From: Schmidtea polychroa
Lineage: Eukaryota
Length of the DNA: 64,000 nucleotides
Assembly (NCBI GenBank): GCA_044892525.1
Contig: CM097885.1
Coordinates: forward strand, 22,384,001 to 22,448,000
Reading direction: 5' to 3'
Positions 1 through 64,000 of this stretch are shown one piece after another. The translations under genes and the position numbers were made by a program. Numbering within the stretch: the stretch's first letter is position 1; each line of letters begins with the position of its first letter. The notes below the pieces were generated by a model that was not told the origin of the DNA, ran no database searches, and saw nothing but the letters and a program-made list of their open reading frames with translations.

Positions 1-1273
1 TTTTTATTTATTCACATTTGGAACGACCAATCTCAAATTGTTGATGAAAATTTATCCAATAACATGAAAGATAATGTAAAAAAGTTGAGATTTAAAAATC
101 GAATGGATTGAATATTCAGTTTTATTTTTTTTTGTTTTAAATATTCATTGGTGGAATTTTAGACATTCAATCTATGAAAGTCTAATTTCAATCAGTTGTT
201 TTAGTTTTAATTTAAAATTGTTTTTTAACTTATAATCCATTTTAATTAATAATGAATAAGTTTTTCAAGGATTATAAATGGCTATTTAAATATTAAAAAT
301 TTTAAATGTTAAATTTTTAAATTTAAAAAATAAAATTTTTTTTTAATTTAAAAATTAATTTTAATCCATATTTACAGCTTGGAGATGGGTCATACTGTCA
401 TCACTTTTCAAATTTATATTAGTTATAAAAATATGATTTCTGCATTTATGCTTAAGTGACTATTCGTCCGTAGATTTCTGGGATTTTGTCTCTAAAACAA
501 GGCTTGCTTCCCAGTTTATTTTTTCCCGGATTCTGCATTTCTTCATTAAAGTCATAAAATAATTAGTTGAAACTGGAGCTACTATTCTGCTATTACAATT
601 AAAATTTTGAAACAGTACTTTTGTTGAAATTTTGAAAGATATCTCAAAGGGAACCTAATAAAAGGAAGGGATCATAGTTGTCAAAAAAAAATTTGAATTA
701 GTGAGAAGACTTTAACGAATGCTGATATTTTGTTAAGAACAATTGTTTTATCCAAGAAACATTTAATTATAGAAAAATATAATTATTAATTGTTGTATTA
801 AATAATACTTCCAAAAGTAGAACATAGGCAAAACGTCTTGTGTCATTGGAAGTTTCAATAAAAATGCTTACAGTGTTGAAGTAGTATGATGTGAAGCCAT
901 AACACTAAAATACCATTCCCTACTAAATTCTTTTTTCCTCTTTGATTTCACAAAATTCTTGTAAGCGGATTTCAAAGATTATTAGTTCATTTAATTTGGA
1001 ACAATCTCTCTATAAAGTATTTCCATCAATTAACTAGAGAAAAATATTTTTTTTACGATTTTTCATCAATCACCTCAACAGATTTCAAGGATTTCCAACC
1101 CATTCGATTAGCAACGACCTCTTCTACGAATCTCTACTAACCATTTACAAAAAATAATCAAAACATACTTATTCTTATAAATTTCCTGCGTAGATTTCAA
1201 AGATTTATAACTCATTGATTCGTAATTAATAATTATATAATTATAATAATAATAATAATAATAGTAGGTAGTT

Positions 1274-1307
1274 ATGTGCACTCTAGATCCATGTGCACTC
1301 TAGATCC
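1274..1307 (+). repeat. 17-bp tandem duplication in the terminal repeat
   Basis: ATGTGCACTCTAGATCC x2, followed by C- and T-runs and three ATCGATTACGT motifs (~1462, 1498, 1533); mirrored at the right end. Confidence 0.9.
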
Positions 1308-1314
1308 AGATACC

Positions 1315-1357
<43 letters not shown>

Positions 1358-1372
1358 AAACCCCCCCCCTAC

Positions 1373-1404
<32 letters not shown>

Positions 1405-2896
1405 TTTAAAAGACCCCCCCCCCCCATATTTTTTTTTTAAATTTAAATTTTTGTTTTAATTATCGATTACGTAATAATTTTATTTTTTGTTTTAATCATC
1501 GATTACGTAATAATTTAAAATTTTTTTAAAACATCGATTACGTCATTGATTTTAATTTTTTATAAGAATTTTTTATGTCATTATACTTGAAATTTAATTC
1601 TCTGTTAAATGAGACTATGATGTAATCAAAATTCTGAAATTTCATTTTTAGTACACGATTTTTAAATTTACACATCTTTTTAAACAAATTGAGATATTTT
1701 CACTCAAACAATATATAGATAGAATTTTAATCTCTATAAAATGACATCAATATTTACTTCAAATTCATAATCATAACACCTTAAACAATGTATTTTTCAG
1801 CCAACTTTTACATACACACATATTTTCAACTTTTAAAAAATACAAATTAATCATCTATACTTAACTCATAGTAAATAATTATATTAAAAGACATATTAAA
1901 AGATGTATTAAAAACTAAACATTTATTAAAATCCTAGAGAAATTCGATCACTATCTAATTTCCAAATCGGTGATATGACATCTTTCTCATCTATTTTATA
2001 TCCCTGTATTGACATATTTACAAACCATCTTTCCCCATCTTTATATTCAATTTTATATAACAAAGACATATTGCATACAAAGACACACATGACTCATCAT
2101 ACTTTTTAATATATTACGTTGCGGTATTTTAAAATTTAAATTTATTTTAAAAACTTATTTTGATGGTTAAGTAGACAAAATAAGATTATTGCACATACTT
2201 TGGATTATCATATATATAGTCTATCAGACAAGATATTCTGTTCCTCTACGGGTAATGGTCACAAAGATACTGCTAAAACTTTATTACACACAATGTATAA
2301 AAAATCTTATTAGTGTCCACACATGCGACAAGTTATTATTATTATTATTATTATTATTATTTTCAAAGTATTATAATTATATATACTCCTAGTCTATCCG
2401 ACAAGATATTCTGTCCCCCTATGGGTAATGGTCACAAAAGTAAAGGTCACAAAGGTAAAGGTCACAAATGTACTGCTAAAAATATTCAAGACAAAACTTT
2501 AATAAAGAAATTCTAAATATTATACTTTAAATATACACTAAAATTTATTAACACATTGGGTAATGGTCGCAAAGGTAAAGGTTACTAATGTACTGCTCGC
2601 AAAGGTAATACTCACATTCAACATGTCGTAAATTATTTTCAAAGTATTATTATTATTCATTATTAAAATTAAAATTATTATTAAATTCTGACCAACTTAA
2701 ATCAATGAAGGGATAGGACAAAAATATATTACGTTGCGGTATTTTAAAATTTAAATATATTTTAAAAAACTTATTTTGACACTAAAGTTGACTTATTTAA
2801 CAAAGATATAATTATTGCACATGCTTTGCATAAATATTATTATTATTTTTTTTGAATTTTCAATATTTTCTTTCAAAGTATTAACACGCGCGGGAG

Positions 2897-2928
<32 letters not shown>

Positions 2929-3037
2929 GAAAAAGCTAAAATATGGTTTACACATACACAACCTATTAACAATTATTATTGCAAATATTAGTGAAAAACC
3001 TAAAATATTTTTTACACACATATACAACCCATTAAAC

Positions 3038-3084
<47 letters not shown>

Positions 3085-3729
3085 TATTATTAGTCAAAAA
3101 CCTAAAATAATTTTTACACACTAAGTTATGGGGTAGAGAATTATTATATGTTTGCAATATTCTGTGTTTGCCTCTACAGGAAGTTGTCAATAAGGAGCGA
3201 TAATTTACAATTTTACACATACATTCTATATACACATACCTTGTTTAACATGGGTGTATATATTCCTAGTCTATCCGACAAGATATTCTGTCCCCCTATG
3301 GGTATTGCTAGCAAGAGTACTACTCACATTCAACATGTCGCAAGGGTATATTAATTAAGGTTAGTAAATAAAACTTATGACACATACTATTTTTAATAAT
3401 ATTTAAACGATATAAATCAAGACAAGAGAGGACAAGGCAAAGTTTATGCATTTATTATTGCCAGGCCTAATGAGCAGTGACCAAATATCTGTGCCTGAAA
3501 GACACGGTGGATATTTGTTCGCGTCCACAAGGGTCGTCTGTGCCTCCCCAAGTGGGGTCAGAAGAACCTGGACATTATAGTTCTCCGTACGGAACATTAC
3601 GCCTAGCATGGGTAGTCAACTACCAGCACATTTGAAACGTATTAAAAATATATTTCAAAATACATGCGTCATTGGCACTATAACCAAATTAATTAATGTT
3701 TTCACTAACACAAATATATATTTACAGAG

Positions 3730-3773
3730 GCCTCCCACTAGTTGGATTACAACCGCCCACCACGACGATCAGC
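3730..3773 (-). ncRNA. SRP/7SL Alu-domain-like RNA motif (left-arm copy)
   Basis: Reverse complement of the motif at 9578-9621. Confidence 0.55.
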
Positions 3774-5114
3774 TTGCGAATATATATTAATTAAGGGATA
3801 AAGAGGGCCCCCCAACCCTATTATATTTAATTTACAAAATAATGTTTTTAAAGGGCTTCTCCGTCAGTTTTCTCACTCTTCTGATTTTTTTCTGGAATTT
3901 GTCGGTAATCTAGCATTATTATTATTATTTAAATTATTATTATAAATATTATAATTATTATTTATTATTTTTAAGATTTTATTCTGAGAGCAAATTCTAA
4001 TAATATCAACAAATTTGTATTTATTTTAATTACTATTATCAATTACTTAGTTGGCGAAGTCCTAAACAAAGAACTCTATTGAACCATCTAATAAAACAGA
4101 ATATGATCATCTTTTAAATTAATTAATAAAATATTTTTATTATGATAAAGAAATAAACCTAGTTCTTTCCGAATTTCATTTATATATCCACAGGTAATGT
4201 CAGTAAGTTGGATTCATCTATAAATTTATATCACATTTATTATTTAAAGTTAAACTACTCACTGAGAATGACTGAGATAAAGTTTCGCAAACAATAAACT
4301 GTAGTTCTCTGGATAGAAACGAAATAATTTTCAAAAAATCCACTAAAATTTTATCATAAATAGTATTGAATAAATAATTTTGAAATTCTGTTCTAAAATA
4401 GAGTTATAAAATTATTTAATATACAAATTAACTTTACTTTGAATTTAAAAAACTAACTATAAAATTTGCTTATTATTACCAAAAATTTAATATCTTTATA
4501 AAAATATTTAAGCATAAGTAAATAACATTAATTAATCTTAATTTTAATTTATATCAATTCATTAAATTTATAAAATTATTTTATATACAAATTAACTTTG
4601 AATTTAAAAAACTAACTATAAAATTTGCTTTTATATTTAAACAAAGTTTTAAACAAGTTATAATTAAATTATTTTTCGTAAAAAATGATTATATAAAGAT
4701 TAAATATTATTACTTAAAAATAATTTTACTTTTTATTGGAAATTTATTTTTCTTACATAAATTATTACCAAAAATTTAATATCTTTATAAAAATATTTAA
4801 GCATAACATTAATTAATCTTAATTTTAATTTATATCAATTCATTAAATTTATAAAATTATTTTATATACAAATTAACTTTGAATTTAAAAAACTAACTAT
4901 AAAATTTATTTTTATATTTAAACAAAGTTTTAAACAAGTTATAATTAAATTATTTTTCGTAAAAATGATTAATTAAAGATGATGAACTATAAAATAAATA
5001 TTATTACTTGAAAATATTTTTATTTGTTATTGGAAATTTATTTTTCTTACATAAATTTTAATATCTTTATAAAAATATTTAAGCATAAGTAAATAACATT
5101 AATTAAATTAATCT

Positions 5115-5710
5115 AACAACCAAGTACTTACATCTAGACACTAACAACTAGACACTAACAACTAGTTACCGTTTACATAGTACAAGATATCAACAACCTA
5201 CAACTAGATACCAACAACCTGTTACCAACAATGTATTACAAATGGCTACCAAGTACTAACAACTATCTACTACCAACCAGATACTAACAACCAAGTACTT
5301 ACAACTAGACACTAACAACTAGTTACCGTTTACATAGTACAAGATATCAACCACAACAACAACAACAACGACAACTGGATACATACAACTAGATACCAAC
5401 AATCTGTTACCAACTATGTATTACAAATGGCTACCAAGTACTAACAACTATCTACTAACAACCAGATACTAACAACCAAGTACTTACAACTAGACACTAA
5501 CAACTAGTTACCGTTTACATAGTACAAGATATCAACAACAATAACAACAACAACAACTGGATACATAGAACTAGATACCAACAACTTGTTACCGAATAGG
5601 TATTAACAACTATCTACTAAGTACCAACCTAAATTCAATCACTCCCCAAGTATTTTCAACTACTCACTAACAACTACCAAGTACTAAGCACTTACAACTA
5701 GGTGTTAACA
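5115..5710 (+). repeat. CAA/CTA-rich ~160-180-bp tandem repeat (mirrored at ~7640-8240)
   Basis: CAACTAGACACTAACAACTAGTTACCGTTTACATAGTACAAGATATC recurs at ~5146, ~5302 and ~5487. Confidence 0.9.
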
Positions 5711-6349
5711 AATAGATTTAAAAGAAACTTGTTCTTCATTGAAGAAAATGATAATCATTGAATGAAAATAATAATAAAAATGCAACTGATTGACTGAATT
5801 CAAGGTACCAGTACTTGTAAGATTCCAAATAACTAGGTAAAAATTGATGAAATTATTGTAAAAATAACATGTAAAACATTTAAATTATTCAAAACCTAGT
5901 AAATAAATATCATAAAAAGTCAAGAAAGAAAGAACTTGAAATTATAGTCATTGATAATCCAGTAAATATTTATCTTAAATACTAATCATTCAAGTTATTA
6001 ATAAAGTAATTTTAATGATTTCAAATTGATTGACTGATTGCTCAAATTATTCAGAAAATTCAGTATAAATTCATTACAAATTATCAAAGTCGTCAATCTA
6101 GACTAAAAATCAAAATTTAATAAAATCAACAAAATATTTCACCTCATCTACCATCTACCACCTAATTAGAGATTATATTTTCTCATTGATTGAAGAAAAC
6201 TTTGATAAAATTATTCTGAGGTGCTAAGAATCTTCATTGAAATAGAATTATTAGTGGGAAAATAAATTGATTGATCAAATTATTCATCGATTCCAACCAA
6301 ATTTTATTATTCATTGAACTATATGATAAATTATCTAAAAATATATTAA

Positions 6350-6591
6350 CCCTTTCCAGTCCAGTGATTCCAAATGGAATCATTAGTTAAAAACTCAGTT
6401 TTTTTCTCTCTACTACCAAAACGGTTGGCAGTAACTAGTGAGAACTATAGTAAGATATGTTTTTAACAGTTGGCACAAGGGGGCAACAAAGAAAATGAAG
6501 TAAAATATTTTTATGATAAAATAAGTAGTTTTGGTACCTACTTACTGCATATATTTTTTTTTTGTTTTGAAAAAATTTGGGCTGGAAAGGG
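6350..6591. mobile_element. piggyBac-type MITE (242 bp)
   Basis: TTAA duplication (6346-6349, 6592-6595); TIRs CCCTTTCCAGTCCA / TGGGCTGGAAAGGG. The mirror position in the right arm (~7002) has a single, empty TTAA. Confidence 0.9.
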
Positions 6592-9577
6592 TTAAAAGAA
6601 TTGGTTATTATTTCAAAGTCAAATACCATTATTCATAAAGGATGGAAATCTTAATTGAGATAGAATTAATGTCTACTGGTATAATTGCTAAAGGAAAATA
6701 CACTGACAAGTGGTATTGAAATGTTTTTAATGAAAAGTTGACGTATAAGATTGGTGATATATTAAGTATTTATTTAAAAAATATTTTACTCAAACATCAC
6801 TTGAGTATTTAGTTCAATTTTACAGAAGATATATTTGTGGGGTGAATATAAATCATTCGATGATTATTAGTATGAAAATAAATATTGTAAATCAGAGCCT
6901 GTTGATTGTTCACATTATTAATATAAGGATTATTTCTTACCTAAATTGTCACATGTCAAACCATGAAATGGTATTTGACTTTGAAATAATAACCAATTCT
7001 TTTAATATATTTTTAGATAATTTATCATATAGTTCAATGAATAATAAAATTTGGTTGGAATCGATGAATAATTTGATCAATCAATTTATTTTCCCACTAA
7101 TAATTCTATTTCAATGAAGATTCTTAGCACCTCAGAATAATTTTATCAAAGTTTTCTTCAATCAATGAGAAAATATAATCTCTAATTAGGTGGTAGATGG
7201 TAGATGAGGTGAAATATTTTGTTGATTTTATTAAATTTTGATTTTTAGTCTAGATTGACGACTTTGATAATTTGTAATGAATTTATACTGAATTTTCTGA
7301 ATAATTTGAGCAATCAGTCAATCAATTTGAAATCATTAAAATTACTTTATTAATAACTTGAATGATTAGTATTTAAGATAAATATTTACTGGATTATCAA
7401 TGACTATAATTTCAAGTTCTTTCTTTCTTGACTTTTTATGATATTTATTTACTAGGTTTTGAATAATTTAAATGTTTTACATGTTATTTTTACAATAATT
7501 TCATCAATTTTTACCTAGTTATTTGGAATCTTACAAGTACTGGTACCTTGAATTCAGTCAATCAGTTGCATTTTTATTATTATTTTCATTCAATGATTAT
7601 CATTTTCTTCAATGAAGAACAAGTTTCTTTTAAATCTATTTGTTAACACCTAGTTGTAAGTGCTTAGTACTTGGTAGTTGTTAGTGAGTAGTTGAAAATA
7701 CTTGGGGAGTGATTGAATTTAGGTTGGTACTTAGTAGATAGTTGTTAATACCTATTCGGTAACAAGTTGTTGGTATCTAGTTCTATGTATCCAGTTGTTG
7801 TTGTTGTTATTGTTGTTGATATCTTGTACTATGTAAACGGTAACTAGTTGTTAGTGTCTAGTTGTAAGTACTTGGTTGTTAGTATCTGGTTGTTAGTAGA
7901 TAGTTGTTAGTACTTGGTAGCCATTTGTAATACATAGTTGGTAACAGATTGTTGGTATCTAGTTGTATGTATCCAGTTGTCGTTGTTGTTGTTGTTGTGG
8001 TTGATATCTTGTACTATGTAAACGGTAACTAGTTGTTAGTGTCTAGTTGTAAGTACTTGGTTGTTAGTATCTGGTTGGTAGTAGATAGTTGTTAGTACTT
8101 GGTAGCCATTTGTAATACATTGTTGGTAACAGGTTGTTGGTATCTAGTTGTAGGTTGTTGATATCTTGTACTATGTAAACGGTAACTAGTTGTTAGTGTC
8201 TAGTTGTTAGTGTCTAGATGTAAGTACTTGGTTGTTAGATTAATTTAATTAATGTTATTTACTTATGCTTAAATATTTTTATAAAGATATTAAAATTTAT
8301 GTAAGAAAAATAAATTTCCAATAACAAATAAAAATATTTTCAAGTAATAATATTTATTTTATAGTTCATCATCTTTAATTAATCATTTTTACGAAAAATA
8401 ATTTAATTATAACTTGTTTAAAACTTTGTTTAAATATAAAAATAAATTTTATAGTTAGTTTTTTAAATTCAAAGTTAATTTGTATATAAAATAATTTTAT
8501 AAATTTAATGAATTGATATAAATTAAAATTAAGATTAATTAATGTTATGCTTAAATATTTTTATAAAGATATTAAATTTTTGGTAATAATTTATGTAAGA
8601 AAAATAAATTTCCAATAAAAAGTAAAATTATTTTTAAGTAATAATATTTAATCTTTATATAATCATTTTTTACGAAAAATAATTTAATTATAACTTGTTT
8701 AAAACTTTGTTTAAATATAAAAGCAAATTTTATAGTTAGTTTTTTAAATTCAAAGTTAATTTGTATATAAAATAATTTTATAAATTTAATGAATTGATAT
8801 AAATTAAAATTAAGATTAATTAATGTTATTTACTTATGCTTAAATATTTTTATAAAGATATTAAATTTTTGGTAATAATAAGCAAATTTTATAGTTAGTT
8901 TTTTAAATTCAAAGTAAAGTTAATTTGTATATTAAATAATTTTATAACTCTATTTTAGAACAGAATTTCAAAATTATTTATTCAATACTATTTATGATAA
9001 AATTTTAGTGGATTTTTTGAAAATTATTTCGTTTCTATCCAGAGAACTACAGTTTATTGTTTGCGAAACTTTATCTCAGTCATTCTCAGTGAGTAGTTTA
9101 ACTTTAAATAATAAATGTGATATAAATTTATAGATGAATCCAACTTACTGACATTACCTGTGGATATATAAATGAAATTCGGAAAGAACTAGGTTTATTT
9201 CTTTATCATAATAAAAATATTTTATTAATTAATTTAAAAGATGATCATATTCTGTTTTATTAGATGGTTCAATAGAGTTCTTTGTTTAGGACTTCGCCAA
9301 CTAAGTAATTGATAATAGTAATTAAAATAAATACAAATTTGTTGATATTATTAGAATTTGCTCTCAGAATAAAATCTTAAAAATAATAAATAATAATTAT
9401 AATATTTATAATAATAATTTAAATAATAATAATAATGCTAGATTACCGACAAATTCCAGAAAAAAATCAGAAGAGTGAGAAAACTGACGGAGAAGCCCTT
9501 TAAAAACATTATTTTGTAAATTAAATATAATAGGGTTGGGGGGCCCTCTTTATCCCTTAATTAATATATATTCGCAA

Positions 9578-9621
9578 GCTGATCGTCGTGGTGGGCGGTT
9601 GTAATCCAACTAGTGGGAGGC
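9578..9621 (+). ncRNA. SRP/7SL Alu-domain-like RNA motif (right-arm copy)
   Basis: GCTGATCGTCGTGGTGGGCGGTTGTAATCCAACTAGTGGGAGGC: helix GATCGTC/GGCGGTT, UGUAA hinge, helix TCCA/TGGG, complementary loops TGGT/ACTA, closing GCT/GGC. Resembles the 5' end of metazoan 7SL. Confidence 0.55.
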
Positions 9622-10267
9622 CTCTGTAAATATATATTTGTGTTAGTGAAAACATTAATTAATTTGGTTATAGTGCCAATGACGCATGTATTTTGAAATA
9701 TATTTTTAATACGTTTCAAATGTGCTGGTAGTTGACTACCCATGCTAGGCGTAATGTTCCGTACGGAGAACTATAATGTCCAGGTTCTTCTGACCCCACT
9801 TGGGGGAGGCACAGACGACCCTTGTGGACGCGAACAAATATCCACCGTGTCTTTCAGGCACAGATATTTGGTCACTGCTCATTAGGCCTGGCAATAATAA
9901 ATGCATAAACTTTGCCTTGTCCTCTCTTGTCTTGATTTATATCGTTTAAATATTATTAAAAATAGTATGTGTCATAAGTTTTATTTACTAACCTTAATTA
10001 ATATACCCTTGCGACATGTTGAATGTGAGTAGTACTCTTGCTAGCAATACCCATAGGGGGACAGAATATCTTGTCGGATAGACTAGGAATATATACACCC
10101 ATGTTAAACAAGGTATGTGTATATAGAATGTATGTGTAAAATTGTAAATTATCGCTCCTTATTGACAACTTCCTGTAGAGGCAAACACAGAATATTGCAA
10201 ACATATAATAATTCTCTACCCCATAACTTAGTGTGTAAAAATTATTTTAGGTTTTTGACTAATAATA

Positions 10268-10311
<44 letters not shown>

Positions 10312-10420
10312 GTTTAATGGGTTGTATATGTGTGTAAAAAATATTTTAGGTTTTTCACTAATATTTGCAATAATAATTGTTAATAGGTTGTGTATGTGTA
10401 AACCATATTTTAGCTTTTTC

Positions 10421-10452
<32 letters not shown>

Positions 10453-10987
10453 CTCCCGCGCGTGTTAATACTTTGAAAGAAAATATTGAAAATTCAAAAA
10501 AAATAATAATAATATTTATGCAAAGCATGTGCAATAATTATATCTTTGTTAAATAAGTCAACTTTAGTGTCAAAATAAGTTTTTTAAAATATATTTAAAT
10601 TTTAAAATACCGCAACGTAATATATTTTTGTCCTATCCCTTCATTGATTTAAGTTGGTCAGAATTTAATAATAATTTTAATTTTAATAATGAATAATAAT
10701 AATACTTTGAAAATAATTTACGACATGTTGAATGTGAGTATTACCTTTGCGAGCAGTACATTAGTAACCTTTACCTTTGCGACCATTACCCAATGTGTTA
10801 ATAAATTTTAGTGTATATTTAAAGTATAATATTTAGAATTTCTTTATTAAAGTTTTGTCTTGAATATTTTTAGCAGTACATTTGTGACCTTTACCTTTGT
10901 GACCTTTACTTTTGTGACCATTACCCATAGGGGGACAGAATATCTTGTCGGATAGACTAGGAGTATATATAATTATAATACTTTGAA

Positions 10988-11026
<39 letters not shown>

Positions 11027-11994
11027 TTGTCGCATGTGTGGACACTAATAAGATTTTTTATACATTGTGTGTAATAAAGTTTTAGCAGTATCTTTGTGAC
11101 CATTACCCGTAGAGGAACAGAATATCTTGTCTGATAGACTATATATATGATAATCCAAAGTATGTGCAATAATCTTATTTTGTCTACTTAACCATCAAAA
11201 TAAGTTTTTAAAATAAATTTAAATTTTAAAATACCGCAACGTAATATATTAAAAAGTATGATGAGTCATGTGTGTCTTTGTATGCAATATGTCTTTGTTA
11301 TATAAAATTGAATATAAAGATGGGGAAAGATGGTTTGTAAATATGTCAATACAGGGATATAAAATAGATGAGAAAGATGTCATATCACCGATTTGGAAAT
11401 TAGATAGTGATCGAATTTCTCTAGGATTTTAATAAATGTTTAGTTTTTAATACATCTTTTAATATGTCTTTTAATATAATTATTTACTATGAGTTAAGTA
11501 TAGATGATTAATTTGTATTTTTTAAAAGTTGAAAATATGTGTGTATGTAAAAGTTGGCTGAAAAATACATTGTTTAAGGTGTTATGATTATGAATTTGAA
11601 GTAAATATTGATGTCATTTTATAGAGATTAAAATTCTATCTATATATTGTTTGAGTGAAAATATCTCAATTTGTTTAAAAAGATGTGTAAATTTAAAAAT
11701 CGTGTACTAAAAATGAAATTTCAGAATTTTGATTACATCATAGTCTCATTTAACAGAGAATTAAATTTCAAGTATAATGACATAAAAAATTCTTATAAAA
11801 AATTAAAATCAATGACGTAATCGATGTTTAAAAAAAATTTTAAATTATTACGTAATCGATGATTAAAACAAAAAATAAAATTATTACGTAATCGATAATT
11901 AAAACAAAAATTTAAATTTAAAAAAAAAATATGGGGGGGGGGGTCTTTTAAAAAATTAAAAAAAAAAAAAAAAAAAAAGTAGGGGGGGGGGTTT

Positions 11995-12041
<47 letters not shown>

Positions 12042-12092
12042 GGTATCTGGATCTAGAGTGCACATGGATCTAGAGTGCACATAACTACCTAC

Positions 12093-12171
<79 letters not shown>

Positions 12172-13250
12172 TTTACCTTTGAACAAAATATCTATAAACA
12201 AGTTAAAGGTCTGCCTATGGGTTCTAGCATATCAGGACTGCTAGCAATCATCTTTATGGATAACCTCGAACGACAGACACTGAGGACCATACAACCCATC
12301 GGTTTCTATGGAAGATATGTAGATGATATCTTCATCACGACCAAAAACAGAAAAGAAGCGGAGGAAATATTTCATACATTCAATGCGGCTCATCAAGATA
12401 TTAAGTTCGAAATCGAATATCCGGAAGAAGATGGATCCCTCAATTTATTGGATTTGAGAATCAAAATAGAAGAAAATACTCCAACATACGGGTTCTACAG
12501 AAAACCAGCTCGCAAAGAAATATTTATGCACCAAAGATCAGCGCTTCCATACTTACAGAAAGTACATGTCATAAGAAACGAGAAACGAAGAATAGCCAAT
12601 CGATGCACGGAGAAAAACGAAAACTTTAAAGAGCAATCAAATTTCAATAAAATCCTACACCGAAACGGATACCAAGGTGAGGACATTGAACAAATGAATT
12701 CTACCCCAAGAAGATCTAGGGAATTAACACAAAAGAATCAGAAATATTTCTATCTGAATATCCCATTCATCAGTGACATACTCGACTTCAAGATCCTGAA
12801 AGAACTTAAACGTACCGGTCTTCCAATTCGGATAGCACATAAATCTTGGACATTGAGAAGGGCTCTGGCAGGCAACATAAATAGAGAAAACAATTGCACA
12901 ATGAAAAACTGCCAGACACCGAAAGATATGTGCTTTAGAAAAAACATCGTCTATTGCATCACGTGCAATGTATGCAATGAAATCTACATTGGAAGTACCC
13001 TCAGGACATTGCACCAAAGAGTTAAAGAACATCTAGATCCTGGTGGAACATCCTCGTTGGGCAGACATCTCCGGCAGTGTCAGCCAACAGAGGAAAGAAA
13101 AAAAATATTTCAATAGAAATCATAGCTAATGGAAACATCCAAAAGAAAAATGTCACAATCAAAGAAGCAATTCTCATCATAAACAGACAGCCAAAGATCA
13201 ACACTAAAGAAGAAATCAATGAAATCATGAATTTGATCTGTTGTCATTGA
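12172..13250 (+). mobile_element. Penelope-like retroelement, 5'-truncated: RT C-terminal part plus GIY-YIG endonuclease (Neptune/Naiad-like)
   Basis: FTFEQNIYKQVKGLPMGS, YGRYVDDIF, LNLLDL, YRKP, Cys-rich linker, VYCITCNVCNEIYIGST, RVKEH. After a -1 shift in the A-run at ~13098-13105 it continues to KEAILI...PKIN and a stop at 13250. The 5' end abuts (AAT)n. Confidence 0.9.
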
Positions 13251-13645
13251 CTTTGAGAATAACTGACAATATATAAAGAAATTAAAAAAAATAGAATAAA
13301 TTAAAAAGTAATAATTAGAATAATATAGAAAAAAATTTAAAAAAATAGGGTTTGAAAATCAAAATTGACACATTTATTGAAATATTTAAATAGCATATAT
13401 AAGTAGTTATTGGAGGCTTTATTTAAAATATTTTCAAATATTTTATTAGGCTTCTAGAAGCTAATTATAGAAGATGTAAAAAAATTTAAAAATTTTTAGT
13501 TTGTGTCATTTTGAAATTTTAAATGTAAAAATTTTAAAATTTTTTAGTAAAACAATTCATTATATTTACAACCAATGAGAATTAAGAGAAAGGAAATAAA
13601 AGAAAGATTGAAGGGTATTTTGGGGAAGAACATTGCTAAATTCCA

Positions 13646-13685
13646 GGAGATTGATAAGGACTATCGTATAGTCGAAAATTCTTTC
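13646..13685 (+). ncRNA. Candidate minimal hammerhead ribozyme (U3-A8 core variant) in the PLE 3' region
   Basis: GAGA-TTGATAA-G-GACTAT-CGT-ATAGTC-GAAA-ATTC-TTTC: perfect 6-bp stem II followed by GAAA; degenerate second copy on the minus strand at ~16226-16265. Confidence 0.45.
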
Positions 13686-13732
13686 ATTAAATACATTATT
13701 TGCAGCAAAAGGCTTAAATTATCATTTTATTG

Positions 13733-16859
<3,127 letters not shown>

Positions 16860-18495
16860 GAGAATAAATAAAATGGTAAATAAAAGTCATTGTGAATTTA
16901 ACGGAAATTTGATTTATTTAAATTAGCAAATTTTTCAGTCAGAGGCAGGAAATAATTTATATAATTTTTGTATAGTAAAAGCCGAAGCACAAAATGAGTT
17001 GATATTAAAGTTCTTTATGAAACAGAAGGCAGGTAATGTAAAAAACGACCACATTTCAGATTAAATCAAATTATTATTAATTAAATCGATGTGTAAAAAA
17101 TGATTTAATTACGTTATCAAATGACAATATCAAATAATTAAATGATTTAATTGAGATTTGCTGTAGAAATAAATGAGAAAATGCCATTCGGTATAATTGA
17201 TCAATGCTAAAATGTCAGTCAAATAATAGAATTTCAATCGGAAACATCAAATGTTACAAATCATAAACAATGCAGGGGGTCGTTTCAATATTCTAGCAAT
17301 ATTGGGATAAAAATTCAATTATGACTAAAAGATATTGTTTCCATAATCTTCATTTGTTTTAGATAATAGATCAGAGGAGTCAGTAGGGACCGTGACATAC
17401 CAGTCAGCCAAAGTGAATTTTAGTCAATCCAATAAAAATAAAATTAATTTAAGTCAATTTTTTCTAAAAGAAAAATAATTAATAAAAGTTTTTTGATATT
17501 AAAAATTTGCATGAACCGAGCCTTGTGATCATTTCTCATATTATGAATGACAACAATATAGTGACCACCGTCTGTTCGCCTATGACTCGTGCATGCGCGA
17601 GTTATTTGAGAAATTCCGAAAAAATGAAATTTTAAAATGAAATGAAATTAAAATTAAAACCTGTATAAAATCCTATAGGAAGTATTTAAAATTTATATTA
17701 CAACCGATTGATGTCCGCTTGGAAAGATCATTCCAAACTTTTTACAGTGATAAAAATGATAAATATATAATCTCAGCTTTATAAGATTCTGAAATGCAAA
17801 CAAAACTTGGTAACATTAAGAAATCTTCTTACATGTGTTTTTGAAATGGATTTACGAATGGTCTACATCGAAGTCTCAAGATTCAATTTCTAAAGCATTC
17901 ACAGTTTGTTGAATTACGCATGAATTTTCTATTGATAGCTTATTTGATTTACATCCCATTTTGCGTTCTTCTTTTGAAGAAAAAGATTAGAAAACTTAGA
18001 AATAACTGAAAATTTCCCTGAATCGAATCAGGTTTAATGGACGGAAAGCTAAAACAGTAGTTCTTTATATAGATTGATTTATGATGCATTAGGGTTGTGC
18101 AATGACTTTGAAAAATGGTTAACTGATATTCAGGAAAAGGTCATACAAATGATTGAAACTGATCCGGAACTTTCAGAATTGTTCGATGAAGATGAGAAAA
18201 CCTTGATAAAGAATGAGAAATTAACCTAACTGCCTACAAATTATTGTCAAGATTTTATAAGAAATCATAGACATTTCACATTTTAAATTATCTATGTGGA
18301 TTTTAATGGAAAAATTATTTCAAAAAGATTATTAAATAAATATCAAAATTTAAAAATTTATAAACCTTATCACCCATAATTTATTATTTTATCAAAGATT
18401 TAGTAAATGATTTTTAACAGTAATTTTAACAAACCAATAACAAAATGCATTGACTATGCACTTGGAAAATTTAGTCTAGATACCTTAGTCTAGAT

Positions 18496-18530
18496 CAAGG
18501 GTCTCCAAACTTTCCAGCCTTAGGGCCATA
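18496..18530 (+). mobile_element. Orphan hAT (Charlie/Buster-type) terminus
   Basis: CAAGGGTCTCCAAACTTT directly after GTCTAGAT, matching the NTCTAGAN target preference; no partner end seen. Confidence 0.5.
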
Positions 18531-19719
18531 CTGATTACTCCAGTAAGTTCCGAGAGCCAAAACCATATTATCATTGTTGCCGGTGGTAAAAAGTGAAATA
18601 GTACATTGATGAAAAAAAGGTCGGAAAAAGTACGCAACGTTTAAAAAAGGCTGAAAATCGGACTAAAGTCCGCAAAACGGCAAAACTGCATATTATTAAT
18701 TTTCCCGTCATTATCTGTAATTTCTAGATTAGTCGTAGAGTACGAGCCATGAGGAGTAACGTGACACGACATCTGGTGGACACAAGCGGAAATAGGTAGT
18801 ACTGTCTATCGCTAACAGATGGCGCTAATAGCACGTACAGAATAATCTCGTTGGTTCGAGAAAGTTCTGGTGTCTTCCACTCACTTCTAGATGGCAGTAA
18901 TTGGAATATATAAGAAGGCTAGTGGCGCAACCACAAGTCAGTTCATATGACACTGTTGTGAAATAAAATAGTGCGTACCTCCTTAAAACGTGTTTGTGCG
19001 TGTTTAAGCTTAAGACATCTTTGTAACAATACACCAAATTCAGAAATTTAATAACCTCTTTAATTCACGTTGGTGTGCGCACCAGTTGAGGTGAGTCACC
19101 ATTTACGTGAAAATGAAGTTATTAAATTTCATTTATTCAATTTATTAAAAATGGTTTTCAGGTAATTTTTTTAATTTCAAGTAACTTTTAAGACTTGAAT
19201 TTTGATTTTATATAATTATGAGATCATTATTCAAGTTCTTAAATATTATTGTTAGTCAGCATTTATAATATAACATTGATAATAATTAAATTTCAGGTGT
19301 TTTTTAGGAATTTTATGAAATTCAATGATTTTTTATTTGGAATTATTTCAATAAAATGTAAGTTAGATATATTTTTAACTAAATAAATAAACTAATTACC
19401 GAAAACATTAATTTTTTAATGCAATTAGGAAAGAAATGGATGAAATAGTTTTTTAAATTTTTATAATCTTTCTCCAGCTCATTTTCGATGGCCCCATATT
19501 TTTAATATTTATAAATGATTGCTTTAATTAAAGATTTGGTCATTCCTAGTAATCTTCCAAATTCTTGGTAATTGTTAGGGTTGTCAAGTGTTAATCATAA
19601 AAAAAGAGAACATTATAAAAATTATTTTATTCATATTAATTTTTTTTTAAATTGTAATATATACTAAAACAAATTGCACTTCCAATTCATTTGCAAATAA
19701 AATAATAAGTCAATATAAT

Positions 19720-21002
19720 TTAATATAATGATTTTTTATAGCAATTCATGCAATTTAAATTGAATTTATTTATTTCACTGTGCAATTCCCTTTCTTCAAT
19801 TTCAGATGAAATAGATTTCACTTTGATTGGTAAAAATGATTTGCTATATCTATGTCTCAATGTTTCTGTCAATGAGTTTATTGTAGCCATTACTTCAAGC
19901 ACAGAATTTTGCTCAGCTTCAATTTCTAAAATTTTTCCATGAAACACATGCATTAGTGAACTTGCAAATTCTAAATAAGCTTTGCTAAAATCGTTTTCAA
20001 AAAACGATTTTAAAATATGTGGAGAGTTGTCGAGTGATAAAAAATATGCTTTTAAAGCAGAATAAACTTCCAGAACCCTCTTAACAGCAGGATAAAGTGA
20101 TAACCAACGCGTTTTAGAGTGTTTTAATAACGATTTATACTGAATGTCTACAAATTCGCAGAAACCTTTCAACGATTCAGTCCTTATGGTGTAAATAGAA
20201 AAATAGTTATACAGTTTTACAATTATTGATTCTAAGTCTATTGTCATTAAATCAAATCCATGCTGCGCGGAATTATGAACAATATGAGCTGGACAACCAA
20301 TGCCTATCAAATCCTTTTGAAATTTAATTTTTGAATGGCTGTAAACATTATTCTTCCCAGTTCGTCTCAATCCTCCAAAATTCGTATTGCAGTTATCTGC
20401 AGAAAATGCAATACATTTGTCTACAATATTGTATTTTTTTAAACATGTATGTAAATGTTCACTTATTGTTTCTGATGTTTCGTTTGGCAAAGAATATAAA
20501 TCGATCATTTTTGTTAATTTGCCACTATTTTTTTCAAAAAACTGAATTACGACTGGAAACATTTTAATTGCACCATGATTACTACCATCAGTTGAAACTG
20601 ATAAGAATGATATTTGTGATAATGAATGCATTATATTTTCTATACAATATGGAGCAATGATGTTATTGGCGATGCATCTTGTTTTTGTCTTTCCAGATGA
20701 AATCCGTTTAGCTACTTCTGAATCATCAAGCATTTTTGCCAGCAGTTTGTTTGTACAAACGGTGGAGTTATAACTATAATGATGCTTTAATGTGTGAAAA
20801 GCTAACTAGCTCCTATACGAATGATTTGTGTATGTTTTTTTAAAGCTACATGCTGTTCCAAATCGTATTTTCCTTTGTTTGCGACCGAAACGGTTATGTT
20901 GCACACCGTGTAAATTGCCTCCGACTTCGAATTCGGTGTTGGTTTAAAACATTTGAATTTAGCTTGTAGTTCTTCACTAAATAAGCACTTTCGCTTACTC
21001 AT
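19720..21002 (-). pseudogene. hAT-superfamily transposase, disrupted
   Basis: N-terminal BED-like finger remnant (20802-21002), then VSTDGSNHG, FSADNCNTNFGG, GCPAHIVHN (CxxH) and TRWLSL; C-terminal dimerisation region missing or broken. Confidence 0.85.
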
Positions 21003-21413
21003 TTTGGAGCTAAGAATTAAAAAATCAAATAATATAGCTTTTTAACTTACATGTTTATTTTCACAGAAAATTAATAAAGTCAATTGCTATTGCAACTGAA
21101 AATATAGTCAGAAATTCCGAATACGACTAATAAAAGTTTTTTGTTTATTTTATTAAATAAATTACCAATCAAACGCGATGTCAGAAACAGAATAATTTAT
21201 CGATATGTAACATATTGTTTTGTCAGGGTGAAAAGTGATAAATTATTCATGGATTGCTAAGCTTTCTTTTGTGCACTTATTTAAATTTAGGACATAAAAC
21301 TGCATGTGTGCAAAGTATTTATGTGAGGCAGTACTTTGATCCATTTTTTCCAATTCCAGAGTTTTGAGAACATTTTTTAATTAAAAAGAGGAAGATGTTC
21401 GAAAGAAATTGTA

Positions 21414-21555
<142 letters not shown>

Positions 21556-21721
21556 AATATATTTTATCTACAGAATTCCAAATAGGCAATACTTCTAGAT
21601 TCCAATACCAATCTTAGACATTGTCCGGATTACTGACAATTTCAGGGGATCTTGATTGATTCAATAATTGAACTGAATTTTTTCCCTGAGAAATTCGTGG
21701 TCACGTCAATGAAAAAATACA

Positions 21722-22027
21722 AAATTATACAAAACAAACCAAAATATTTTAACAAGAAACATTTATGATATCGTTCCAAAAGATAATTTCGAAGAAATTA
21801 AGTTTAGTGATATTGAAAACAAACAAAATGCAAATTTTTCACTGCATGTTACATTCATTTGGAACACTAATGGGAAAATCGAGAATTTCTTAGCCCATTC
21901 TGAAGACAATCCAACTTCAAAGAACATCAAACGGGCTGTCGTAAACATGTTCAACTTTAAATTGACTCTTTTAGACAGAGACTGGAATCGCTCCGGAAGG
22001 AGCTACGTTGAGCCAATCGACGCAAGT
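21722..22027 (+). pseudogene. Exon-like segment resembling a vitellogenin/large lipid transfer protein N-terminal domain
   Basis: Open frame ...VTFIWNTNGKIENFLAHSEDNPTSKNIKRAVVNMFNFKL...VEPIDAS then GT; resembles the NIKRGI motif of LLTP proteins. In-frame stop just upstream. Confidence 0.35.
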
Positions 22028-22967
22028 GTACATGCGTTAATATATTTTAATTAAACTTGTTGAAATATTTCATTTAAAATGAAATTTCTTTTGCTTTTTG
22101 AAGTTGTTTTTTTTGGTTTTTCAATTTCCATTCAATCAAATTCCCATCAAAAAAACCGGAAACGAACCATTGAGAATGAGTTTAATGAAATGGAAAAATC
22201 AAGAATTTTGCTTCCTTATTAATAATTGGAAAATTAATTTTATTTTATCTGTTTTCGACAAATTTATGATTAATTTATCAATAAAGGTGAGCTTATTAAT
22301 ATAATGCTATCTAGGATGGAATTGAAGGAAAATGTGATTGGTGGGGTTCTTCTCCATATTGAACCTTTCAAAGGTCTTTAACATTGATGAGATAAATTAC
22401 TTTGAGGAAGTTCAAGTCCATTAATAACTGTAGAAATAAAGCCGACTAATTTTCAACTGTATAAATCAAATGTAATACTTGAGGATGGAAATTTGGATGT
22501 TTCCTAACAGTGTTTCCTAAACTTTTTGTGTCATGCCCCACACGAGTGTTAACAAATTCCTAATGCCCCAAGTTTGACAATTTTTTAATCCCTGAATTTT
22601 TTCTAAGATTTATCTTTAATAAAGCGGCGCAAAATTAATTTTTTTATCTTTGTGCGTGAATAAAGAGTAACGTTTTTAAATAGCTTACATACCATGCCAC
22701 CAACTTCCGAAAAATTCAAATTTAAGATTGCCCATCTGAAACCTTGCATTGTCAGTTTCTAATTCTGATTTTGAAAAGTTGTAGTTGGATCATAAGCTTT
22801 GTCCTACCGAATAAAAATATTAACTAAGCAGCTAACATTATTTAATGGTTGATTTCGCATCCCAATATACTTGAAAAAAGATTAGTGATGAAAGAGACAA
22901 GGGAATTTTATTCATAGTAATAACTAAAAATTTGAACATATTGAAAAGGATGATCTTCTCGAATTAA

Positions 22968-23611
22968 TCAGGCTTCATAATAAGTTCTCATTCTGTCTAT
23001 GAATGGTTTATTTGCAGATACATCGAGAGGTTGTAATTGAGTCGTCATTCCTTCTGGGATTATTACGACATCACATTTTTTTCTCTTTATTTTAAGTTTA
23101 ACGTCATCAGTCAAATGTCCTCGGAACGCATCTATGCTTCGTCTCTTTAAAAGAGCACAAGGTCTCTTCTTCAAGACAGTTTTTACCCAATCTTTCATCA
23201 ATTCTGACGTCATTCAGGCATTCTTATGTGCTCGAATTACAACACCCTTAGGAAAATTCTCCTTGGGTATGGTTTTTTTGTTTAAAATAATAAAAGCTGG
23301 TAATTTTGCTTTAAATATGAGTCCAGAATGTTTAGTACACTCTCTAGCTTTAACCATAACTGAGTCCCTCTTTTCTGGTAAACCTTTACTTCGTAATTCC
23401 TTCACATAAGAGCAGACAACGGCGTCAATTGCATGATATCTTCCGATTTTAGGCCCCGAGAAAGATTTCCGTATATTTTACATTGAAATAATTTTTCATT
23501 CTTCCTCTCCAACGACGCACATTGTTTACCGCCTGCGCGATTTCCGATTTCTTCAGCACACAAAATTACTTTTCTTTTGAATTTAGCATCATATGTGAAG
23601 CGCTTATTCAT
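22968..23611 (-). pseudogene. pogo-family (POGK-like) transposase relic
   Basis: MNKRFTYDAKFKRKVI (Brinker-like DNA-binding domain) and DDE_1 motifs DAFRGHLT and IIPEGMTTQLQPLDVSANKPF; several stops and deletions. Confidence 0.85.
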
Positions 23612-25655
23612 GATAATAATTAATGAACCGTTAATAAAAATTGTAATAAATAAAGCAAAATTAAAACACGAACAAACACGACTAGACACGACTGAAGTCA
23701 AACATTTACTGAATTAGAAAATTGAAACAAATATATTTTAATACAAACATCTTAAAGTTTCTTTCAGATTGTTCGGACAAGAAATAAAAATACAAAATTT
23801 TGATTCGAGAATGCTTGACTACTTGAGATGAACATTTTACGGATTTTTTTACGCTCGACAATCTCATCAAATTTAATTTTCAATTTTTCAAAATTTTCCA
23901 TTGGAAAATTACAATTCTTCGTTGATGGGAGTTGAGTATATTTCACACTTTTATCGATTGTTACACATGGGTTACCAATTAGAGTTACAGCAAGTTTAGG
24001 AGGAAGATAAACGTCAACTCCATCTAAAATTCAATCTCCAACCATCCGTCTCATTCAAACAAACATTGACCTCACGAGTTCATTTAAACAATTAAAATTA
24101 TGAATTAGAAAATGAAACTCTTGGAGAATTATCAAATCGATTAATTATTTCTTTTTCCTTTAGTTTATCTATGAAAGAAAGAATGAAAATGATAGAATTT
24201 AATTTTTTCAGTCCCGAAATACCTCTTTATATTGGAAAATTGTGGCGGAAAATCCCAGTCAAAACATATTTTTCCACAAACGAGTTCGATTTAAATCAGA
24301 AAATAACCTTGACAAAGATTGATCCAATTGCTTTTGAAGAAGACGAAAACATAAAACCATACTTCAACCCTTTCTATTTGAGTCGAACATTGGAATTACA
24401 TATTATTATGATCTCATTTCTGTTGGGTTTTATTAATTCAAGTCGGTAACTTCTGACTCCACGTGTTCCTTCAATCCTAAATAACAAAACAATAAACTCC
24501 CCAAAGTATTTTTGAATCAAAAATCTCTTAAAATCCAATGATACAATCAACGACACAGTTTTACCAGTTTAATCGGTGCTCCTCTCGGCGCTAATGCTTT
24601 ATCAATATTCACCGTTTAATCGAACTTTTACTATTTGATCAGGTCCGCTTCAAATTCAATTTTCTTCTCACGTCTCAAATATTTCCTAACCCTATTCGTT
24701 CGTTTCCCTAACTTCCTGATTACCCTAAGCTCGGTTTCTTCGTGTCACTAGTTGAGGCAGAATGCCCATTTGCTCTGCTTTTCCCATTACTTATATACTC
24801 TGCAAAATCGGGACGACAATTGGTTATTGCCGAGCCAATCTCTCTCTTGATATTCGAATCCACATATCTGCTTCGGCTGTCACCATGAATGGTTCAACGA
24901 ACAAAGATAATTAATGGCCCGCCGGGTCTTTCTGCACGCACTATCTTTTTCTTGGTCTTCTACCATTAATCATTATGACAAGATAATGGGCCCAAATCTT
25001 CCTTCTGTTTACTTTCTTTGTTTAGCCAACTCGGAATTTCTTTCTACTAGCTAATTAATTAATTAATTAATTAATTAATTTCATTTTCTTGTTTTTCCTC
25101 TTTTACGCACCTTTTCACACTCTCCCTAGAACTTTCTGAAAATTCCGTTATCATCATGTTATTCCCCGCTATTTGTTCCCCCATGAACAATTTTCCAGAC
25201 TATAATTCAAATTTATGAATCTTATATCGATTTTTCTCGATTCACCTTTTTTGTGCTTTTCCCATATACTAATGCACCTTCTCGAGCCTTTCTACCCATT
25301 TTAGTTCTTCGCACTGTCAATTCTCTCCTTGGCAAATATAATTCAATTTTAATTTTAACTATTTTATAACCCCAAAAATTTCAATTATGGAAATTATAAG
25401 TTGTTAAAATAAGATGCCGGAGACTTTTCATGGATATAAAACTAAAGAAACGTGACAGTGAGCCATACACCCGTTTAATCTTTGAAATTTTTGTTCACGT
25501 TTTTTCAGTCGTCAATATGACAATTAATTTTTACATTAAAATTATTTTTTCACAAATAATAAAAATAATAATAAATTTATAATAATGATAATAATAATAT
25601 TAAACAATTAAATGATAATTTAAGTTTTTTGCCGCGAATAACATATTTAATACAG

Positions 25656-25731
<76 letters not shown>

Positions 25732-26009
25732 CAACATTTCATTATTTTCATTTCGACTATAGATCAATGTTACTCAACCCGAAACGTACCGCTGACCAAA
25801 ACTCTATCTATTCTTTGTACACTGACCAATTTTATTTTTTCACTGCCCAATATTGGATAGTGGACGAGCGGTTGAGAAACGCTTCTATAGGTCAAAAGTC
25901 TTTTTTACTTATTAAGTGTTATTTAATTTAACCAACTATTTGCAAACATTGACCTTTTATTTTTATTTTATGTTTTAACCTAATTCTATTGGATAGTAAA
26001 CAAAACGAA

Positions 26010-26813
26010 TCATGATTCTTGATGATTCATGATTCTCTGATTCGAGTGAATACAGGAAAGAAAATGCATTGTAACTTTAATTTCAATCAAATCATTTACA
26101 TAAAGCTGTATTCCAATAACATGATCTAGATCACTTGTCATCAAATGTTTTTCGATTAACCTTTTTTCATAAACATGTCCTGATAATCTATTAAGAACTG
26201 GAACTTCAGGAATTTCGTTGGAAACAGAACAATTTAATGACATTTCAAAGAAAATTAGAATTTCCGACTCCCAAATCTGGATAGACGATATTTTTGGCGA
26301 GAAGATAAATTTGTTAATCTCACACATTTCCAACGCGCATAAATATCATCCTTCAGATACATTCCATAGCATTAAAGTTCCGTCCCATGATCCAGACAAT
26401 GCAAATTGACCATCATTTGACATAACAACACCAATTTCAAAGTCATCCCAAATAATCATAGATTTATCCCTTGATTCAGAAATAAGACTGTTTGGATAGA
26501 TGTTGGTTGCAATCTTTGATTTTGAAGCAGCCATAATCATACGACCAATGATTTTCAGTGTTTCTGGTTTCCATGAAATAAACGCCAAAGTACCCTGATA
26601 GTCATATAATGCATAGCAACCTTCTTTAGCATATGTTTCGATCATGTGTAATCTGAACTTTTCATAATGAGTACCTAATTCCCCAGTTTCTAATCGAATA
26701 ATTCTGTCCTTCTGTTTGTTGAGTTCAAAGATTGCATATTGAAATCTGTGTTGTAATTTAATGTAATTAAGATATTCTTCAACTGAAGGATCACATTTAA
26801 CATCTGAAGCCAT
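26010..26813 (-). pseudogene. Intronless in-frame chimera of cofilin/ADF, RACK1 WD40 fragments and a PRP19 U-box, with one internal TGA
   Basis: aa 1-~103 ADF/cofilin (MASDVKC..., [21 protein letters not shown]); then [31 protein letters not shown] and INKFIFSP..SIQIW (RACK1); then MSLNCSVSNEIPEVPVLNRLSGHVYEKRLIEK (PRP19). Both tracked ORFs are in the same frame. Confidence 0.8.
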
Positions 26814-28049
26814 TTTAACCAGGAACTTTATATTTTAATCCGAAATCTCTTTAAAAAAAACAACCTCAATTCCTCGCGTCTGTGTGCGCACATCAATTTG
26901 ACAAGCAGTTTAATAATAACGCGCACACAGACGCGACAAAAAAAATAAACCCATATACATACCGCCAGTCAGAGGTAAAAGACATTCCCCCTCTGACTGG
27001 TCGAAACACTTGGATTGCTGAATGTTGATGAAAGAATTGTGCTTTTTGATAAATGTTTTAGAGTAAGCCTCTTTTAAATATAAAGTAGATAATCTACAAT
27101 TAAATGATAATAAATTAAATAGTTTGCAAAATAGATTCAATGGTGAAAAAAATAAGACTTAAGATATAATTTTTTCAGTTTTAAGTCTTTCCTGATTGAA
27201 ATTTTCTAAGTGACAGTTAATTTTTTAAATTAATTAATTATTTATTTAGATTTTAATTCCGACTACACCTCCAAAAAAATAACATTGATGTTAGCGAATA
27301 TTAAAATTGTCAATGAAAATGGAAAACTCAGAACTTCATTTTTACTGAATTGTTCAAATTTACATGAAGCTGTCCATAAAATTTTCTTCCACAATAACAA
27401 AGCTGCGCTATCACACATTTTTTGTTATTTAAGCAATTTTATTTATTTTCTAACGAAAAGCACCAAATCCAATATATGTATTTTACTACAATATATTTCG
27501 ACAGAATCACGTTCATCTTCGTGTAGCATTGAAATCAAACTAAATCAATGTAAATTGCTCTTTTTTTAAACAAACTAATTAACTAATGCATTAATTTTTT
27601 TAAAATTAATTTCGCTAAAAATTTACAAAATTCTGTATTTTATATTCAAACTTTAAAAAATTAAAAAACAGGAATTAGATACCACCTTACAACGTTGAAA
27701 TGTCAGATTTCGCAAAAAGAGACAGGACGTAAAACCTTTTATCGGCCGACAGGAAAATGGCAAGCTGGAATAGGGTGAAGGAGTAGTCCTAAGGTAGGGG
27801 CTCACCTGCTCACTATATTCCGCCTTCGTGGCACATTATCAACAAGATGTAAGTCATGGGTGTCATGACGTAAGAACGATCATGGGGTTTGGCTAGCGGT
27901 CGACAAAATCAGTTTTGTTTAAGTTAGATATCTTGTTGTTTTAATAATTAGGAATAAGCAGTTTTGTGAATTAATTAAAACTTGTTATTTATAAATTCTT
28001 TGATTAAATATATATTGTTAGTTTCAAGATTTTTGCTGCAAATTTAAAG

Positions 28050-29357
28050 ATGGATCTAAAGATGGATTTAACTGGCGACTACGCCGAAAATCAAAATATC
28101 AACGCCATTTCGAAATCGACAAAATCGCTAATGGAATGCCTACCGAAATCATGCCAAGACATGCTCACACTGAATATCAAACGATATGATAGACGAGGTT
28201 TAAAAGAAGCCGAAGAATGGATCAGAGATATAGAAGAATGGTTGCTGACAAATGGACAGCGATTGACAAGCACTTTCGATGTGATATTAGTGGCAGAAGC
28301 AAAGACATTGTGGGGAAACGTCAGAGAAACAGAAACAACAGATGTAAAAGCTAAAGCGTGGTTCTTAAATACATTCACAATTACAAAATCAATAACTGAC
28401 AAAATCAGAGAATTGGCAGTTATGGAACAGGAAGATGATGAAAGGTTTGCAGCTTTTGAGATACGGCTAAGAAAAGCTTTAGCTGAAGTTGTAAATTCAG
28501 GACGATCAGACGAAGATATTGTTCAAGACCTCATAGCAAATAAAGCACGCGATGCGAGACTGAGGGAGATACTATTGACGAAACCAGAAACAAAAATTGA
28601 TGAAACGAGATCATTGGCGAAAATATTTGAAAGTAACGAAAATGGAAACCATAAAACAGAATTTGTTAAAGCAATCGATCAAAGAACATACGCTAGCGTG
28701 ACTGAGGGAGGGCAGATGAGAATTCAACAGAATACCCAAAATCCCATGCCTACATCACCACAAAGAAGACAATCAGAAGACCCATTTAGTCACCACAGAT
28801 CAAGAAGAGACGAACGCCCTATACGCGGACCAATACAATATGAAGGAAATAACCATGGTCGTCGAGAACAATCTCCAAGAGAACAATTCTTGAGAAATGC
28901 GAGAATCCCGAATAGCTCAGAAAGGAAGCTGCCAACAATATCCATGAAGAATATAGCAAGGAGGCTGTACAACGAAAGTAGAGGACTACCACAAGCATCG
29001 GTCCCAAAATTAACGGTAGGTGATTGTTTTTGCTGTGGCGAAAAGGGACACAGAAGGTATGAGTGTCCACTGGGAAATAAATGCCTGATATGTGGCAAGG
29101 AAGGTCACGGTTTCCGAGATTGTTTTTCGTTACGGAAGGAGGTTCCACACCGATATCAAAGGATAGCGAGCATAGAAGAAGAAGATTCAAAATCTGAAAG
29201 AAGAGATTACACCGAGAACAGCCAGGATTTCAGAACTGCTCACAGCGACATGGAAGATAGATACAATGTCCTTGAAAAATATACTATATTGAGAGAAGAC
29301 AGAAAAAACAACAGCGACTCCATGGGTTTCATTTCGTCGGTGGAGTCAAGACAATAA
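28050..29357 (+). CDS. gag: Gag with two CCHC zinc knuckles
   Basis: 435 aa; CFCCGEKGHRRYEC and CLICGKEGHGFRDC. Confidence 0.92.
   Translation: MDLKMDLTGDYAENQNINAISKSTKSLMECLPKSCQDMLTLNIKRYDRRGLKEAEEWIRDIEEWLLTNGQRLTSTFDVILVAEAKTLWGNVRETETTDVKAKAWFLNTFTITKSITDKIRELAVMEQEDDERFAAFEIRLRKALAEVVNSGRSDEDIVQDLIANKARDARLREILLTKPETKIDETRSLAKIFESNENGNHKTEFVKAIDQRTYASVTEGGQMRIQQNTQNPMPTSPQRRQSEDPFSHHRSRRDERPIRGPIQYEGNNHGRREQSPREQFLRNARIPNSSERKLPTISMKNIARRLYNESRGLPQASVPKLTVGDCFCCGEKGHRRYECPLGNKCLICGKEGHGFRDCFSLRKEVPHRYQRIASIEEEDSKSERRDYTENSQDFRTAHSDMEDRYNVLEKYTILREDRKNNSDSMGFISSVESRQ
29303..29347 (+). other. -1 programmed ribosomal frameshift signal (gag to pol)
   Basis: A AAA AAC in the gag frame (29303-29309), 6-nt spacer, 7-bp stem GACTCCA/TGGAGTC; the protease ORF lies in the -1 frame. 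Confidence 0.8.
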
Positions 29358-29404
29358 ATTGTGAAATAAGAAATGAACGACGAAGAGACGAGGCAGAAGA
29401 AGAG

Positions 29405-32400
29405 ATGTACCAGACGAAAGATGGAAGAAATTGGAGTAAAATAATGTTGAATAATGCCGAAACAGAGATGTTATGGGATTCTGGAGCATCAGTAACAGTC
29501 ATGAGCAAGAGTTTGTGGGAGAAAATCGGCAAACCAGAACTTAAACGTAGTATGATATTATTGTGCGGAGTTTTTCAACTGGAGGTGAAGAAGCAATGGG
29601 ATACATGACTATACCGGCCATATGGACTCAGAAGACCAAAATAATCACAGTAGTAGTGGTAAAAGAGATCAAACCCGAATTCATAGGGGGCATTGATACA
29701 ATGAAAGAGTTTGGAGTAAAGTTAGTGAAAATCAATAATATAGAAACGTCATTGATAAACAAAATTTACACTGATGAAGAAAGAATAAATAAAGCACTAG
29801 TGGCGATGGCAGGTGAGAATAATAAAGATATTGAAGGAATGATCAGGGAATACGGCGGAATTTTTATGGCATCGAAATTCGATCTGGGATTTACAAACTT
29901 AGTTCGACATGAGATGCGGATAACAGGAGGCCCAATAATGCAACATCCTCGACGTCAACCAATGCACATAGAGAAAAGAATTGAAGAACTGATAAAAGAG
30001 TTAATGAAAGCAAATGTTATTCGATGTTGCAAGAGTCCTTGGAATGCCCCGTTAGTTATAGTAGGGAAGAAAGATGGATCTATCAGGATGTGTGTAGATT
30101 ATCGTGGATTAAATTCCATAACAGAAAAAGAGTCATTTCCTATGCCTAACACCAAATTCTTACTAGACTGTCTCGCGAATGCAAAAGTATTTTCGTCAAT
30201 CGATTTAGGTCAGGCGTATTATCAAGTGGAGTTGGCTCCAGAAATTCAAGAAATGACTGCATTCAGTACAAGAGACGGACAATTTTGCTTCAATAGACTA
30301 CCGTTTGGCTTAGCAACAGCTCCTGCGACATTTCAGAGACTGATGCACACAGTGCTAGAAGGAATGCTATTCAAGGGAGTAGTAGTTTATCTAGATGATA
30401 TCTTGGTATATGGTAAAAGTCAAAAAGACCACGATGAGATATTAAGGGAAATATTCGGAAGAATTCAAGTGGCAGGACTGAAGATAAATCCAGAAAAATG
30501 CAAATTCAATAAAACAGAATTGTGTTTCCTTGGTCACACAATTAACGAGAAGGGTATCCAGACAAACAGGAAGAAAGTGGAAGAGATCGAGAAAGCAGAA
30601 GTACCAAAATGTTCAAAACAATTGAGATTGTTTCTCGGATTAACGAACTACTATAGAAGATTCATCAAAGACTATGCCAAATTCGCCGAACCATTATACG
30701 CTGCAACATCTGGATGCGATAAAGATATAAATTGGACTAAAGAATGCAATGAGAGCTTCCAAACTCTGAAGAGACGGTTGTGCGAAGCACCTATCCTTGA
30801 TTTTCCAAGAGAAGATAGGACTTTTATCTTAGATACAGACGCTAGTTTCGGAGCCATTGGTGCAGTTTTGAGTCAAATTACAGAAGATGGAGAAGAATCT
30901 GTCATAGCTTATGGCTCGAGACATATGTCATCACATGAAAAGGGATACTGTGTAACCAGGAAAGAACTGCTCGCCGTACATGAATACGTCATGCATTTTA
31001 GAGAATATCTGTACGGAAAAAATTCATAATTCGCACCGACCACAAGGCATTGGTTTTCATGAACACTACAAAAACGCCAATCAGTCCGCAATTTCAAACA
31101 TGGTTAGCTAACCTGTCGGAATATGATTTTGAACTAAAATATCGGAAAGGCGAAGAACACTCAAATGCAGATGGACTATCAAGATTAAAAAGTATGGTTT
31201 GCACCCAGTGTCAAACAAGACATGAAGAAGCTAAGGAAGGAAAATCAAAGATTATATATATATATATATATACTATCCAAAGAATAGAAGCTATGGAAAA
31301 AGTATGGGAACAACAACAAAAGGACATTCGGTTTCGAGAGCTACGAGAGATATTGGAAAATGGATGTACACGGGAGAAAAAGAATTGTTTTCCTTTTAAC
31401 GTAAAAAATACACAAATTGATGGAGGATTAATAACAGTAGAAAAGAACAAAAATATCTTAATGTTAGTCCCAGAAACATTTGCAGGCCTGTTAACAACAA
31501 CGCTACATGAAGAACTATGTCACATTGGAGTTAAGAAATTATTTCATTATATGGAAAAGATATTTTATTGGCCGAAAATGCAAGAAACAATCCAACTCTG
31601 TTTACAATGTTGCGAGATCTGCGCTAAGAGAAAGATCGATCAGACAAGAACCAAGGAAACATTTATTCCTAGATATAGCTCTGAATTCCCAGAACAGATT
31701 GTTATAGATGTGGCTTACATGGAAATAAACGCCATAAAAAAATATATGGTAGTAATGGTGGACCGTTTTAGCAAGCTGATTTCTTTAACTGCAATCACAA
31801 AGCAAGACGAAGGGACCATTTTCAAAATAATACTTAATAGTTGGATCTATCGATTTGGAAAACCGAAGAGTATTTTAACAGATAGAGGCCGAAATTTCGA
31901 AGGGAATTTCCTAAGACAGAAGCTACAGAAACTTGGAATCAAACAGGAATTCAGCTCACCTTATCAGCACCAATCAAATGGTTTAGCCGAAAGAGCCATA
32001 CGAACGATAAGAGATCTTATTACAGCAACATTGGCAGGCGGATGTGAAGAGAGAAACTGGCACGAACTTCTACCCAGAATAGAGTTCACTATAAATAGCA
32101 GTCGACAAAGTGCTACAAGTTTATCACCATTTGAGATAATTTATGGATGGAGTGTTAACCTACACTCTAACCTGAAACAAGCCGAGATATCAAGAAGCGA
32201 ACGAATCGAAGACGCGAGATTTAACTCGAGTAAAGCCGCAGACACTATGAGAGCTATGGATAAGATAAAGAGGGGCACTCGTGTTTTCGAGGTGGGGGAG
32301 GAGGTACTCGTACGTAAAGAGCCGCAGAACAGGCACAAGGATGGTATGCAATACGATGGCCCATATAAAATCGCCAGATTTCTATCACCTCATCGAGTCG

Positions 32401-32468
32401 AACTACATTCACAAGAAGGAACGAAAGAAAGAAGAATCGAGTGGCTGAAGAAGTGGAAAAGGTCTTAA
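29405..32468 (+). CDS. pol: Pol polyprotein (PR, RT, RNase H, integrase), split by two 1-nt homopolymer deletions
   Basis: LWDSGAS (PR); RMCVDYRGLN, LPFGL, YLDDIL (RT); DTDAS, ELLA (RH); HHCC, TDRGRNF, SNGLAER, YDGPY (INT). Shifts at ~29571-29575 (T5) and ~31017-31022 (A6). Confidence 0.93.
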
Positions 32469-35400
32469 GAAAGGGAGAGTTAGATATCTTGTTGTTTTAA
32501 TAATTAGGAATTAGCGGTTTTTGTGAATTAATTAAAACTTGTTATTTATAAATTCTTTGATTAAATATATATTGTTAGTTTCAAGATTTTTGCTGCAAAT
32601 TTAAAGATGGATCTAAAGATGGATTTAACTGTTTAGAATGATTGACCATCATCCCTGGTAGAAAGTAAATGTGTGTTGCCCTAGTCGGCACCCAAAAATG
32701 GTTTTTATTTAAAAATTTGATGCTTATGTTAGATGACAAAGGCAGGCCCATTAACACATTTGTCCTAATATAGGACTGGGCCAAACAAATTCAGGGTGAA
32801 TGTATATAACGAAAGTGCTAATCAATTGAACAATTCAGATGGATCGTACAACCAAAATCAATCAATCACTTATACAGAATTAACAATCTAAAAGACTTCT
32901 TGTGATGTCAAAGAACACAAAATATACGCACGCATCTATCTGATAAATAAAGTCATTTACCAATAGAAGCTTGTCATTTTAGATGAATATTATTTTATTT
33001 CAATAAACATTTATTACCAGACTTTGTTGTTAATTGAAAATTTATATATAAAAACCAGTAAGGTGAGAATCTCAAATAGTGAGACCTCAACCCTTATTTT
33101 AAATAGAAAATCTTTGTTTAACTACGTCCAAATATTCACTGTTTATCCTTGCTTATTTTATATAACCAAATTAATGATTGAAGGAAAAAAAATTGTTTAA
33201 TTTTATTGAATGAATTCAAAATAAAAAGAAAAACAGGGAAACCGTTAGGAATATCAACTGAACATTTGAGCAGGAAACCATTAAATAACCTACGATACGA
33301 CGGAGTCCCTTTTGGTAGTGAACAATAATTATAAGGGGCTAATAACAAACAATGAAAGGTTCTAGAAAAACGACATTTGCATCAAATTGACAAATCATAA
33401 ACTTTGAGAAAAGGTTGCAGAATAGCATTAAGAACAACCAATATAATCATCGGATCCAAGTCTGCTTTGAGCTTCCTTTATACAAAACAAAGATTAATTT
33501 CTTGATTAAATAAAAAAATATTTGACAAAAATGGAACTTATAAAACAATTAATAATATCCTACGCCTTATTGGGTTGAATTAAACGATTTGAACAACTTC
33601 ATTATATACTGACTCTATATAATTAACCTCTATATTCACCACCGTTGACAAGAATCTACTACCTACAGAGAAGTCTCGAAGCGTTCCTTGCAAGTACTTT
33701 TCATTGCACATATATAATGTTGAAGGGTTTTAGGCATTTAAATTGGATCTTGAAGGTCTATGTAAGCTCGGATTGCTTAATTAAGTTGAACAATGAAATC
33801 AATAGACTATTTAAAGAAAAAACCGGTAAAAGGTAAACAAAATATGAAGGATTTAACTGAAAGTATTTCAACATCAAGTTTTAAATAATTTGATGCCTCA
33901 AAATGAACAAATCATATAATAAAAAATAAAAATTGAGTTATTTGAGAAAATATCAAAAAACCCTCAAAAGTGGTCCAATATAACAAAATGGTAAGAAAAT
34001 ATATTCAAGATATGAACTTTGGAATTCCTCTTAGTCCTTCCTGTTTCAAGCTTCACATTCAAATGGAAATCATAATAAAGTCTACCAATTATTAAAAAAT
34101 CCAAACCTTGTAAATACGATAAAAGGAAATTCAGAGAACCAATCATATGGCACACTTACATTTTCATGAAATTGAGAAGGGCTATCTCATACTTGAACAT
34201 TTTTTTCATTTGTATTAAATATATTATTCGCAGTAAAAGGCTTGAATTATCATTTAATTGATTTGTTTTCTTAATAAACACAAATTTTAAGCATTTCATT
34301 TTTCGAGTGTTTAAATTAGAAATAAATGCTTTTACTGATAACTTAAATTTTGACACTTCAAAGCAAATTTATGGTCGTAAAGTCGATCGGTGGCTGTTTA
34401 GGTTTAAGTTATGACGAGGAAGGCTTTAATTCAGTAAGTTTGGTCACATTTATTGTATTTTACCAATTACAATTAATTTTATTTGTTTACCAATTCAATG
34501 AATAACAAAAGCTCTCGGTTAATAACGATAATATAAATAAATTAATATTAATAAAATGAAACAAAGGAAAACCAAATTTATTTAAAAATAATTTTTTTAT
34601 TATATGTTATAATTAACCAGCAAATAACTAGACTAGGACTTATAACAGTAATATGTGGAAAATTTACAAAAATTTATTAAAAAATGAAGTCTTGTTTCAA
34701 AATTGTGAATGAAAATATTGTAATACAAAACCAAATAATCTAAGACGAAATATTTTGTATTTACATAATTTTTTAATATTTAATTAAAACAAAATAAATA
34801 TGCTATATTATCATAATTCAGTAATTCTCTACCTGTGATCCCCAAAAGGAGTCAACTGATTATTTACCAGACAACTCTGGAAACCTTCAGAAATTTAATT
34901 TATATAAATATTGTTCAAAGCAATAAAAAATTTGGAATACATGGCGCTCCTCTCTTTCCAGAGTTTACTTTTATACATTTTTGAGAAGCAACTATTGGGT
35001 TATAATTATTTGAAATCTTTTGGTCGATCATAACATTTTAATTATTAATTATTATATTAATTATTATATTAATTATTATTATTAATTTAATAATTATTCT
35101 CAACACTTCCCATTTCCACCGATCAATATTAGTTTTCAATTTCTATAAATTTTTAATTAATTTTTGCACTTTTATTATTTTTATGTTTTTATTGATTTTT
35201 ATTGTGCTTTTGTTTTATATTGTTGGTTACTTGGGGGTGTGTCATTTTAAATTTTAAATACGTTAAAGGTAATCATAGGTATTCACTCGACTCTTTCCTA
35301 AGCGCCTCCATGACTATTGTACTTTTAACCATTTGTCTACCCATGGCGACGACCAGGTGAGCTCTATTGTTAAAACTACTCCCCATTGTATTTTCTCTTC

Positions 35401-38276
35401 GGGTTCTAGACGGCCGATAGAAGGTCTTACGTCATTAATCATTTTCTATTTTCACTTTCCACTTTTCTATTTTATTCAGCTATGGTCCTCATTTCTATAT
35501 GTTTCCTATTGTTATTTCTTCAAAATTTTGTGCCGGGATGCGCCCTTATTTTTCTGTCAGAAATAATTATGTGTTTTCTATAATACTTGTCGATAATTTA
35601 TTTTCCAGTCGATAAATGTCGTTCCATATTTTCGGCGGTTCTTGTGAAAAATGTAACCCAGTTCTTTAAAAATTTTGAGTAGGGGTCTGCCCTTATTCCC
35701 AAGTTAATACACATGTTTCCACACTCCTTATAAAAAATTGAGCAGGGATCTGCCTGTATTTAATCCTGAACTATCGGATATCTTAACTATTCGTGGTTTC
35801 TATAAAATTGCCTAAACCTACTTCATCTACCGACAACAGTTCATAACTATCCTATTACTTCTCCTAACTCAGTGATATCTACGAAAATAAACGTGGCTGG
35901 GCCGTCCTATACTATCTAAATCTAAACAAGGCCCTAAACTATCTCAAATTACCTTTACTATCTTAAATTGTTCATATCCCTATCTATATCCTCTAATCCG
36001 ATGGACCAAACTGACGAAACATCTGCTTACCAACGACATGAATGTCATCAGCTCACAACTATTCCGCTGAATCTAGAGCATCGAATCCAACTACCATTAT
36101 CATTAAAATTATAACCAAGTCAAAATAAATAAAATATTTACTATTAAAATGTTAATGAAAATAATTTCTATTCAAAATTTTATTAATTTATAAAATTATA
36201 TAACAGTACATTTAACAAACAACAAAAAAAATAAAATACCAATATAAATGAAAAACAACTTCAATTTAAAAATTTTATTATTTCAAAAAAAAAAATTAAA
36301 TAACATTAAACTTAACAAAATTTACATCTAACAAAAAAAAATCAAAATTAATCTCACCGCGATGGCATATACCGAAAATTGAGAGCTCCTGATAACGTCT
36401 GGTAAATTTCTGATTGAAAAAGTTTTTAAACTGAAATTTCAATCCGTATTTATACTGATTGAATTATACGCCTACGCATTCTCTGCTAATATATCCAATT
36501 AGAATGCGAGGCAATTCTGATTAATTTTTGCATGCATGCGTGAATGTGTGCAATTATTTATTTTTAAATTTAATTAATTTAATTAATCAAAATTCTAATT
36601 TTTATTAATTTTTAAGATTTATTTTTAAAAATTCTATAATTTAAATAGTTTTTGCGATTTTAATTTAGTTTTATAAGTTTTATAATTTAAACAAGTTTAG
36701 TTAATTTTATTTCATTTTCATTGATTTAAACAATTTGATTTTATAAATTTTTATAATTTATCCAATTTTACTACTTTTATTTTACTTTTTATCATTTAAC
36801 CAGTTTACTAGATAATTTATTTTAAATTTTAAATTTATTTATTTAGAAATTTTTCATATTATTAATTAATTTGTTACCCATTATTTTATTTTTTTTGTTG
36901 TTAGCTATTCCGAATACGATGTTTTCTCCTAATTGTGTTAGTGATCGTGACTTTTTTTTGCGTTCCTTTATTTTATTACTCGGGTCTTATTTATCATCAA
37001 TGTGTTATGTACTTTAATTTGTATTGATTGGTGTCTTAATTTAACTTGGTGCGATTTTTATGTTATATATTTTTGATTCATTAAAACAAGCTCCCAATTC
37101 TCGGTTCTAGCCCAACAAATCACTCCGGGACCCGTTAAAATTGCGTCCCGCAATTCTGTTAGACATATGAATTTCCCAGGTCATAGTCTATTACATTTCC
37201 ATTAACCTATAAACATACTATAATAGTTTAAGACATGTTAGAATTCAATTAGCAGAAAAAGGTCTAAGCTAAAATTCAAGCAGTTGCCACATACAGTGAC
37301 TGGTCATAATACGCATACTGATACAGTGTCCAAACTGAAGTACAAGTCACATGCAAAAGTTTTATTTCTGGATCAATTCATCAGTTGGTTGTTTCTCTCG
37401 TTTCTGGGTTCGGTTTTCGATCTTTCGGCTTGGTTGTGTAGGCATGTTTGATTCTTGTTGTTGATTTTCATAATCAGCTCGTAATATTTACTGAAGATCA
37501 TGGGATTTCTCTATCAGGATTTGACTGTTTTCCGGGATTTTATTTGAATTTTTAGGCTGGGATTCTGGTTTTCTGGATCATTTGATGGTATATGACAGAC
37601 CTTGCTCAAGGGTCTTCGGAACATTTGTTTAACTGGGTGATTTGACACATTGATTTTTCTTTTGGTTTTTCTCGGTGGTTTTGTTTACGGTATTGCTCTT
37701 ATTAAGGGATTTTCTTTCTTTAATGGGTAACTCAAATTATCTTCGATTTGGGTCTAAGTTCGCTTGATTTGATTAACTTTCCAATGTCACTGGGTCTGTG
37801 AATTTCGTCTCATTTATCATAATCTTTTACCGTTCTTTGTTTGGGGGTTCCAAATTAGATATTACTTTTAGATATTCGTTTAACTCATTCTTTCCGGGTT
37901 TGCACTTTTATCTTTCTTTTGGATTTATATTCTTTCTTCTCATTTGAGCCTCTGTTCTCCTTTACCATTGTAAGGGTTCAAATTTAGTATTTTCCCAACT
38001 GATTACTTGATCCATTTCCATTTTAATTACTTATACATCGATCCTTTGCTACATTATATATCAATTTATACCTATACGTCTAATACATTTAGTTTGCTAT
38101 TTATACATCAATTTTTACATATGTACACTTCCTTTTTACTATTTTCATCTACACTTCCTCTTTAATTTCCACTTCATCCTTTGCACTACCCTTCTTCTTT
38201 TCCTTGGCCGTCATCATTTGTGTCTCTGCTGCCATATCTTTGCATTTCTCTCGATTATCCGTTATTTCATTGATTC

Positions 38277-40702
38277 TTAATTCGGCTGACCTTCTTCTTT
38301 TAGTGTGAGTATCGTTGTCTTTAGTACTTCATTTTCTCTTGTTTTGTTTTCTGCAACTTTTCTCCATATCATTATCGATTCATCCTGTCTCGTTTCTTTC
38401 ACAACCAGTTCCATTATTAACCTACACTGTTCCACACATTGTCTCCTCAATTCCTCGTATGCGTTGGGTTTTACCTGTTCCTTCACGTCATGTGTCCGTC
38501 TGTTTACATTTGTCGACTGTTGTTTTATTAACATTGGAGATTGATGTTTTCTAATTCCTGGCTGATAAATTCTGTTTTCGACATATTTTTTATTGTTCTG
38601 TTCTGTGACGTATTCTCGTGACTGATTTCTCCCTGAATTTGTCCCATTCGGACAGTTATTGACCAAATTTCCAGTTCTTTTACATTCGTAACACCTTTTT
38701 ATGCGGCGACATTTATTTTTCTGTGCTCATTTTTCTGACAATTCCCATACGTCTTATCGAAGAACCGATAGCGCTCATTGTGTCCTTGTTGTTGGTATTT
38801 GTTCCAGTAATTGTTTGTACTCGCGTCCCTTTCGATATTTGGCTCGCACTCGCTTTCAATTTTTAACGTGTTTATGTCATGGTACTTTTGCGTTTTTAAA
38901 TTATTTTGTTTTTCGTGATTTTCGCCATTCTTTGATTCGCGCTTTTCCTGGATTGCTGCAATTCCAACCTGACTATCAATGCCGGTACAATCTCTCTGAT
39001 TGTCCTCAAATGTTTTGATGTTCTGATGGTCTAATATTACATGTTCCATTTTTTCAATTATTTCGCTTTCGATCCTTGTGTCTGGAATTTTTTGTAAATC
39101 TACTTCGTTGCTCGTTATCATTCTCATCATATTGATTTGTATTACTCTTTTTTGTTCTCTTTCACACATTCATTCTATCTTTTCCCTCTGGCTGTCGTTG
39201 GTGGCTAATCTCATTATATCCATTTTTAAAAGTTCTTCCTTTCTCGTTCTCCAATATTCTTCTTCTCTTCTTGCCTGAGGTTCTTTTCGTCTACTCCATC
39301 TTTCTTCCGCTTCTCGTGCTTCCGCAATCTGTAAGGTATTCCATTCTCGTTGTTGTTTTGTTCGGATATTTTGAATTTGTAACGTGTCTCCCACACATTG
39401 CAATACATTTATTCTTGATTGTTTCTTTCCTTCCACTTGAAACTGATAATCGATCATGTTACTGTACAGTCCTGTGAGAATTGTTATTTTATTTTGCATC
39501 TCAGCTAGTTGCTTTGCTGACGTATTCCTATTGTCACTCCGTTGTTGGTTTCTTTTATTCGTACATGCAACTGCTAGATGGTCTCCTTGTCCACACGAGA
39601 AACATTTTTTGGATACTCCACATCTTACTGCGGTATGTCCTTTCCTATCGCAATTCCAACATCTTCTTTGCCCATGACATTCGTCGAGCCAGTGTCCTTG
39701 TCTCTTGCAGTCATCACAAAACTTTCCAATATTTCCATTATTCGACCTCTTGCTTTTGTTGTCATTTTCGTTTCTTCGATTATTGTTGTTATGACTCCAC
39801 TATCTGTGGTGTTGGGGTTGATTATCTGCAATATGCCTCCTAGTTGGTGGTTGTGTTACTTTGGTGTACATTTCACATACATTCGCTGCCTCTACTGCTT
39901 CGTCCAGCGTCTTGCAGATTTTGCATCTGACTACACCTTTAATGTCATCTCGTCGCAATCCTTTTACAAATTGGGTTACTAGTTGTGTTTCCATGTCTTT
40001 TTCACTGAACACCGGTTTAGCTAGACGTCTTAGTGCGCTCGCATAAAGTATATTTGATTCATTCACTGCTTGTCCTCGATTGAAGAATTCTAGAAATTTG
40101 TGTTGTGCATCTTTTACTTCTCCAAATGTTTTTTATCAGAGCTTCCTTAATTTCTTTCCAGGTTTTCAGTGGGGTTGTACACTCTTTTATTCCGACGTAC
40201 CAATTAAACGCGTCGTCTGCTAGATATAGTGGGAGTCTTCTCACTATCATTTCGGTGTCCACTTTTGGGCATCGCAATAAGATTCAAAATGTTGGATGAA
40301 GTTTAATAGTTTGTTCGGTTTTCCATCGAATTTTTCGCCATTATATTTTCCTTGGAAATTGAGTATCTCCATTTCACTGAGTCTCTTGTTGATCGCTTCC
40401 ATTTGAGCAACTGTATCTGCCATCTCTAATTGTATTCTTTTTCCGTTTGTCTTTTCTTTTATTAGGTTTATGTCACTTTTATTATTTCTGTTTTTGGATA
40501 AAGTTTTTCTTTCCTGAGGTTCTGATACGCGTAATACGCTTCTTGACCTATTGTTTACGAAAATCTTTTCACTACTTTCTTTTAGAGATCGACTTTTGGT
40601 TTTTGAGATGTCTCTTTGATTTTTCTTTTCCATTTCTTGTGCTTGTGTGGGTTTAATAGTTCGTCTTCCTTTCTTTGCAGTTTTTAATTCTTCTTCCTTC
40701 AA
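38277..40702 (-). pseudogene. Degenerate retrotransposon Gag-like polyprotein with two separated pairs of zinc knuckles
   Basis: EKFDGKPNKLLNFIQHFESYC, YLADDAFNWY, TWKEIKEAL, QFVKGL, TLDEAV; knuckles CWNCDRKGHTAVRC / CFSCGQGDHLAVAC (~39570-39660) and a degenerate pair at ~38650-38750; many frameshifts. Confidence 0.7.
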
Positions 40703-40863
40703 TAAACTTGGTATTCTTTGCTATTGGCTCAATATTTCCGAACTTGGCTTAATTATTTGGCGATAACTTCTGGTTGATTGTTGGTACTTGGCTGTTGGCT
40801 TGATTGATTGATTTACCTGAATAGAAAAATATCACTTCTACCTATCGTTTATTATATTTATAA

Positions 40864-40983
<120 letters not shown>

Positions 40984-43900
40984 GTGCAATTGCAATATTT
41001 TTGCAATATTTATTTCCTCGGTACTTTTGTTTACACATTGGTTCTCAAATTCCTACGTAGTTTTCTCTATTATTCGCATCTATTATTCATTTCCCTTGAC
41101 TCTCTTTGTCCTCTATTTTTCTGTCTACCAGTTATCTTATCAATTTAGTCTTTAAGCTCTAATTGTTTCTCTTTACTTCGCTCTGTCTTTTTTTATTTAC
41201 TTGGTCTTCTTTTTATTTCTCCTGCATGTTTCTTTTAACTACTCTTCCGGATTTTCCCCACTCTCCTGACTCCGGATGCGAAACACTCGCACTGGTCGAT
41301 CTCCGATCGTGTGGTGATCAGTCACACTCAGAAATGTTCCAGTATATGCGATGGGCCCTGTTACACATCTTTCGTCAGGACAGTTGGTACTTTCCTGCGC
41401 CTTATCCGCACTTTGCTAAGTTTAGCTCATGGGTTGTGTATTTCTTAAAACAGAAAATTTTGCCCTATTTATTTGCTCGCAATTTTCGTAATACCTTTAT
41501 TCTCATTTATACGTCATGCCCTTAATTTACTTGTCTTGGTTACACTTGGTTATTTTTTTTATTACTCTAAATATATCCATTTTTCTTACTTGGTTAATGT
41601 TTTATTGCTGTCGCTTTTACTCTCACTGTTTCGGTTAACTTATTTCTCGTTAATATACTCGATTTCCTCAGGCAGATCCCTCTCGCATCACTCGTTAATA
41701 TTTGTTTATCCATTTTATTCGTTACCCTTCTATTCGTTGATGGTTTATTTATTAAACATCCCTGCACAATTTTGTAATTTATCACGCTTCCGTATTTGTA
41801 TGTTTTCCCAAACTTTGATTCTTTACGTTCCCCTTGTAACATTTTTTTTCTACAATGTTTTCCGTTATCTTACCGCTCCCGCGCTTTGTTCATTGCTTTT
41901 TGTGTTGATGTCTATTATTGTGCAAATTGTTATAGATTTTGTTTTTAACTTATTTCCGTATCTGTATACTACTTACCTTTGACTCTTAACCTTGCTTATT
42001 TGTTTATTCGTTCATTACGTCATTTTATTGATCATCTATATATACTTATACATATACTCTTATCCATACACATATATTCATATACACATATCCACCTATA
42101 TCCGGATATCTACATCTATACTCATTTCTCCCTAGCTGTTCCTGTAGTGGTTGATATTATTGCTTCTATCATTTCTGAATTTATTCAAATTTATTATTCA
42201 AATTCCCACAATTGTAACTTTTTGTTTCGTAATAAAAGTAGACAGTCCGTTCGTTTTTCATTATTGTAACTTTTTGTTCCATAGTAAAAGTAGGCAGTAT
42301 GTACGTTTTCCATAACTAAAACTTTTGTTAGATGTTTCTAATTGATCTCATTTTTGTTAGCGTCCCTTGTTATTTTAATTGACCGTGTCGTGATGTTAAG
42401 CTTTCACTTTTGTTCTATTTTATTGTATCGTGTTTCATTTTATATTTGTCACTTCTCGCAATTTTGATTTTTCATTCAAATGTCTTTGTCCTTGCTTTCC
42501 TTCTGTGAATTTGTTACTTGTTGTTTCCTGTTTGTTCATTTCGTTTTGTGTTTTCCTTGTCATTTTTATTGTGTTTATTTGTTCACATTCTATTTTGTTA
42601 TATGTTCGCTCTTCATTTTCTGTCAATCATGTTTTTGTATAATTTTTTCCGATTGTTCCTATTATTGCTCCTGTCCATTTTGACTTTCATCTTGGTCTCC
42701 CGTTTGTTGTTATCTTAGTTTGTTCTCATTTTTCTTCCGCGTCTTCGCCAAATGACGTCCCCTACATTCATTATTTGATTTATTTATTATCTTGTGTTCT
42801 CTCGGTTCTCAGTATTTTGTTCTCGTGTCCTCTCTACAATATTTGCCAAACATCCATTTTCCCTGATTGATTTTCTTTACTCTTCAATAAGCGAAGATAT
42901 TAATATTTTTGATTTTTCGCGTTATTTTATCTTTGTTTATGGTGATCGCTCCTCTAATTTTATTATATATTATTTTGATTGGGGTGTATACACCGATATA
43001 TACAATTATTTATATGCAATTAGTCCTCTTTTTTGGCACTCAGTTCTGCCATTACCATCTCTTTACAATGTAATGACCATGCTTAAAGTTCGTTGTTTTC
43101 TCTGTTACACAAAATACAGATGCGGTGTTTTATTGCTCATTCCACCTCCCTCTCGGAATATTTTACTCCTCATCTTATAGCAATTTTCTATGAATACTAT
43201 GCTGGATTTGTTTAACTATTTGTACTTCATCTTCAGCTCCCTGCATTTTCCTTTTTCCGTTTCCTTTTACGTCTGATATTATCCGTTACATTCTGACCAT
43301 ATCTTCTCTCCTTGATTTCCCCAGCTATTCTTATTAGTTCATTTTCTTGCATTTGGCTTTATAATTTAAGTTGTTCTATTTCTCTTCACTTTAGTTCAAT
43401 TTTTCTTCTCTGGTCCTTGATTATTCTCTCACGAACAAATTCATTGTTCAAACTTTCGATTGGATTGTCCCTCCATGAGATTCCTTGCTTCTGTATAGCT
43501 AATGTTATTTACGATAGTATGTCAATTTTCTGCTTCCACATTTCTCCCGTGGTGGTCTTGGGATTGATTTCCACTGTGATCCGTTTCATTCTATTAATTT
43601 ACCTACATTGATTCCTAATCTTCTATCTGAATTTTATTTCATTTTACTTCCCGAAGTTATATACTAATTATACCGCGCTGATATATACATATATTTTTAT
43701 ATAATCATATACATTTATATATTCATTGTTCACACTATATACAATCATAACCCTTTCTATGTACGTGGGGTTCGTAAGTCGTGATGTTTTTCCGATCGCT
43801 TCCCCCTGTTCTTAGTTTAGCGTTCTATACTCTTTCATTTACTGTATATTTCAACCGTCTGGTTCTAATTGTTTCCCATTCTCTATGATATCGTTGTCCT

Positions 43901-46687
43901 TAGATGGTTTTTTTTCATAGTTCATTTCGATTATTAATATGAGCATTGTGCGTATAACTGTGCTGTATTTTCATATATCTTTGGCTAACCTTGGGCTTCT
44001 TGGTTTCTTTCGCTGGATCATTTGTCGATATCCACCATGTTACTCCGGTGTCTTGTGTATTTATTTTCATTAGTTTCTCTATTTACTTTGTTAATTTCCC
44101 GAGCCGTTCTACATAAATTTTAAAATTCATTTTCTACATATCCTTGATGCCTGTGATGTTCGCCTTTACCACAAAGTTGTTCAGTCAGTTTTAGTTTAGT
44201 TCCCAGCCAGTTTTATCCTTCCATTTGTCTTGCAGCTATGTTTAGTTCTTGTTTTCCTTCATTTAATTAACGCTTTTATTTATTCTATACTGGTGACGTG
44301 TAGTTATCATTTTACCCGTGAAGTTTCGATGCCTTTCGTTGTCTTTACTTTCCTTTCATCTTCCGTAAATTTTGTTGATTCGTTCTGTTTCATCTGGTCT
44401 ACTCGTCTCTTATTGTATATTTTCACCCAGTGCTGTATTTATTCAGAAACTGAAAACGTACTATTCCTTCAACGTTGATATTCGTCTTCATTCGTTTTTA
44501 TTACTCGGTCTTTACATTTTTTTTTATTATGCATGTTGACATCTCTCAAACTAGAAACAATATACTTATTCCTATAATCAATTCACTCACACAATCCCAT
44601 GCTTGCCTTTCGTAGAGCACTCAAAATTTACACTTAGTTTCAATAGCCAAGAGTTCCATATTTATTTGGTAGGTGCTCACATGTGTTCTGAGTATTGTCA
44701 CTTCAACCATTTATCAATTTCGGAAAATTTCTGAAAGTCAATTATAACCAATTCTGAAATACTTATTGCTCAACTATTAGCATCATATTCTACTACACAT
44801 TTTAATTAATTTTATTAAAATTAATTCAAATTAATCTTCCTTATATATATTTTATGAATTTGCTAAATGCTCATTCAAAACAAACGCAATTAATTTCAAT
44901 CCCATATCATCCAAGATACTAGTCAGACGACTTCAATCCATCCTGCGCAATATCAAGACCCACGGCGACGAGCTGTCGACTCCAAAACCCAATGACAACA
45001 AGACGTTCGCACGACAAAACACCACAAAAAGTTCCCAGAAAACAATCTGTTACTTCACTATTTTGGCAATATTCAAAATTACCGTTTAATAAACATAATT
45101 AGGAGCACAAGCAATCAATCCTCAACCAAACTCAAACCAAACTGTTACCTCATCATGCAATAATTTCCAAAAAAAAGATCAATCAAAACAAGAATTTTTA
45201 TTTGGTTTTCATAAAAACTAACTTAGCTTACTTACAGACTGAATTTATAACAATACCTCAACAATCAAGGATCCGATACCCAAAGATGAGCCAATCCATT
45301 CACAATAATATATTTTCATTGACTATTCAAATCGAAAAGTTGCCATATAATCCATTTTGAACCCCGTCAGAAGTATTTAGCTAAATCAAAAGGGGGTAAG
45401 AACTAAAGTTTATTCAGCTGGTGGCGTTAGTAGACAGATTTACCTTCAATGAATGCTACGCCGCAAAATCCCAAGCAGTCAACAAGGAACTTCAAAAATC
45501 CTATCAGAGTCATATTAATAATCCTATTAGAAATTCTTCCCCAAATACTCGAAGAAACTGGATATTTCAGGTGAACTATGAAGACTTCAATGTATATTTA
45601 AATAAATAAATATCTCATTTGTTATTTTAACAAAAAAGCTTGAAATAGGACTGAAATCCAAACAAAGCTCGATTGACATTGCTATGAATGTCTCATTTAT
45701 GTACATTGCATTCAAGTGCGCAAACAAATTTCAACTTAGAATGTGCACACAAGCGATCCAACACACATCAAACCCCACATAACCACTCGGTTACCAATCC
45801 ACAACAACATCTGTACATCTGTAATCAACAGGCATGCATGCACACTAGGTAAGTTTGGGTGTTATACTGAAATTTTAATTTACAGAATTTACAGTACAGA
45901 ATTATTTTTCAGATTTATTGTTGATTTGGTGGATGATGACGGTAGGCCCATCACTACATTCAACCTTAATAAGTATTAAAAGACAGGGCCCAGAAGATAT
46001 AGGGTCAACGTATGTGCCGAAGAAAGGCAATAGATGGGAGTTCAAGAAGCTCAGTCAATATCAAGCCAAGTCAAATGCAACCCAATTCAATCAATCCAAC
46101 CCATCACATACGAACTATATTTATATCTGTTGACTATTTTATTAACGATTTCATATTTCTATTTTATTTCTCTATTCAGTGTATATTGTATTAATCAATT
46201 CTTATTGTATTTATTGATCATTCTTTATGATATATCTTATTAAGCAAATTTTACAATAAAAAATTATTACAAATTTAACATTTTAATAAAAAGGGACTAA
46301 AAAAATAAAACATAGATATTAATTAAATATTATATTATTATTATAAAAAGTTAAATAACTTATTAGTGTAAAAAAATCATATAACAGTATATAAAAAATA
46401 TTAATATTATATTAAAATCTAGCACGCAATAAGATATTAATTTCGCATAACAGATGGTATCAAAATAAATATAATTAATATATTAATATTCCGTGCGTAA
46501 TTAAAATATTTTATTTATTAATTTTGGGAGTGGTATAAATATCCCAACAATATTCGTAAAAATTGCCAAAAATTAGCGGATAACAATTCTGAAGGGTAAT
46601 CCTGAGGAATAACTAAAACCAGAGACAGTACAAAAAGAGTCTCACAGATTTGTTTTAATATAGCAGTAATTTTTAAATAGCACGCAT

Positions 46688-47244
46688 TATATAAGGTAAA
46701 AGACAGAATATTCGAATATGGAAGTCAAAAAAAAGTCGACAGATCGTGAAAAATTAAGCGACTGCAAACCCAAAAAAACCGACATCCCACAAATCCCAAA
46801 AAAATCGTCGACAATTTAATTCAAATTATTTTGTGGAAAAAGTTAACTAATAAGAGTTAGTTATTATAAATTTTCCGTACGGTCGTTTGTTGAATGTACG
46901 TATACCCTTAGACGCTGTACCCCTAGAGGACAAAACATCCTGTCGGATAGTCTACTACTATATAAGGTAAGACTTTTGTATCTCCTCCACTATATATTTT
47001 TTCGTAAATTTTTCAACGGAATCTAAGTAAAAAAGTGATGGACTACTTCTCTGCAAAGTATCAATTTAAAATTCCATCGGGAACACAGAAAAAACTATTT
47101 TTTTAGGATTTAATATTGTCGGCTATTTTTTTTGTACTACATTTTCGACGATTTTTTCGGGTTCCAACATTGGCGACGATTTTAACCAAATAAAGCTTTT
47201 TTTCTGGCTTCCATATTCGACTATTCTAACCCTCACCTCATATA
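46688..47244. mobile_element. MITE-like element with imperfect ~40-bp TIRs
   Basis: TATATAAGGTAAAAGACAGAATATTCGAATATGGAAGTC versus the reverse complement TATATGAGGTGAGGGTTAGAATAGTCGAATATGGAAGCC. Confidence 0.5.
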
Positions 47245-47509
47245 ACATACGAACAATACACACATTTTGCAAGTATTTCGAAATAAATTGAAAGTAATTG
47301 ATATAAAGGAAATAGCTGATACTACGATTTGGAAATTGTTCATTTTGGGTAAATTTCTGTCATTTCTACCTCGAACAGTACGGTTAATCGGTTCTGGAAT
47401 TTAGCCGTACTATTTGAAACCGGACTATTCGAGGAATTCTGGCGCTAATAAATTTACGGCTTAGTACCCCTATTAAGAAATTTAAAAATCGTGATTATAT
47501 AAAGCCGCC

Positions 47510-47980
47510 TCTTTATCTGTACTTGCAGATTCCCCAACAATACGTACGTTGTGAATACCAGTTCGTTCCTTATACCGAGAAAACCACCCTTAACTGGTCG
47601 TAAAGGTTTCACCGGTTTCGGAAGCAAGGTCTTCTACTTCATCTTTAGTCCCAAAGTCTTTGTAAAGACTTAGTGCCTTCGCTTGAATTTCCATTTGACT
47701 AATTGGAATACGTTTTTGGCTAAGGTCTTCTATCCATATAGATAATAGTCGCTCCATGTTAACCATTCGAGGGCTTCTAATTCTGGTTACCACTTTTGAC
47801 AAATATGACGCCGTAGCTATACCTTGCGACTTGTATTGATCTTTATTTTTCACAATGTTCCGAACTGACGCCTCGTTCATTCCCCTTTCTTTTCCTACTT
47901 TAGCAAACGAAGCCCCTTCCCCATGAAGTTTAATAACGCTAAGCTTCTGTTCTAAAGTGAGGCATTTGCGTTTTTTGGTT
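47510..47980 (-). pseudogene. Tigger/TIGD-like transposase N-terminal fragment (CENP-B-type HTH)
   Basis: KRKCLTLEQKLSVI..., MERLLSIWIED, IPISQMEIQAKAL, FTTS*GWF, GESAS. Confidence 0.85.
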
Positions 47981-48087
47981 TTTAAACTTTTTTTAATTTT
48001 CGAAAATTTTATTTAATCATTTTAAAAACAGTCATATTTTGAAAATTTCAAAACCGTACTGATCGAAACGGTAATATGCGAGGTATT

Positions 48088-48192
<105 letters not shown>

Positions 48193-48303
48193 CTGTTAAC
48201 CAATTATTCAATTCATTATTTTTAAAACATTTTTTATTTATCGAATAAATTCCCCCAAAAGTGACATTATATCAATAAAGTTAAAGAATAGAGTATATAT
48301 ATA

Positions 48304-48636
48304 AGTAGTGAGGAATCTATGCACCCCAGCACCCCCACCCTAAAAAAAAACAGCGCTATTGACCCATATTTTCCACATTTATATGCTTTTTTACCCCATA
48401 TTCTTCACTTTTTTTAACTTTTAAACTTTGTCCCCTATTGCCATTAACCCTTAATTTCTTCCCTTAAAAGTAAAAAAGTTCGGAATAGATGTATTTATAG
48501 ATTAGTAATTCCGAGAAAAGGTAACGGGGTGCATAGATTCCTCACTACTTGGTCTTAAGGATTTAATGTTATAAGGATTTAATGTTATAAGAATATCAGA
48601 TTACCTAATTCATAATGATCTAGGTCGCCTGATCAC
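48304..48636 (+). repeat. Left TIR of the Polinton
   Basis: Reverse complement of 61278-61610; contains an inverted copy of its first 24 bp (48526-48549) and TAAGGATTTAATGTTA x2. Confidence 0.97.
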
Positions 48637-48709
48637 TTTTAGATTTAAAAAAAATAAAAATTAATATCAAAACCAAAACATCGTATCCAACCAAAAGATT
48701 CTTTTAAAA

Positions 48710-51700
48710 ATGGAAGGTATTTTCAATTGTGAAATTTGTGAAAAAAATTTTAAAAATAAAACTGCTTTAACATCTCATAAAAAATCAAAAGACCATTTAA
48801 TAAAAGCTAACACACTAGATGACACTAATTCCAAAATCTGTACTAAATGTAAGGATAGATATTTATTTTCAGGTTATAAGAAGCATTTTAAAAATTGTAT
48901 TGGAGTTCCTAAAAACAGAGAAATATTCGAATGTTCAGCATGTGGAAAAACGATGAGGATAAAATCTTTTTACTTAAGACACATAGAAGATTGTGGTCTT
49001 GAAGCAAAAGATTCTGATTCAAACTCAATGATTGAAAAAGCTGAAAAACTAGAGTTTAATTGGGATGACTTCAATCACACCGATATAATTGCAGAAGTAA
49101 AACGAGGACCCAGATCAATCATGCAATATATAAGAGAAAATAAAAAAAAAATAATATCATCAATGGATGATGCTATAAAAAAATTTGGTAGATCAAGATT
49201 TAATGTTATAAAAGTTAAATTTACAGGAAATGTAAAATACTGGAGAGGAGATGATTCAATCGCAATGCCTCTAGATGTAAAAATTGAAACCTCATATAAA
49301 TATTTATTTTCTACAAAAGCAGGAAATAAACTTGTTAATGATATAGCTAAAGAATTGGAAGAAAAACAAGAACAGGTGGAACAAGAACTAGGAGAATCTA
49401 ATTTAAGATTCCACTCTTTTCAAAATATAGAGATTGAATACTGGAGAGGCGCACCACCAAATCCTAAATCTTTTATTCACACACCATTCACCTCCAACCA
49501 TGTTATAAATGTACAGAATAAAGATAATAAATGTTTTCAATGGTCAATACTTGCACACTTACATCCTCAAGCAACTAACCCACAGAGAGTTCAAAAATAT
49601 GAAGAATATGAATCTGAATTAATTTATCCAAAAGATTTTTCCCACCCAATGAAAATTGAAGATGTTCCAGCATTTGAAAAATTAAATAATCTTAAAATTA
49701 ATATTTATCAATTCATTCCAACCAAAATTACAAAAACTAGAAAAAATAAAAATTATAAACACATTATTCCTATTTACATTTCTAACATGGAAATCTCAGA
49801 TGAAAAGAGAGAAGTAGATCTTTTAATATTAGAAGAAGGTAAACCAGATGAAGACTTTGATGGAGAAGAATATGGTGAAGAGGTTCAAAGCGTTCACCCG
49901 AGGAGAGAAGCAGAAGAAGGCATTTCATTAGAACCAGAAGCAGAAAGCACTATGTTAGATAAAAAACTTCATTATATCTTAATAAAGAATTTTCAAAGTT
50001 TTATGAAAGGAAACACACTCATTCGTGGAGGCATATGTTGTAAAAGATGTTTATATCATTCAAGTTCAAAACTTGCTGCTATTAAACATGAGAGACTCTG
50101 TTGTAAGAATCAACCTGCTTTAATAAAAATGCCACACAAGAAAAATGCTAATATGAGGTTTAATAACTATTCCAATCTATTAGAAGCATTGGGAGTGGTT
50201 TATTGTGATTTTGAAGCTATAAATGTAAAACTAAGACGAACAAAAACTAATACTGTAAAACTAACAAAACAATTACCCTCTGCTTATAAAATGTTTTTTA
50301 AAAGTAATTATCCAGAACTTGTAGAATCTAGAGAATATTCATTTAGAGGAACTTCTGACAAAGAGACTCTAGATCATTTTGTTAAAACTTTAAATAATCT
50401 AGAACATGAATTATATATAATATTAAAATCCAACTTTCCTATGAATTTTTCAGAAGAACAAGAGGAAGAATATAAAAATGCAACACACTGCTGGATGTGT
50501 AAACAAGAGTTTTATATTCAGGAGGAGGAGGATGAGGAGCCAAAGGTTGCAGACCATGATCATTTTAAAAGAGAAAATAATTACAGAGGAGCAGCCCATA
50601 AAAAATGTAATCTCAATTGTAAAAACCAACACACATACCATTTATATTTCACAATCTTTTTGGCTATGATATTCACCTATTCATTAAGCATCTCGCCGCA
50701 AATGCTAAAAACTCTTTCAAGGTTATTGGACTTACAAAAGAAAAATATAAAAGCATTCAATATGGATGCTTTAAGTTTTTGGACTCGTTAAATTTCTTAG
50801 GGATGTCTTTGGATGGGATTGCTAAAACTATGAACCCTGAGGATTTTAAATATACAAAAGAACATGTGTTATTAAAAAACAATATTCCATTAGAGGAATA
50901 TAATACCTGTCTAGCAAAAGGAATCTATCCATATGATTATATAGACTCCTTTGAAAAATATAATGAATTACTCCCACCCCAAGAAGATTTCTTTTCTGTT
51001 TTAACACAATCAGGGATTTCTGATCAGGAATATTCCCGTGCAGTTAAAATGTGGAATCTATTCAACTGTAGAAACCTTGGAGAATATACTGACATGTATC
51101 TTTCCTTGGATGTTTATATCTTAGCTGATTGCTTCGAGACATTTTCAAAAGCTTTTGAATTAAAACCTTATAATTATATAACCGCTCCCTCTCTAGCTTG
51201 GGATATATTATTATATACCATATGGACTGATGAAGATGTAGCAGTAAGAAATAAAACTATTGAATTATTAGTTGAGCTTGATATGTTTAATGTATATAAA
51301 CATAATATTAGAGGAGGTATTTCTTCAGTACAAGGGAATAGAGAAATAAATGCTAATAATTTTACAACTCTTTATCCTAAATTTTTCAAAGATCCTAATG
51401 CTCTATATGTAGAAATAACAAACCCAGAAGATCGTAAGGAAATAATGGAAGGTCTTTCTAATCCTTCTGAAATAATGTATATAGATGCAACAGCTTTATA
51501 TGCGGGAGTAATGACTCAATACCTTCCAATTGGCAAGTTCACCTGGAAAGAACCCACTGAGGAATTAATACAAGAAATTCTAAAAACACCAAAAGATTCT
51601 CAATTTGGATATGTCATAGAATGCGATCTTGAATATCCCAATGAAATAAAATCCAGAACTAGATATTTTCCATTTGCTCCTGTAAGAAGAAAGATCTCTC

Positions 51701-53019
51701 CTGAAGAACTATCAGATTGGCAGATGGCTCAGGATAGATCGCCCTGTATAAAACTTTTATGCGATCAGACCGATAAAACTGATTACCTTTGTCATTATAG
51801 ACTCCTTCAGTTTTATCTCTCCCATGGAATGGTTTTAAAAAAAGTACATTCCATTATTAAATTTCGACAAGCCCCTTTTATGAAAAAATTCATAGAGGGA
51901 AATATTTTGAAAAGAAATGCAGCAAAGAGAGCTGGAAATGCATTTCTTGATATGATTTACAAACTCCTGAACAATGCGGTCTTTGGAAAGACCATGGAGA
52001 ATATAGACAAGTACACACGTGTAGAGCTTTTGACCAATACATCAAAAGACCTTAATAGGTACAACCGGATAATTGGAAAGCCCACATTTAAAAATGCCGA
52101 GATATTCTCTAGTAACCTTATAGCTATAGAGATTAAAAACTCTGTAAAAACTTATAATAAACCAATCTTTATAGGTTTTTCAATTTTAGAACTTTCAAAG
52201 CTTCAAATGTATGAGACCTACTATGATGTTCTAGTACCCCATTTTGGAGATCGAATATCCATGCATGCTATGGACACTGATAGTATGTTTTTAAAAGGTC
52301 ATAGTAAAGATTTAAAAAAGGAAATAAGTGAAAACGAAACCTTAAATAAATTAATAAACAACTCTGGAGAATTATTTACTTTTAAAGATGAAAAACCAAA
52401 TACTCCAATAAGTGGAGGAGTGTTTATTAGACCTAAACAATATTCTCTTGAAATGAAAGACAAACCAATTATGAAAGAGCATACAATAAAATTTATAATA
52501 GGGGAGGGAGAAGGATCTGTTGAAATAGATCACACATTTGAATATCCTTCATTCCCTGAAAACCCGAAAAGCTATAAAGAAAATAAAAGTAAAGGAATTC
52601 AAAAATCAGTGTCAAAAACCTTCACACATCAAGAGTATAAAGATTCATTAAATATAAATTATAAAAATAAAATTGCTAAAACCCATCATCTTAAATCAGA
52701 GAAACATAATATATATCTTGAAGAGTGTAACAAGATTGCTATAACAAATTATGATGATAAAAGATTTATACTTTCTGACTTGAAGACAACATTACCTATT
52801 GGAAATGATTTAATCCCTATAATAAAAAATCTTGATAAAATAAATGAAATTTATAACCTAGAGATTACAGACCTTCAACTTGCTAAAGTAGAAATCCAAT
52901 ATCCTGAAATATTAATTCCTAAACCTTTATATAATCAAGTTCAAAATATAAAACCTATAGAACTTAAATATTTTAATACTGATCCTGAATATATAAAGAA
53001 TTTAAAGATCATAAATTAA
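48710..53019 (+). CDS. polB: Protein-primed family B DNA polymerase (~1,430 aa; one -1 shift at 50621-50625)
   Basis: N-terminal zinc fingers; NKDNKCFQWS...LHYILI; YCDFEA (ExoI); CWMC...DHDH...GAAHKKCN insert; after the shift FHNLFGYD (ExoII), KGIYPYDY, IRGG, YIDATALY, KLLNNAVFGK, MDTDS, DDKRF. Confidence 0.95.
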
Positions 53020-53147
53020 TGATTCATAGGTTGGCTTTCAACGATATTTAATTTTTTAATAATAAAATGTCGACAATTAATTTAAGCAACTATAGCAACC
53101 TGATCTACTTTTTTAAAAATACACCCATTTTATAAGTAAGAATTCTT

Positions 53148-53741
53148 TTACCATTTTTCTCGAGATGTTTTTTTATTACTTATAACATTAGCCACCATGC
53201 CCTCCCTTTTTAATCTTATAACCTCATTCTTTATATCTTGTATTATTTGATTTGATTTCATTATTTCTTCGTCTGTCAGGATTCCATCTTCCAAAGCTTT
53301 TAATTGAAATAAAAATAATTTAGAGATTCCTAATTCTATTGATAAACAAACTTCTCTATATAAACTTTTCTTTTTAGAAGTATAAGATAATGAAACTATT
53401 TCAGTTAAGAAACCATCAGCCACAGAAATACTTCCAAGTATTACAGGTGCAAGAGTAACAACTGGTAAAGTTATGGGTAAAATAACTGTTAATATTGCAG
53501 ATGCAAATCCTAAAGAATAACCTATAACTTTTAAAACTGTATTCCCTTTATTCCATCTATTTTTAATTTTTTTATAATGCTTTAATAAATCTTGTAAATG
53601 TAAGGTTTCTGATTTAAATTCTTTTACTCTCATAATTTCAAGTTCTGTGGGAGCCGAGGCCTTGGAACCTTTGTGACCTTCGGAATAATATCCTGATGAT
53701 CTCAATTCTGGGTAAATTTTTTCTTCTCTTACTTCTTCCAT
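53148..53741 (-). CDS. Polinton putative membrane protein (197 aa)
   Basis: Central hydrophobic hairpin (VIGYSLGFASAILTVILPITLPVVTLAPVILGSISV) between helical regions; N-terminal IYPEL. Confidence 0.7.
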   Translation of the reverse strand: MEEVREEKIYPELRSSGYYSEGHKGSKASAPTELEIMRVKEFKSETLHLQDLLKHYKKIKNRWNKGNTVLKVIGYSLGFASAILTVILPITLPVVTLAPVILGSISVADGFLTEIVSLSYTSKKKSLYREVCLSIELGISKLFLFQLKALEDGILTDEEIMKSNQIIQDIKNEVIRLKREGMVANVISNKKTSREKW

Positions 53742-53749
53742 TTTAATAA

Positions 53750-54733
53750 TTAAAAAAATAAGACTTTATTCTTCTGAGCACCATCTGGCACCAATACTCG
53801 GATATCAAAAGAAACTCTTGTTGAGAGGATATCTTTATACAATTCTCTCAATGCTTTACGAACTTCATCAACATCAACCTTTTTTTCATAAAATATTAAA
53901 TCTATATATTGTACAAGTGAACTAGAAAAATGAATATTCTTACTTTTAACTTTATGTAGTCCATGTGAATGAGTATTAACATACCAATCTCTGTGTGGTA
54001 AATCATAACTAGTCATTATAACATCACCCTTTTCAAGCTTACTATTATAATCACATTTCACAAACCATTTCATTCTTTCATTATCATCATCAAACAAAAA
54101 GAAATAAGGATCAATAATCTTTACAACCATAAAAACACCCCATTCTTTACTGTTTGTTGTTATTAAACTTGGTTCTATAAAATGTTTATATGTATGGGGT
54201 AATAATGTTTTATTCTGTTCTAATTCAGCAGCTCTTTTTCTAATACTATGTGTGGTGTTAATGTGTGTTCCATGAGACTCTAAATTTGAAATTCTTTTAT
54301 TAAATGATGTAATCAACTCATTTATTATATTATATATTGTATTAAATTTATTATCCATAAGTTGTTTATTTTTAGAATTTAATATGCTAGTATTTAACTT
54401 TACAACTTGTTCAGTTAACAGACTTTGTAACTTGTCAAATTTATCATTAAATCGTTGTTCGATATTATTAAGCTTTGATTCTATTGAATCAATTTTTGTT
54501 GTTAATAAACTTTCAATTCTTGTTGTTGTTAAATCAGTATATTTTTTATTAACTGCATCAGAATCATCGGTTGGTAAAGATAAATCTTTTATCTTGTGTC
54601 CATTTAAATTTAAATCTCCTTTCATTGAATCACCTCTTTCATTAATATATCTCTTTTCTGTAAGAGATATAACATCTTCATCTTTTAATCCATCATTATA
54701 TAATCCAAACTTATTATAACTAGCATAATTCAT
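53750..54733 (-). CDS. Putative fiber/attachment protein (327 aa)
   Basis: GDSMKGDLNLNGHKIKDLSLPTDDSDAVNKKY (tail-fiber/adhesin neck-like motif), long heptad region, IRKR, C-terminal globular part. Confidence 0.6.
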   Translation of the reverse strand: MNYASYNKFGLYNDGLKDEDVISLTEKRYINERGDSMKGDLNLNGHKIKDLSLPTDDSDAVNKKYTDLTTTRIESLLTTKIDSIESKLNNIEQRFNDKFDKLQSLLTEQVVKLNTSILNSKNKQLMDNKFNTIYNIINELITSFNKRISNLESHGTHINTTHSIRKRAAELEQNKTLLPHTYKHFIEPSLITTNSKEWGVFMVVKIIDPYFFLFDDDNERMKWFVKCDYNSKLEKGDVIMTSYDLPHRDWYVNTHSHGLHKVKSKNIHFSSSLVQYIDLIFYEKKVDVDEVRKALRELYKDILSTRVSFDIRVLVPDGAQKNKVLFF

Positions 54734-54770
54734 TTTTATAGTAATAAAAATAAAATCCTTAGACGTCCCT

Positions 54771-55604
54771 CTAGACTTGTTTCAAATGTAAACACATTGA
54801 AATCTTTTCTCCATTAAAACTAATTAACTCTCCATCTTCATCAACAATTCTAAAACTAATATCCATTATATTTTTTCTACATAATGGTAAATAATTTGGG
54901 GGGTTCATTCTTTCAACCATTTTATATCCAACTCGCACGGTATTAGAAGGAAAGGAATATAAAATATTTGCATGTTTACCATTATTGTATGATCCCATTA
55001 TACAATCACACTCTATATTTATAGAATTTGTATTTGTTAATTGTATAATATTTTTAGATTTAATGGTTGATGGTGGATATTCTTTGACTTCAAAACCTAA
55101 AATAGTATGAAAGAAACTAGAAGTAGTAACACCAAGTCCAACATTTTTTAAAGTTGTAATACATTTTGAAGTTTGAATATCTGCTTTTATTTCTACATTT
55201 CCATTTGTTTCTTTTAAAATTGTTTTAGCTAAATCTGTTATTTCATATGATCCTGGTTCGATTGTTATAATGGTGTATTCCTTAGAAGTAATCTTTTCAT
55301 ATTCACTATTTTCCAATATACTAGGGAGAATAAATGAAACAAAAGGGAGGTCTCTATTATCACTCTTAAATATAATAAATTTATTATTATTATTATTTAT
55401 ATTAAAAATAGTATTAAAACAGCTAAACCACAAGAGTCCTAATTCATAATTTAAATCTTGATCTAAATTTATTGAATCTTCAAAATTTATAGTAAAATCT
55501 GATTCTTTTGAATTTATTAATAAACTTCTTGAATATTTATGTGACATTATGTTTGCTATTTTTTTTAAATAATCTTCCGGAAGGTTGCGAAGCTCCATTT
55601 TCAT
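54771..55604 (-). CDS. Minor capsid protein (penton, PX)
   Basis: SDFTINF..I.L...YELGL, IEPGSYEI, INIECD.I.GSY.NG...ILYSF, GYK..E....YLP, IVDEDGELISFNGE. Confidence 0.88.
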   Translation of the reverse strand: MKMELRNLPEDYLKKIANIMSHKYSRSLLINSKESDFTINFEDSINLDQDLNYELGLLWFSCFNTIFNINNNNNKFIIFKSDNRDLPFVSFILPSILENSEYEKITSKEYTIITIEPGSYEITDLAKTILKETNGNVEIKADIQTSKCITTLKNVGLGVTTSSFFHTILGFEVKEYPPSTIKSKNIIQLTNTNSINIECDCIMGSYNNGKHANILYSFPSNTVRVGYKMVERMNPPNYLPLCRKNIMDISFRIVDEDGELISFNGEKISMCLHLKQV

Positions 55605-56032
55605 AGTAAAGATTTTAAATCATTATAAATTTCTTGGATTAAGGAAGTGAAACCTTCTCCTTTGGATTTATTCAATCTATACAAAACATATAAGCTTAAA
55701 ATACCACATATTTTAGTATTATTAGGTTGAACCTGTAAAGAATTAAAAGTGTAGTCCGAGAGATAGTCTTCAACTTCTTTAGTGGGTTTAATCCCAAAAG
55801 AATCAAAGTATATAGATTTATTATATATACAAACCCAATGAGATCCTTTTTCATTTGAATTTTGAAAATTTATAATGATATTCTTTGGAGTGTCTTCTTT
55901 CAGACTCGACAATTCATCATTCATTAATATTTTTATTTTTAAATTTAAATAATCTGCATAATCTTTTAAATCAAAATTTGTTTTTGTATTTATTCCAAAT
56001 GTTTTTAAAAAATCTAATATTGAAGGAGTCAT
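55601..56032 (-). CDS. Adenain-like maturation cysteine protease
   Basis: IIN......GSHWVC, YFDSFG, Q......CG catalytic motifs. Confidence 0.92.
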   Translation of the reverse strand: MTPSILDFLKTFGINTKTNFDLKDYADYLNLKIKILMNDELSSLKEDTPKNIIINFQNSNEKGSHWVCIYNKSIYFDSFGIKPTKEVEDYLSDYTFNSLQVQPNNTKICGILSLYVLYRLNKSKGEGFTSLIQEIYNDLKSLL

Positions 56033-56040
56033 TTTATATT

Positions 56041-56829
56041 TTATAACTTCGTATACTTATTAAATTTATCTTTTGAAATTATTCCTTGTTTTAATAATTC
56101 TTTAGAAATCTTTAAAATATCAGAATCTAAATTATTATGTCCTGCTTTTTTAGCTGCTAATAGTTTTCTTAATTCAATAAAAAGATTGATTGGGTTTATC
56201 TCCTTACCCTTTCCCTGACCCTGGCCCTCTCCTTCTGTGACAATATAACCCCTTTCATTTTTATTTAAATATTTCTTTAAATCTTGAATATGTTTTGCTT
56301 TAGCACTACCATGTACTAATTCTATTAAATTTAAATATTTTTTAATTTCTAGAAGATCAACATTCTCTGAGGGATATCCACAAACTAATCCATAAAAATC
56401 ATCTGTAAATTCAAAATCTAGGTGTTTAGTATTATAAACATTTTGTGAATGAATACGTGATTTATTTTCTGAATTTAAATATAACAGAAAGTCATGTTTA
56501 TTAATTGTTATTATTTGATATCCTTCAACATTAATATTAAATGTAGGTTTAATTGTTTTACTTAAACTCACATTAATTTTAGGATCAAGTATAAGAGGTT
56601 TTATATTTAAATCTTCCAACCATGGTAATTCTTTTAAATCTTGTTTATCTTCCAACTCTTTAAATTTTAAAACTTCTAACTCTTTTATGGCTTTAATTGT
56701 TGGTCCTTGTTGTTGGATTACCTCATTTAATATTATAGATTCAGCGTGTTGAGTTGTATCTTTTTTATTATATTTATCTTGTTCTGATTGTAATTTTTTT
56801 AAAAGTGCTAATCTTTCTTCATATACCAT
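56041..56829 (-). CDS. Conserved Polinton core/structural protein (262 aa)
   Basis: C-terminal ELRKLLAAKKAGHNN...ELLKQGII preceded by GEGQGQGKG, as recalled from invertebrate Polinton proteins. Confidence 0.65.
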   Translation of the reverse strand: MVYEERLALLKKLQSEQDKYNKKDTTQHAESIILNEVIQQQGPTIKAIKELEVLKFKELEDKQDLKELPWLEDLNIKPLILDPKINVSLSKTIKPTFNINVEGYQIITINKHDFLLYLNSENKSRIHSQNVYNTKHLDFEFTDDFYGLVCGYPSENVDLLEIKKYLNLIELVHGSAKAKHIQDLKKYLNKNERGYIVTEGEGQGQGKGKEINPINLFIELRKLLAAKKAGHNNLDSDILKISKELLKQGIISKDKFNKYTKL

Positions 56830-56851
56830 TTTAATGGTATTAAAAATGGTA

Positions 56852-57460
56852 TCATTTTGGTAAAGGATCCGTTGGAAAGGGCTTCAAGTATAATCCTTTA
56901 CCATTTTTAGTTTTACAAAGGCATCCATTCTTTAAAGATTTACATATTTTTTTTAAATCTTCTTTATCTTTTGAAGATAAAGATTCAGATGTAGAAATTT
57001 GATTTTTTAAAAAATCATTTAAACCTCTACCTTTATAAGGATCAAGATAGAGACCTTTGCCCTGAGACTTTTGCCGACTCCCCTCATATGGATTAAGATA
57101 GAGACCCTTTCCAAAGGACACTCCCCCTTTAGCTTGCCCTACCTTCTTCATTGAATCGATTTCAGTTTGTAGTTTTTCTTTTTCTAGGTCTGTCTTTTGA
57201 GATTCTTTAGCTTTTTGAACTGTAGTTGCAATTCCTCCAGCTATTCCAGCAGCACCTGATAAACCAGCAATGATTGCAGGTATTAAAGCAGCCAATGGAA
57301 GAATGCCTCCGGATTTGGAGGAACTCCCTATATGTTCTTTAACTTGTTCTTTTACATGTTTTCCAATAAAATATTTCTTACCAGAGATTACTACTGATTT
57401 ATTTTTATTTGAATTTATTAATTCTTGCAAAGATTCCTCTGTAGGGTTTTGTGTTGTCAT
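56852..57460 (-). CDS. Adenovirus pX-like core protein (202 aa)
   Basis: SGGILPLAALIPAIIAGLSGAAGIAGG resembles adenovirus pX GGILPLLIPLIAAAIGA; three GKGLYL(N/D/K)P repeats. Confidence 0.75.
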   Translation of the reverse strand: MTTQNPTEESLQELINSNKNKSVVISGKKYFIGKHVKEQVKEHIGSSSKSGGILPLAALIPAIIAGLSGAAGIAGGIATTVQKAKESQKTDLEKEKLQTEIDSMKKVGQAKGGVSFGKGLYLNPYEGSRQKSQGKGLYLDPYKGRGLNDFLKNQISTSESLSSKDKEDLKKICKSLKNGCLCKTKNGKGLYLKPFPTDPLPK

Positions 57461-57476
57461 TTTATAATAAATAAAA

Positions 57477-58271
57477 ATGGATACTTGGAAACCAATTTTA
57501 AATAGACATAAATCTAAATTTAATAATAAAGTATTTCCTGATAATTTTAGATGCTTAATTATTGGATCTTCTGGATGTGGAAAGAATGTTCTTCTTATGA
57601 GAATGTTATTAGAAGATGGTTTTTTGGATTATAATAATTTAATCTTTTATTCTACAACCATTAACCAACCGAAATTACAACTTTTGAAATGTGGATTTGA
57701 AAATAAATTAACTAAAAAAGCTATAATTGATATTTTTAAAAATCAACATACATATCCCGAAGAGGTTTTTCATCCTTGTGATATGGTTGATTGGTACAAG
57801 GAAAAGATTTTAGAATCAGATATTAGTAATAAAAATGATTATATAGGGGATGGAATCCAGATCTTATTCTCTAATAAACCTGAAGATGTTTTACATTGTG
57901 ATTTACTTCCTAAAGATAAAAAGAATCTAGTTATATTTGATGATGTTGTTAACATGAAAAATCAAGAGATTCAAAAGAGTTACTTTACACGAGGTCGACA
58001 TAATAATTGTAATGTTATTTATATATCTCAAACATATTATGCTTTAGATAAAAACTCTATAAGAAATAATTCTAATTGTTTTATATTTTTTAAATTAGAC
58101 AAGCGTGATAAGAATATGATTTATAATGATTTATTTTCAAATGTTGAACCTGATAAGAATATGTTTGATATGTTTGTTGATAATCATTGGAAAGAAAAAT
58201 ATAATTATATTTATTTGGATAGAGAAGAAGCTGAAATATGGAAAAGTTTGTTTAAGGGCTTGTCGACTTAA
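57477..58271 (+). CDS. A32/FtsK-like genome packaging ATPase
   Basis: IIGSSGCGKN (Walker A, with N in place of T/S), LVIFDD (Walker B), TRGRHNN..IYISQ, IRNN. Confidence 0.93.
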   Translation: MDTWKPILNRHKSKFNNKVFPDNFRCLIIGSSGCGKNVLLMRMLLEDGFLDYNNLIFYSTTINQPKLQLLKCGFENKLTKKAIIDIFKNQHTYPEEVFHPCDMVDWYKEKILESDISNKNDYIGDGIQILFSNKPEDVLHCDLLPKDKKNLVIFDDVVNMKNQEIQKSYFTRGRHNNCNVIYISQTYYALDKNSIRNNSNCFIFFKLDKRDKNMIYNDLFSNVEPDKNMFDMFVDNHWKEKYNYIYLDREEAEIWKSLFKGLST

Positions 58272-59098
58272 AAATCTGTTTTCTGTAACTCATTATTATA
58301 AAATCTACCTAATATTTTTTCATTATTTAAATCAATGATGCTATATGTTATTGGAGTTGTATAATGTATTTTATTTATAATAAAAATTTCATTTGTCCAT
58401 TTTGCTGTGAATCCTTTTTCAAATTTATTTTTATATTTAAATATTCTTACGCGGTCACCAATTTTAAATTTTGGTTTTATAGGGGTTGTATCAACAATAA
58501 CATCATTTTCAATATTTACCACTTTAACTGTTTCAGGATTCAAGGAAGCATTTAAAGGTGTTGATTTTATAGAACTATGTACATCATTATTATATTCATT
58601 TACAATCTTTTGTAACAATTCATTGTTCCATTTTTGTTTTCCAATAGCAGTAAAATATTTCCACATTTTATTTTTTAATGTTCTATTTAATCTTTCAACC
58701 ACAACTGCTTTTCCTTCGTTTTCTGTTGAATATAATTTAATATCATTTTCATTTAAAAACTTTGTAAAAACTTTGTTATAAAATTCTGTTCCTTTATCAC
58801 ACCATAAATATTTTGGAATTCTTTGATATTCTTCAAATATATTTTCAAATGCTTCTGTAATTGAATATCCTGTTTTATTTTCTAAACACCTTGCAAAAGC
58901 AAATCTTGTATATAAATCTATTACTGTTAAAATTATTTTATATTTTTCAGGGTCTGATGATTTGGGCATAAAGACTAAATCAGCAGACCATGTTTGATCT
59001 TTTTCATGTACTTGAACTTTTAAATATTTTTTATTTTTTCTAAATTCATGGTGTAATTCGTTGGCATATTTTATTTGTGATTCTGTTGGGGTTTGTAA
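58268..59098 (-). CDS. int: Polinton retroviral-type integrase lacking its start codon
   Basis: The frame extends upstream of the tracked ORF as YANELHHEFRK...TWSADLVFM (first D), then CDKGTEF, VERLNRTLK, KFKIGDRVRI, FYNNELQK; no ATG before the upstream stop. Confidence 0.9.
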   Translation of the reverse strand, partial: LQTPTESQIKYANELHHEFRKNKKYLKVQVHEKDQTWSADLVFMPKSSDPEKYKIILTVIDLYTRFAFARCLENKTGYSITEAFENIFEEYQRIPKYLWCDKGTEFYNKVFTKFLNENDIKLYSTENEGKAVVVERLNRTLKNKMWKYFTAIGKQKWNNELLQKIVNEYNNDVHSSIKSTPLNASLNPETVKVVNIENDVIVDTTPIKPKFKIGDRVRIFKYKNKFEKGFTAKWTNEIFIINKIHYTTPITYSIIDLNNEKILGRFYNNELQKTDF

Positions 59099-60092
59099 GG
59101 GTAAATTCCATTCTATTTATTGGATAATAAGAACTATTTAATTGAATTTGTATTGTTTTTAAATTATCATCTCCAATCTTTTGAATAAATAGATTGTTAT
59201 TTTTTTGGAAAGATGAATCTACTTCTTTGAATCCAATCAAGATATATCTTGGTCGGTATGCTAAATTTGCCACCTTTATAGAATATGTTGAACCCTCTGT
59301 CATACTAAATTCACTACAGATTCTATTTAAATAATTTACATTTATAGACTTGTTGGAATTTAATCTTTCAAGGAGTTTGATTTCAGAATGTGGATTTAAT
59401 GTCCATTCAGGTATATGTAATTCAAGTGTTGATAATTTTAATTTAGCTTTTGTATCTGCAGCTCCATAGAACAATCTTTTATCACTTTCTACTCTATTAC
59501 AGATGAATTCTATAAAAACATTATGGAGCACCCGGTTATAGTTTTGAAGGAATCCGAACAAGTGTTTTAATTCAAAATAACCTTCAAATTTTTTCAACTT
59601 ATAAAGTTCAGCTCTTTTATAGTAAGCATAATTTATATCTAAACCATCTTTATCTGTATCTCCTTTATTAACATCAGGAATCCAACCTGTTAATTCACCA
59701 TATTCATTTTTATAATCACAACCAGTCAAAATAAAATTTAACATTGTAGAATATACTCCTGGATGTAAAACAGTTTCAATTTCTGATGATCCTAGTTTTA
59801 ATCTCATGTTGGAGAATAAATTTGGAAAGAAATTATTTTCTAGGGTTATATCTTTGTTTGCTTCAATTTCTAATTCAATTTTATAATATAATTTGGCATT
59901 ACAAATATCTATAGGGTTTGATGTTTGAAGAGATTGAAAAACTATATCACCCCTACGATTTAAGTTTGCAATAGATCCTGAAGTTGGGGATATTTTTAAA
60001 ATATCATTTTTTTTAATTTCATGAGTAAATTCTTTATTATAATCAAGATTTAATTTATTTTTTTCTTGAATTTTAAGATTTATATTATTCAT
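59046..60092 (-). CDS. Major capsid protein (double jelly-roll, PY), C-terminally truncated
   Basis: NNFFPNLFS, EIE..HPG, LKHLFGF, LHIP, RPRYILIGF, LNSSYYP; then the ORF runs out of frame into integrase sequence. Confidence 0.88.
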   Translation of the reverse strand: MNNINLKIQEKNKLNLDYNKEFTHEIKKNDILKISPTSGSIANLNRRGDIVFQSLQTSNPIDICNAKLYYKIELEIEANKDITLENNFFPNLFSNMRLKLGSSEIETVLHPGVYSTMLNFILTGCDYKNEYGELTGWIPDVNKGDTDKDGLDINYAYYKRAELYKLKKFEGYFELKHLFGFLQNYNRVLHNVFIEFICNRVESDKRLFYGAADTKAKLKLSTLELHIPEWTLNPHSEIKLLERLNSNKSINVNYLNRICSEFSMTEGSTYSIKVANLAYRPRYILIGFKEVDSSFQKNNNLFIQKIGDDNLKTIQIQLNSSYYPINRMEFTLTNPNRITNKICQRITP

Positions 60093-60146
60093 TTTTATAT
60101 ATTAAAATTTACACACACAATAGGATTAATTAAATATATTATGTAA

Positions 60147-60227
60147 GCCATTATAGCGGAGTGGGAATAGGCTTCAATTTTATCACCGGGAGTCCGGGTT
60201 CAATTTTCGATTTTGGTCAATTTTTTT
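60147..60227 (+). ncRNA. tRNA-like Pol III unit 1
   Basis: A box TAGCGGAGTGG (60154), B box GGTTCAATT (60197), T7 at 60221. Confidence 0.6.
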
Positions 60228-60379
60228 CGATATTTTTTTTTCAACGGAATCTGATTCAGCGTACTGATTTTAGTATATATTTAAATTTTCAGATGGATCT
60301 GAGTGGTAGTTGTCGAGAAAATGAATAATTAATTATTAATTTCATCAATAAATAGTCACACATTAACAACTTATTTTAT

Positions 60380-60461
60380 ATTGAGTATAGCTTAGTGGTA
60401 ATAGCACTCGACTGCATTCCCAATACCAATGGGTTCAAATCCCATTTCGGTCATTTTTTTT
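60380..60461 (+). ncRNA. tRNA-like Pol III unit 2
   Basis: A box TAGCTTAGTGG (60388), D stem GCT/AGC, T arm ATGGG-TTCAAAT-CCCAT, T8 at 60454. Confidence 0.7.
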
Positions 60462-60619
60462 CAAATTTTTTTTTTAAACAAAATATTGATCAGCATACTC
60501 GATTTAGTACTTGTACAAATTTTAAAGGTGATTGGTCAACGGCAACTCTTGGAAATTTAAGATCAAAAACGTTTTAACTTGAATCGATTATTTATAGTCT
60601 AAAAAATGACAAAAATTCA

Positions 60620-60704
60620 AACCTTGATGGCGCAGTGGGAATAGACTGGCACAGTGGTTCAAATGGATAGCGGTTCAAATCACATCTGAGGTTAGTTTTT
60701 TTTT
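60620..60704 (+). ncRNA. tRNA-like Pol III unit 3
   Basis: A box TGGCGCAGTGG (60628), B box GGTTCAAATC (60672), acceptor-like AACCTT/GAGGTT, T9 at 60696. Confidence 0.65.
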
Positions 60705-60870
60705 CAACATAAAATAATATTAAAAATTTGAAAATAATATTGAAAATAGTGTGGGTATCTTATATTTATAAAGTACTTGTATATTTTATTTTATTTATTT
60801 TATTTTATTTTATTTTTTTTATTAATTAATTATTTTTTAAACATAAATATGAAAAAAAAAATATTGAAAC

Positions 60871-60948
60871 GGGTGATGGTGGCGAACCGGTAATTATCGC
60901 CACCTGTCTTTCGAACACCCCCGGATCGATCCCTTTCTCAGTTGTTTT
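60871..60948 (+). ncRNA. tRNA-like Pol III unit 4 (divergent), at the head of a longer structured segment
   Basis: A-box-like TGGCGAACCGG (60880), B-box-like GGATCGATCCC (60923), T4 at 60945; same spacing as units 1-3. Confidence 0.45.
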
Positions 60949-61174
60949 CGGACCTCTTTCGGATTCGCTTTCGAATTCATTTGTACTTTCGAGCAGCACG
61001 CTTAAAACGCCGTTGAAATCGACTTCGTGAGCGAGAAGCGAATAATAAGGCGTGCTGCTATTATCGGATTGATTCTGATGTATGAGTCTGGCCAGCTTGT
61101 ATATTGGAAGAGATTTGATAAACGAAAGAGGTTGATAAATAAAAAAAAAAATGATCCGGATCAAAAAAAACTGT

Positions 61175-61220
61175 TGAGGGGACAGTGAAAAAAAAAAAAA
61201 AAAATACCACTGTCCCCTCA
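61175..61220. other. 13-bp perfect hairpin with an A-rich loop next to the right TIR
   Basis: TGAGGGGACAGTG / CACTGTCCCCTCA, extendable by AAAACTG/CAGTTTT. Confidence 0.85.
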
Positions 61221-61277
61221 GAGCAGTTTTACTATTTTCATAAAATTTTTTATTTTTAAAACTTTCAAAACCTTAAG

Positions 61278-61610
61278 GTGATCAGGCGACCTAGATCATT
61301 ATGAATTAGGTAATCTGATATTCTTATAACATTAAATCCTTATAACATTAAATCCTTAAGACCAAGTAGTGAGGAATCTATGCACCCCGTTACCTTTTCT
61401 CGGAATTACTAATCTATAAATACATCTATTCCGAACTTTTTTACTTTTAAGGGAAGAAATTAAGGGTTAATGGCAATAGGGGACAAAGTTTAAAAGTTAA
61501 AAAAAGTGAAGAATATGGGGTAAAAAAGCATATAAATGTGGAAAATATGGGTCAATAGCGCTGTTTTTTTTTAGGGTGGGGGTGCTGGGGTGCATAGATT
61601 CCTCACTACT
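61278..61610 (-). repeat. Right TIR of the Polinton
   Basis: Reverse complement of 48304-48636. Confidence 0.97.
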
Positions 61611-61770
61611 TATATAGGTACGGAAACACCCACAACAACCGCATAAAAATGTCAATTATGATATTAATCAAATAATTAATAATTTAATGAATGTTAGAAA
61701 AGTATCAGAAAAACTATTTAAATAATTTATAAAAAAATGTCTATCAAAATCATATAAAATGTACGAGTTT

Positions 61771-63769
61771 TCAAAATTTCAAATCAAGAAGGATTTGAGC
61801 CAGTGCTTTCCCCTGAAAATTACCAACAATTATAATAAATTACTTTTCAAATCAACCTGAGCATCAAATCTTAACGAGGCCACTCCTCCACCATCTAGTG
61901 CATTTTTTAAAACAAAATTTAGAGCCTTAATTCCCGGAAGCTCATATCTAGACATTATAAATTTAGATTGAAACTTTAAAGTATTTTATTGCTAATAATT
62001 TATAAATACACTACTTTGATATTTTATAATTTACTATCTTTATTACTAGACTTCGTTCAGGATATATTCAAACTAATTCTTTAATCATTATTATTATTAA
62101 TTTTATTGATCCTATTTGTGAGATATTTTCAGCGAGAATTAAATATTTCAATGATTTATCAAAATAATTTTAAATTGTAAATAATTGACTATTAAAATAA
62201 CTTTTAAATAATTTTTAAATTGGATTTTTTAAGTTGAAATTTTTGAATTAAAAATTAAAATAGCTTTTTAAAAAAGAAGTTTTATTAATGGAAAATTTTT
62301 AAATAAATATATATTTAAATATTGAAATTTTGATAAATGGTTTTGAAAAGACTTTATTCAACGCTGAAAATTTGTTTAAAATTATACAATATGTCAGGTG
62401 ATAAATACTTGGGATTTTGTCGTTAACTTTTGAACCGGATTAAAAAATTATTTATAAGATGTTTTAGCAGCTTCTAATACTATTATTACAATTTTATTAC
62501 CTGGTTATATATAATAGATTTAGTCTCTTGTTGATCATAAACGATGATGAAAAACGCGCAGGGATTCTTCGCTCTTGACATTACCATATTCAGCTAACAT
62601 TGACCTGTTAAATCCAAGCGTTTCAGTTAGATAGGAATAATAACATTTACAAGTGTCACGTCGTTAGCGTTCGTTGTTTGGAAGAAGTTCTTGTGATAAA
62701 CAGACAAACCCATAATGAATTTTAAAAAATAAAACTTTAATTTATGCCAATTCATTTAATTTATATATCCGGTTGCATTTCATAACATTTCTGTATTGCG
62801 TGTTGGGTTGACATACATTACATGTCTGAAGTTAATTTAAAGGTAAAGGCCTAATAATATTATTTTACCAAGAAATTATTTGAAGTATATGAAGGCCTGG
62901 ATATGAAACGGAATTTATATTCAATAAAATCTACTCCCTCTGTCCCATAATACTGGATATTTGAAGAGTTGAAGAAAAGAATTAGTTGAATAATAAAACG
63001 AAAAGAAGTTATTTGATTATTTGAATAAAGTTTGGAAGAAAGTCAAAGGAAACAACCAGCTCAAATTCCAGTTCAGAAACCAATCAGTAATTTTTGATCT
63101 TTAAACCCGGTATTATACACAAGTGATATTCCTCACCGAGTGTTGTAATAAGCATTGTATAGTCACCAAGCAGACTGTTGAATTTATTGTCAGTGTCAAG
63201 TGAAAGTTTATTTGTGATTATCAATAAAGATTTCTGTTGTCAAGTGTTATTTGTGAATCATATAAAGACACGCTTGGAGTCAGAGTAACATTTTAAATTT
63301 ATCACCGACTCAATAACCCAACATATTCTTGAAATTACAACACTAAATATTTGAACAAAAACGACGTTAATGTAAAGAAAAATTAAAATATTCAAGAAAT
63401 CATGATATGAAAAAAATCCCAGTTATAATTAAAAGGTACAAAAACCTAAAATTATATAACCTTTCAATGTTTCCATGCCAATCATTATCTGGAAAAACAT
63501 GATTAAGATATGATCCGACTACATCCGTAGTTAAATTCGTTTTAATGATTTCCCAAGCATCATTATTTCTAGACACAACACCAATGTTACAAGTATTTCC
63601 TTTATCACCACTTCGAGCATATGCCAAATCTCTCAAAGTAAAAGAGTTACTCAATTTCTGATAATCAGATTTTGAAATATTCAATGATTCTTTACAATGA
63701 TTTGAATTTATAATGTTAACTTTTTCTGATGGCAAAGAAAATTCTTCAGAATTAATTTTAACTGAGACC
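61771..63769 (-). CDS. Host AtuA-family (acyclic terpene utilisation) protein, 3' exons
   Basis: Exons ~63769-63461, 61947-61857 and 61812-61771 join at GT-AG sites to give LAYARSGDKGNTCNIGV...IER-YELPGIKALNFVLKNALDGGGVASLRFDAQ-GKALAQILLDLKF*; the gene continues upstream. Confidence 0.85.
63141..63342. mobile_element. Possible solo LTR in the AtuA intron
   Basis: TGTTGTAAT...ATTACAACA termini and an internal AATAAA; no TSD. Confidence 0.35.
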
Positions 63770-64000
63770 TCAAGATGAAATAATTTTAATAAAATCAAAT
63801 AAAATTGTTTAATTAATTCAATGTTTTGAATACCTTCACAATATTAAAGTGATTAATCATAAATGAAAAGAAACTTGAATACCAAAAGTCATTGTAATAA
63901 TATGGAAGTTCCCATTAAAAATCAATTAATTTAACCTTTTCTCTTTTTAACCCTTTGAACGCGTTAAACAAAAAATAAAATTGAATCTGAAAAATGCAAA

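Follow-up and report, generated by a model that had tools for sequence, protein, structure and literature searches.

The 64,000-nucleotide stretch of Schmidtea polychroa DNA analysed here (the window) contains an element that we regard, with good confidence, as a gene-less palindrome (~94%) with Polinton ends, inserted whole at four sites and likely a non-autonomous satellite of a 15-kb Polinton family. An initial annotation, made from the window alone, had proposed such an 'all-TIR' satellite, and this proposal is now supported by sister copies with distinct TSDs and by a coding family with the same ends.

Layout and coding content of the palindrome

When the two main arms of the element (1263-12093; Table 1) were aligned (5087 bp at 1263-6349 and 5092 bp at 7002-12093), 5076 bases matched. 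The arms differed by one substitution (1528) and by seven indels, all of which were situated in homopolymers or (TTA)n and included C4/G5 at 3546/9806. The ~5.1-kb inverted arms, the length differences at simple repeats, the 336-bp spacer (6631-6966) and the AGTAG termini described in the initial annotation were all borne out. An extra pair of 39 bp (6592-6630/6967-7005) was also present. As in snap-back genomes, the palindrome occupies almost the entire length, with 10,179 of 10,831 bp (~94%) in the two main arms, and coding capacity is zero. The termini read AGTAG...CTACT and, with one further base, AGTAGG...CCTACT; they thus begin with AG and are the same as those of the coding Polinton family described below. 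The 6-mer AATAAT, previously pointed out as a flanking repeat, does flank the element, but because both flanks are (AAT)n microsatellite it is uninformative and the TSD is ambiguous here; proof is provided by the sister copies.

The MITE is bordered on either side by TTAA, and the mirror position in the other arm (7002-7005) has a single, empty TTAA, confirming that the insert is confined to the left arm. It belongs to a dispersed family, in which all 40 of the candidates scored (out of 254) matched over the full length at 98-100%. Judging from TTAA and the CCC ends, we presume that it is of the piggyBac type.

Concerning coding content, the longest stop-free frame was 119 codons (6758-7117), a length attained in 9 of 200 shuffles, and a Pfam search of the frames in the window copy gave no match. 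By tblastn with the proteins of the candidate helper and of the window's own Polinton, only a 41-codon remnant of a TIR ORF was recovered and no PolB; integrase, ATPase and capsid were likewise absent from the frames, Pfam results and tblastn matches. Codon periodicity was not observed in comparisons of the window copy with 70%-identical sister elements, whereas the integrase control displayed it, and ARAGORN predicted no tRNA genes. The possibility of a decayed gene in the arm interior was rejected, as tblastn with the Polinton proteins of the fetched loci returned only the TIR-ORF remnant and repeat-derived frames, and no clear codon periodicity was seen there either. The earlier statement that there are no ORFs therefore holds for frames above 119 codons and for Pfam domains, but not for the remnant at 1929-2051. 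The sub-terminal module (2054-3838) is also present in satellites with different termini.

Table 1. Features of the palindromic element and its flanks (window coordinates)
Feature	Position	Strand	Remark
Left 6-bp flanking repeat AATAAT	1257..1262	.	within (AAT)n microsatellite
Left arm, MITE side, 5087 bp	1263..6349	+	arm alignment
Terminal segment common to the 1.45-kb TIR of 15-kb coding Polintons	1263..2053	+
Alleles of the terminal segment	within 1263..2053	+	helper-type 1557-1892, satellite-type from 1935
41-codon remnant of the helper's 158-codon TIR ORF	1929..2051	-	90% identity
Sub-terminal satellite module	2054..3838	+	48-bp repeats and 64-bp tandem
7SL/SRP Alu-domain-like head	3644..3773	-	core 3724-3773; below Rfam gathering score
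281-bp tandem repeat, x2	4472..5057	+
185-bp tandem repeat, x2.3	5199..5628	+
Site of an extra ~720-bp segment in most relatives and one arm of the C1:160.66 Mb copy	6106..6110	+
242-bp TTAA-targeting MITE	6350..6591	.	left arm only
Innermost 39 bp of left arm	6592..6630	+	reaches fold-back junction; 3-bp microhomology ATT
Unique spacer, 336 bp	6631..6966	.
Right arm, reverse complement of left arm minus MITE	6967..12093	-	empty TTAA 7002-7005
Mirror copy of Alu-like head	about 9578-9707	+	right arm
Right 6-bp flanking repeat AATAAT	12094..12099	.	opening bases of (AAT)26

Sister copies at other loci

The full palindrome, including the MITE, was found at four loci on three chromosomes in near-identical form (10831, 10812, 10882 and 11569 bp), along with one 7-kb derivative (7045 bp) whose join has 12-bp microhomology. 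The exact MITE-arm-spacer junction is common to the four full copies (four matches). The genome-wide search for copies with distinct 6-bp TSDs that had been suggested earlier was therefore successful: the three other full copies and the derivative carry ATAATT, AATGGG, TCAATT and GACGAG, four different 6-mers in four of four members. The insertion footprint is unambiguous in three of the four full copies, the window copy being the ambiguous one. The flanks of all five lineage members are unrelated, and in each member the element stops precisely at AGTAG.

A coding Polinton family sharing these ends

The terminal 27-mer has 182 exact matches in the genome. Among 33 terminus pairs fetched, two of which duplicate others with the same flanks, a 6-bp TSD was present in 28 (chance ~0.0007 per pair) and absent in five. 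Seven of the 33 were elements of ~15 kb with uninterrupted frames for an integrase with chromodomain (PF00665), an A32-type ATPase (PF04665) and TBP (PF00352). Their polymerase (1326-1333 codons) is 28% identical to the PF03175 polymerase of the window's Polinton (E 7e-65); Pfam gave no hit for this polymerase or for the capsid candidate, and a PDB search with the polymerase returned nothing informative. The capsid candidate is a 428-codon protein resembling double-jelly-roll clusters in one embedding search, with a recognition value (2050) below the tool's mark of 2300. A protease was not identified among the helper proteins.

The TIR of these elements is ~1.45 kb, of which 790 bp are shared with the palindrome at 93-98%, counting homopolymer indels; 16 ends of the ~15-kb elements displayed 6-8 substitutions in 490 bp relative to the window. 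At 16 tabulated variable sites in 1557-1892, the arms of the window and C4 copies agreed throughout with 14 of the 16 helper ends. T at both 1750 and 1850 was found in 21 of 30 other satellite arms, and helper-type alleles also in the remaining 9. From 1935 inward, the window differs from the helpers at six sites. In the window and C4 copies, both arms are thus helper-type over the outer ~650 bp, and the inner sites of the window copy match satellite alleles, indicating that its ends are recombinant between helper and satellite sequence, the direction of exchange being assumed.

On these grounds, the likely helper of the palindrome is this 15-kb Polinton family. The initial annotation had noted that the Polinton at 48304 has different termini and had looked to an autonomous partner in another family; both points agree with our results. 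The Polinton at 48304-61610 was rejected as the helper, having other ends (AGTAGTGAGG) that differ after five bases and no DNA similarity.

Fold-backs and arm homogenisation

Arms of 2.9-5.7 kb were found in 9 of the 33 terminus pairs, with the polymerase gene duplicated in three of the nine, and the fold-backs in the terminus family have many different centres. With simple repeats excluded, five of the differences between the C3 and window copies recur identically in the two arms, as do eleven of those between the C1:160.66 Mb and window copies, and ten differences are one-sided. A deletion at 3214 together with 3413A is present in both arms of the C3 copy and the 7-kb derivative, in neither arm of the window and C4 copies, and in one arm of the C1:160.66 Mb copy. 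As differences between copies are often present in both arms, the arms have apparently been re-copied onto each other. In older relatives the arms have drifted apart, with 46 mismatches in 3.4 kb and 37 in 3.2 kb, as expected if homogenisation occurs at replication and not after insertion, and arm identity is 92-97% in several pairs.

The junction microhomology at the centre of the window element is just 3 bp, and comparison with relatives suggests that a deletion has remodelled the centre, starting from an older junction. Since helper DNA accounts for just 790 bp of the 5.1-kb arm, we prefer to view the element as belonging to a large satellite family, folded anew many times and with mosaic arms, and not as the product of a single fold-back of a helper end.

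Origin of the palindrome

As in the initial annotation, we infer template switching as the origin, mobilisation in trans and the formation of hairpin dsRNA; mobilisation in trans is suggested by the TSDs, the absence of genes and the helper-type ends. Reconstructed from inserted copies, the process might run as follows. The protein-primed polymerase of the helper would start synthesis from either terminus of a free linear copy, quit its template and pick up again where a short microhomology occurs in the displaced or the nascent strand, producing an inverted duplication of one end that retains two functional origins. Displaced single strands could then fold up as a long panhandle, in which mismatches would be repaired or copied in patches. 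New variants would thereby reach both arms save close to the loop, and the MITE, at a distance of 39 bp from the junction, would hence stay one-sided. Helper and satellite ends replicating together could exchange sequence, and the helper integrase would insert the product with a 6-bp duplication.

The same element and helper could also be combined with arms that arise and homogenise in the chromosome, by gap repair after excision or by gene conversion, as has been proposed for the extended TIRs of Galileo. Gene conversion would account just as well for the patchy, two-way exchange, and Galileo copies described in PMC4168063 have TIRs of 4.2 and 4.7 kb and TE insertions copied into both TIRs, with no self-encoded polymerase. 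We nevertheless consider this unlikely, as the arms diverge in older inserted relatives, fold-backs are frequent (9/33) with many different centres, and helper-type ends occupy both arms of one sub-lineage only. A spread of the copies through segmental duplication, or through a different transposase such as that of the TTAA MITE, with the Polinton ends as passengers, seems very improbable: two other pairs of family members have indeed been duplicated along with their flanks, but the five lineage members, with unrelated flanks, exact AGTAG ends and duplications of 6 bp instead of TTAA, already contradict it.

We give still less credence to a fold-back artefact of reads or assembly. The arms are nearly identical, and no contig from public runs spans the element; contigs from runs X1 (6601-6996) and X2 (6601-6699) extend 30 letters into the arm, one below our bridging rule, and these best-matching runs may be the source of the assembly itself, so that they were left out of the count. 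Contigs of run X5 mainly have another junction (6305 to 6628), and a search of run X11 contigs for the central junction found nothing. Against an artefact stand the MITE facing an empty TTAA in the other arm, the one-sided substitutions, and the fact that four loci, spread over three chromosomes and differing in their TSDs, have the identical junction.

Returning to replication by template switching, we tentatively raise a broader possibility, of which we remain rather doubtful: that the genome harbours a heritable population of polintovirus snap-back defective genomes, hundreds of gene-less palindromes of 5-17 kb, re-folded and re-homogenised in every replication round, switching or refreshing helpers by end capture and carrying a conserved 7SL-Alu-like small RNA head as cargo. 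If so, they would represent the first case in which defective-interfering DNAs of a protein-primed replicon are integrated and passed on through the germ line, and would preserve the panhandle intermediate as a fossil record.

Comparison with known systems

The window element shares AG...CT ends, TIRs and 6-bp TSDs with Polintons/Mavericks; unlike them, it has no polymerase, integrase, ATPase or capsid, and the interior of its arms consists of non-coding DNA specific to the satellites. Kapitonov and Jurka reportedly named short non-autonomous Polintons in 2006. In PMC8097293, intact vertebrate Mavericks are described with TSDs of 6 bp and with TIRs 46-1447 bp long, so that the 5.1-kb arms are 3.5 times the longest of these and the helper TIR (~1.45 kb); the sixth base of the terminus departs from the (AGT)2 motif quoted there for vertebrates. 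Our literature search found no report of palindromic Polinton satellites; Repbase entries and supplements, which were outside its coverage, could hold such families.

The subgenomic molecules of phi29 and the symmetrical minichromosomes of adenovirus are palindromic. Snap-back or copy-back DVGs resemble the window element in being near-complete palindromes of one end with two origins and no coding capacity, the terms in which the pertinent section of PMC13506859 defines snap-back DVGs. For phi29, the corresponding part of PMC4974454 attributes the accumulation of end-derived molecules of 1-8 kb to polymerase template switching. The DVG, phi29 and adenovirus products are transient, arising from infection or in-vitro amplification, whereas the window element is known from integrated, inherited copies, with several re-insertions and a long history of its own (MITE, tandem repeats, end exchange).

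With its long, modular TIRs containing tandem repeats (281, 185 and 64 bp), the element recalls Foldback/Galileo; PMC4168063 describes a transposase-less Galileo copy (9021 bp) whose TIRs, 4246 and 4680 bp long, contain tandem repeats and TE insertions. Galileo, however, belongs to the P superfamily, moves by cut-and-paste, makes TSDs of 7-8 bp and has three extended copies among 191, whereas long arms are common in the Polinton satellites, the TSDs are 6 bp and the partner is a Polinton instead of a P-type transposase.

Polinton replication and transposition are modelled with a free linear or panhandle intermediate and protein priming. For PRD1 and adenovirus, PMC11886824 reports that a role of panhandles in replication and in restoring homology is postulated and that direct evidence is lacking. 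Inserted palindromes with lineage-specific variants in both 5-kb arms and helper-recombinant ends provide sequence-level evidence on this intermediate, which thereby becomes testable from genome data alone. They also show that near-perfect 10-kb palindromes move within an animal genome and are inherited stably, that the cis requirements fit inside about 790 bp, and that palindromic Polinton satellites can pass for assembly errors.

A 7SL Alu-like head in each arm

Each arm carries a head resembling the 5' domain of 7SL only, scoring 29.8 bits on RF00017 (gathering score 70; host 7SL genes ~240 bits). A full Alu plus S domain above the gathering score was not found, the match being restricted to the 5' ~45 nt. 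Homology to the entire 7SL was rejected, as only the 5' part exceeded shuffles and the middle and 3' part of host 7SL had no significant match. Stable RNA structure at 3440-3840 was also discarded as evidence (z -1.15 on the plus and -1.79 on the minus strand), and the head alone folded no better than shuffles (z +0.3 to +0.8), as did the host 7SL head. On the other hand, 39 nt of the head are 82% identical to the 5' end of host 7SL, a first helix with compensating changes can be drawn by eye, and the head is common to ~1,760 sites.

Structure of the palindrome

The element had been described as a palindrome with ~5.1-kb inverted arms, and global alignment of its left arm with the reverse complement of its right arm gave 5076 matches, 1 substitution and 7 indels, all of the latter in homopolymers or (TTA)n. 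The proposed 336-bp spacer is a true loop, as the segments on either side mirror each other. A MITE is inserted in the left arm only, with TTAA at either side and near-perfect inverted ends of 14 bp, while its mirror site carries a single TTAA. All 40 scored candidates of this MITE family, from 254 elsewhere in the genome, matched at 98-100% over the full length. The longest stop-free frame in the palindrome (119 codons) was without a Pfam match and was equalled in 9 of 200 local shuffles, in agreement with the absence of ORFs initially noted. The flanking 6-bp repeat, AATAAT, is present, but alone it cannot be read as a target-site duplication (TSD), since (AAT)n lies on both sides. Via an (AAT)26 tract the palindrome adjoins a fragment of a Penelope-type retroelement (RT and GIY-YIG).

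Features of the window discussed in the text
Feature	Position	Strand	Remark
Left arm	1263-6349		
7SL Alu-like head	3644-3773	-	mirror copy in other arm
MITE	6350-6591		left arm only
Mirrored segments beside loop	6592-6630, 6967-7005		
Loop	6631-6966		336 bp
Right arm	7002-12093		span aligned with left arm
Penelope-type fragment	12085-13116		
Separate Polinton	48304-61610		13.3 kb

Sister copies and likely helper Polintons

Across the 781-Mb assembly the 53-nt MITE-arm-spacer junction occurs exactly four times, twice on chromosome C1 and once each on C3 and C4. Other insertions, for which a genome-wide search had been proposed, were recovered as whole palindromes of 10,812, 10,882 and 11,569 bp whose flanks are unrelated; the TSDs of these three sister copies are ATAATT, AATGGG and TCAATT. 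A fifth lineage member (7,045 bp, TSD GACGAG) has lost its centre between 12-bp microhomologies. An artefact would not recur at four loci with the MITE confined to one arm and a separate footprint each time; the palindrome is real and mobile. Public short-read contigs cross the junction by 30 letters, one fewer than required to count as bridging, and were left uncounted for this and because they possibly derive from the assembly's source study.

The terminal 27-mer of the palindrome has 182 exact matches in the genome, and 33 further head-to-tail terminus pairs were fetched from the first 100. A 6-bp TSD was present in 28 and absent in 5, and two pairs duplicate others together with their flanks. 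A likely autonomous partner, as predicted in the initial annotation, was found among them: seven pairs delimit elements of ~15 kb that carry ~1.45-kb TIRs and have 1263-2053 in common with the palindrome. Their uninterrupted frames encode an integrase-chromodomain protein, an A32-type ATPase, a 156-codon TATA-binding-protein homologue (L031:2163-2630 and homologues; PF00352, E 2e-15), a polymerase and a 428-codon protein, for which an embedding search of modest reliability placed double-jelly-roll clusters nearest. The polymerase (1326-1333 codons) aligns at 28% over 746 residues with the Pfam-recognised polymerase of the separate Polinton in the window. As anticipated, the latter is not the helper, sharing just five terminal bases with the palindrome; it has ~370-bp TIRs, TATATA flanks and genes for an ATPase, an integrase, a DJR capsid and a polymerase split over two overlapping frames. 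In a second Polinton family (L073/L074, L087-L089) the polymerase is 56-59% identical to that of the helper and sub-terminal repeats are 85-89% like window 2330-2442 and 3257-3348; the inner arm module may have come from this family.

Arm homogenisation and probable recombinant ends

The centre is common to all four full copies (over 660 bp, 0 differences in either C4 or C1:160.66 Mb and an indel in C3), and the palindrome was therefore formed once. Outside simple repeats, the same difference from the window occurs in both arms at 5 places in the C3 copy and 11 in the C1:160.66 Mb copy, several belonging to a single end-exchange event; one-sided differences number ten in all. Both arms of the C3 copy and of the 7-kb derivative carry a 17-bp deletion at 3214 together with 3413A; these are missing from both arms in the window and C4 copies and occur in only one arm at C1:160.66 Mb. 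The MITE arm of this last copy is the sole place where a ~720-bp segment at 6110, carried by most relatives, is kept. These patterns indicate that arms have been re-copied onto each other; such homogenisation is thus patchy, runs in either direction and does not reach the MITE next to the loop.

Concerning the ends, the window and C4 copies are identical to 14 of the 16 helper ends at each of the 16 variable sites tabulated in 1557-1892. Other alleles occur in 21 of 30 other satellite arms (satellites being gene-less relatives), in the C1:160.66 Mb copy and, in part, in the C3 copy. Inward of 1935, the window copy differs from helpers at six sites. On the simplest reading, and assuming this direction, the window/C4 sub-lineage acquired a helper end that now occupies both arms. 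Nine other satellite arms appear similarly refreshed.

Possible origin

Palindromic products are known from phi29 and adenovirus. We infer that protein-primed strand-displacement replication begins at either end, and that the polymerase may switch template at microhomology, giving an inverted duplication of one end in which two origins, and likewise two integrase sites, are retained. Panhandles would form as displaced strands snap back, and their mismatches would be corrected or copied over patch by patch; recombination between the ends of helper and satellite would take place during co-replication, and the helper integrase would insert the product. Passages in the literature attribute end-derived subgenomic phi29 molecules to template switching (PMC4974454), propose panhandles as replication and homology-restoring intermediates (PMC11886824; PMC4046053), and describe snap-back defective genomes (PMC13506859) and long inverted repeats generated in integrated invertron plasmids (PMC1864894). 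The main rival is that chromosomal repair or conversion makes or homogenises the arms, for which Galileo offers a precedent (PMC4168063). The arms of older relatives are visibly diverged (46 mismatches over 3.4 kb and 37 over 3.2 kb), which favours, without proving, homogenisation at replication rather than continuous chromosomal conversion.

In its workings the element resembles a non-autonomous Polinton, and in appearance a snap-back genome. It differs from autonomous Polintons in being without genes, and from Galileo-type foldbacks in its 6-bp TSD and Polinton partner. TIRs of 46-1447 bp are given for intact vertebrate Mavericks in PMC8097293. Literature searches, with Repbase, supplements and three key papers outside their scope, found no description of palindromic Polinton satellites, nor did passages of PMC6431247, PMC10175614, PMC3671162, PMC4028283 and bioRxiv 10.1101/2024.01.15.575659.

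Related fold-backs and arm modules

Arms of 2.9-5.7 kb occur in 9 of the 33 pairs, three of which duplicate the helper polymerase gene in inverted order. In the palindromes L042/L043, L075/L076 and L047/L048, of 11.5-12.5 kb, the polymerase end of the helper is present twice in inverted orientation; the polymerase frame is open in both copies, and the palindromes have TSDs of their own. The flanks are common to L042 and L075 and resemble the satellites' 185-bp tandem. In relatives with the same arm interior, different inverted segments are joined to one spacer start, and re-folding is therefore recurrent; the 3-bp junction of the window element itself may have arisen from an older junction by deletion. 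Three pairs (L087/L090, L069, L070) lack a TSD and have reverse-complementary flanks instead, as though a larger palindrome had received an insertion in one arm that was then copied into its second arm. In a relative, L077, the frames at 4632-5153 and 6128-6694 match DSPc phosphatase (PF00782) and EAP30/Vps36 (PF04157), host-gene-like pieces within a satellite.

Helper DNA accounts for only 790 bp of the arm. The remainder is a mosaic of non-coding modules, in which no codon periodicity was found, 65-97% alike in satellites with other AGTAG-type ends. The 7SL Alu-like head scored 29.8 bits against Rfam (E 6e-5), below the gathering threshold of 70, with 39 nt at 82% identity to the 5' end of host 7SL. 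The 25-mer core of this head is matched exactly at 1764 sites of the assembly; among the first 100 listed, adjacent pairs within 13 kb were outward-pointing in 28 cases versus 4 in the opposite orientation. Across 52 distinct but non-independent arms, core divergence was 0.58% versus 1.2-4.9% in seven neighbours, the lowest of eight segments compared. The head was absent from all 15-kb coding copies examined and folded no better than shuffles; its carriers include at least three other AGTAG-type termini. At C2:31.93-31.98 Mb of the same assembly (G000), at least 24 copies of the host 7SL gene are arranged in tandem with a 593-bp period.

What the first reader, a model, noticed from the sequence alone, without database searches (positions are those of the whole stretch)
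9578..9621. 7SL/SRP Alu-domain mimic carried in both palindrome arms
Seen: a 44-nt GC-rich island (mirror 3730-3773) that folds as the SRP Alu 5' domain, with two hairpins, a UGUAA hinge and complementary loops (UGGU/ACUA). I see no S-domain helix-8 motif downstream; T-runs follow at ~9691 and ~9703. Established: this fold binds SRP9/14 and docks on ribosomes, and 7SL-derived mobile sequences are mostly known from Euarchontoglires. Inference: the element captured or evolved an Alu-like RNA that could recruit SRP9/14. With the tRNA-like array, this suggests Polinton-type elements in this host use small structured RNAs.
Basis: partly seen in the sequence, partly recalled or inferred. Interest (0 to 1): 0.78.

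Follow-up and report, generated by a model that had tools for sequence, protein, structure and literature searches.

The report
Permuted Alu RNA in Polinton satellite
A gene-less, palindromic parasite of virus-like Polinton transposons carries about 2,000 copies of the front end of the cell's signal-recognition-particle RNA, changed in sequence yet still paired and predicted to be closed by a new helix formed with upstream sequence, which likely lets a longer RNA of the element bind the host's SRP9/14 proteins, although neither expression nor binding is shown.

Summary
Real. 9578-9621 (mirror 3730-3773) is the 5' Alu domain of 7SL RNA. It matches the host's own 7SL at 34 of 44 letters, keeps all 13 stem pairs (three changed on both sides) and keeps the G4-U23-G24 triad. 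Nothing else of 7SL is detectable. Instead, upstream sequence is predicted to pair with downstream sequence (14 bp; 0 of 20,000 shuffles) where helix 5 belongs. That is a circularly permuted Alu domain, which can form only in an RNA starting upstream of 9578. It lies in an ~870-bp cassette with ~2,000 copies, carried by gene-less palindromes with Polinton ends (here 1263-12093). In 20 gene-bearing Polintons the cassette and the polymerase gene never occurred together (7 against 13). The tRNA-like array belongs to a different Polinton (48293-61621). Best reading (0.45): a satellite RNA loads SRP9/14 to reach ribosomes. Main rival (0.3): a relic whose paired changes arose in a donor 7SL. Expression and binding are not shown. 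The scan noted this motif before on another copy (e1-7879908), which gave the permutation lead.

The parts
9578..9621 (+). 7SL-derived Alu 5' domain (helices 2, 3, 4; G4-U23-G24 triad; loop-loop complement)
   Evidence: 34/44 to host 7SL, 13/13 stem pairs, double changes at 5/22, 6/21, 10/17
3730..3773 (-). mirror copy in the left arm
   Evidence: exact reverse complement
9563..9576 (+). upstream strand (-15..-2) of the predicted closing helix, in the place of the 3' strand of SRP helix 5; joined to G1 by one A
   Evidence: 14 Watson-Crick pairs in copy L104; the window copy has one C.A mismatch and one G.U
9625..9638 (+). downstream strand (+48..+61) of the predicted closing helix, after a 3-nt hinge (9622-9624)
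   Evidence: lineage-level variation resumes at +62/+63
9513..10384 (+). cassette shared between otherwise largely unrelated arms of the window's subfamily and the main family (mirror about 2965-3838 on -)
   Evidence: 887 columns at 90.9% identity, sharp 5' edge; ~2,004 copies of an inner 30-mer in G000
9743..9893 (+). second predicted folded domain in the cassette (closed multibranch with a stable 3' hairpin); no Rfam family; not more stable than shuffles
   Evidence: (z about -1)
1263..12093 (.). gene-less palindromic Polinton derivative, 10,831 bp, AGTAGG...CCTACT ends, AATAAT duplication inside an (AAT)n tract
11305..12093 (+). outer end, 97% identical to the terminal repeat of a 15-kb gene-bearing Polinton family that lacks the Alu motif
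6350..6591 (.). small element with CCC...GGG ends between TTAA duplicates (piggyBac-like; label recalled); true central spacer about 6631-6966

Best explanation
A gene-less Polinton satellite carries a 7SL-derived Alu 5' domain that is predicted to be closed by a new helix formed with upstream sequence, and it likely makes an RNA that loads host SRP9/14 and so reaches ribosomes. Shown: (1) the 44 nt derive from 7SL and keep every stem pair and the U-turn triad; (2) the motif sits in a cassette shared by different arms and different Polinton end types; (3) the cassette arm never occurred with the polymerase gene in the sample, and gene-bearing carriers are joins between a helper's left half and a satellite arm, at several breakpoints. 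Predicted: (4) -15..-2 pairs with +48..+61, a circular permutation that puts the domain inside an RNA starting upstream of -15. Inferred: (5) the cassette is transcribed while a helper Polinton is active; (6) SRP9/14 binds, stabilises the RNA and takes it to ribosomes, as with Alu RNAs; (7) this favours the satellite, most simply by damping or redirecting translation during co-replication, a job like that of adenovirus VA RNA done with an SRP part.
For:: all 7 stem changes against host 7SL keep pairing (0.043% of 200,000 random trials); with its flanks the minimum-energy structure is the complete Alu fold plus a 14-bp closing helix (0 of 20,000 shuffles reach 14 anchored pairs; 6 of 2,000 reach the duplex energy). 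The helix strands show no detectable 7SL homology, so they were probably not copied from 7SL. The match to 7SL ends at 45 nt, close to the 46-nt minimal domain that binds SRP9/14; Alu also works embedded in Pol II transcripts (PMC11760393, passages). The triad is kept in 63 of 63 islands, all 13 pairs in 55, and 13-14 closing-helix pairs in 60 (loci not independent). Position 36 is G, where host and Rfam consensus have C; this fits change inside the element and a shift to a contiguous 4-pair loop contact. The cassette begins 65 nt upstream of G1 on two unrelated arms. Cassette and polymerase were exclusive, 7 against 13 of 20.
Against: There is no evidence of a defined transcript: the only runs are 'RNA?' guesses kept as contigs. 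Within the genome the island is not clearly more conserved than the rest of the cassette (0 changes in 44 nt against a few percent elsewhere is expected often by chance). No compensatory change was seen in the closing helix, and the window's own young sub-lineage spread with a C.A mismatch in it. The helix is built on an (AT)n core, which pairs easily. The domain is weaker than the host's (-8.7 against -12.1 kcal/mol; pair probabilities 0.26-0.51 against 0.56-0.97), and in a 420-nt context the window copy's best fold loses it. The G13-C36 loop contact is broken. At positions 12 and 38 the element agrees with the Rfam consensus rather than the host, so some changes may predate capture. 4 of 30 arms of the window's subfamily lack the island. 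How an RNA helps an element that replicates as DNA is unclear.
Confidence: 0.45

Rival explanations
1. Passive relic: a 45-nt 7SL fragment from an ancestral or foreign host, or from a 7SL SINE, was captured once, the flanking inverted repeat arose from template switching or (AT)n sequence, and the motif rides along in a recently amplified satellite.
For: The element matches the Rfam consensus, not the host, at positions 12 and 38. No excess conservation within the family. Mismatch and deletion variants exist. Automated annotation lists SINE/7SL together with a Maverick expansion in Dugesia (10.64898/2025.12.11.693146, passages).
Against: G36 departs from a conserved SRP position while the stems stay paired. 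The closing helix lies in helix-5 register with a 3-nt hinge and is not detectably 7SL-derived. The cassette was kept on two unrelated arms with an edge 65 nt upstream.
Confidence: 0.3
2. A discrete Pol III small RNA starting at 9578 and ending at the T4 at +114 (scAlu- or VA-like), using the A-box-like sequence inside the Alu domain.
For: The exact 7SL 5' end is kept; T4 at +114 in both families and T6 at +351 in the main family; another Polinton in this window carries three A/B-box units.
Against: No A/B-box pair was found in either palindrome, and only a 3-mismatch B-box-like word at +128 to +136 (box patterns recalled). The predicted closing helix needs upstream sequence. Two 'RNA?' contigs run through from at least 228 nt upstream (weak, contigs show no start).
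Confidence: 0.12
3. The domain is functional but not for ribosome contact: SRP9/14 or the compact fold only stabilises, exports or shields a ~420-nt cassette RNA, or the cassette acts as DNA (promoter or replication signal).
For: The whole 9512-9950 block is more conserved than its flanks (heterogeneity about 0.02 against 0.05-0.13) and holds a second predicted domain. In S. mediterranea Polintons are piRNA targets (PMC8532177, passages). A one-base link may lock the 'open' form, as a rigid link did in the artificial permuted RNA (PMC4238359, passages).
Against: A DNA-only role would not select for strand-specific G.U pairs or compensatory changes.
Confidence: 0.13

Closest known systems
Alu 5' domain of metazoan SRP (7SL) RNA, Rfam RF00017 positions 1-44
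   Same: Helices 2-4, UGUAA U-turn, G4-U23-G24 triad, loop-loop complement; 34/44 to the host gene
   Different: No S domain and no 7SL 3' end; helix 5 replaced by a non-homologous helix made with upstream sequence; G36 breaks the G13 contact
7SL-derived SINEs (Alu, B1, Tu, hagfish Ebu1-1, shrew-mole Urop; PMC13023118, abstract and passages)
   Same: A 7SL head amplified in a mobile element that depends on a helper
   Different: Those keep both 7SL ends around a central deletion, have a Pol III promoter and a tail, and retrotranspose; this one keeps only the 5' 45 nt inside a DNA element with Polinton ends and 6-bp duplications
Artificial circularly permuted Alu RNA used for crystallography (described in PMC4238359, passages)
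   Same: The natural 5' and 3' ends are joined, so helix 5 closes the domain from upstream
   Different: Here apparently natural, with an AU-rich uninterrupted helix, and only predicted
Polinton/Maverick elements; adenovirus VA RNA (recalled)
   Same: Ends, 6-bp duplications, helper genes (integrase, A32 ATPase, adenoviral protease, TBP); a virus-like element with a host-derived structured RNA
   Different: Gene-less palindromes of 9-14 kb; the RNA comes from 7SL, not tRNA; no Pol III boxes found

Membership tests
SRP Alu 5' domain | Helices 2, 3 and 4 in a three-way junction | tested here: met
   13 of 13 pairs, three with double changes against the host
SRP Alu 5' domain | G4-U23 pair with G24 U-turn (PMC12265939, passages) | tested here: met
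   63 of 63 islands
SRP Alu 5' domain | Loop-loop pseudoknot | tested here: inconclusive
   G14-C33 and U15-A32 kept; G13-C36 lost; alternative U12-A35 and G13.U34 possible (human register recalled)
SRP Alu 5' domain | Binds SRP9/14 | not testable with these tools
   needs a binding assay; Pfam searches for the host proteins were blank and uninformative
Full SRP RNA gene | S domain (helices 6, 8) and 7SL 3' end | tested here: not met
   the real genes are a tandem array elsewhere
7SL-derived SINE | Both 7SL ends around a central deletion, plus a tail | tested here: not met
   no 7SL homology beyond position 45 and no tail after the island
7SL-derived SINE | Copies inserted on their own at dispersed sites | tested here: not met
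   all 93 distinct sequences from 152 extracted islands aligned as one cassette; two relaxed patterns found only variants of this family
Polinton (non-autonomous derivative) | AG-type ends shared with gene-bearing Polintons and 6-bp target duplications | tested here: met
   duplications in 7 of 9 elements; the window's ends are 97% identical to a gene-bearing family
Polinton (autonomous) | Encodes protein-primed polymerase B and integrase | tested here: not met
   no Polinton genes in the palindromes; 0 of 7 gene-bearing cassette carriers had the polymerase between capsid gene and right end
VA-type Pol III small RNA | Internal A and B boxes, discrete start and T-run end | tested here: inconclusive
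   T-runs present, no A/B pair; start not measurable

The most novel reading that the evidence does not exclude
A natural, circularly permuted SRP Alu domain lets a satellite of a DNA virus-like element hijack its helper the way Alu hijacks L1: the satellite RNA loads SRP9/14, docks on ribosomes making the helper's polymerase or other proteins, and diverts them to the satellite. It would be the first SRP9/14-based parasitism outside retrotransposons and outside vertebrates.
Probability: 0.12. Interest if true: 0.92.

Novelty: new variant of a known kind. Interest (0 to 1): 0.7.

Why it matters
7SL-derived mobile sequences are described in supraprimates, hagfish and a shrew mole, all as retrotransposed SINEs (PMC13023118). 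An Alu domain in a DNA-replicating, virus-like satellite of an invertebrate would show that SRP9/14 recruitment is useful beyond retrotransposition. Its rewiring so that it can sit inside a longer RNA would be a natural case of a topology that my searches found only as a laboratory construct. It also exposes a helper-satellite system among Polintons with ~2,000 cassette copies. It is easy to test, since the 76-nt RNA can be made in vitro.

Tried and rejected
Full SRP gene or hidden S domain: rejected. Stand-alone SINE: rejected. Assembly artefact: rejected, because the same palindromes occur on several chromosomes with their own target duplications. Part of the window's Polinton at 48293-61621: rejected, since its ends differ and it has no island. 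A second, more diverged Alu family: two exclusion patterns gave 34 and 10 matches, all variants of this family; a family that kept those positions would be missed. A mobile loop-broken subfamily: G14A has only 13 copies, 8 of them within 0.9 Mb of C1. An intact upstream gene with the island in its 3' UTR: intron-like stretches and an ORF end ~75 nt upstream exist, but reading frames differ between copies, so this is not supported; the blast column came back empty and was not used. Expression: no RNA holder listed; three 'RNA?' contig sets cover the island but show no start, strand or level; splice joints and ends on a main-family copy remain unmeasured. Host SRP9 and SRP14 by Pfam: blank, controls also blank. 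Viral and metagenome pattern scans: 0 hits. Rfam on helper loci gave no SRP hit, but the same call also missed known islands in L103/L104, so it is weak. No outgroup 7SL was obtained; the Schistosoma supplement holds its SRP RNA only as a figure. Ahl 2015 and Weichenrieder 2001 were not held. The bioRxiv supplement on Dugesia SINE/7SL was not seen and may bear on novelty.

Full report
Observation. The 44 nt at 9578-9621 and their exact mirror at 3730-3773 are present. Rfam Metazoa_SRP hits both at 29.8 bits, E=6.5e-4, below the gathering score, with only positions 1-44 well aligned. Alone, the 44-mer folds no better than its shuffles (z 0.07). The window is G000:C1:22384001-22448000 in a 781-Mb genome. 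A mir-753 hit just under its cut-off suggests a planarian host; that this family is planarian is recalled.

Origin. The host's 7SL genes form a tandem array with a 593-bp period, and the 15 fetched share one 5' 44-mer. The island matches it at 34 of 44 letters. Seven of the ten differences lie in stems and all keep pairing: double changes at 5/22, 6/21 and 10/17, and C-G to U-G at 3/42. Seven random stem changes do this in 0.043% of 200,000 trials. G4, U23 and G24, the triad needed for SRP9/14 binding (PMC12265939, passages), are kept. Two loop-loop pairs are kept, G13-C36 is lost, and a contiguous four-pair register is possible. Beyond position 45 nothing matches host 7SL better than shuffles do. 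Against the Rfam consensus line, the element is the changed side at 3, 5, 22 and 36 but the host is at 12 and 38. So the changes cannot all be assigned to the element without an outgroup, which I could not obtain.

Permutation. In copy L104, bases -15..-2 pair with +48..+61 in 14 Watson-Crick pairs. One A links this strand to G1, and a 3-nt hinge follows C44. None of 20,000 dinucleotide shuffles of the flanks gave 14 anchored pairs, and 6 of 2,000 reached the duplex energy (-14.1 against a mean of -6.0 kcal/mol). With the flanks, the minimum-energy structure is the whole Alu fold, in L104 and in the window. This is where helix 5 stands in SRP, but closed from upstream, so it can form only in an RNA that starts before 9563. 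A search for 'circularly permuted', 'SRP RNA' and 'Alu domain' listed one paper, which describes such an RNA as an artificial construct in the open conformation (PMC4238359, passages). Against: the Alu helices reach pair probabilities of only 0.26-0.51 (host 0.56-0.97); the window copy loses the fold in a 420-nt context while L104 keeps it; the helix has an (AT)n core; no compensatory change was seen in it; and the window's sub-lineage (10 arms) carries a C.A mismatch.

Carrier. The palindrome runs 1263-12093 with AGTAGG...CCTACT ends and has no Polinton genes. Its outer ~790 bp are 97% identical to the ends of a 15-kb gene-bearing Polinton family that lacks the island. A pattern for the island core gives 1,956 matches, host 7SL genes included (reversed control 0). 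A 30-mer further inside the cassette gives 2,004. Many of the first 100 islands listed are divergent pairs a few kb apart. Of 9 elements examined, 7 had 6-bp target duplications; sizes were 9.1-13.9 kb, plus one of 28 kb with a nested Polinton, and several end types occurred. The window's arm and a main-family arm share mainly one block, 9513-10384 (90.9% over 887 columns), which begins sharply 65 nt before G1. Among 67 loci picked without looking at the island (not independent; both arms and some duplicates included), 63 have it, 46 are identical, 55 keep all 13 pairs, 63 keep the triad and 60 keep 13-14 closing pairs. The block 9512-9950 varies less than its flanks, but the island does not stand out within it.

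Relation to helpers. Of 10 apparently single islands, two lay in gene-bearing Polintons. One carries integrase, A32 ATPase, TBP and adenoviral protease by Pfam. Its putative capsid genes and the polymerase of L225 had no Pfam hit; these labels rest on position and on tblastn to a window protein with a DNA_pol_B_2 hit. I took 20 of the 23 plus-strand hits among the 40 best matches to that putative capsid gene. Thirteen had the polymerase and no island, seven had the island and no polymerase, and none had both; the query came from an island carrier, so the ratio may be biased. The seven join a helper's left part to a satellite arm at several breakpoints, which fits template switching during co-replication (inference). 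Gene-bearing Polintons also form palindromic derivatives. The tRNA-like units (three A/B-box pairs by recalled patterns) are in the window's separate Polinton; none was found in the palindromes.

Expression. No holder is on record as RNA. Contigs of two 'RNA?' runs from one sample cross the island from at least 228 nt upstream, which shows no start, strand or level. Host SRP9/14 searches were uninformative.

Mechanism. Most likely (0.45) the cassette yields an RNA with the permuted domain near its 5' end. SRP9/14 would bind it, since the 46-nt 5' domain suffices and Alu works embedded in Pol II transcripts (PMC11760393, passages). It would then be taken to ribosomes, where Alu RNPs lower initiation (PMC4357698, abstract), and this would aid the satellite during helper activity. 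Homology, covariation, cassette anatomy and exclusion with the polymerase are shown; the closing helix is predicted; transcription, binding and benefit are inferred. Rivals: relic of a donor 7SL or SINE (0.3), stabilising or DNA-level role (0.13), discrete Pol III RNA from G1 (0.12).

Novelty. 7SL-derived elements are described in supraprimates, hagfish and a shrew mole (PMC13023118, abstract and passages). Searches pairing Polinton or Maverick with Alu domain, SRP9, 7SL, VA RNA, Schmidtea or satellite terms (listings only, except where cited) showed no report of this. A Dugesia genome preprint lists automatically annotated SINE/7SL repeats, seemingly absent in Schmidtea (passages; supplement not seen), which may be the same cassette or its donor. 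Verdict: a real, new variant of the Alu-domain RNA kind in an unexpected carrier, function unproven; interest 0.7.

Noticed in passing
window 48293-61621: A separate Polinton (372-bp terminal repeats; polymerase B, A32 ATPase, integrase, double-jelly-roll capsid) with three tRNA-like A/B-box units at about 60154, 60388 and 60628, upstream of the minus-strand capsid gene.
   Followed up: partly
window 12094-13210: A Penelope-like RT plus GIY-YIG fragment directly follows the (AAT)n tract at the palindrome's right end, in frame with the tract.
   Followed up: partly
window 19184-19245: mir-753-like hairpin, 61.7 bits against a cut-off of 62.
   Followed up: no
window 9743-9893: Second predicted multibranch RNA domain in the conserved cassette, with no Rfam match; T6 follows at +351 in the main family.
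   Followed up: partly
window 10010-10100 and 10720-11140 (and mirrors): A ~90-bp repeated unit recurs in satellite arms and near helper ends; possibly a shared cis signal; high summed contig depth.
   Followed up: no
L067-L068 (G000:C2:78.45 Mb), L069-L070 (G000:C3:16.61 Mb): Gene-bearing Polintons also occur as near-perfect palindromes with two polymerase arms, like snap-back defective genomes.
   Followed up: partly
L104 about 2900-3580; L135 3' end: Upstream of the cassette in the main family lie short GT-AG intron-like stretches and decayed reading frames ending ~75 nt before the island.
   Followed up: partly
L128:8156-8632: Polinton-encoded TBP-like protein (PF00352, E=1.4e-15).
   Followed up: partly
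G000:C2:31.93-31.98 Mb: Host 7SL genes in a tandem array with a 593-bp period.
   Followed up: partly
window 28050-32468: Gypsy-type gag/pol/integrase frames (label from the translations, not searched).
   Followed up: no

What the first reader, a model, noticed from the sequence alone, without database searches (positions are those of the whole stretch)
60147..60948. Polinton carries an array of four tRNA-like Pol III genes, a possible VA-RNA/TMER analogue
Seen: the ORF-free gap between the capsid gene and right TIR has A boxes at 60154, 60388, 60628 and 60880 (spacing 234, 240, 252). Each is followed by GG(G/T)AAT, a B box 43-44 nt after the A box, and a T-run 22-24 nt after the B box. Promoter boxes, spacing and some D, T and acceptor pairing persist, while the anticodon regions differ and do not form canonical arms. 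Spacers 1 and 2 are related (GATTCAGCGTACTGATTTTAGTA / GATCAGCATACTCGATTTAGTA), indicating old tandem duplication. Established: adenoviruses, relatives of Polintons, encode Pol III VA RNAs with internal A/B boxes that antagonise dsRNA sensing and RNAi; murine gammaherpesvirus 68 encodes tRNA-like TMERs. Inference: this Polinton makes ~80-nt tRNA-mimic RNAs (anti-silencing decoys or small-RNA precursors), or uses TFIIIC-bound boxes as a chromatin barrier. I know of no such array described in Polintons.
Basis: partly seen in the sequence, partly recalled or inferred. Interest (0 to 1): 0.92.

Follow-up and report, generated by a model that had tools for sequence, protein, structure and literature searches.

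The report
tRNA-derived RNA cassettes inside a Polinton
A virus-like jumping gene present in thousands of copies in an animal genome carries, beside its capsid gene, a row of worn-down tRNA genes that keep only their promoter and stop signals, the last followed by a strongly folded RNA, so the element probably makes its own small non-coding RNAs, as some animal viruses do.

Summary
The window has a 13.3-kb Polinton (TIRs 48293-48664 / 61250-61621). Between its capsid gene and right TIR lie four same-strand cassettes of A box, B box 43-44 nt later, then a T-run.

They belong to the element. They are not a host SINE: 38 other full-length copies of the gap were found, and 11 of 12 capsid-anchored copies carry cassettes.

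They are not tRNA mimics. Only unit 2 nears the Rfam tRNA cut-off (27.3 vs 29 bits); its 5' half matches the host tRNA-Cys(GCA). The cloverleaf stems of the unit-3 family pair no better than slid controls. The boxes, however, vary less than the rest of the unit (3 of 22 vs 28 of 58 columns, p=0.004).

The number of units differs between subfamilies (0-5). Unit 4 is the commonest.

The plus strand of 60950-61230 folds far better than shuffles (z -5.0; minus strand -1.3). Across 16 copies, 99.5% of cells stay paired, with two compensatory pairs.

Best reading (about 0.5): Pol III-type non-coding RNA genes, with unit 4 plus the structured RNA resembling herpesvirus TMERs. Transcription is not shown.

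This scan noted a similar Pol III-type hairpin in a Polinton of another genome (e1-7468532).

The parts
48293..48664 (.). Left terminal inverted repeat of the Polinton
   Evidence: Inverted repeat with 61250-61621, 372 nt, 97%. blastn extends it to 48298-48672 against 61235-61616 and no further, so this copy has no cassette at its left end.
59046..60092 (-). Major capsid protein gene (double jelly roll), transcribed away from the cassettes
   Evidence: Pfam PF21738, E 9e-21. 116 scored genomic copies at 95-97% identity. Their open frames are mostly 433 aa against 351 in the window copy.
60147..60227 (+). Unit 1: A box 60154-60164, B box 60197-60207, T7 60221-60227, second T9 60233-60241
   Evidence: No Rfam tRNA hit at E<=10. 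Weak hit of the unit-3 profile, E 0.093. Among capsid-anchored copies it is present only in some subfamilies (2 of 12).
60381..60461 (+). Unit 2: decayed tRNA-Cys(GCA) gene; A box 60388, B box 60432, T8 60454-60461, second T10 60466-60475
   Evidence: Rfam tRNA 27.3 bits (cut-off 29), E 0.0034. The 5' half is 28 of 31 identical to the host tRNA-Cys(GCA), anticodon triplet included; in the 3' half little but the B box is shared. The exact 29-mer core occurs 1,270 times in the genome.
60621..60704 (+). Unit 3: A box 60628, two B-box-like GGTTCAAAT motifs (60656, 60672), T9 60696-60704
   Evidence: Family of 18 aligned variants: boxes invariant except at degenerate consensus positions, flanks variable. 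Cloverleaf stems not kept. The core pattern occurs 1,694 times. 0-2 copies per element.
60873..60948 (+). Unit 4: A box 60880 lying in an invariant 8-bp hairpin (60878-60885 with 60897-60904), B box 60923, T4 60945-60948; private deletion of about 17 nt after 60933 in this copy
   Evidence: Present in 11 of 12 capsid-anchored copies. The exact 27-mer core occurs 2,656 times.
60951..61133 (+). Structured RNA domain: 10-bp closing stem, hairpin 1 (60961-60978), hairpin 2 (60992-61059), 25-bp hairpin 3 (61061-61121) with 9 G-U pairs
   Evidence: Plus strand -71.7 kcal/mol against -47.8+-4.8 for shuffles, z -5.0, 0 of 200. Minus strand z -1.3. Same asymmetry in a diverged copy. Pair counts.
61134..61166 (+). 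A-rich linker holding GATCCGG, complementary to the B box of unit 4
   Evidence: RNAalifold helix, columns 56-62 with 307-313, invariant in 16 of 16, so uninformative. A-run lengths vary between copies.
61167..61230 (+). Terminal 21-bp hairpin with an A-run loop of variable length (A10-A28)
   Evidence: One pair changes on both sides: G-C in 7, A-U in 8, G-U in 1.
61227..61257 (+). Series of T-runs (T4, T4, T6, T5) at the inner edge of the TIR: candidate terminators for read-through from unit 4
   Evidence: Read. Their use is inferred.
61250..61621 (.). Right terminal inverted repeat
   Evidence: The sequence outside about 61260 does not align between subfamilies.

Best explanation
The non-coding right end of this high-copy animal Polinton/Maverick holds a row of cassettes derived from tRNA genes. 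At least unit 2 comes from a tRNA-Cys(GCA) gene, and the ~240-bp units look tandemly duplicated. The cassettes have lost the tRNA fold but keep what a type-2 RNA polymerase III gene needs: an A box, a B box 43-45 nt later, and a T-run about 22-25 nt after the B box. I infer that host TFIIIC/TFIIIB/Pol III transcribes them on the plus strand, outward towards the element's end. Units 1-3 would give RNAs of about 75-85 nt. Unit 4, the commonest cassette, has only a T4. It would give either a short RNA or, by read-through, an RNA of about 360 nt that carries the conserved multi-hairpin domain 60951-61230 and ends at the T-runs 61227-61257. That layout matches the tRNA-like head plus stem-loops of herpesvirus TMERs. 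Shown here: the motifs and their spacing; membership in the element; lower variability of the boxes; the tRNA-Cys origin of unit 2; the strand-specific, covarying structure of the domain. Inferred: Pol III transcription; linkage of unit 4 and the domain in one transcript; any downstream role (small-RNA precursor, decoy, or RNA scaffold).
For: (1) Four same-strand cassettes against 0.23 expected. A generic composite scan finds only these four in the window.
(2) They are part of the element. 38 other full-length copies of 60093-61249 at 94-97%, plus one copy in two pieces, were scored out of 2,490 candidates. Capsid sequence flanks them in the 29 fetched loci. In 12 loci picked by capsid similarity alone, 11 carry 1-5 cassettes, all on the same strand relative to the capsid gene, with 0 hits on the other strand.
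(3) Unit-3 family, 18 variants: 3 of 22 box columns vary against 28 of 58 other columns (one-sided Fisher p 0.0037). For variants shared by at least 2 sequences it is 1 of 22 against 22 of 58 (p 0.0019). The shared box variant sits at the R position of the A-box consensus. The T-run and the 3' GGTTAG are invariant. Unit 4: 2 of 21 against 24 of 79 (p 0.042), but 1 of 21 against 8 of 79 (p 0.40) for shared variants.
(4) The layout copies host tRNA genes, which end in T6/T7 (Arg, Lys) or T3...T4 (Cys) a few bases after the gene.
(5) Unit 2 against host tRNA-Cys(GCA): 28 of 31 identical in the 5' half; Rfam tRNA 27.3 bits.
(6) Domain: plus strand z -5.0, minus strand z -1.3. The whole of 60873-61235 has z -9.45. 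A copy about 12% diverged gives z -4.75 against -1.89. With DNA parameters the values are only -2.3 and -1.8.
(7) Sixteen copies: 99.5% of 1,657 cells paired (0 of 500 shuffles reach this; slid controls give 42-45%). Two pairs change on both sides (12 cells; 0 of 500 shuffles reach 12). Eight further pairs change on one side only, between G-U and A-U or G-C, which keeps pairing only on the plus strand.
(8) Weak hint only. In three runs whose RNA nature is a guess (two studies), contigs cover this end; one contig spans 60970-61171. The bin 60851-61249 has the highest summed word depth of the 30 bins, while a DNA-like run is nearly flat. The tool warns that contig depth cannot rank parts of a stretch.
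Against: No transcript, RNA end, strand or polymerase is shown, and no holder run is on record as RNA. The units themselves have no stable or conserved fold. The number and kind of units vary between subfamilies, and one capsid-anchored copy has none, so units 1-3 are dispensable for the element. An invariant T4 separates unit 4 from the domain, and the host tRNA-Cys genes have only T3/T4 runs, so T4 may terminate here and the domain may need another promoter. The A box of unit 4 lies inside an invariant hairpin that is not tRNA-like. The copies are young, so most paired columns never vary (89 of 104) and the pair statistics rest on few events in related sequences. The structure tested was derived from the same sequences. 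Distant relatives show no cassettes: 0 tRNAs in 36 metagenome loci, no Rfam tRNA at E<=1 in 20 of them, best nhmmer E 0.48. The two relatives with long contigs have ORFs where the gap would be.
Confidence: 0.5

Rival explanations
1. DNA-level role. The cassettes are kept as TFIIIC/TFIIIB binding sites, like tDNA barriers or ETC sites. They would shield the element from flanking chromatin, or keep the divergent capsid promoter open. Any RNA made would be a by-product.
For: Only the boxes, not an RNA fold, are kept in units 1-3. In some subfamilies the first cassette starts 17-45 nt from the capsid start codon, so capsid promoter and cassettes must overlap. Among the first 100 listed unit-4 cores, 18 outward-facing pairs lie 11-21 kb apart (13 of them 13.2-13.8 kb), against 2 inward-facing and 4 same-strand pairs. 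This suggests that many copies carry units 3 and 4 at both ends. That tDNAs act as barriers in yeast and mammals is recalled knowledge, not from a call.
Against: Invariant T7-T9 runs at a fixed distance from every B box are needed for termination, not for TFIIIC binding. The strand-specific covarying structure after unit 4 points to an RNA product. The both-ends layout was inferred from coordinates only; the left-end sequence could not be fetched.
Confidence: 0.18
2. Hitch-hiking debris. A piece of a host tandem tRNA-gene array was captured once and is decaying. The boxes look conserved only because the family is young.
For: The host keeps tRNA genes in huge tandem arrays with periods of 278, 281 and 424 nt, close to the 234-252 nt here. 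The cloverleaf is lost. The unit number is variable, and one copy has none. Diversity among near-identical copies is too low to show constraint. Distant relatives have no cassettes.
Against: Between the paralogous units the middle part has drifted to 25-50% identity while the boxes persist. Within the unit-3 family the boxes vary less than the rest of the unit (p 0.004 and 0.002). Terminators are invariant. The adjoining domain shows compensatory changes. Host spacers show no evident likeness to the element's spacers, judged by eye.
Confidence: 0.15
3. The folded domain acts as single-stranded DNA, or as a duplex palindrome, next to the TIR. It would serve protein-primed replication, panhandle formation or packaging, not as RNA.
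For: It abuts the TIR, and by coordinates it seems to lie at both ends of many copies. The two both-sided changes (G-C to A-T) suit DNA as well. The strand displaced during replication carries the domain in the same sense at its 3' end; this is inference from the adenovirus-type replication scheme.
Against: With DNA parameters the fold is much weaker and nearly symmetric (z -2.3 and -1.8), against -5.0 and -1.3 as RNA. About 11% of paired cells are G-U (my tally from the pair types), and all eight one-sided changes run through G-U. The window copy has the domain at one end only.
Confidence: 0.07
4. The contig cover at 60950-61170 comes from a minus-strand leader exon or 5' UTR of late (capsid) mRNAs that start near the TIR, not from a plus-strand small RNA.
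For: Earlier notes on this genome propose small upstream exons for the pPolB gene of this family (e1-7879957, e1-7879963; not tested here). Contigs cannot show the strand.
Against: The minus strand has no significant fold, whereas sequence change preserves the plus-strand fold. I saw no AG acceptor within about 80 nt upstream of the capsid ATG on the minus strand (read). No joint in the RNA-guessed runs appears among those listed (many rows were not shown).
Confidence: 0.05

Closest known systems
TMERs of murine gammaherpesvirus 68 (tRNA-miRNA-encoded RNAs)
   Same: Both are a cluster of same-strand Pol III-type units near one end of a linear dsDNA virus genome. Each TMER has a non-functional tRNA-like head carrying the promoter, followed by stem-loops. 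According to passages of PMC4838037, eight TMERs of 200-250 nt lie in the first 5.5 kb, each with a tRNA-like element and two pre-miRNA hairpins, processed by tRNase Z and Dicer. Unit 4 plus hairpins 1-3 and the terminal hairpin has this layout.
   Different: There is no sequence relation. Units 1-3 have no hairpins. A T4 lies between unit 4 and the hairpins. The head of unit 4 is a long hairpin, not a cloverleaf. No processing or small RNAs are shown. The host is an invertebrate-type animal genome and the element is an integrated Polinton.
Adenovirus VA RNA I/II
   Same: Both are virus-borne type-2 Pol III genes with internal A and B boxes and a highly structured product. Polintons are regarded as relatives of adenoviruses. 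PMC4838037 mentions VA RNAs as highly expressed ncRNAs; the rest is recalled.
   Different: No Rfam family other than tRNA reaches E<=1 in 48000-62000. In VA RNA the boxes lie inside the roughly 160-nt structured RNA; here the boxes lie in unstructured, tRNA-derived units. No link to PKR or RNAi has been tested.
tRNA genes of polinton-like viruses, virophages and other mid-size dsDNA viruses
   Same: Relatives of Polintons do carry tRNA genes. PMC12220804 (passages) reports 558 tRNA hits in 8,300 PLV/virophage genomes. PMC8502044 (Fig. 6 legend) flags predicted tRNA genes.
   Different: Those are reported as decoding tRNAs found by ARAGORN or Rfam at gathering score. Here ARAGORN finds none and no unit passes the Rfam cut-off. 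The cloverleaf is not kept, and the units form a tandem array.
tRNA-derived SINE heads
   Same: Both are a tRNA-derived promoter module that keeps its A and B boxes while the rest decays. Unit 4 is followed by a body and A-rich runs.
   Different: Units 1-3 end at once in T7-T9 terminators, as genes do and as SINE heads do not. All 41 other loci examined (L002-L042) hold capsid sequence beside the gap, and the cassettes lie in a fixed order and strand in 40 of them; L038 has none. Independent dispersed copies with target-site duplications were not looked for.
tDNA / TFIIIC barrier elements (ETC sites)
   Same: B-box-bearing DNA with a chromatin role would explain conserved boxes without a conserved RNA fold, and possibly the placement at both ends.
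   Different: ETC sites need no A box or terminator, whereas here all three parts are kept. No chromatin data exist. The comparison is recalled, not tested.

Membership tests
tRNA gene (Rfam RF00005 / ARAGORN) | Score at or above the Rfam gathering cut-off of 29 bits | tested here: not met
   Unit 2 scores 27.3 bits and 26.7 bits in copy L039. Units 1, 3 and 4 give no hit at E<=10. There are 0 hits at gathering score in the window.
tRNA gene (Rfam RF00005 / ARAGORN) | Cloverleaf found by ARAGORN | tested here: not met
   0 genes in the window. The same tool finds host tRNA-Lys, -Arg and -Cys genes.
tRNA gene (Rfam RF00005 / ARAGORN) | Acceptor and T stems maintained in evolution | tested here: not met
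   Unit-3 family: 56.9% of cells paired, against 58.3% and 62.0% for slid controls, with 0 compensatory pairs.
Type-2 (tRNA-type) RNA polymerase III gene | A box TRGCNNAGTGG-like near the 5' end | tested here: met
   Four of four units. It is invariant, or varies only at degenerate positions, across 18 unit-3 and 16 unit-4 variants.
Type-2 (tRNA-type) RNA polymerase III gene | B box GGTTCRANNCC-like 30-60 nt after the A box | tested here: met
   Distance 43-44 nt in the window. The base that unit 1 lacks relative to 27 of 29 other copies lies between its boxes, which by my reckoning makes the distance one longer there. Unit 4 has GGATCGAT, with A at the T54 position.
Type-2 (tRNA-type) RNA polymerase III gene | Oligo-T terminator shortly after the B-box arm | tested here: met
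   T7, T8, T9 and T4. Host tRNA genes use T6, T7 or T3...T4.
Type-2 (tRNA-type) RNA polymerase III gene | Occupancy by TFIIIC/TFIIIB/Pol III and a discrete transcript | not testable with these tools
   No run is on record as RNA. Contigs cannot show ends or strand.
TMER-type unit (tRNA-like head plus stem-loops in one Pol III transcript) | Stable stem-loops directly downstream of the tRNA-like head | tested here: met
   True for unit 4 only: z -5.0 and -9.45, with covariation. Units 1-3 have none.
TMER-type unit (tRNA-like head plus stem-loops in one Pol III transcript) | No terminator between head and stem-loops | tested here: not met
   An invariant T4 at 60945-60948 lies between them. Whether T4 stops Pol III in this host is unknown.
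TMER-type unit (tRNA-like head plus stem-loops in one Pol III transcript) | Processing by tRNase Z and Dicer into small RNAs | not testable with these tools
   No small-RNA reads were available.
Adenovirus VA RNA | Match to a curated Rfam family for this RNA | tested here: not met
   No match other than tRNA and one microRNA family at E<=1 in 48000-62000. In 60050-61300 there are only weak microRNA- and snoRNA-type hits.
tRNA-derived SINE | Dispersed copies independent of the Polinton, with target-site duplications | not tested
   All 41 other loci examined hold capsid sequence beside the gap.

The most novel reading that the evidence does not exclude
An animal Polinton/Maverick encodes its own Pol III transcription units, and in many copies they lie within long terminal repeats at both ends, facing outward. 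A tRNA-derived promoter head (unit 4) drives a conserved multi-hairpin RNA that is processed into small RNAs or acts as a decoy, as an independent invention of the herpesvirus TMER design. The short cassettes (units 1-3) add further small RNAs or recruit TFIIIC. With at least 5,600 such cassettes, the family would also reshape the host's Pol III and TFIIIC landscape.
Probability: 0.3. Interest if true: 0.85.

Novelty: new variant of a known kind. Interest (0 to 1): 0.62.

Why it matters
Polintons/Mavericks are viewed as kin of adenoviruses and virophages. So far they are described as carrying protein genes only; decoding tRNAs are reported in protist polinton-like viruses.

A conserved set of Pol III-type cassettes plus a covarying structured RNA would mean that borrowing host Pol III for viral non-coding RNAs also occurs in this lineage. 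Until now this strategy is known from adenoviruses and gammaherpesviruses.

The case is directly testable in an animal where the element is young and very abundant. The genome holds 2,656 unit-4 cores, 1,694 unit-3 cores and 1,270 unit-2 cores.

It also matters for annotation. Thousands of A/B-box sites that tRNA finders miss may bind TFIIIC and affect chromatin and the host Pol III budget.

Tried and rejected
1. RNA evidence. No RNA holder is listed. The runs laid are contigs whose RNA nature is a guess, so they cannot show level, ends or strand. Parts without cover in X2 and X3 are not interpreted.
2. ARAGORN on the window gave nothing, and so did Rfam at gathering score.
3. Thermodynamic stability of the four units: z +0.06 to -0.96, not different from shuffles.
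4. Cloverleaf covariation in the unit-3 family: none. I also tried alternative acceptor registers by eye and found no consistent pattern.
5. Constraint among 30 near-identical copies: no power. The sample was picked by similarity to the array itself.
6. Divergent Polinton families in the same genome. Searching with distant capsid relatives returned only this family, at 75-76% and 51-52% identity.
7. Relatives elsewhere. Viral contigs gave none. The 36 metagenome loci had no tRNA, no composite cassette and no nhmmer hit. L043 and L044 have ORFs directly upstream of the capsid gene.
8. A mir-754 lead from locus L044: no match in the window's genome, and the control rang nowhere, so it is uninformative.
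9. Small ORFs in the gap. In three subfamily copies the G>A change at 61080 removes the start codon of the 36-aa plus-strand ORF. The 28-aa minus-strand ORF spans the window's private deletion. Both are rejected as genes.
10. SINE reading of unit 4 plus body: not supported by context, but independent copies were not examined.
The both-ends layout therefore rests on coordinates only.
12. Left end of the window copy: the inverted repeat stops at 61235, so there is no cassette there.
Full report
CONTEXT. The window (about 25-30% G+C) holds a complete-looking Polinton/Maverick. It has 372-nt terminal inverted repeats at 48293-48664 and 61250-61621, 97% alike. Its ORFs include a protein-primed family-B polymerase (50803-53019), an A32-type packaging ATPase (57477-58271), an rve integrase (58268-58969, minus strand) and a double-jelly-roll capsid protein (59046-60092, minus strand). 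The 1,157 bases between the capsid start codon and the right TIR have no ORF above 43 aa. The window lies in a 781-Mb assembly in which this family is very abundant. A capsid search scored 116 copies at 95-97% identity out of 3,513 candidates.

THE OBSERVATION. A generic composite of my own (A box, B box, T-run), run on both strands, recovers only these four in the window. The window copy is somewhat decayed. Unit 4 has a private deletion of about 17 nt, unit 1 lacks a base present in 27 of 29 other copies, one base of unit 2 differs from 29 of 29, and the capsid frame is shorter than in other copies.

ARE THE CASSETTES PART OF THE ELEMENT? Yes. The whole gap recurs in 38 other full-length copies at 94-97%, plus one copy in two pieces (40 of 2,490 candidates scored). 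Capsid sequence lies beside it in the fetched loci. In 12 loci chosen only by capsid similarity to two distant relatives, 11 carry cassettes, always on the same strand relative to the capsid gene. These loci also revealed subfamilies about 11-17% diverged in this region, with different make-up:
- units 1-2-3-3-4 (L039);
- units 1, 2, a truncated unit 3 and unit 4 (L040);
- units 3-4 after 250-290 unrelated bases (L031, L032, L034);
- units 3-3-4 (L033, L035, L036, L041, L042);
- unit 4 with a degenerate unit 3 (L037);
- none (L038).

Unit 4 and the sequence behind it are the commonest part. Exact-core counts in the genome are 2,656 for unit 4, 1,694 for unit 3 and 1,270 for unit 2.

ARE THEY tRNA-LIKE? 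Only in origin and promoter.
- ARAGORN finds nothing.
- Unit 2 alone approaches the Rfam tRNA cut-off: 27.3 against 29 bits, and 26.7 bits in another copy.
- The 5' half of unit 2 is 28 of 31 identical to the host tRNA-Cys(GCA), anticodon triplet included. In the 3' half little but the B box is shared.
- A profile of unit 3 weakly detects units 2 and 1 (E 0.017 and 0.093), and spacers 1 and 2 are 35 of 51 identical. This supports tandem duplication of a unit of about 240 bp.
- Host tRNA genes themselves sit in very large tandem arrays with periods of 278, 281 and 424 nt, which is a plausible source.
- None of the four units folds better than shuffles.
- Across 18 unit-3 variants the acceptor and T stems are 56.9% paired, no better than stems slid by one column, with no compensatory change.

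So the 'tRNA mimic' idea is not supported.

ARE THE PROMOTER PARTS UNDER CONSTRAINT? In the unit-3 family 3 of 22 box columns vary against 28 of 58 other columns (p 0.0037). For variants shared by two or more sequences the figures are 1 of 22 against 22 of 58 (p 0.0019). The shared box variant is A/G at the R of TRGC, and the T-run is invariant. For unit 4 the contrast is weaker: 2 of 21 against 24 of 79 (p 0.042), and not significant for shared variants. The rows are related sequences, so these p-values are indicative only. Between paralogous units the middle part is down to 25-50% identity while the boxes persist.

THE STRUCTURED DOMAIN.
- Directly after unit 4, the plus strand of 60950-61170 folds at -71.7 kcal/mol against -47.8+-4.8 for shuffles (z -5.0, 0 of 200). 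The minus strand gives z -1.3.
- With unit 4 and the terminal hairpin included, z is -9.45.
- A copy from another subfamily behaves the same way: -4.75 against -1.89.
- With DNA parameters the signal is weak and nearly symmetric: -2.3 and -1.8.
- The fold is a three-way junction closed by a 10-bp stem. It holds a 12-bp hairpin 2 and a 25-bp hairpin 3 containing 9 G-U pairs. An A-rich linker follows, then a 21-bp terminal hairpin whose A-run loop varies from A10 to A28.

On 16 copies RNAalifold predicts 104 pairs, and 99.5% of 1,657 cells are standard pairs (0 of 500 shuffles reach this; slid controls give 42-45%). Two pairs change on both sides. The first, in hairpin 2, shows G-C 5, G-U 3, A-U 6 and 2 unpaired. 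The second, in the terminal hairpin, shows G-C 7, G-U 1 and A-U 8. Eight more pairs change on one side between G-U and A-U or G-C. Caveats: the structure was derived from these same sequences, 89 of 104 pairs never vary, and the changes are few events shared by related copies. Two G>A differences reported at 61067 and 61080 in the laid runs fall on G-U pairs and give A-U.

HINTS OF RNA. No holder run is on record as RNA. I laid four runs, all as contigs. In three runs whose RNA nature is a guess (two studies), cover of the element is uneven: X2 has depth in 20 of 30 bins and X3 in 23 of 30. The bin 60851-61249 has the highest summed word depth, at 3,513, 8,215 and 34; the next best bins have 665, 1,113 and 20. 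One contig spans 60970-61171. A DNA-like run covers all bins within about six-fold. The tool states that contig depth cannot rank parts of a stretch and that strand and ends cannot be seen, so I count this as a weak hint only.

GEOMETRY AT THE ENDS. In the window copy the inverted repeat stops at 61235, so the cassettes sit at one end only. Among the first 100 listed unit-4 cores, however, 18 outward-facing pairs lie 11-21 kb apart (13 of them 13.2-13.8 kb). There are only 2 inward-facing and 4 same-strand pairs at such distances. Unit-3 cores accompany several of these pairs at both ends, while unit-2 cores sit at one end only. This suggests that many copies carry units 3 and 4 and the domain inside longer terminal repeats. 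I could not fetch the sequence to confirm it.

RELATIVES ELSEWHERE. Capsid relatives at 25-53% identity in metagenome contigs show no cassettes:
- 0 ARAGORN genes in 36 loci;
- no Rfam tRNA at E<=1 in 20 loci;
- 0 composite hits in 88,778 bases;
- best nhmmer E-value 0.48.

The two long contigs have ORFs directly upstream of the capsid gene. The viral collection gave nothing. The feature therefore looks specific to this lineage. The closer relatives (72-73% identity) could not be examined.

INTERPRETATION. The simplest account of conserved A box, B box and terminator without a conserved tRNA fold is that these are working type-2 Pol III units. The covarying plus-strand fold behind the constant unit 4 argues that at least one product acts as an RNA. 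Whether unit 4 drives that RNA depends on read-through of an invariant T4. Host tRNA-Cys genes have only T3/T4 runs, whereas Arg and Lys genes have T6/T7, so this remains open. The layout resembles MHV68 TMERs (passages of PMC4838037) more than VA RNA. The rivals are a DNA-level TFIIIC or barrier role, neutral debris of a captured tRNA array, a single-stranded-DNA structure for replication, and a minus-strand leader exon. They are weighed in their own sections. The first is not exclusive of the main reading.

NOVELTY. tRNA genes are reported in polinton-like viruses and virophages (PMC12220804, passages) and flagged in other mid-size dsDNA viruses (PMC8502044, figure legend). Searches for 'Polinton' with 'tRNA' (166 papers, 20 listed by title and abstract start), for 'Polinton' with 'polymerase III' (10 papers, all listed) and for 'Maverick' with 'tRNA-like' and 'transposon' (4 papers, all listed) gave no title or abstract on Pol III-type cassettes in Polintons. 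The library lacks most subscription journals, and I did not read these papers beyond the passages named. Another reports a 7SL fragment in a gene-less Polinton relative of this same genome (e1-7879908). Both are untested leads that fit a habit of capturing Pol III genes.

Noticed in passing
L109 (G000:C1:269249138-269252165) and neighbours; L079; L102; L106: Host tRNA genes lie in very large head-to-tail arrays. tRNA-Cys(GCA) has a 281-nt period, with 995 pattern hits genome-wide, the 100 listed all lying in one region of contig C1. tRNA-Arg(TCG) has a 278-nt period and tRNA-Lys(TTT) a 424-nt period.
   Followed up: partly
L044:5436-5515 (-): A metagenome contig encoding a capsid 51% identical to this one hits Rfam mir-754 at 48.6 bits (cut-off 84), E 9e-7. 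A search for that family in the window's genome found nothing, and the control rang nowhere.
   Followed up: partly
window:59046-60092 (-): The capsid frame of the window copy is 351 codons and matches other copies only to residue 338. Most other copies have frames of 433 codons. This copy is damaged at the capsid C-terminus.
   Followed up: no
window:61260-61700 against L031-L042: Subfamilies that share the cassettes and the domain at 83-90% do not align at all beyond about 61260, where the window's TIR lies. The terminal repeats thus seem to differ between subfamilies more than the RNA region does.
   Followed up: no
G000:C1:9866548 (-) and 9867245 (+): Two unit-4 cores face outward only 697 nt apart.
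   Followed up: no
window:60921-60927 with 61153-61159: The B box of unit 4 (CCGGATC) is complementary to GATCCGG in the A-rich linker. RNAalifold pairs them and both are invariant in 16 of 16 copies, so the pairing can be neither supported nor refuted.
   Followed up: partly
L038 (G000:C1:114355840-114360075): One capsid-anchored copy has 1,470 bases upstream of the capsid start with no likeness to the cassette region. It may be an insertion or a different subfamily.
   Followed up: no
window:48081-48194: A (TA)n run of about 110 nt lies about 100 nt outside the left TIR.
   Followed up: no
window:28050-32468: Three ORFs of 435-477 aa on the + strand lie in a stretch richer in G+C (0.37-0.39) than the rest of the window. 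They were not examined.
   Followed up: no
alignment A3, columns 69-85 (after window 60933): The stretch of unit 4 that the window copy lacks holds a short perfect palindrome in all 15 other aligned copies. RNAalifold draws it as a 4-bp hairpin.
   Followed up: no

Follow-up and report, generated by a model that had tools for sequence, protein, structure and literature searches.

A predicted RNA polymerase III gene with a tRNA-Asp-derived head beside the terminal inverted repeat of a Polinton in Schmidtea polychroa

The Polinton and the features at its right end

We analysed a stretch of 64,000 nucleotides of Schmidtea polychroa DNA (GenBank assembly GCA_044892525.1, contig CM097885.1, positions 22,384,001 to 22,448,000 of the forward strand), which is called the window below and in whose numbering positions are given. 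The window contains a 13.3-kb Polinton/Maverick copy with the termini AGTAGT...ACTACT, flanked by a 6-bp target duplication, TATATA, at 48298–48303 and 61611–61616. The Pfam matches within 48304–61610 comprise a protein-primed polymerase (pPolB), an A32 ATPase, an integrase, and a double-jelly-roll capsid protein. The segment under study lies between three tRNA-like units, which are upstream of the capsid gene, and the right terminal inverted repeat (TIR), and it reads outward. Its GC content is 42%, as against 28% for the whole Polinton. The features of the element that concern the segment are the following.

48304–61610, no strand assigned: Polinton/Maverick copy carrying the RNA gene (372-nt inverted repeat, flanks, Pfam matches)
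about 60147–60227 and about 60383–60461: two further tRNA-like units (from the sequence)
60626–60704, + strand: tRNA-like unit accompanying the RNA gene, with two A-box-like and two B-box-like motifs (within 60626–60696) and T9 at 60696–60704
60871–61230, + strand: predicted polymerase III RNA gene (fold z, covariation, lengths; ends inferred from the positions of promoter and T runs)
60873–60933, + strand: tRNA-Asp(GTC)-derived head, folded anew as a local domain of two helices (alignment to host tRNA-Asp)
60880–60890, + strand: A-box-like motif TGGCGAACCGG at the tRNA T8 position (tRNA-Asp register)
60923–60933, + strand: B box GGATCGATCCC (tRNA-Asp register), the 5' part of which pairs with 61152–61159 in the RNA
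60921–61159, + strand: central domain, closed by 60921–28/61152–59, with the helices 60951–60/61124–33 and 60992–61003/61048–59 (pair probabilities 0.95–0.97)
60945–60948, + strand: the only internal T4, which follows the head and is a possible leaky terminator
61061–61121, + strand: 25-bp G-U-rich hairpin with a 7-nt loop, of pre-miRNA size
61167–61230, + strand: 3' terminal hairpin with an A-rich loop of 11–28 nt, ending in T4
61227–61251, + strand: terminator zone of T4, T4 (T5 in many copies), and T6 (from the sequence; the depth of contigs guessed to be RNA falls here)
61250–61610, no strand assigned: right TIR, with its own self-complementary end (about 61364–61612)

The Polinton copy in the window looks defective: its polymerase (48710–53019) is split into two frames, its capsid frame (59046–60092) encodes 348 amino acids versus about 433 in most copies, and about 0.9 kb near 59100 is missing relative to L037 and L039. 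Polintons in this genome are mosaic, near-identical capsid, integrase, and ATPase genes being combined with polymerases that are 63–99% identical and with different TIRs (L031–L039 and L192–L207); L038 has a duplicated polymerase end at an apparent junction. The TIR (61364–61612 and 48302–48550) contains an internal 25-bp inverted copy of the element end, with which each terminus can fold back as single-stranded DNA, and other Polinton lineages have the same fold-back plan with a different sequence. Elsewhere, the window holds a palindrome of about 10.6 kb (1380–11978; arms 98–100% complementary, 652-nt centre), a Penelope-like reverse transcriptase with GIY-YIG (12217–13116), a cofilin/WD40 exon (26346–26813), an LTR retrotransposon with reverse transcriptase, RNase H, and integrase (28050–32468), and a Tc5 transposase fragment (47590–47880).

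Among the tRNA-like units, 60383–60453 gave an Rfam tRNA match with an E value of 0.0045, below the gathering score. The unit at 60626–60696 is tandemly duplicated in several copies, and its terminator is T7–T9 in the copies scored. The tRNA genes of the host itself stand in long tandem arrays (Asp-Gly with a period of 398 bp and 1,727 pattern matches; Lys with a period of 424 bp), located at G000:C1:157.87–157.94 Mb (L113–L122) and C4:76.66 Mb (L123–L145).

Promoter, terminators, and fold of the segment

Host tRNA-Asp(GTC) aligned to 60889–60933 without gaps at 30 of 45 identical positions, a score that 0 of 1000 shuffles reached; for the best of three other tRNA types tested, 22 of 1000 shuffles reached the score. 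In the tRNA register, 60880 corresponds to T8 and 60924 to G53, with 44 nt between them. The B box, GGATCGATCCC, fits the consensus GWTCRANNC. In 63 head occurrences, a few loci of which are the same copy counted twice, the A box was kept in 61 and the B box in 62, and common variation in the B box falls at the free positions only. The segment thus has the parts of a type 2 polymerase III gene, namely internal A and B boxes at tRNA spacing and a terminal T run without any long internal T run. Of 82 copies, 80 have a longest internal T run of exactly 4, and in 81 no such run exceeds 4. The A runs of the RNA (61141–50, 61160–70, and 61188–204), by contrast, expand to more than 20 in the copies compared, an asymmetry that is expected of a polymerase III gene on the + strand. 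The predicted gene is 360 nt long in the window copy; other copies have a median of about 370 nt, and the range is 360–385 nt.

ARAGORN called no tRNA on the segment, and the head is not a cloverleaf; because the B-box strand pairs over a long range with 61152–59 in the predicted fold, no cloverleaf would form. An earlier note on this DNA had proposed that the segment might be read through from a tRNA-like "unit 4" ending in T4 only. By our matching of its numbering, that unit is probably the tRNA-Asp-derived head, 60871–60948, which is inside the segment; read-through past T4 (60945–48) fits if so, and it is unlikely to come from the upstream tRNA-like unit, which ends in T9.

The + strand of the segment folds as RNA with −136.4 kcal/mol (z −9.6), and 0 of 100 shuffles were as good; the z value of the − strand is −6.1. 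A second copy gave z −9.7 on the + strand, and the + strand fold was more stable than that of the − strand in 81 of 82 copies. As DNA, the segment folds on both strands (z −5.6 and −4.9). G-U pairs make up 17 of the 112 pairs of the + strand fold. The pair probabilities of the main helices are 0.86–0.99, and those of three short helices at 61011–61040 are only 0.64–0.72. The 5' and 3' ends of the RNA lie in separate hairpins, with no terminal stem joining them, and the A-rich loop of the 3' hairpin measures 11–28 nt in all of the 78 copies measured. The most strand-specific element of the segment is the hairpin at 61061–61121, in which nine of the pairs are G-U; it forms on the + strand (z −4.9) and not on the − strand (z +1.1), and it was absent from the list of pairings in the earlier note.

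The complementarities which that note did list (60878–85/60897–904, 60921–27/61153–59, 60952–61/61123–32, and 60992–61001/61050–59) are all present, and its 13-bp hairpin was confirmed at 61175–87/61208–20. The comparison with shuffles that it had proposed on both strands gave folding energies different from those of the shuffles, and the structured RNA of about 300 nt that it envisaged is supported, for the + strand, by the fold z values, covariation, and constraint. Two of its other observations hold as such and do not exceed chance. The crossing match 60963–70/61036–43 exists, and 63% of 500 shuffles likewise contain an 8-bp inverted match somewhere; the pseudoknot drawn from it is not supported, as its central pair is A-C in 14 of 78 ungapped copies without compensation. 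The five (C/T)TTTCG motifs are found at 60908, 60945, 60956, 60968, and 60986; in 349 of 2000 shuffles one complex 5-mer or another is present five times, although TTTCG itself reaches that number in 0 of 2000.

No Rfam family reached its gathering score anywhere in the window. With the limit relaxed to E 10, the surroundings of the segment gave 14 matches, all of them below gathering score and none to a ribozyme. The longest ATG frame in the segment is 36 codons. Palindromic loops that could serve as kissing sites were not above chance (8 six-mers, reached by 477 of 2000 shuffles). The candidates 7SK, SRP, RNase P/MRP, and telomerase RNA were dropped, as neither Rfam nor motifs supported them.

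Variation, constraint, and distribution of the copies

In 31 aligned copies, 97.3% of the cells (one pair in one copy) are paired. Both sides have changed in 21 cells, a number that 0 of 500 shuffles reached; these cells belong to only 2 pairs, and 357 of 500 shuffles reach that count of pairs. Across 82 distinct copies, two pairs are doubly compensated. The pair 61000/61051 is A-U in 29, G-C in 24, G-U in 20, A-C in 6, and gapped in 3, and the pair 61179/61216 is G-C in 47, A-U in 30, A-C in 3, and G-U in 2. In the first 30 copies, which are near-identical, no coupling was visible at 61000/61051 (both sides changed in 1 of 30), and coupling appeared with more divergent copies. The variants were tested in the 82 distinct copies over the 86 pairs of eight well-supported helices, a set that does not include the 5' closing helix, any helix next to an A run, or the weakly supported ones at 61011–61040. 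Pairing was kept by 11 of 13 variants shared by at least 3 copies versus 10 of 36 rare variants (Fisher p 7e-4), and the shared variants gave p 0.044 against an all-transition null; since the copies are related and recombine, these p values are overstated, and the figures give a direction and are not independent trials. In the hairpin at 61061–61121, all cells are paired in 31 of 31 aligned copies, and nine pairs vary on one side only, exchanging G-U and Watson-Crick pairs.

Divergence from the window copy was measured in the 21 copies that have both capsid gene and RNA. It amounts to 3.7% in stems and 3.5% in loops. By comparison, the upstream unit diverges by 6.7%, the spacers by 9.1%, four-fold capsid sites by 9.9%, and second codon positions by 1.8%. 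The RNA body of about 300 nt is as constrained as the head, and its pairing is kept. The window copy is without a 17-nt insert that follows 60933 in 67 of the 82 distinct copies.

Contigs from four sequencing runs guessed to be RNA (X1 and X2 from one study, X3 and X4 from another), which carry no strand or ends, concentrate on 60942–61185 and drop sharply after 61246; the runs were found by using this very stretch, and contig depth cannot rank genes. In the DNA-like run X6, depth changes little between the capsid gene and 61246 except for drops at AT runs, and coverage extends into the TIR. One X4 contig spans 60934–61204 with 25 extra letters that match the common insert variant and therefore crosses the internal T4. 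The A-U forms of 61000/61051 and 61179/61216 are almost alone in the contigs guessed to be RNA versus 37–67% in X6, which may reflect few active copies or another strain. These observations are a weak hint of transcription with an end at the T runs, and the internal A runs could favour capture by oligo-dT. The contigs guessed to be RNA also cover the tRNA-like unit at 60626–60696 more than the other two units.

A 15-nt motif of the head has 2,951 exact matches in the genome (control, 0), and the capsid family gave 3,512 first-look candidates. The first 30 head-motif matches by position all lie in Polinton-end DNA; the tRNA-like unit corresponding to 60626–60696 is upstream in 29 of them, a polymerase start adjoins 11, and a capsid gene adjoins 14. 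The 30 best-match copies likewise all lie in Polinton-end DNA, such that 60 of about 2,950 loci were examined for free copies. Polinton lineages that differ in polymerase and TIR share the RNA gene. Where the polymerase is about 65% identical and the TIR is a different one, the tRNA-like unit and the RNA are inside both TIRs.

Some elements do without the segment. Among 40 capsid loci chosen for divergence, 25 had a full-span match, 3 had a partial match, and 12 had none within about 2.7 kb, as judged by a sequence-only profile, which can miss relatives that share the structure only. Eight of the 12 were traced to the far end: six possess two TIRs that are 94–99% identical together with the gene set and have no profile match at either end, and the other two had no TIR partner in the DNA fetched. 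Six complete elements without the segment make it an optional passenger and not a required cis signal, and its absence from these two-TIR elements fits a trans-acting accessory.

In regards to other genomes, searches of viral contigs by capsid or head motif, in collections poor in animal DNA, found no homologue. A stem-pattern search gave nine matches, which were unrelated (best profile E 2.9), and 33 metagenome loci with capsids 25–53% identical, most of them short and few reaching the element end, had no segment match. One metagenome contig, L045, carries Polinton polymerase, protease-like, minor-capsid-like, and capsid genes, its capsid being 51% identical to the first sequence of the alignment. 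On its − strand, 5436–5515 forms a hairpin that matches Rfam mir-754 at E 1e-8; the 48.6 bits of this match fall short of the gathering score, which is 84. The miR-754 family is described as planarian (PMC3854530). The match suggests that this catalogued microRNA family may be Polinton-borne, and it is a hint that small-RNA genes could be more widespread among Polintons of this group.

Relation to known RNAs and possible function

The segment is very probably a polymerase III RNA gene. Its location and its descent from tRNA-Asp are established, as are the register of the boxes, a fold specific to one strand, variation that preserves pairs, constraint, and the existence of complete elements that lack it. 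Its RNA resembles adenovirus VA RNA and the TMERs of murine gammaherpesvirus 68 in design and is a member of neither family. VA RNA is described as a polymerase III RNA with internal boxes, a U-run end, and a proposed tRNA origin that competes for Exportin-5 and Dicer in the miRNA pathway; it is defined there by a terminal stem that joins the 5' and 3' ends and engages both proteins, an apical stem, and a central domain (PMC7589676). Adenovirus VA RNAI and VA RNAII share with the segment the internal A and B boxes, the oligo-U end, the strong fold, and a linear double-stranded DNA carrier with a protein-primed polymerase, and the tRNA origin that is proposed for them is visible in the segment RNA. 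They differ in length (about 160 nt versus about 360–385 nt) and in their ends, which are joined by a terminal stem in VA RNA and lie in separate hairpins here. A paired GGGU-ACCC, which VA RNA has in its central domain, occurs here as 60871–74/60917–20, at the 5' end and not in a central position; four bases may be chance, and individual pairs of this helix are disrupted in as many as 3 of 30 copies. The Rfam model of VA RNA had no match around the segment up to E 10. The main target of VA RNA, PKR, is a vertebrate protein.

Rodent BC1 RNA and tRNA-derived SINEs combine a tRNA head, a unique body, and A-rich stretches, with a 3' stem-loop in BC1, as does the segment. Unlike them, the segment has neither free-standing copies (60 loci) nor an A tail, and it has a large conserved central fold and is spread by Polintons. 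A TMER is a polymerase III RNA in which a tRNA-derived 5' part with a type 2 promoter is followed by miRNA hairpins, and TMERs come as clustered tRNA-like units (PMC8223928). The unit at 60626–60696, with its repeated A-box-like motifs, adds to this likeness. The segment differs in that its head is refolded and not called as a tRNA, so that tRNA ancestry is present without the cloverleaf of a 5' tRNA-like structure, in that its candidate hairpin stands in a branched domain, and in that its carrier is a Polinton. Polinton-like viruses of protists are described as carrying tRNA genes and a few miRNA and snRNA Rfam matches, which are read as codon helpers (PMC12220804); those are matches to known families, whereas the RNA of the segment is long, belongs to no known family, and is tRNA-derived at its start only.

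If the RNA were a TMER-like precursor, the hairpin at 61061–61121 would be released from it and diced, with the 3' arm as the most likely source of the microRNA. The hairpin has the size of a pre-miRNA and is unfailingly paired in the aligned copies, 61095–61104 differ in only 1 of 82 copies, as a seed might, and a related Polinton, L045, has the mir-754-like hairpin. We nevertheless consider such a precursor unlikely, since both arms vary (of 82 copies, 61067 in 24, 61080 in 10, 61084 in 8, 61106 in 10, and 61116 in 19) and the 25-bp stem, which opens into a multi-branch junction, falls short of the roughly 35 bp that Drosha needs. The head, moreover, is not a cloverleaf and lies about 130 nt from the hairpin, no Rfam miRNA family matches 61061–61121, and the best complement of either arm within the element is 11 nt. 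It is distinctly less probable that polymerase III occupancy itself is what matters, with the tRNA-like units and the gene forming a TFIIIC-bound barrier that keeps the element ends open and the RNA fold stabilising a by-product. tRNA genes can act as chromatin barriers, and the gene does stand at element ends beside degenerate tRNA-like units, often doubled in both TIRs; a barrier, however, needs only the boxes, yet the 300-nt body is constrained like the head with its pairing kept. A BC1-like translation regulator would have a tRNA head in refolded form, A runs left unpaired for poly(A)-binding protein, and a stem-loop at the 3' end; this reading leaves the large central domain without explanation. 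That layout is present (head, the three A runs, and the terminal hairpin with its A-rich loop), but the A runs vary widely, 61141–50 being nearly lost in several copies, and slippage alone can lengthen A runs in a gene that forbids T runs, which makes this role improbable.

We regard it as very improbable that a tRNA-derived SINE was inserted once into a Polinton and is now a functionless rider. The segment shares the SINE plan of a tRNA head, a unique body, and A-rich parts, and its absence from some elements would suit a rider, but all of the 30 positional and 30 best matches are in Polinton-end DNA, the segment ends in a hairpin and T runs and not in an A tail, and its divergence is one third of that at neutral sites with pairing kept. 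A folded single-stranded DNA signal for replication or packaging, which the earlier note had also offered, would account for a position beside or inside the TIR and for the fold that each strand can adopt as DNA. The six segment-less elements with two matching TIRs and the gene set largely refute a required cis signal, and an optional packaging enhancer would be compatible with them; overall we give this reading very little weight. The most constrained hairpin relies on G-U pairs and forms on a single strand, the intermediate at 61000/61051 is G-U in 20 copies versus A-C in 6, and the TIR already has its own terminal fold. Least credible is a ribozyme, whether self-cleaving or splicing, in which the crossing helix would form a pseudoknot. 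The size, the GC content, and the crossing 8-bp match would suit one; Rfam gave no family at gathering score and no ribozyme among the 14 matches up to E 10, ribozyme core motifs are absent on both strands except for a hammerhead-like 7-mer in 4 of 82 copies, and the crossing helix is broken in 14 of 78 copies without compensation.

The function that we favour, tentatively and by analogy with adenovirus VA RNA, is that of a decoy against host proteins of double-stranded RNA and small-RNA silencing; we find it plausible, although short of probable. The A and B boxes of the tRNA-Asp-derived head would recruit RNA polymerase III, with transcription starting near 60871. The polymerase would mostly pass the internal T4 and stop at 61227–61251, giving an RNA of 360–385 nt, in which the long-range helix would take up the B-box strand, preclude the cloverleaf, and so avoid tRNA processing. 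The long imperfect helices might then bind Dicer-type or other double-stranded RNA-binding proteins in trans, and their sequestration could make silencing of the element less effective, in the way that VA RNA works for adenovirus. Constraint acts on shape and on loop sequence alike, while both hairpin arms tolerate pair-preserving changes, and a protein-binding decoy thus fits better than a guide RNA. Against the decoy, the VA-type terminal stem that engages Exportin-5 and Dicer is missing from the segment RNA. Planarian Polintons are reported to be repressed by the PIWI-piRNA system, in which PIWI silencing acts on chromatin (PMC8532177), and a double-stranded RNA decoy need not relieve silencing of that kind.

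The gene would represent a viral-type polymerase III regulatory RNA, and we found none described in a Polinton carrier among the titles and opening lines of abstracts that literature searches outside subscription papers and Repbase entries returned; searches with short motifs of the long hairpin returned unrelated plant papers only. Polintons are usually treated as protein-only elements, and their viral life has been inferred from capsid genes. A wider proposal is that this lineage turned host tRNA-Asp into an abundant counter-defence polymerase III RNA that blunts small-RNA silencing, by the route of origin proposed for VA RNA and with the tRNA ancestry still readable, and that planarian microRNAs such as mir-754 are Polinton genes; taken as a whole, it is rather doubtful. 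If it is true, the selected RNA gene would be a counter-defence module such as those of adenoviruses and herpesviruses, in an invertebrate, which defends itself mainly by RNA silencing, and the route from tRNA to viral RNA that has been proposed for VA RNA would be visible in it. Since the same genome contains both lineages that have the gene and lineages that lack it, and since knockdown of the RNA is feasible, the rise of a Polinton to thousands of copies under PIWI control becomes open to direct testing.
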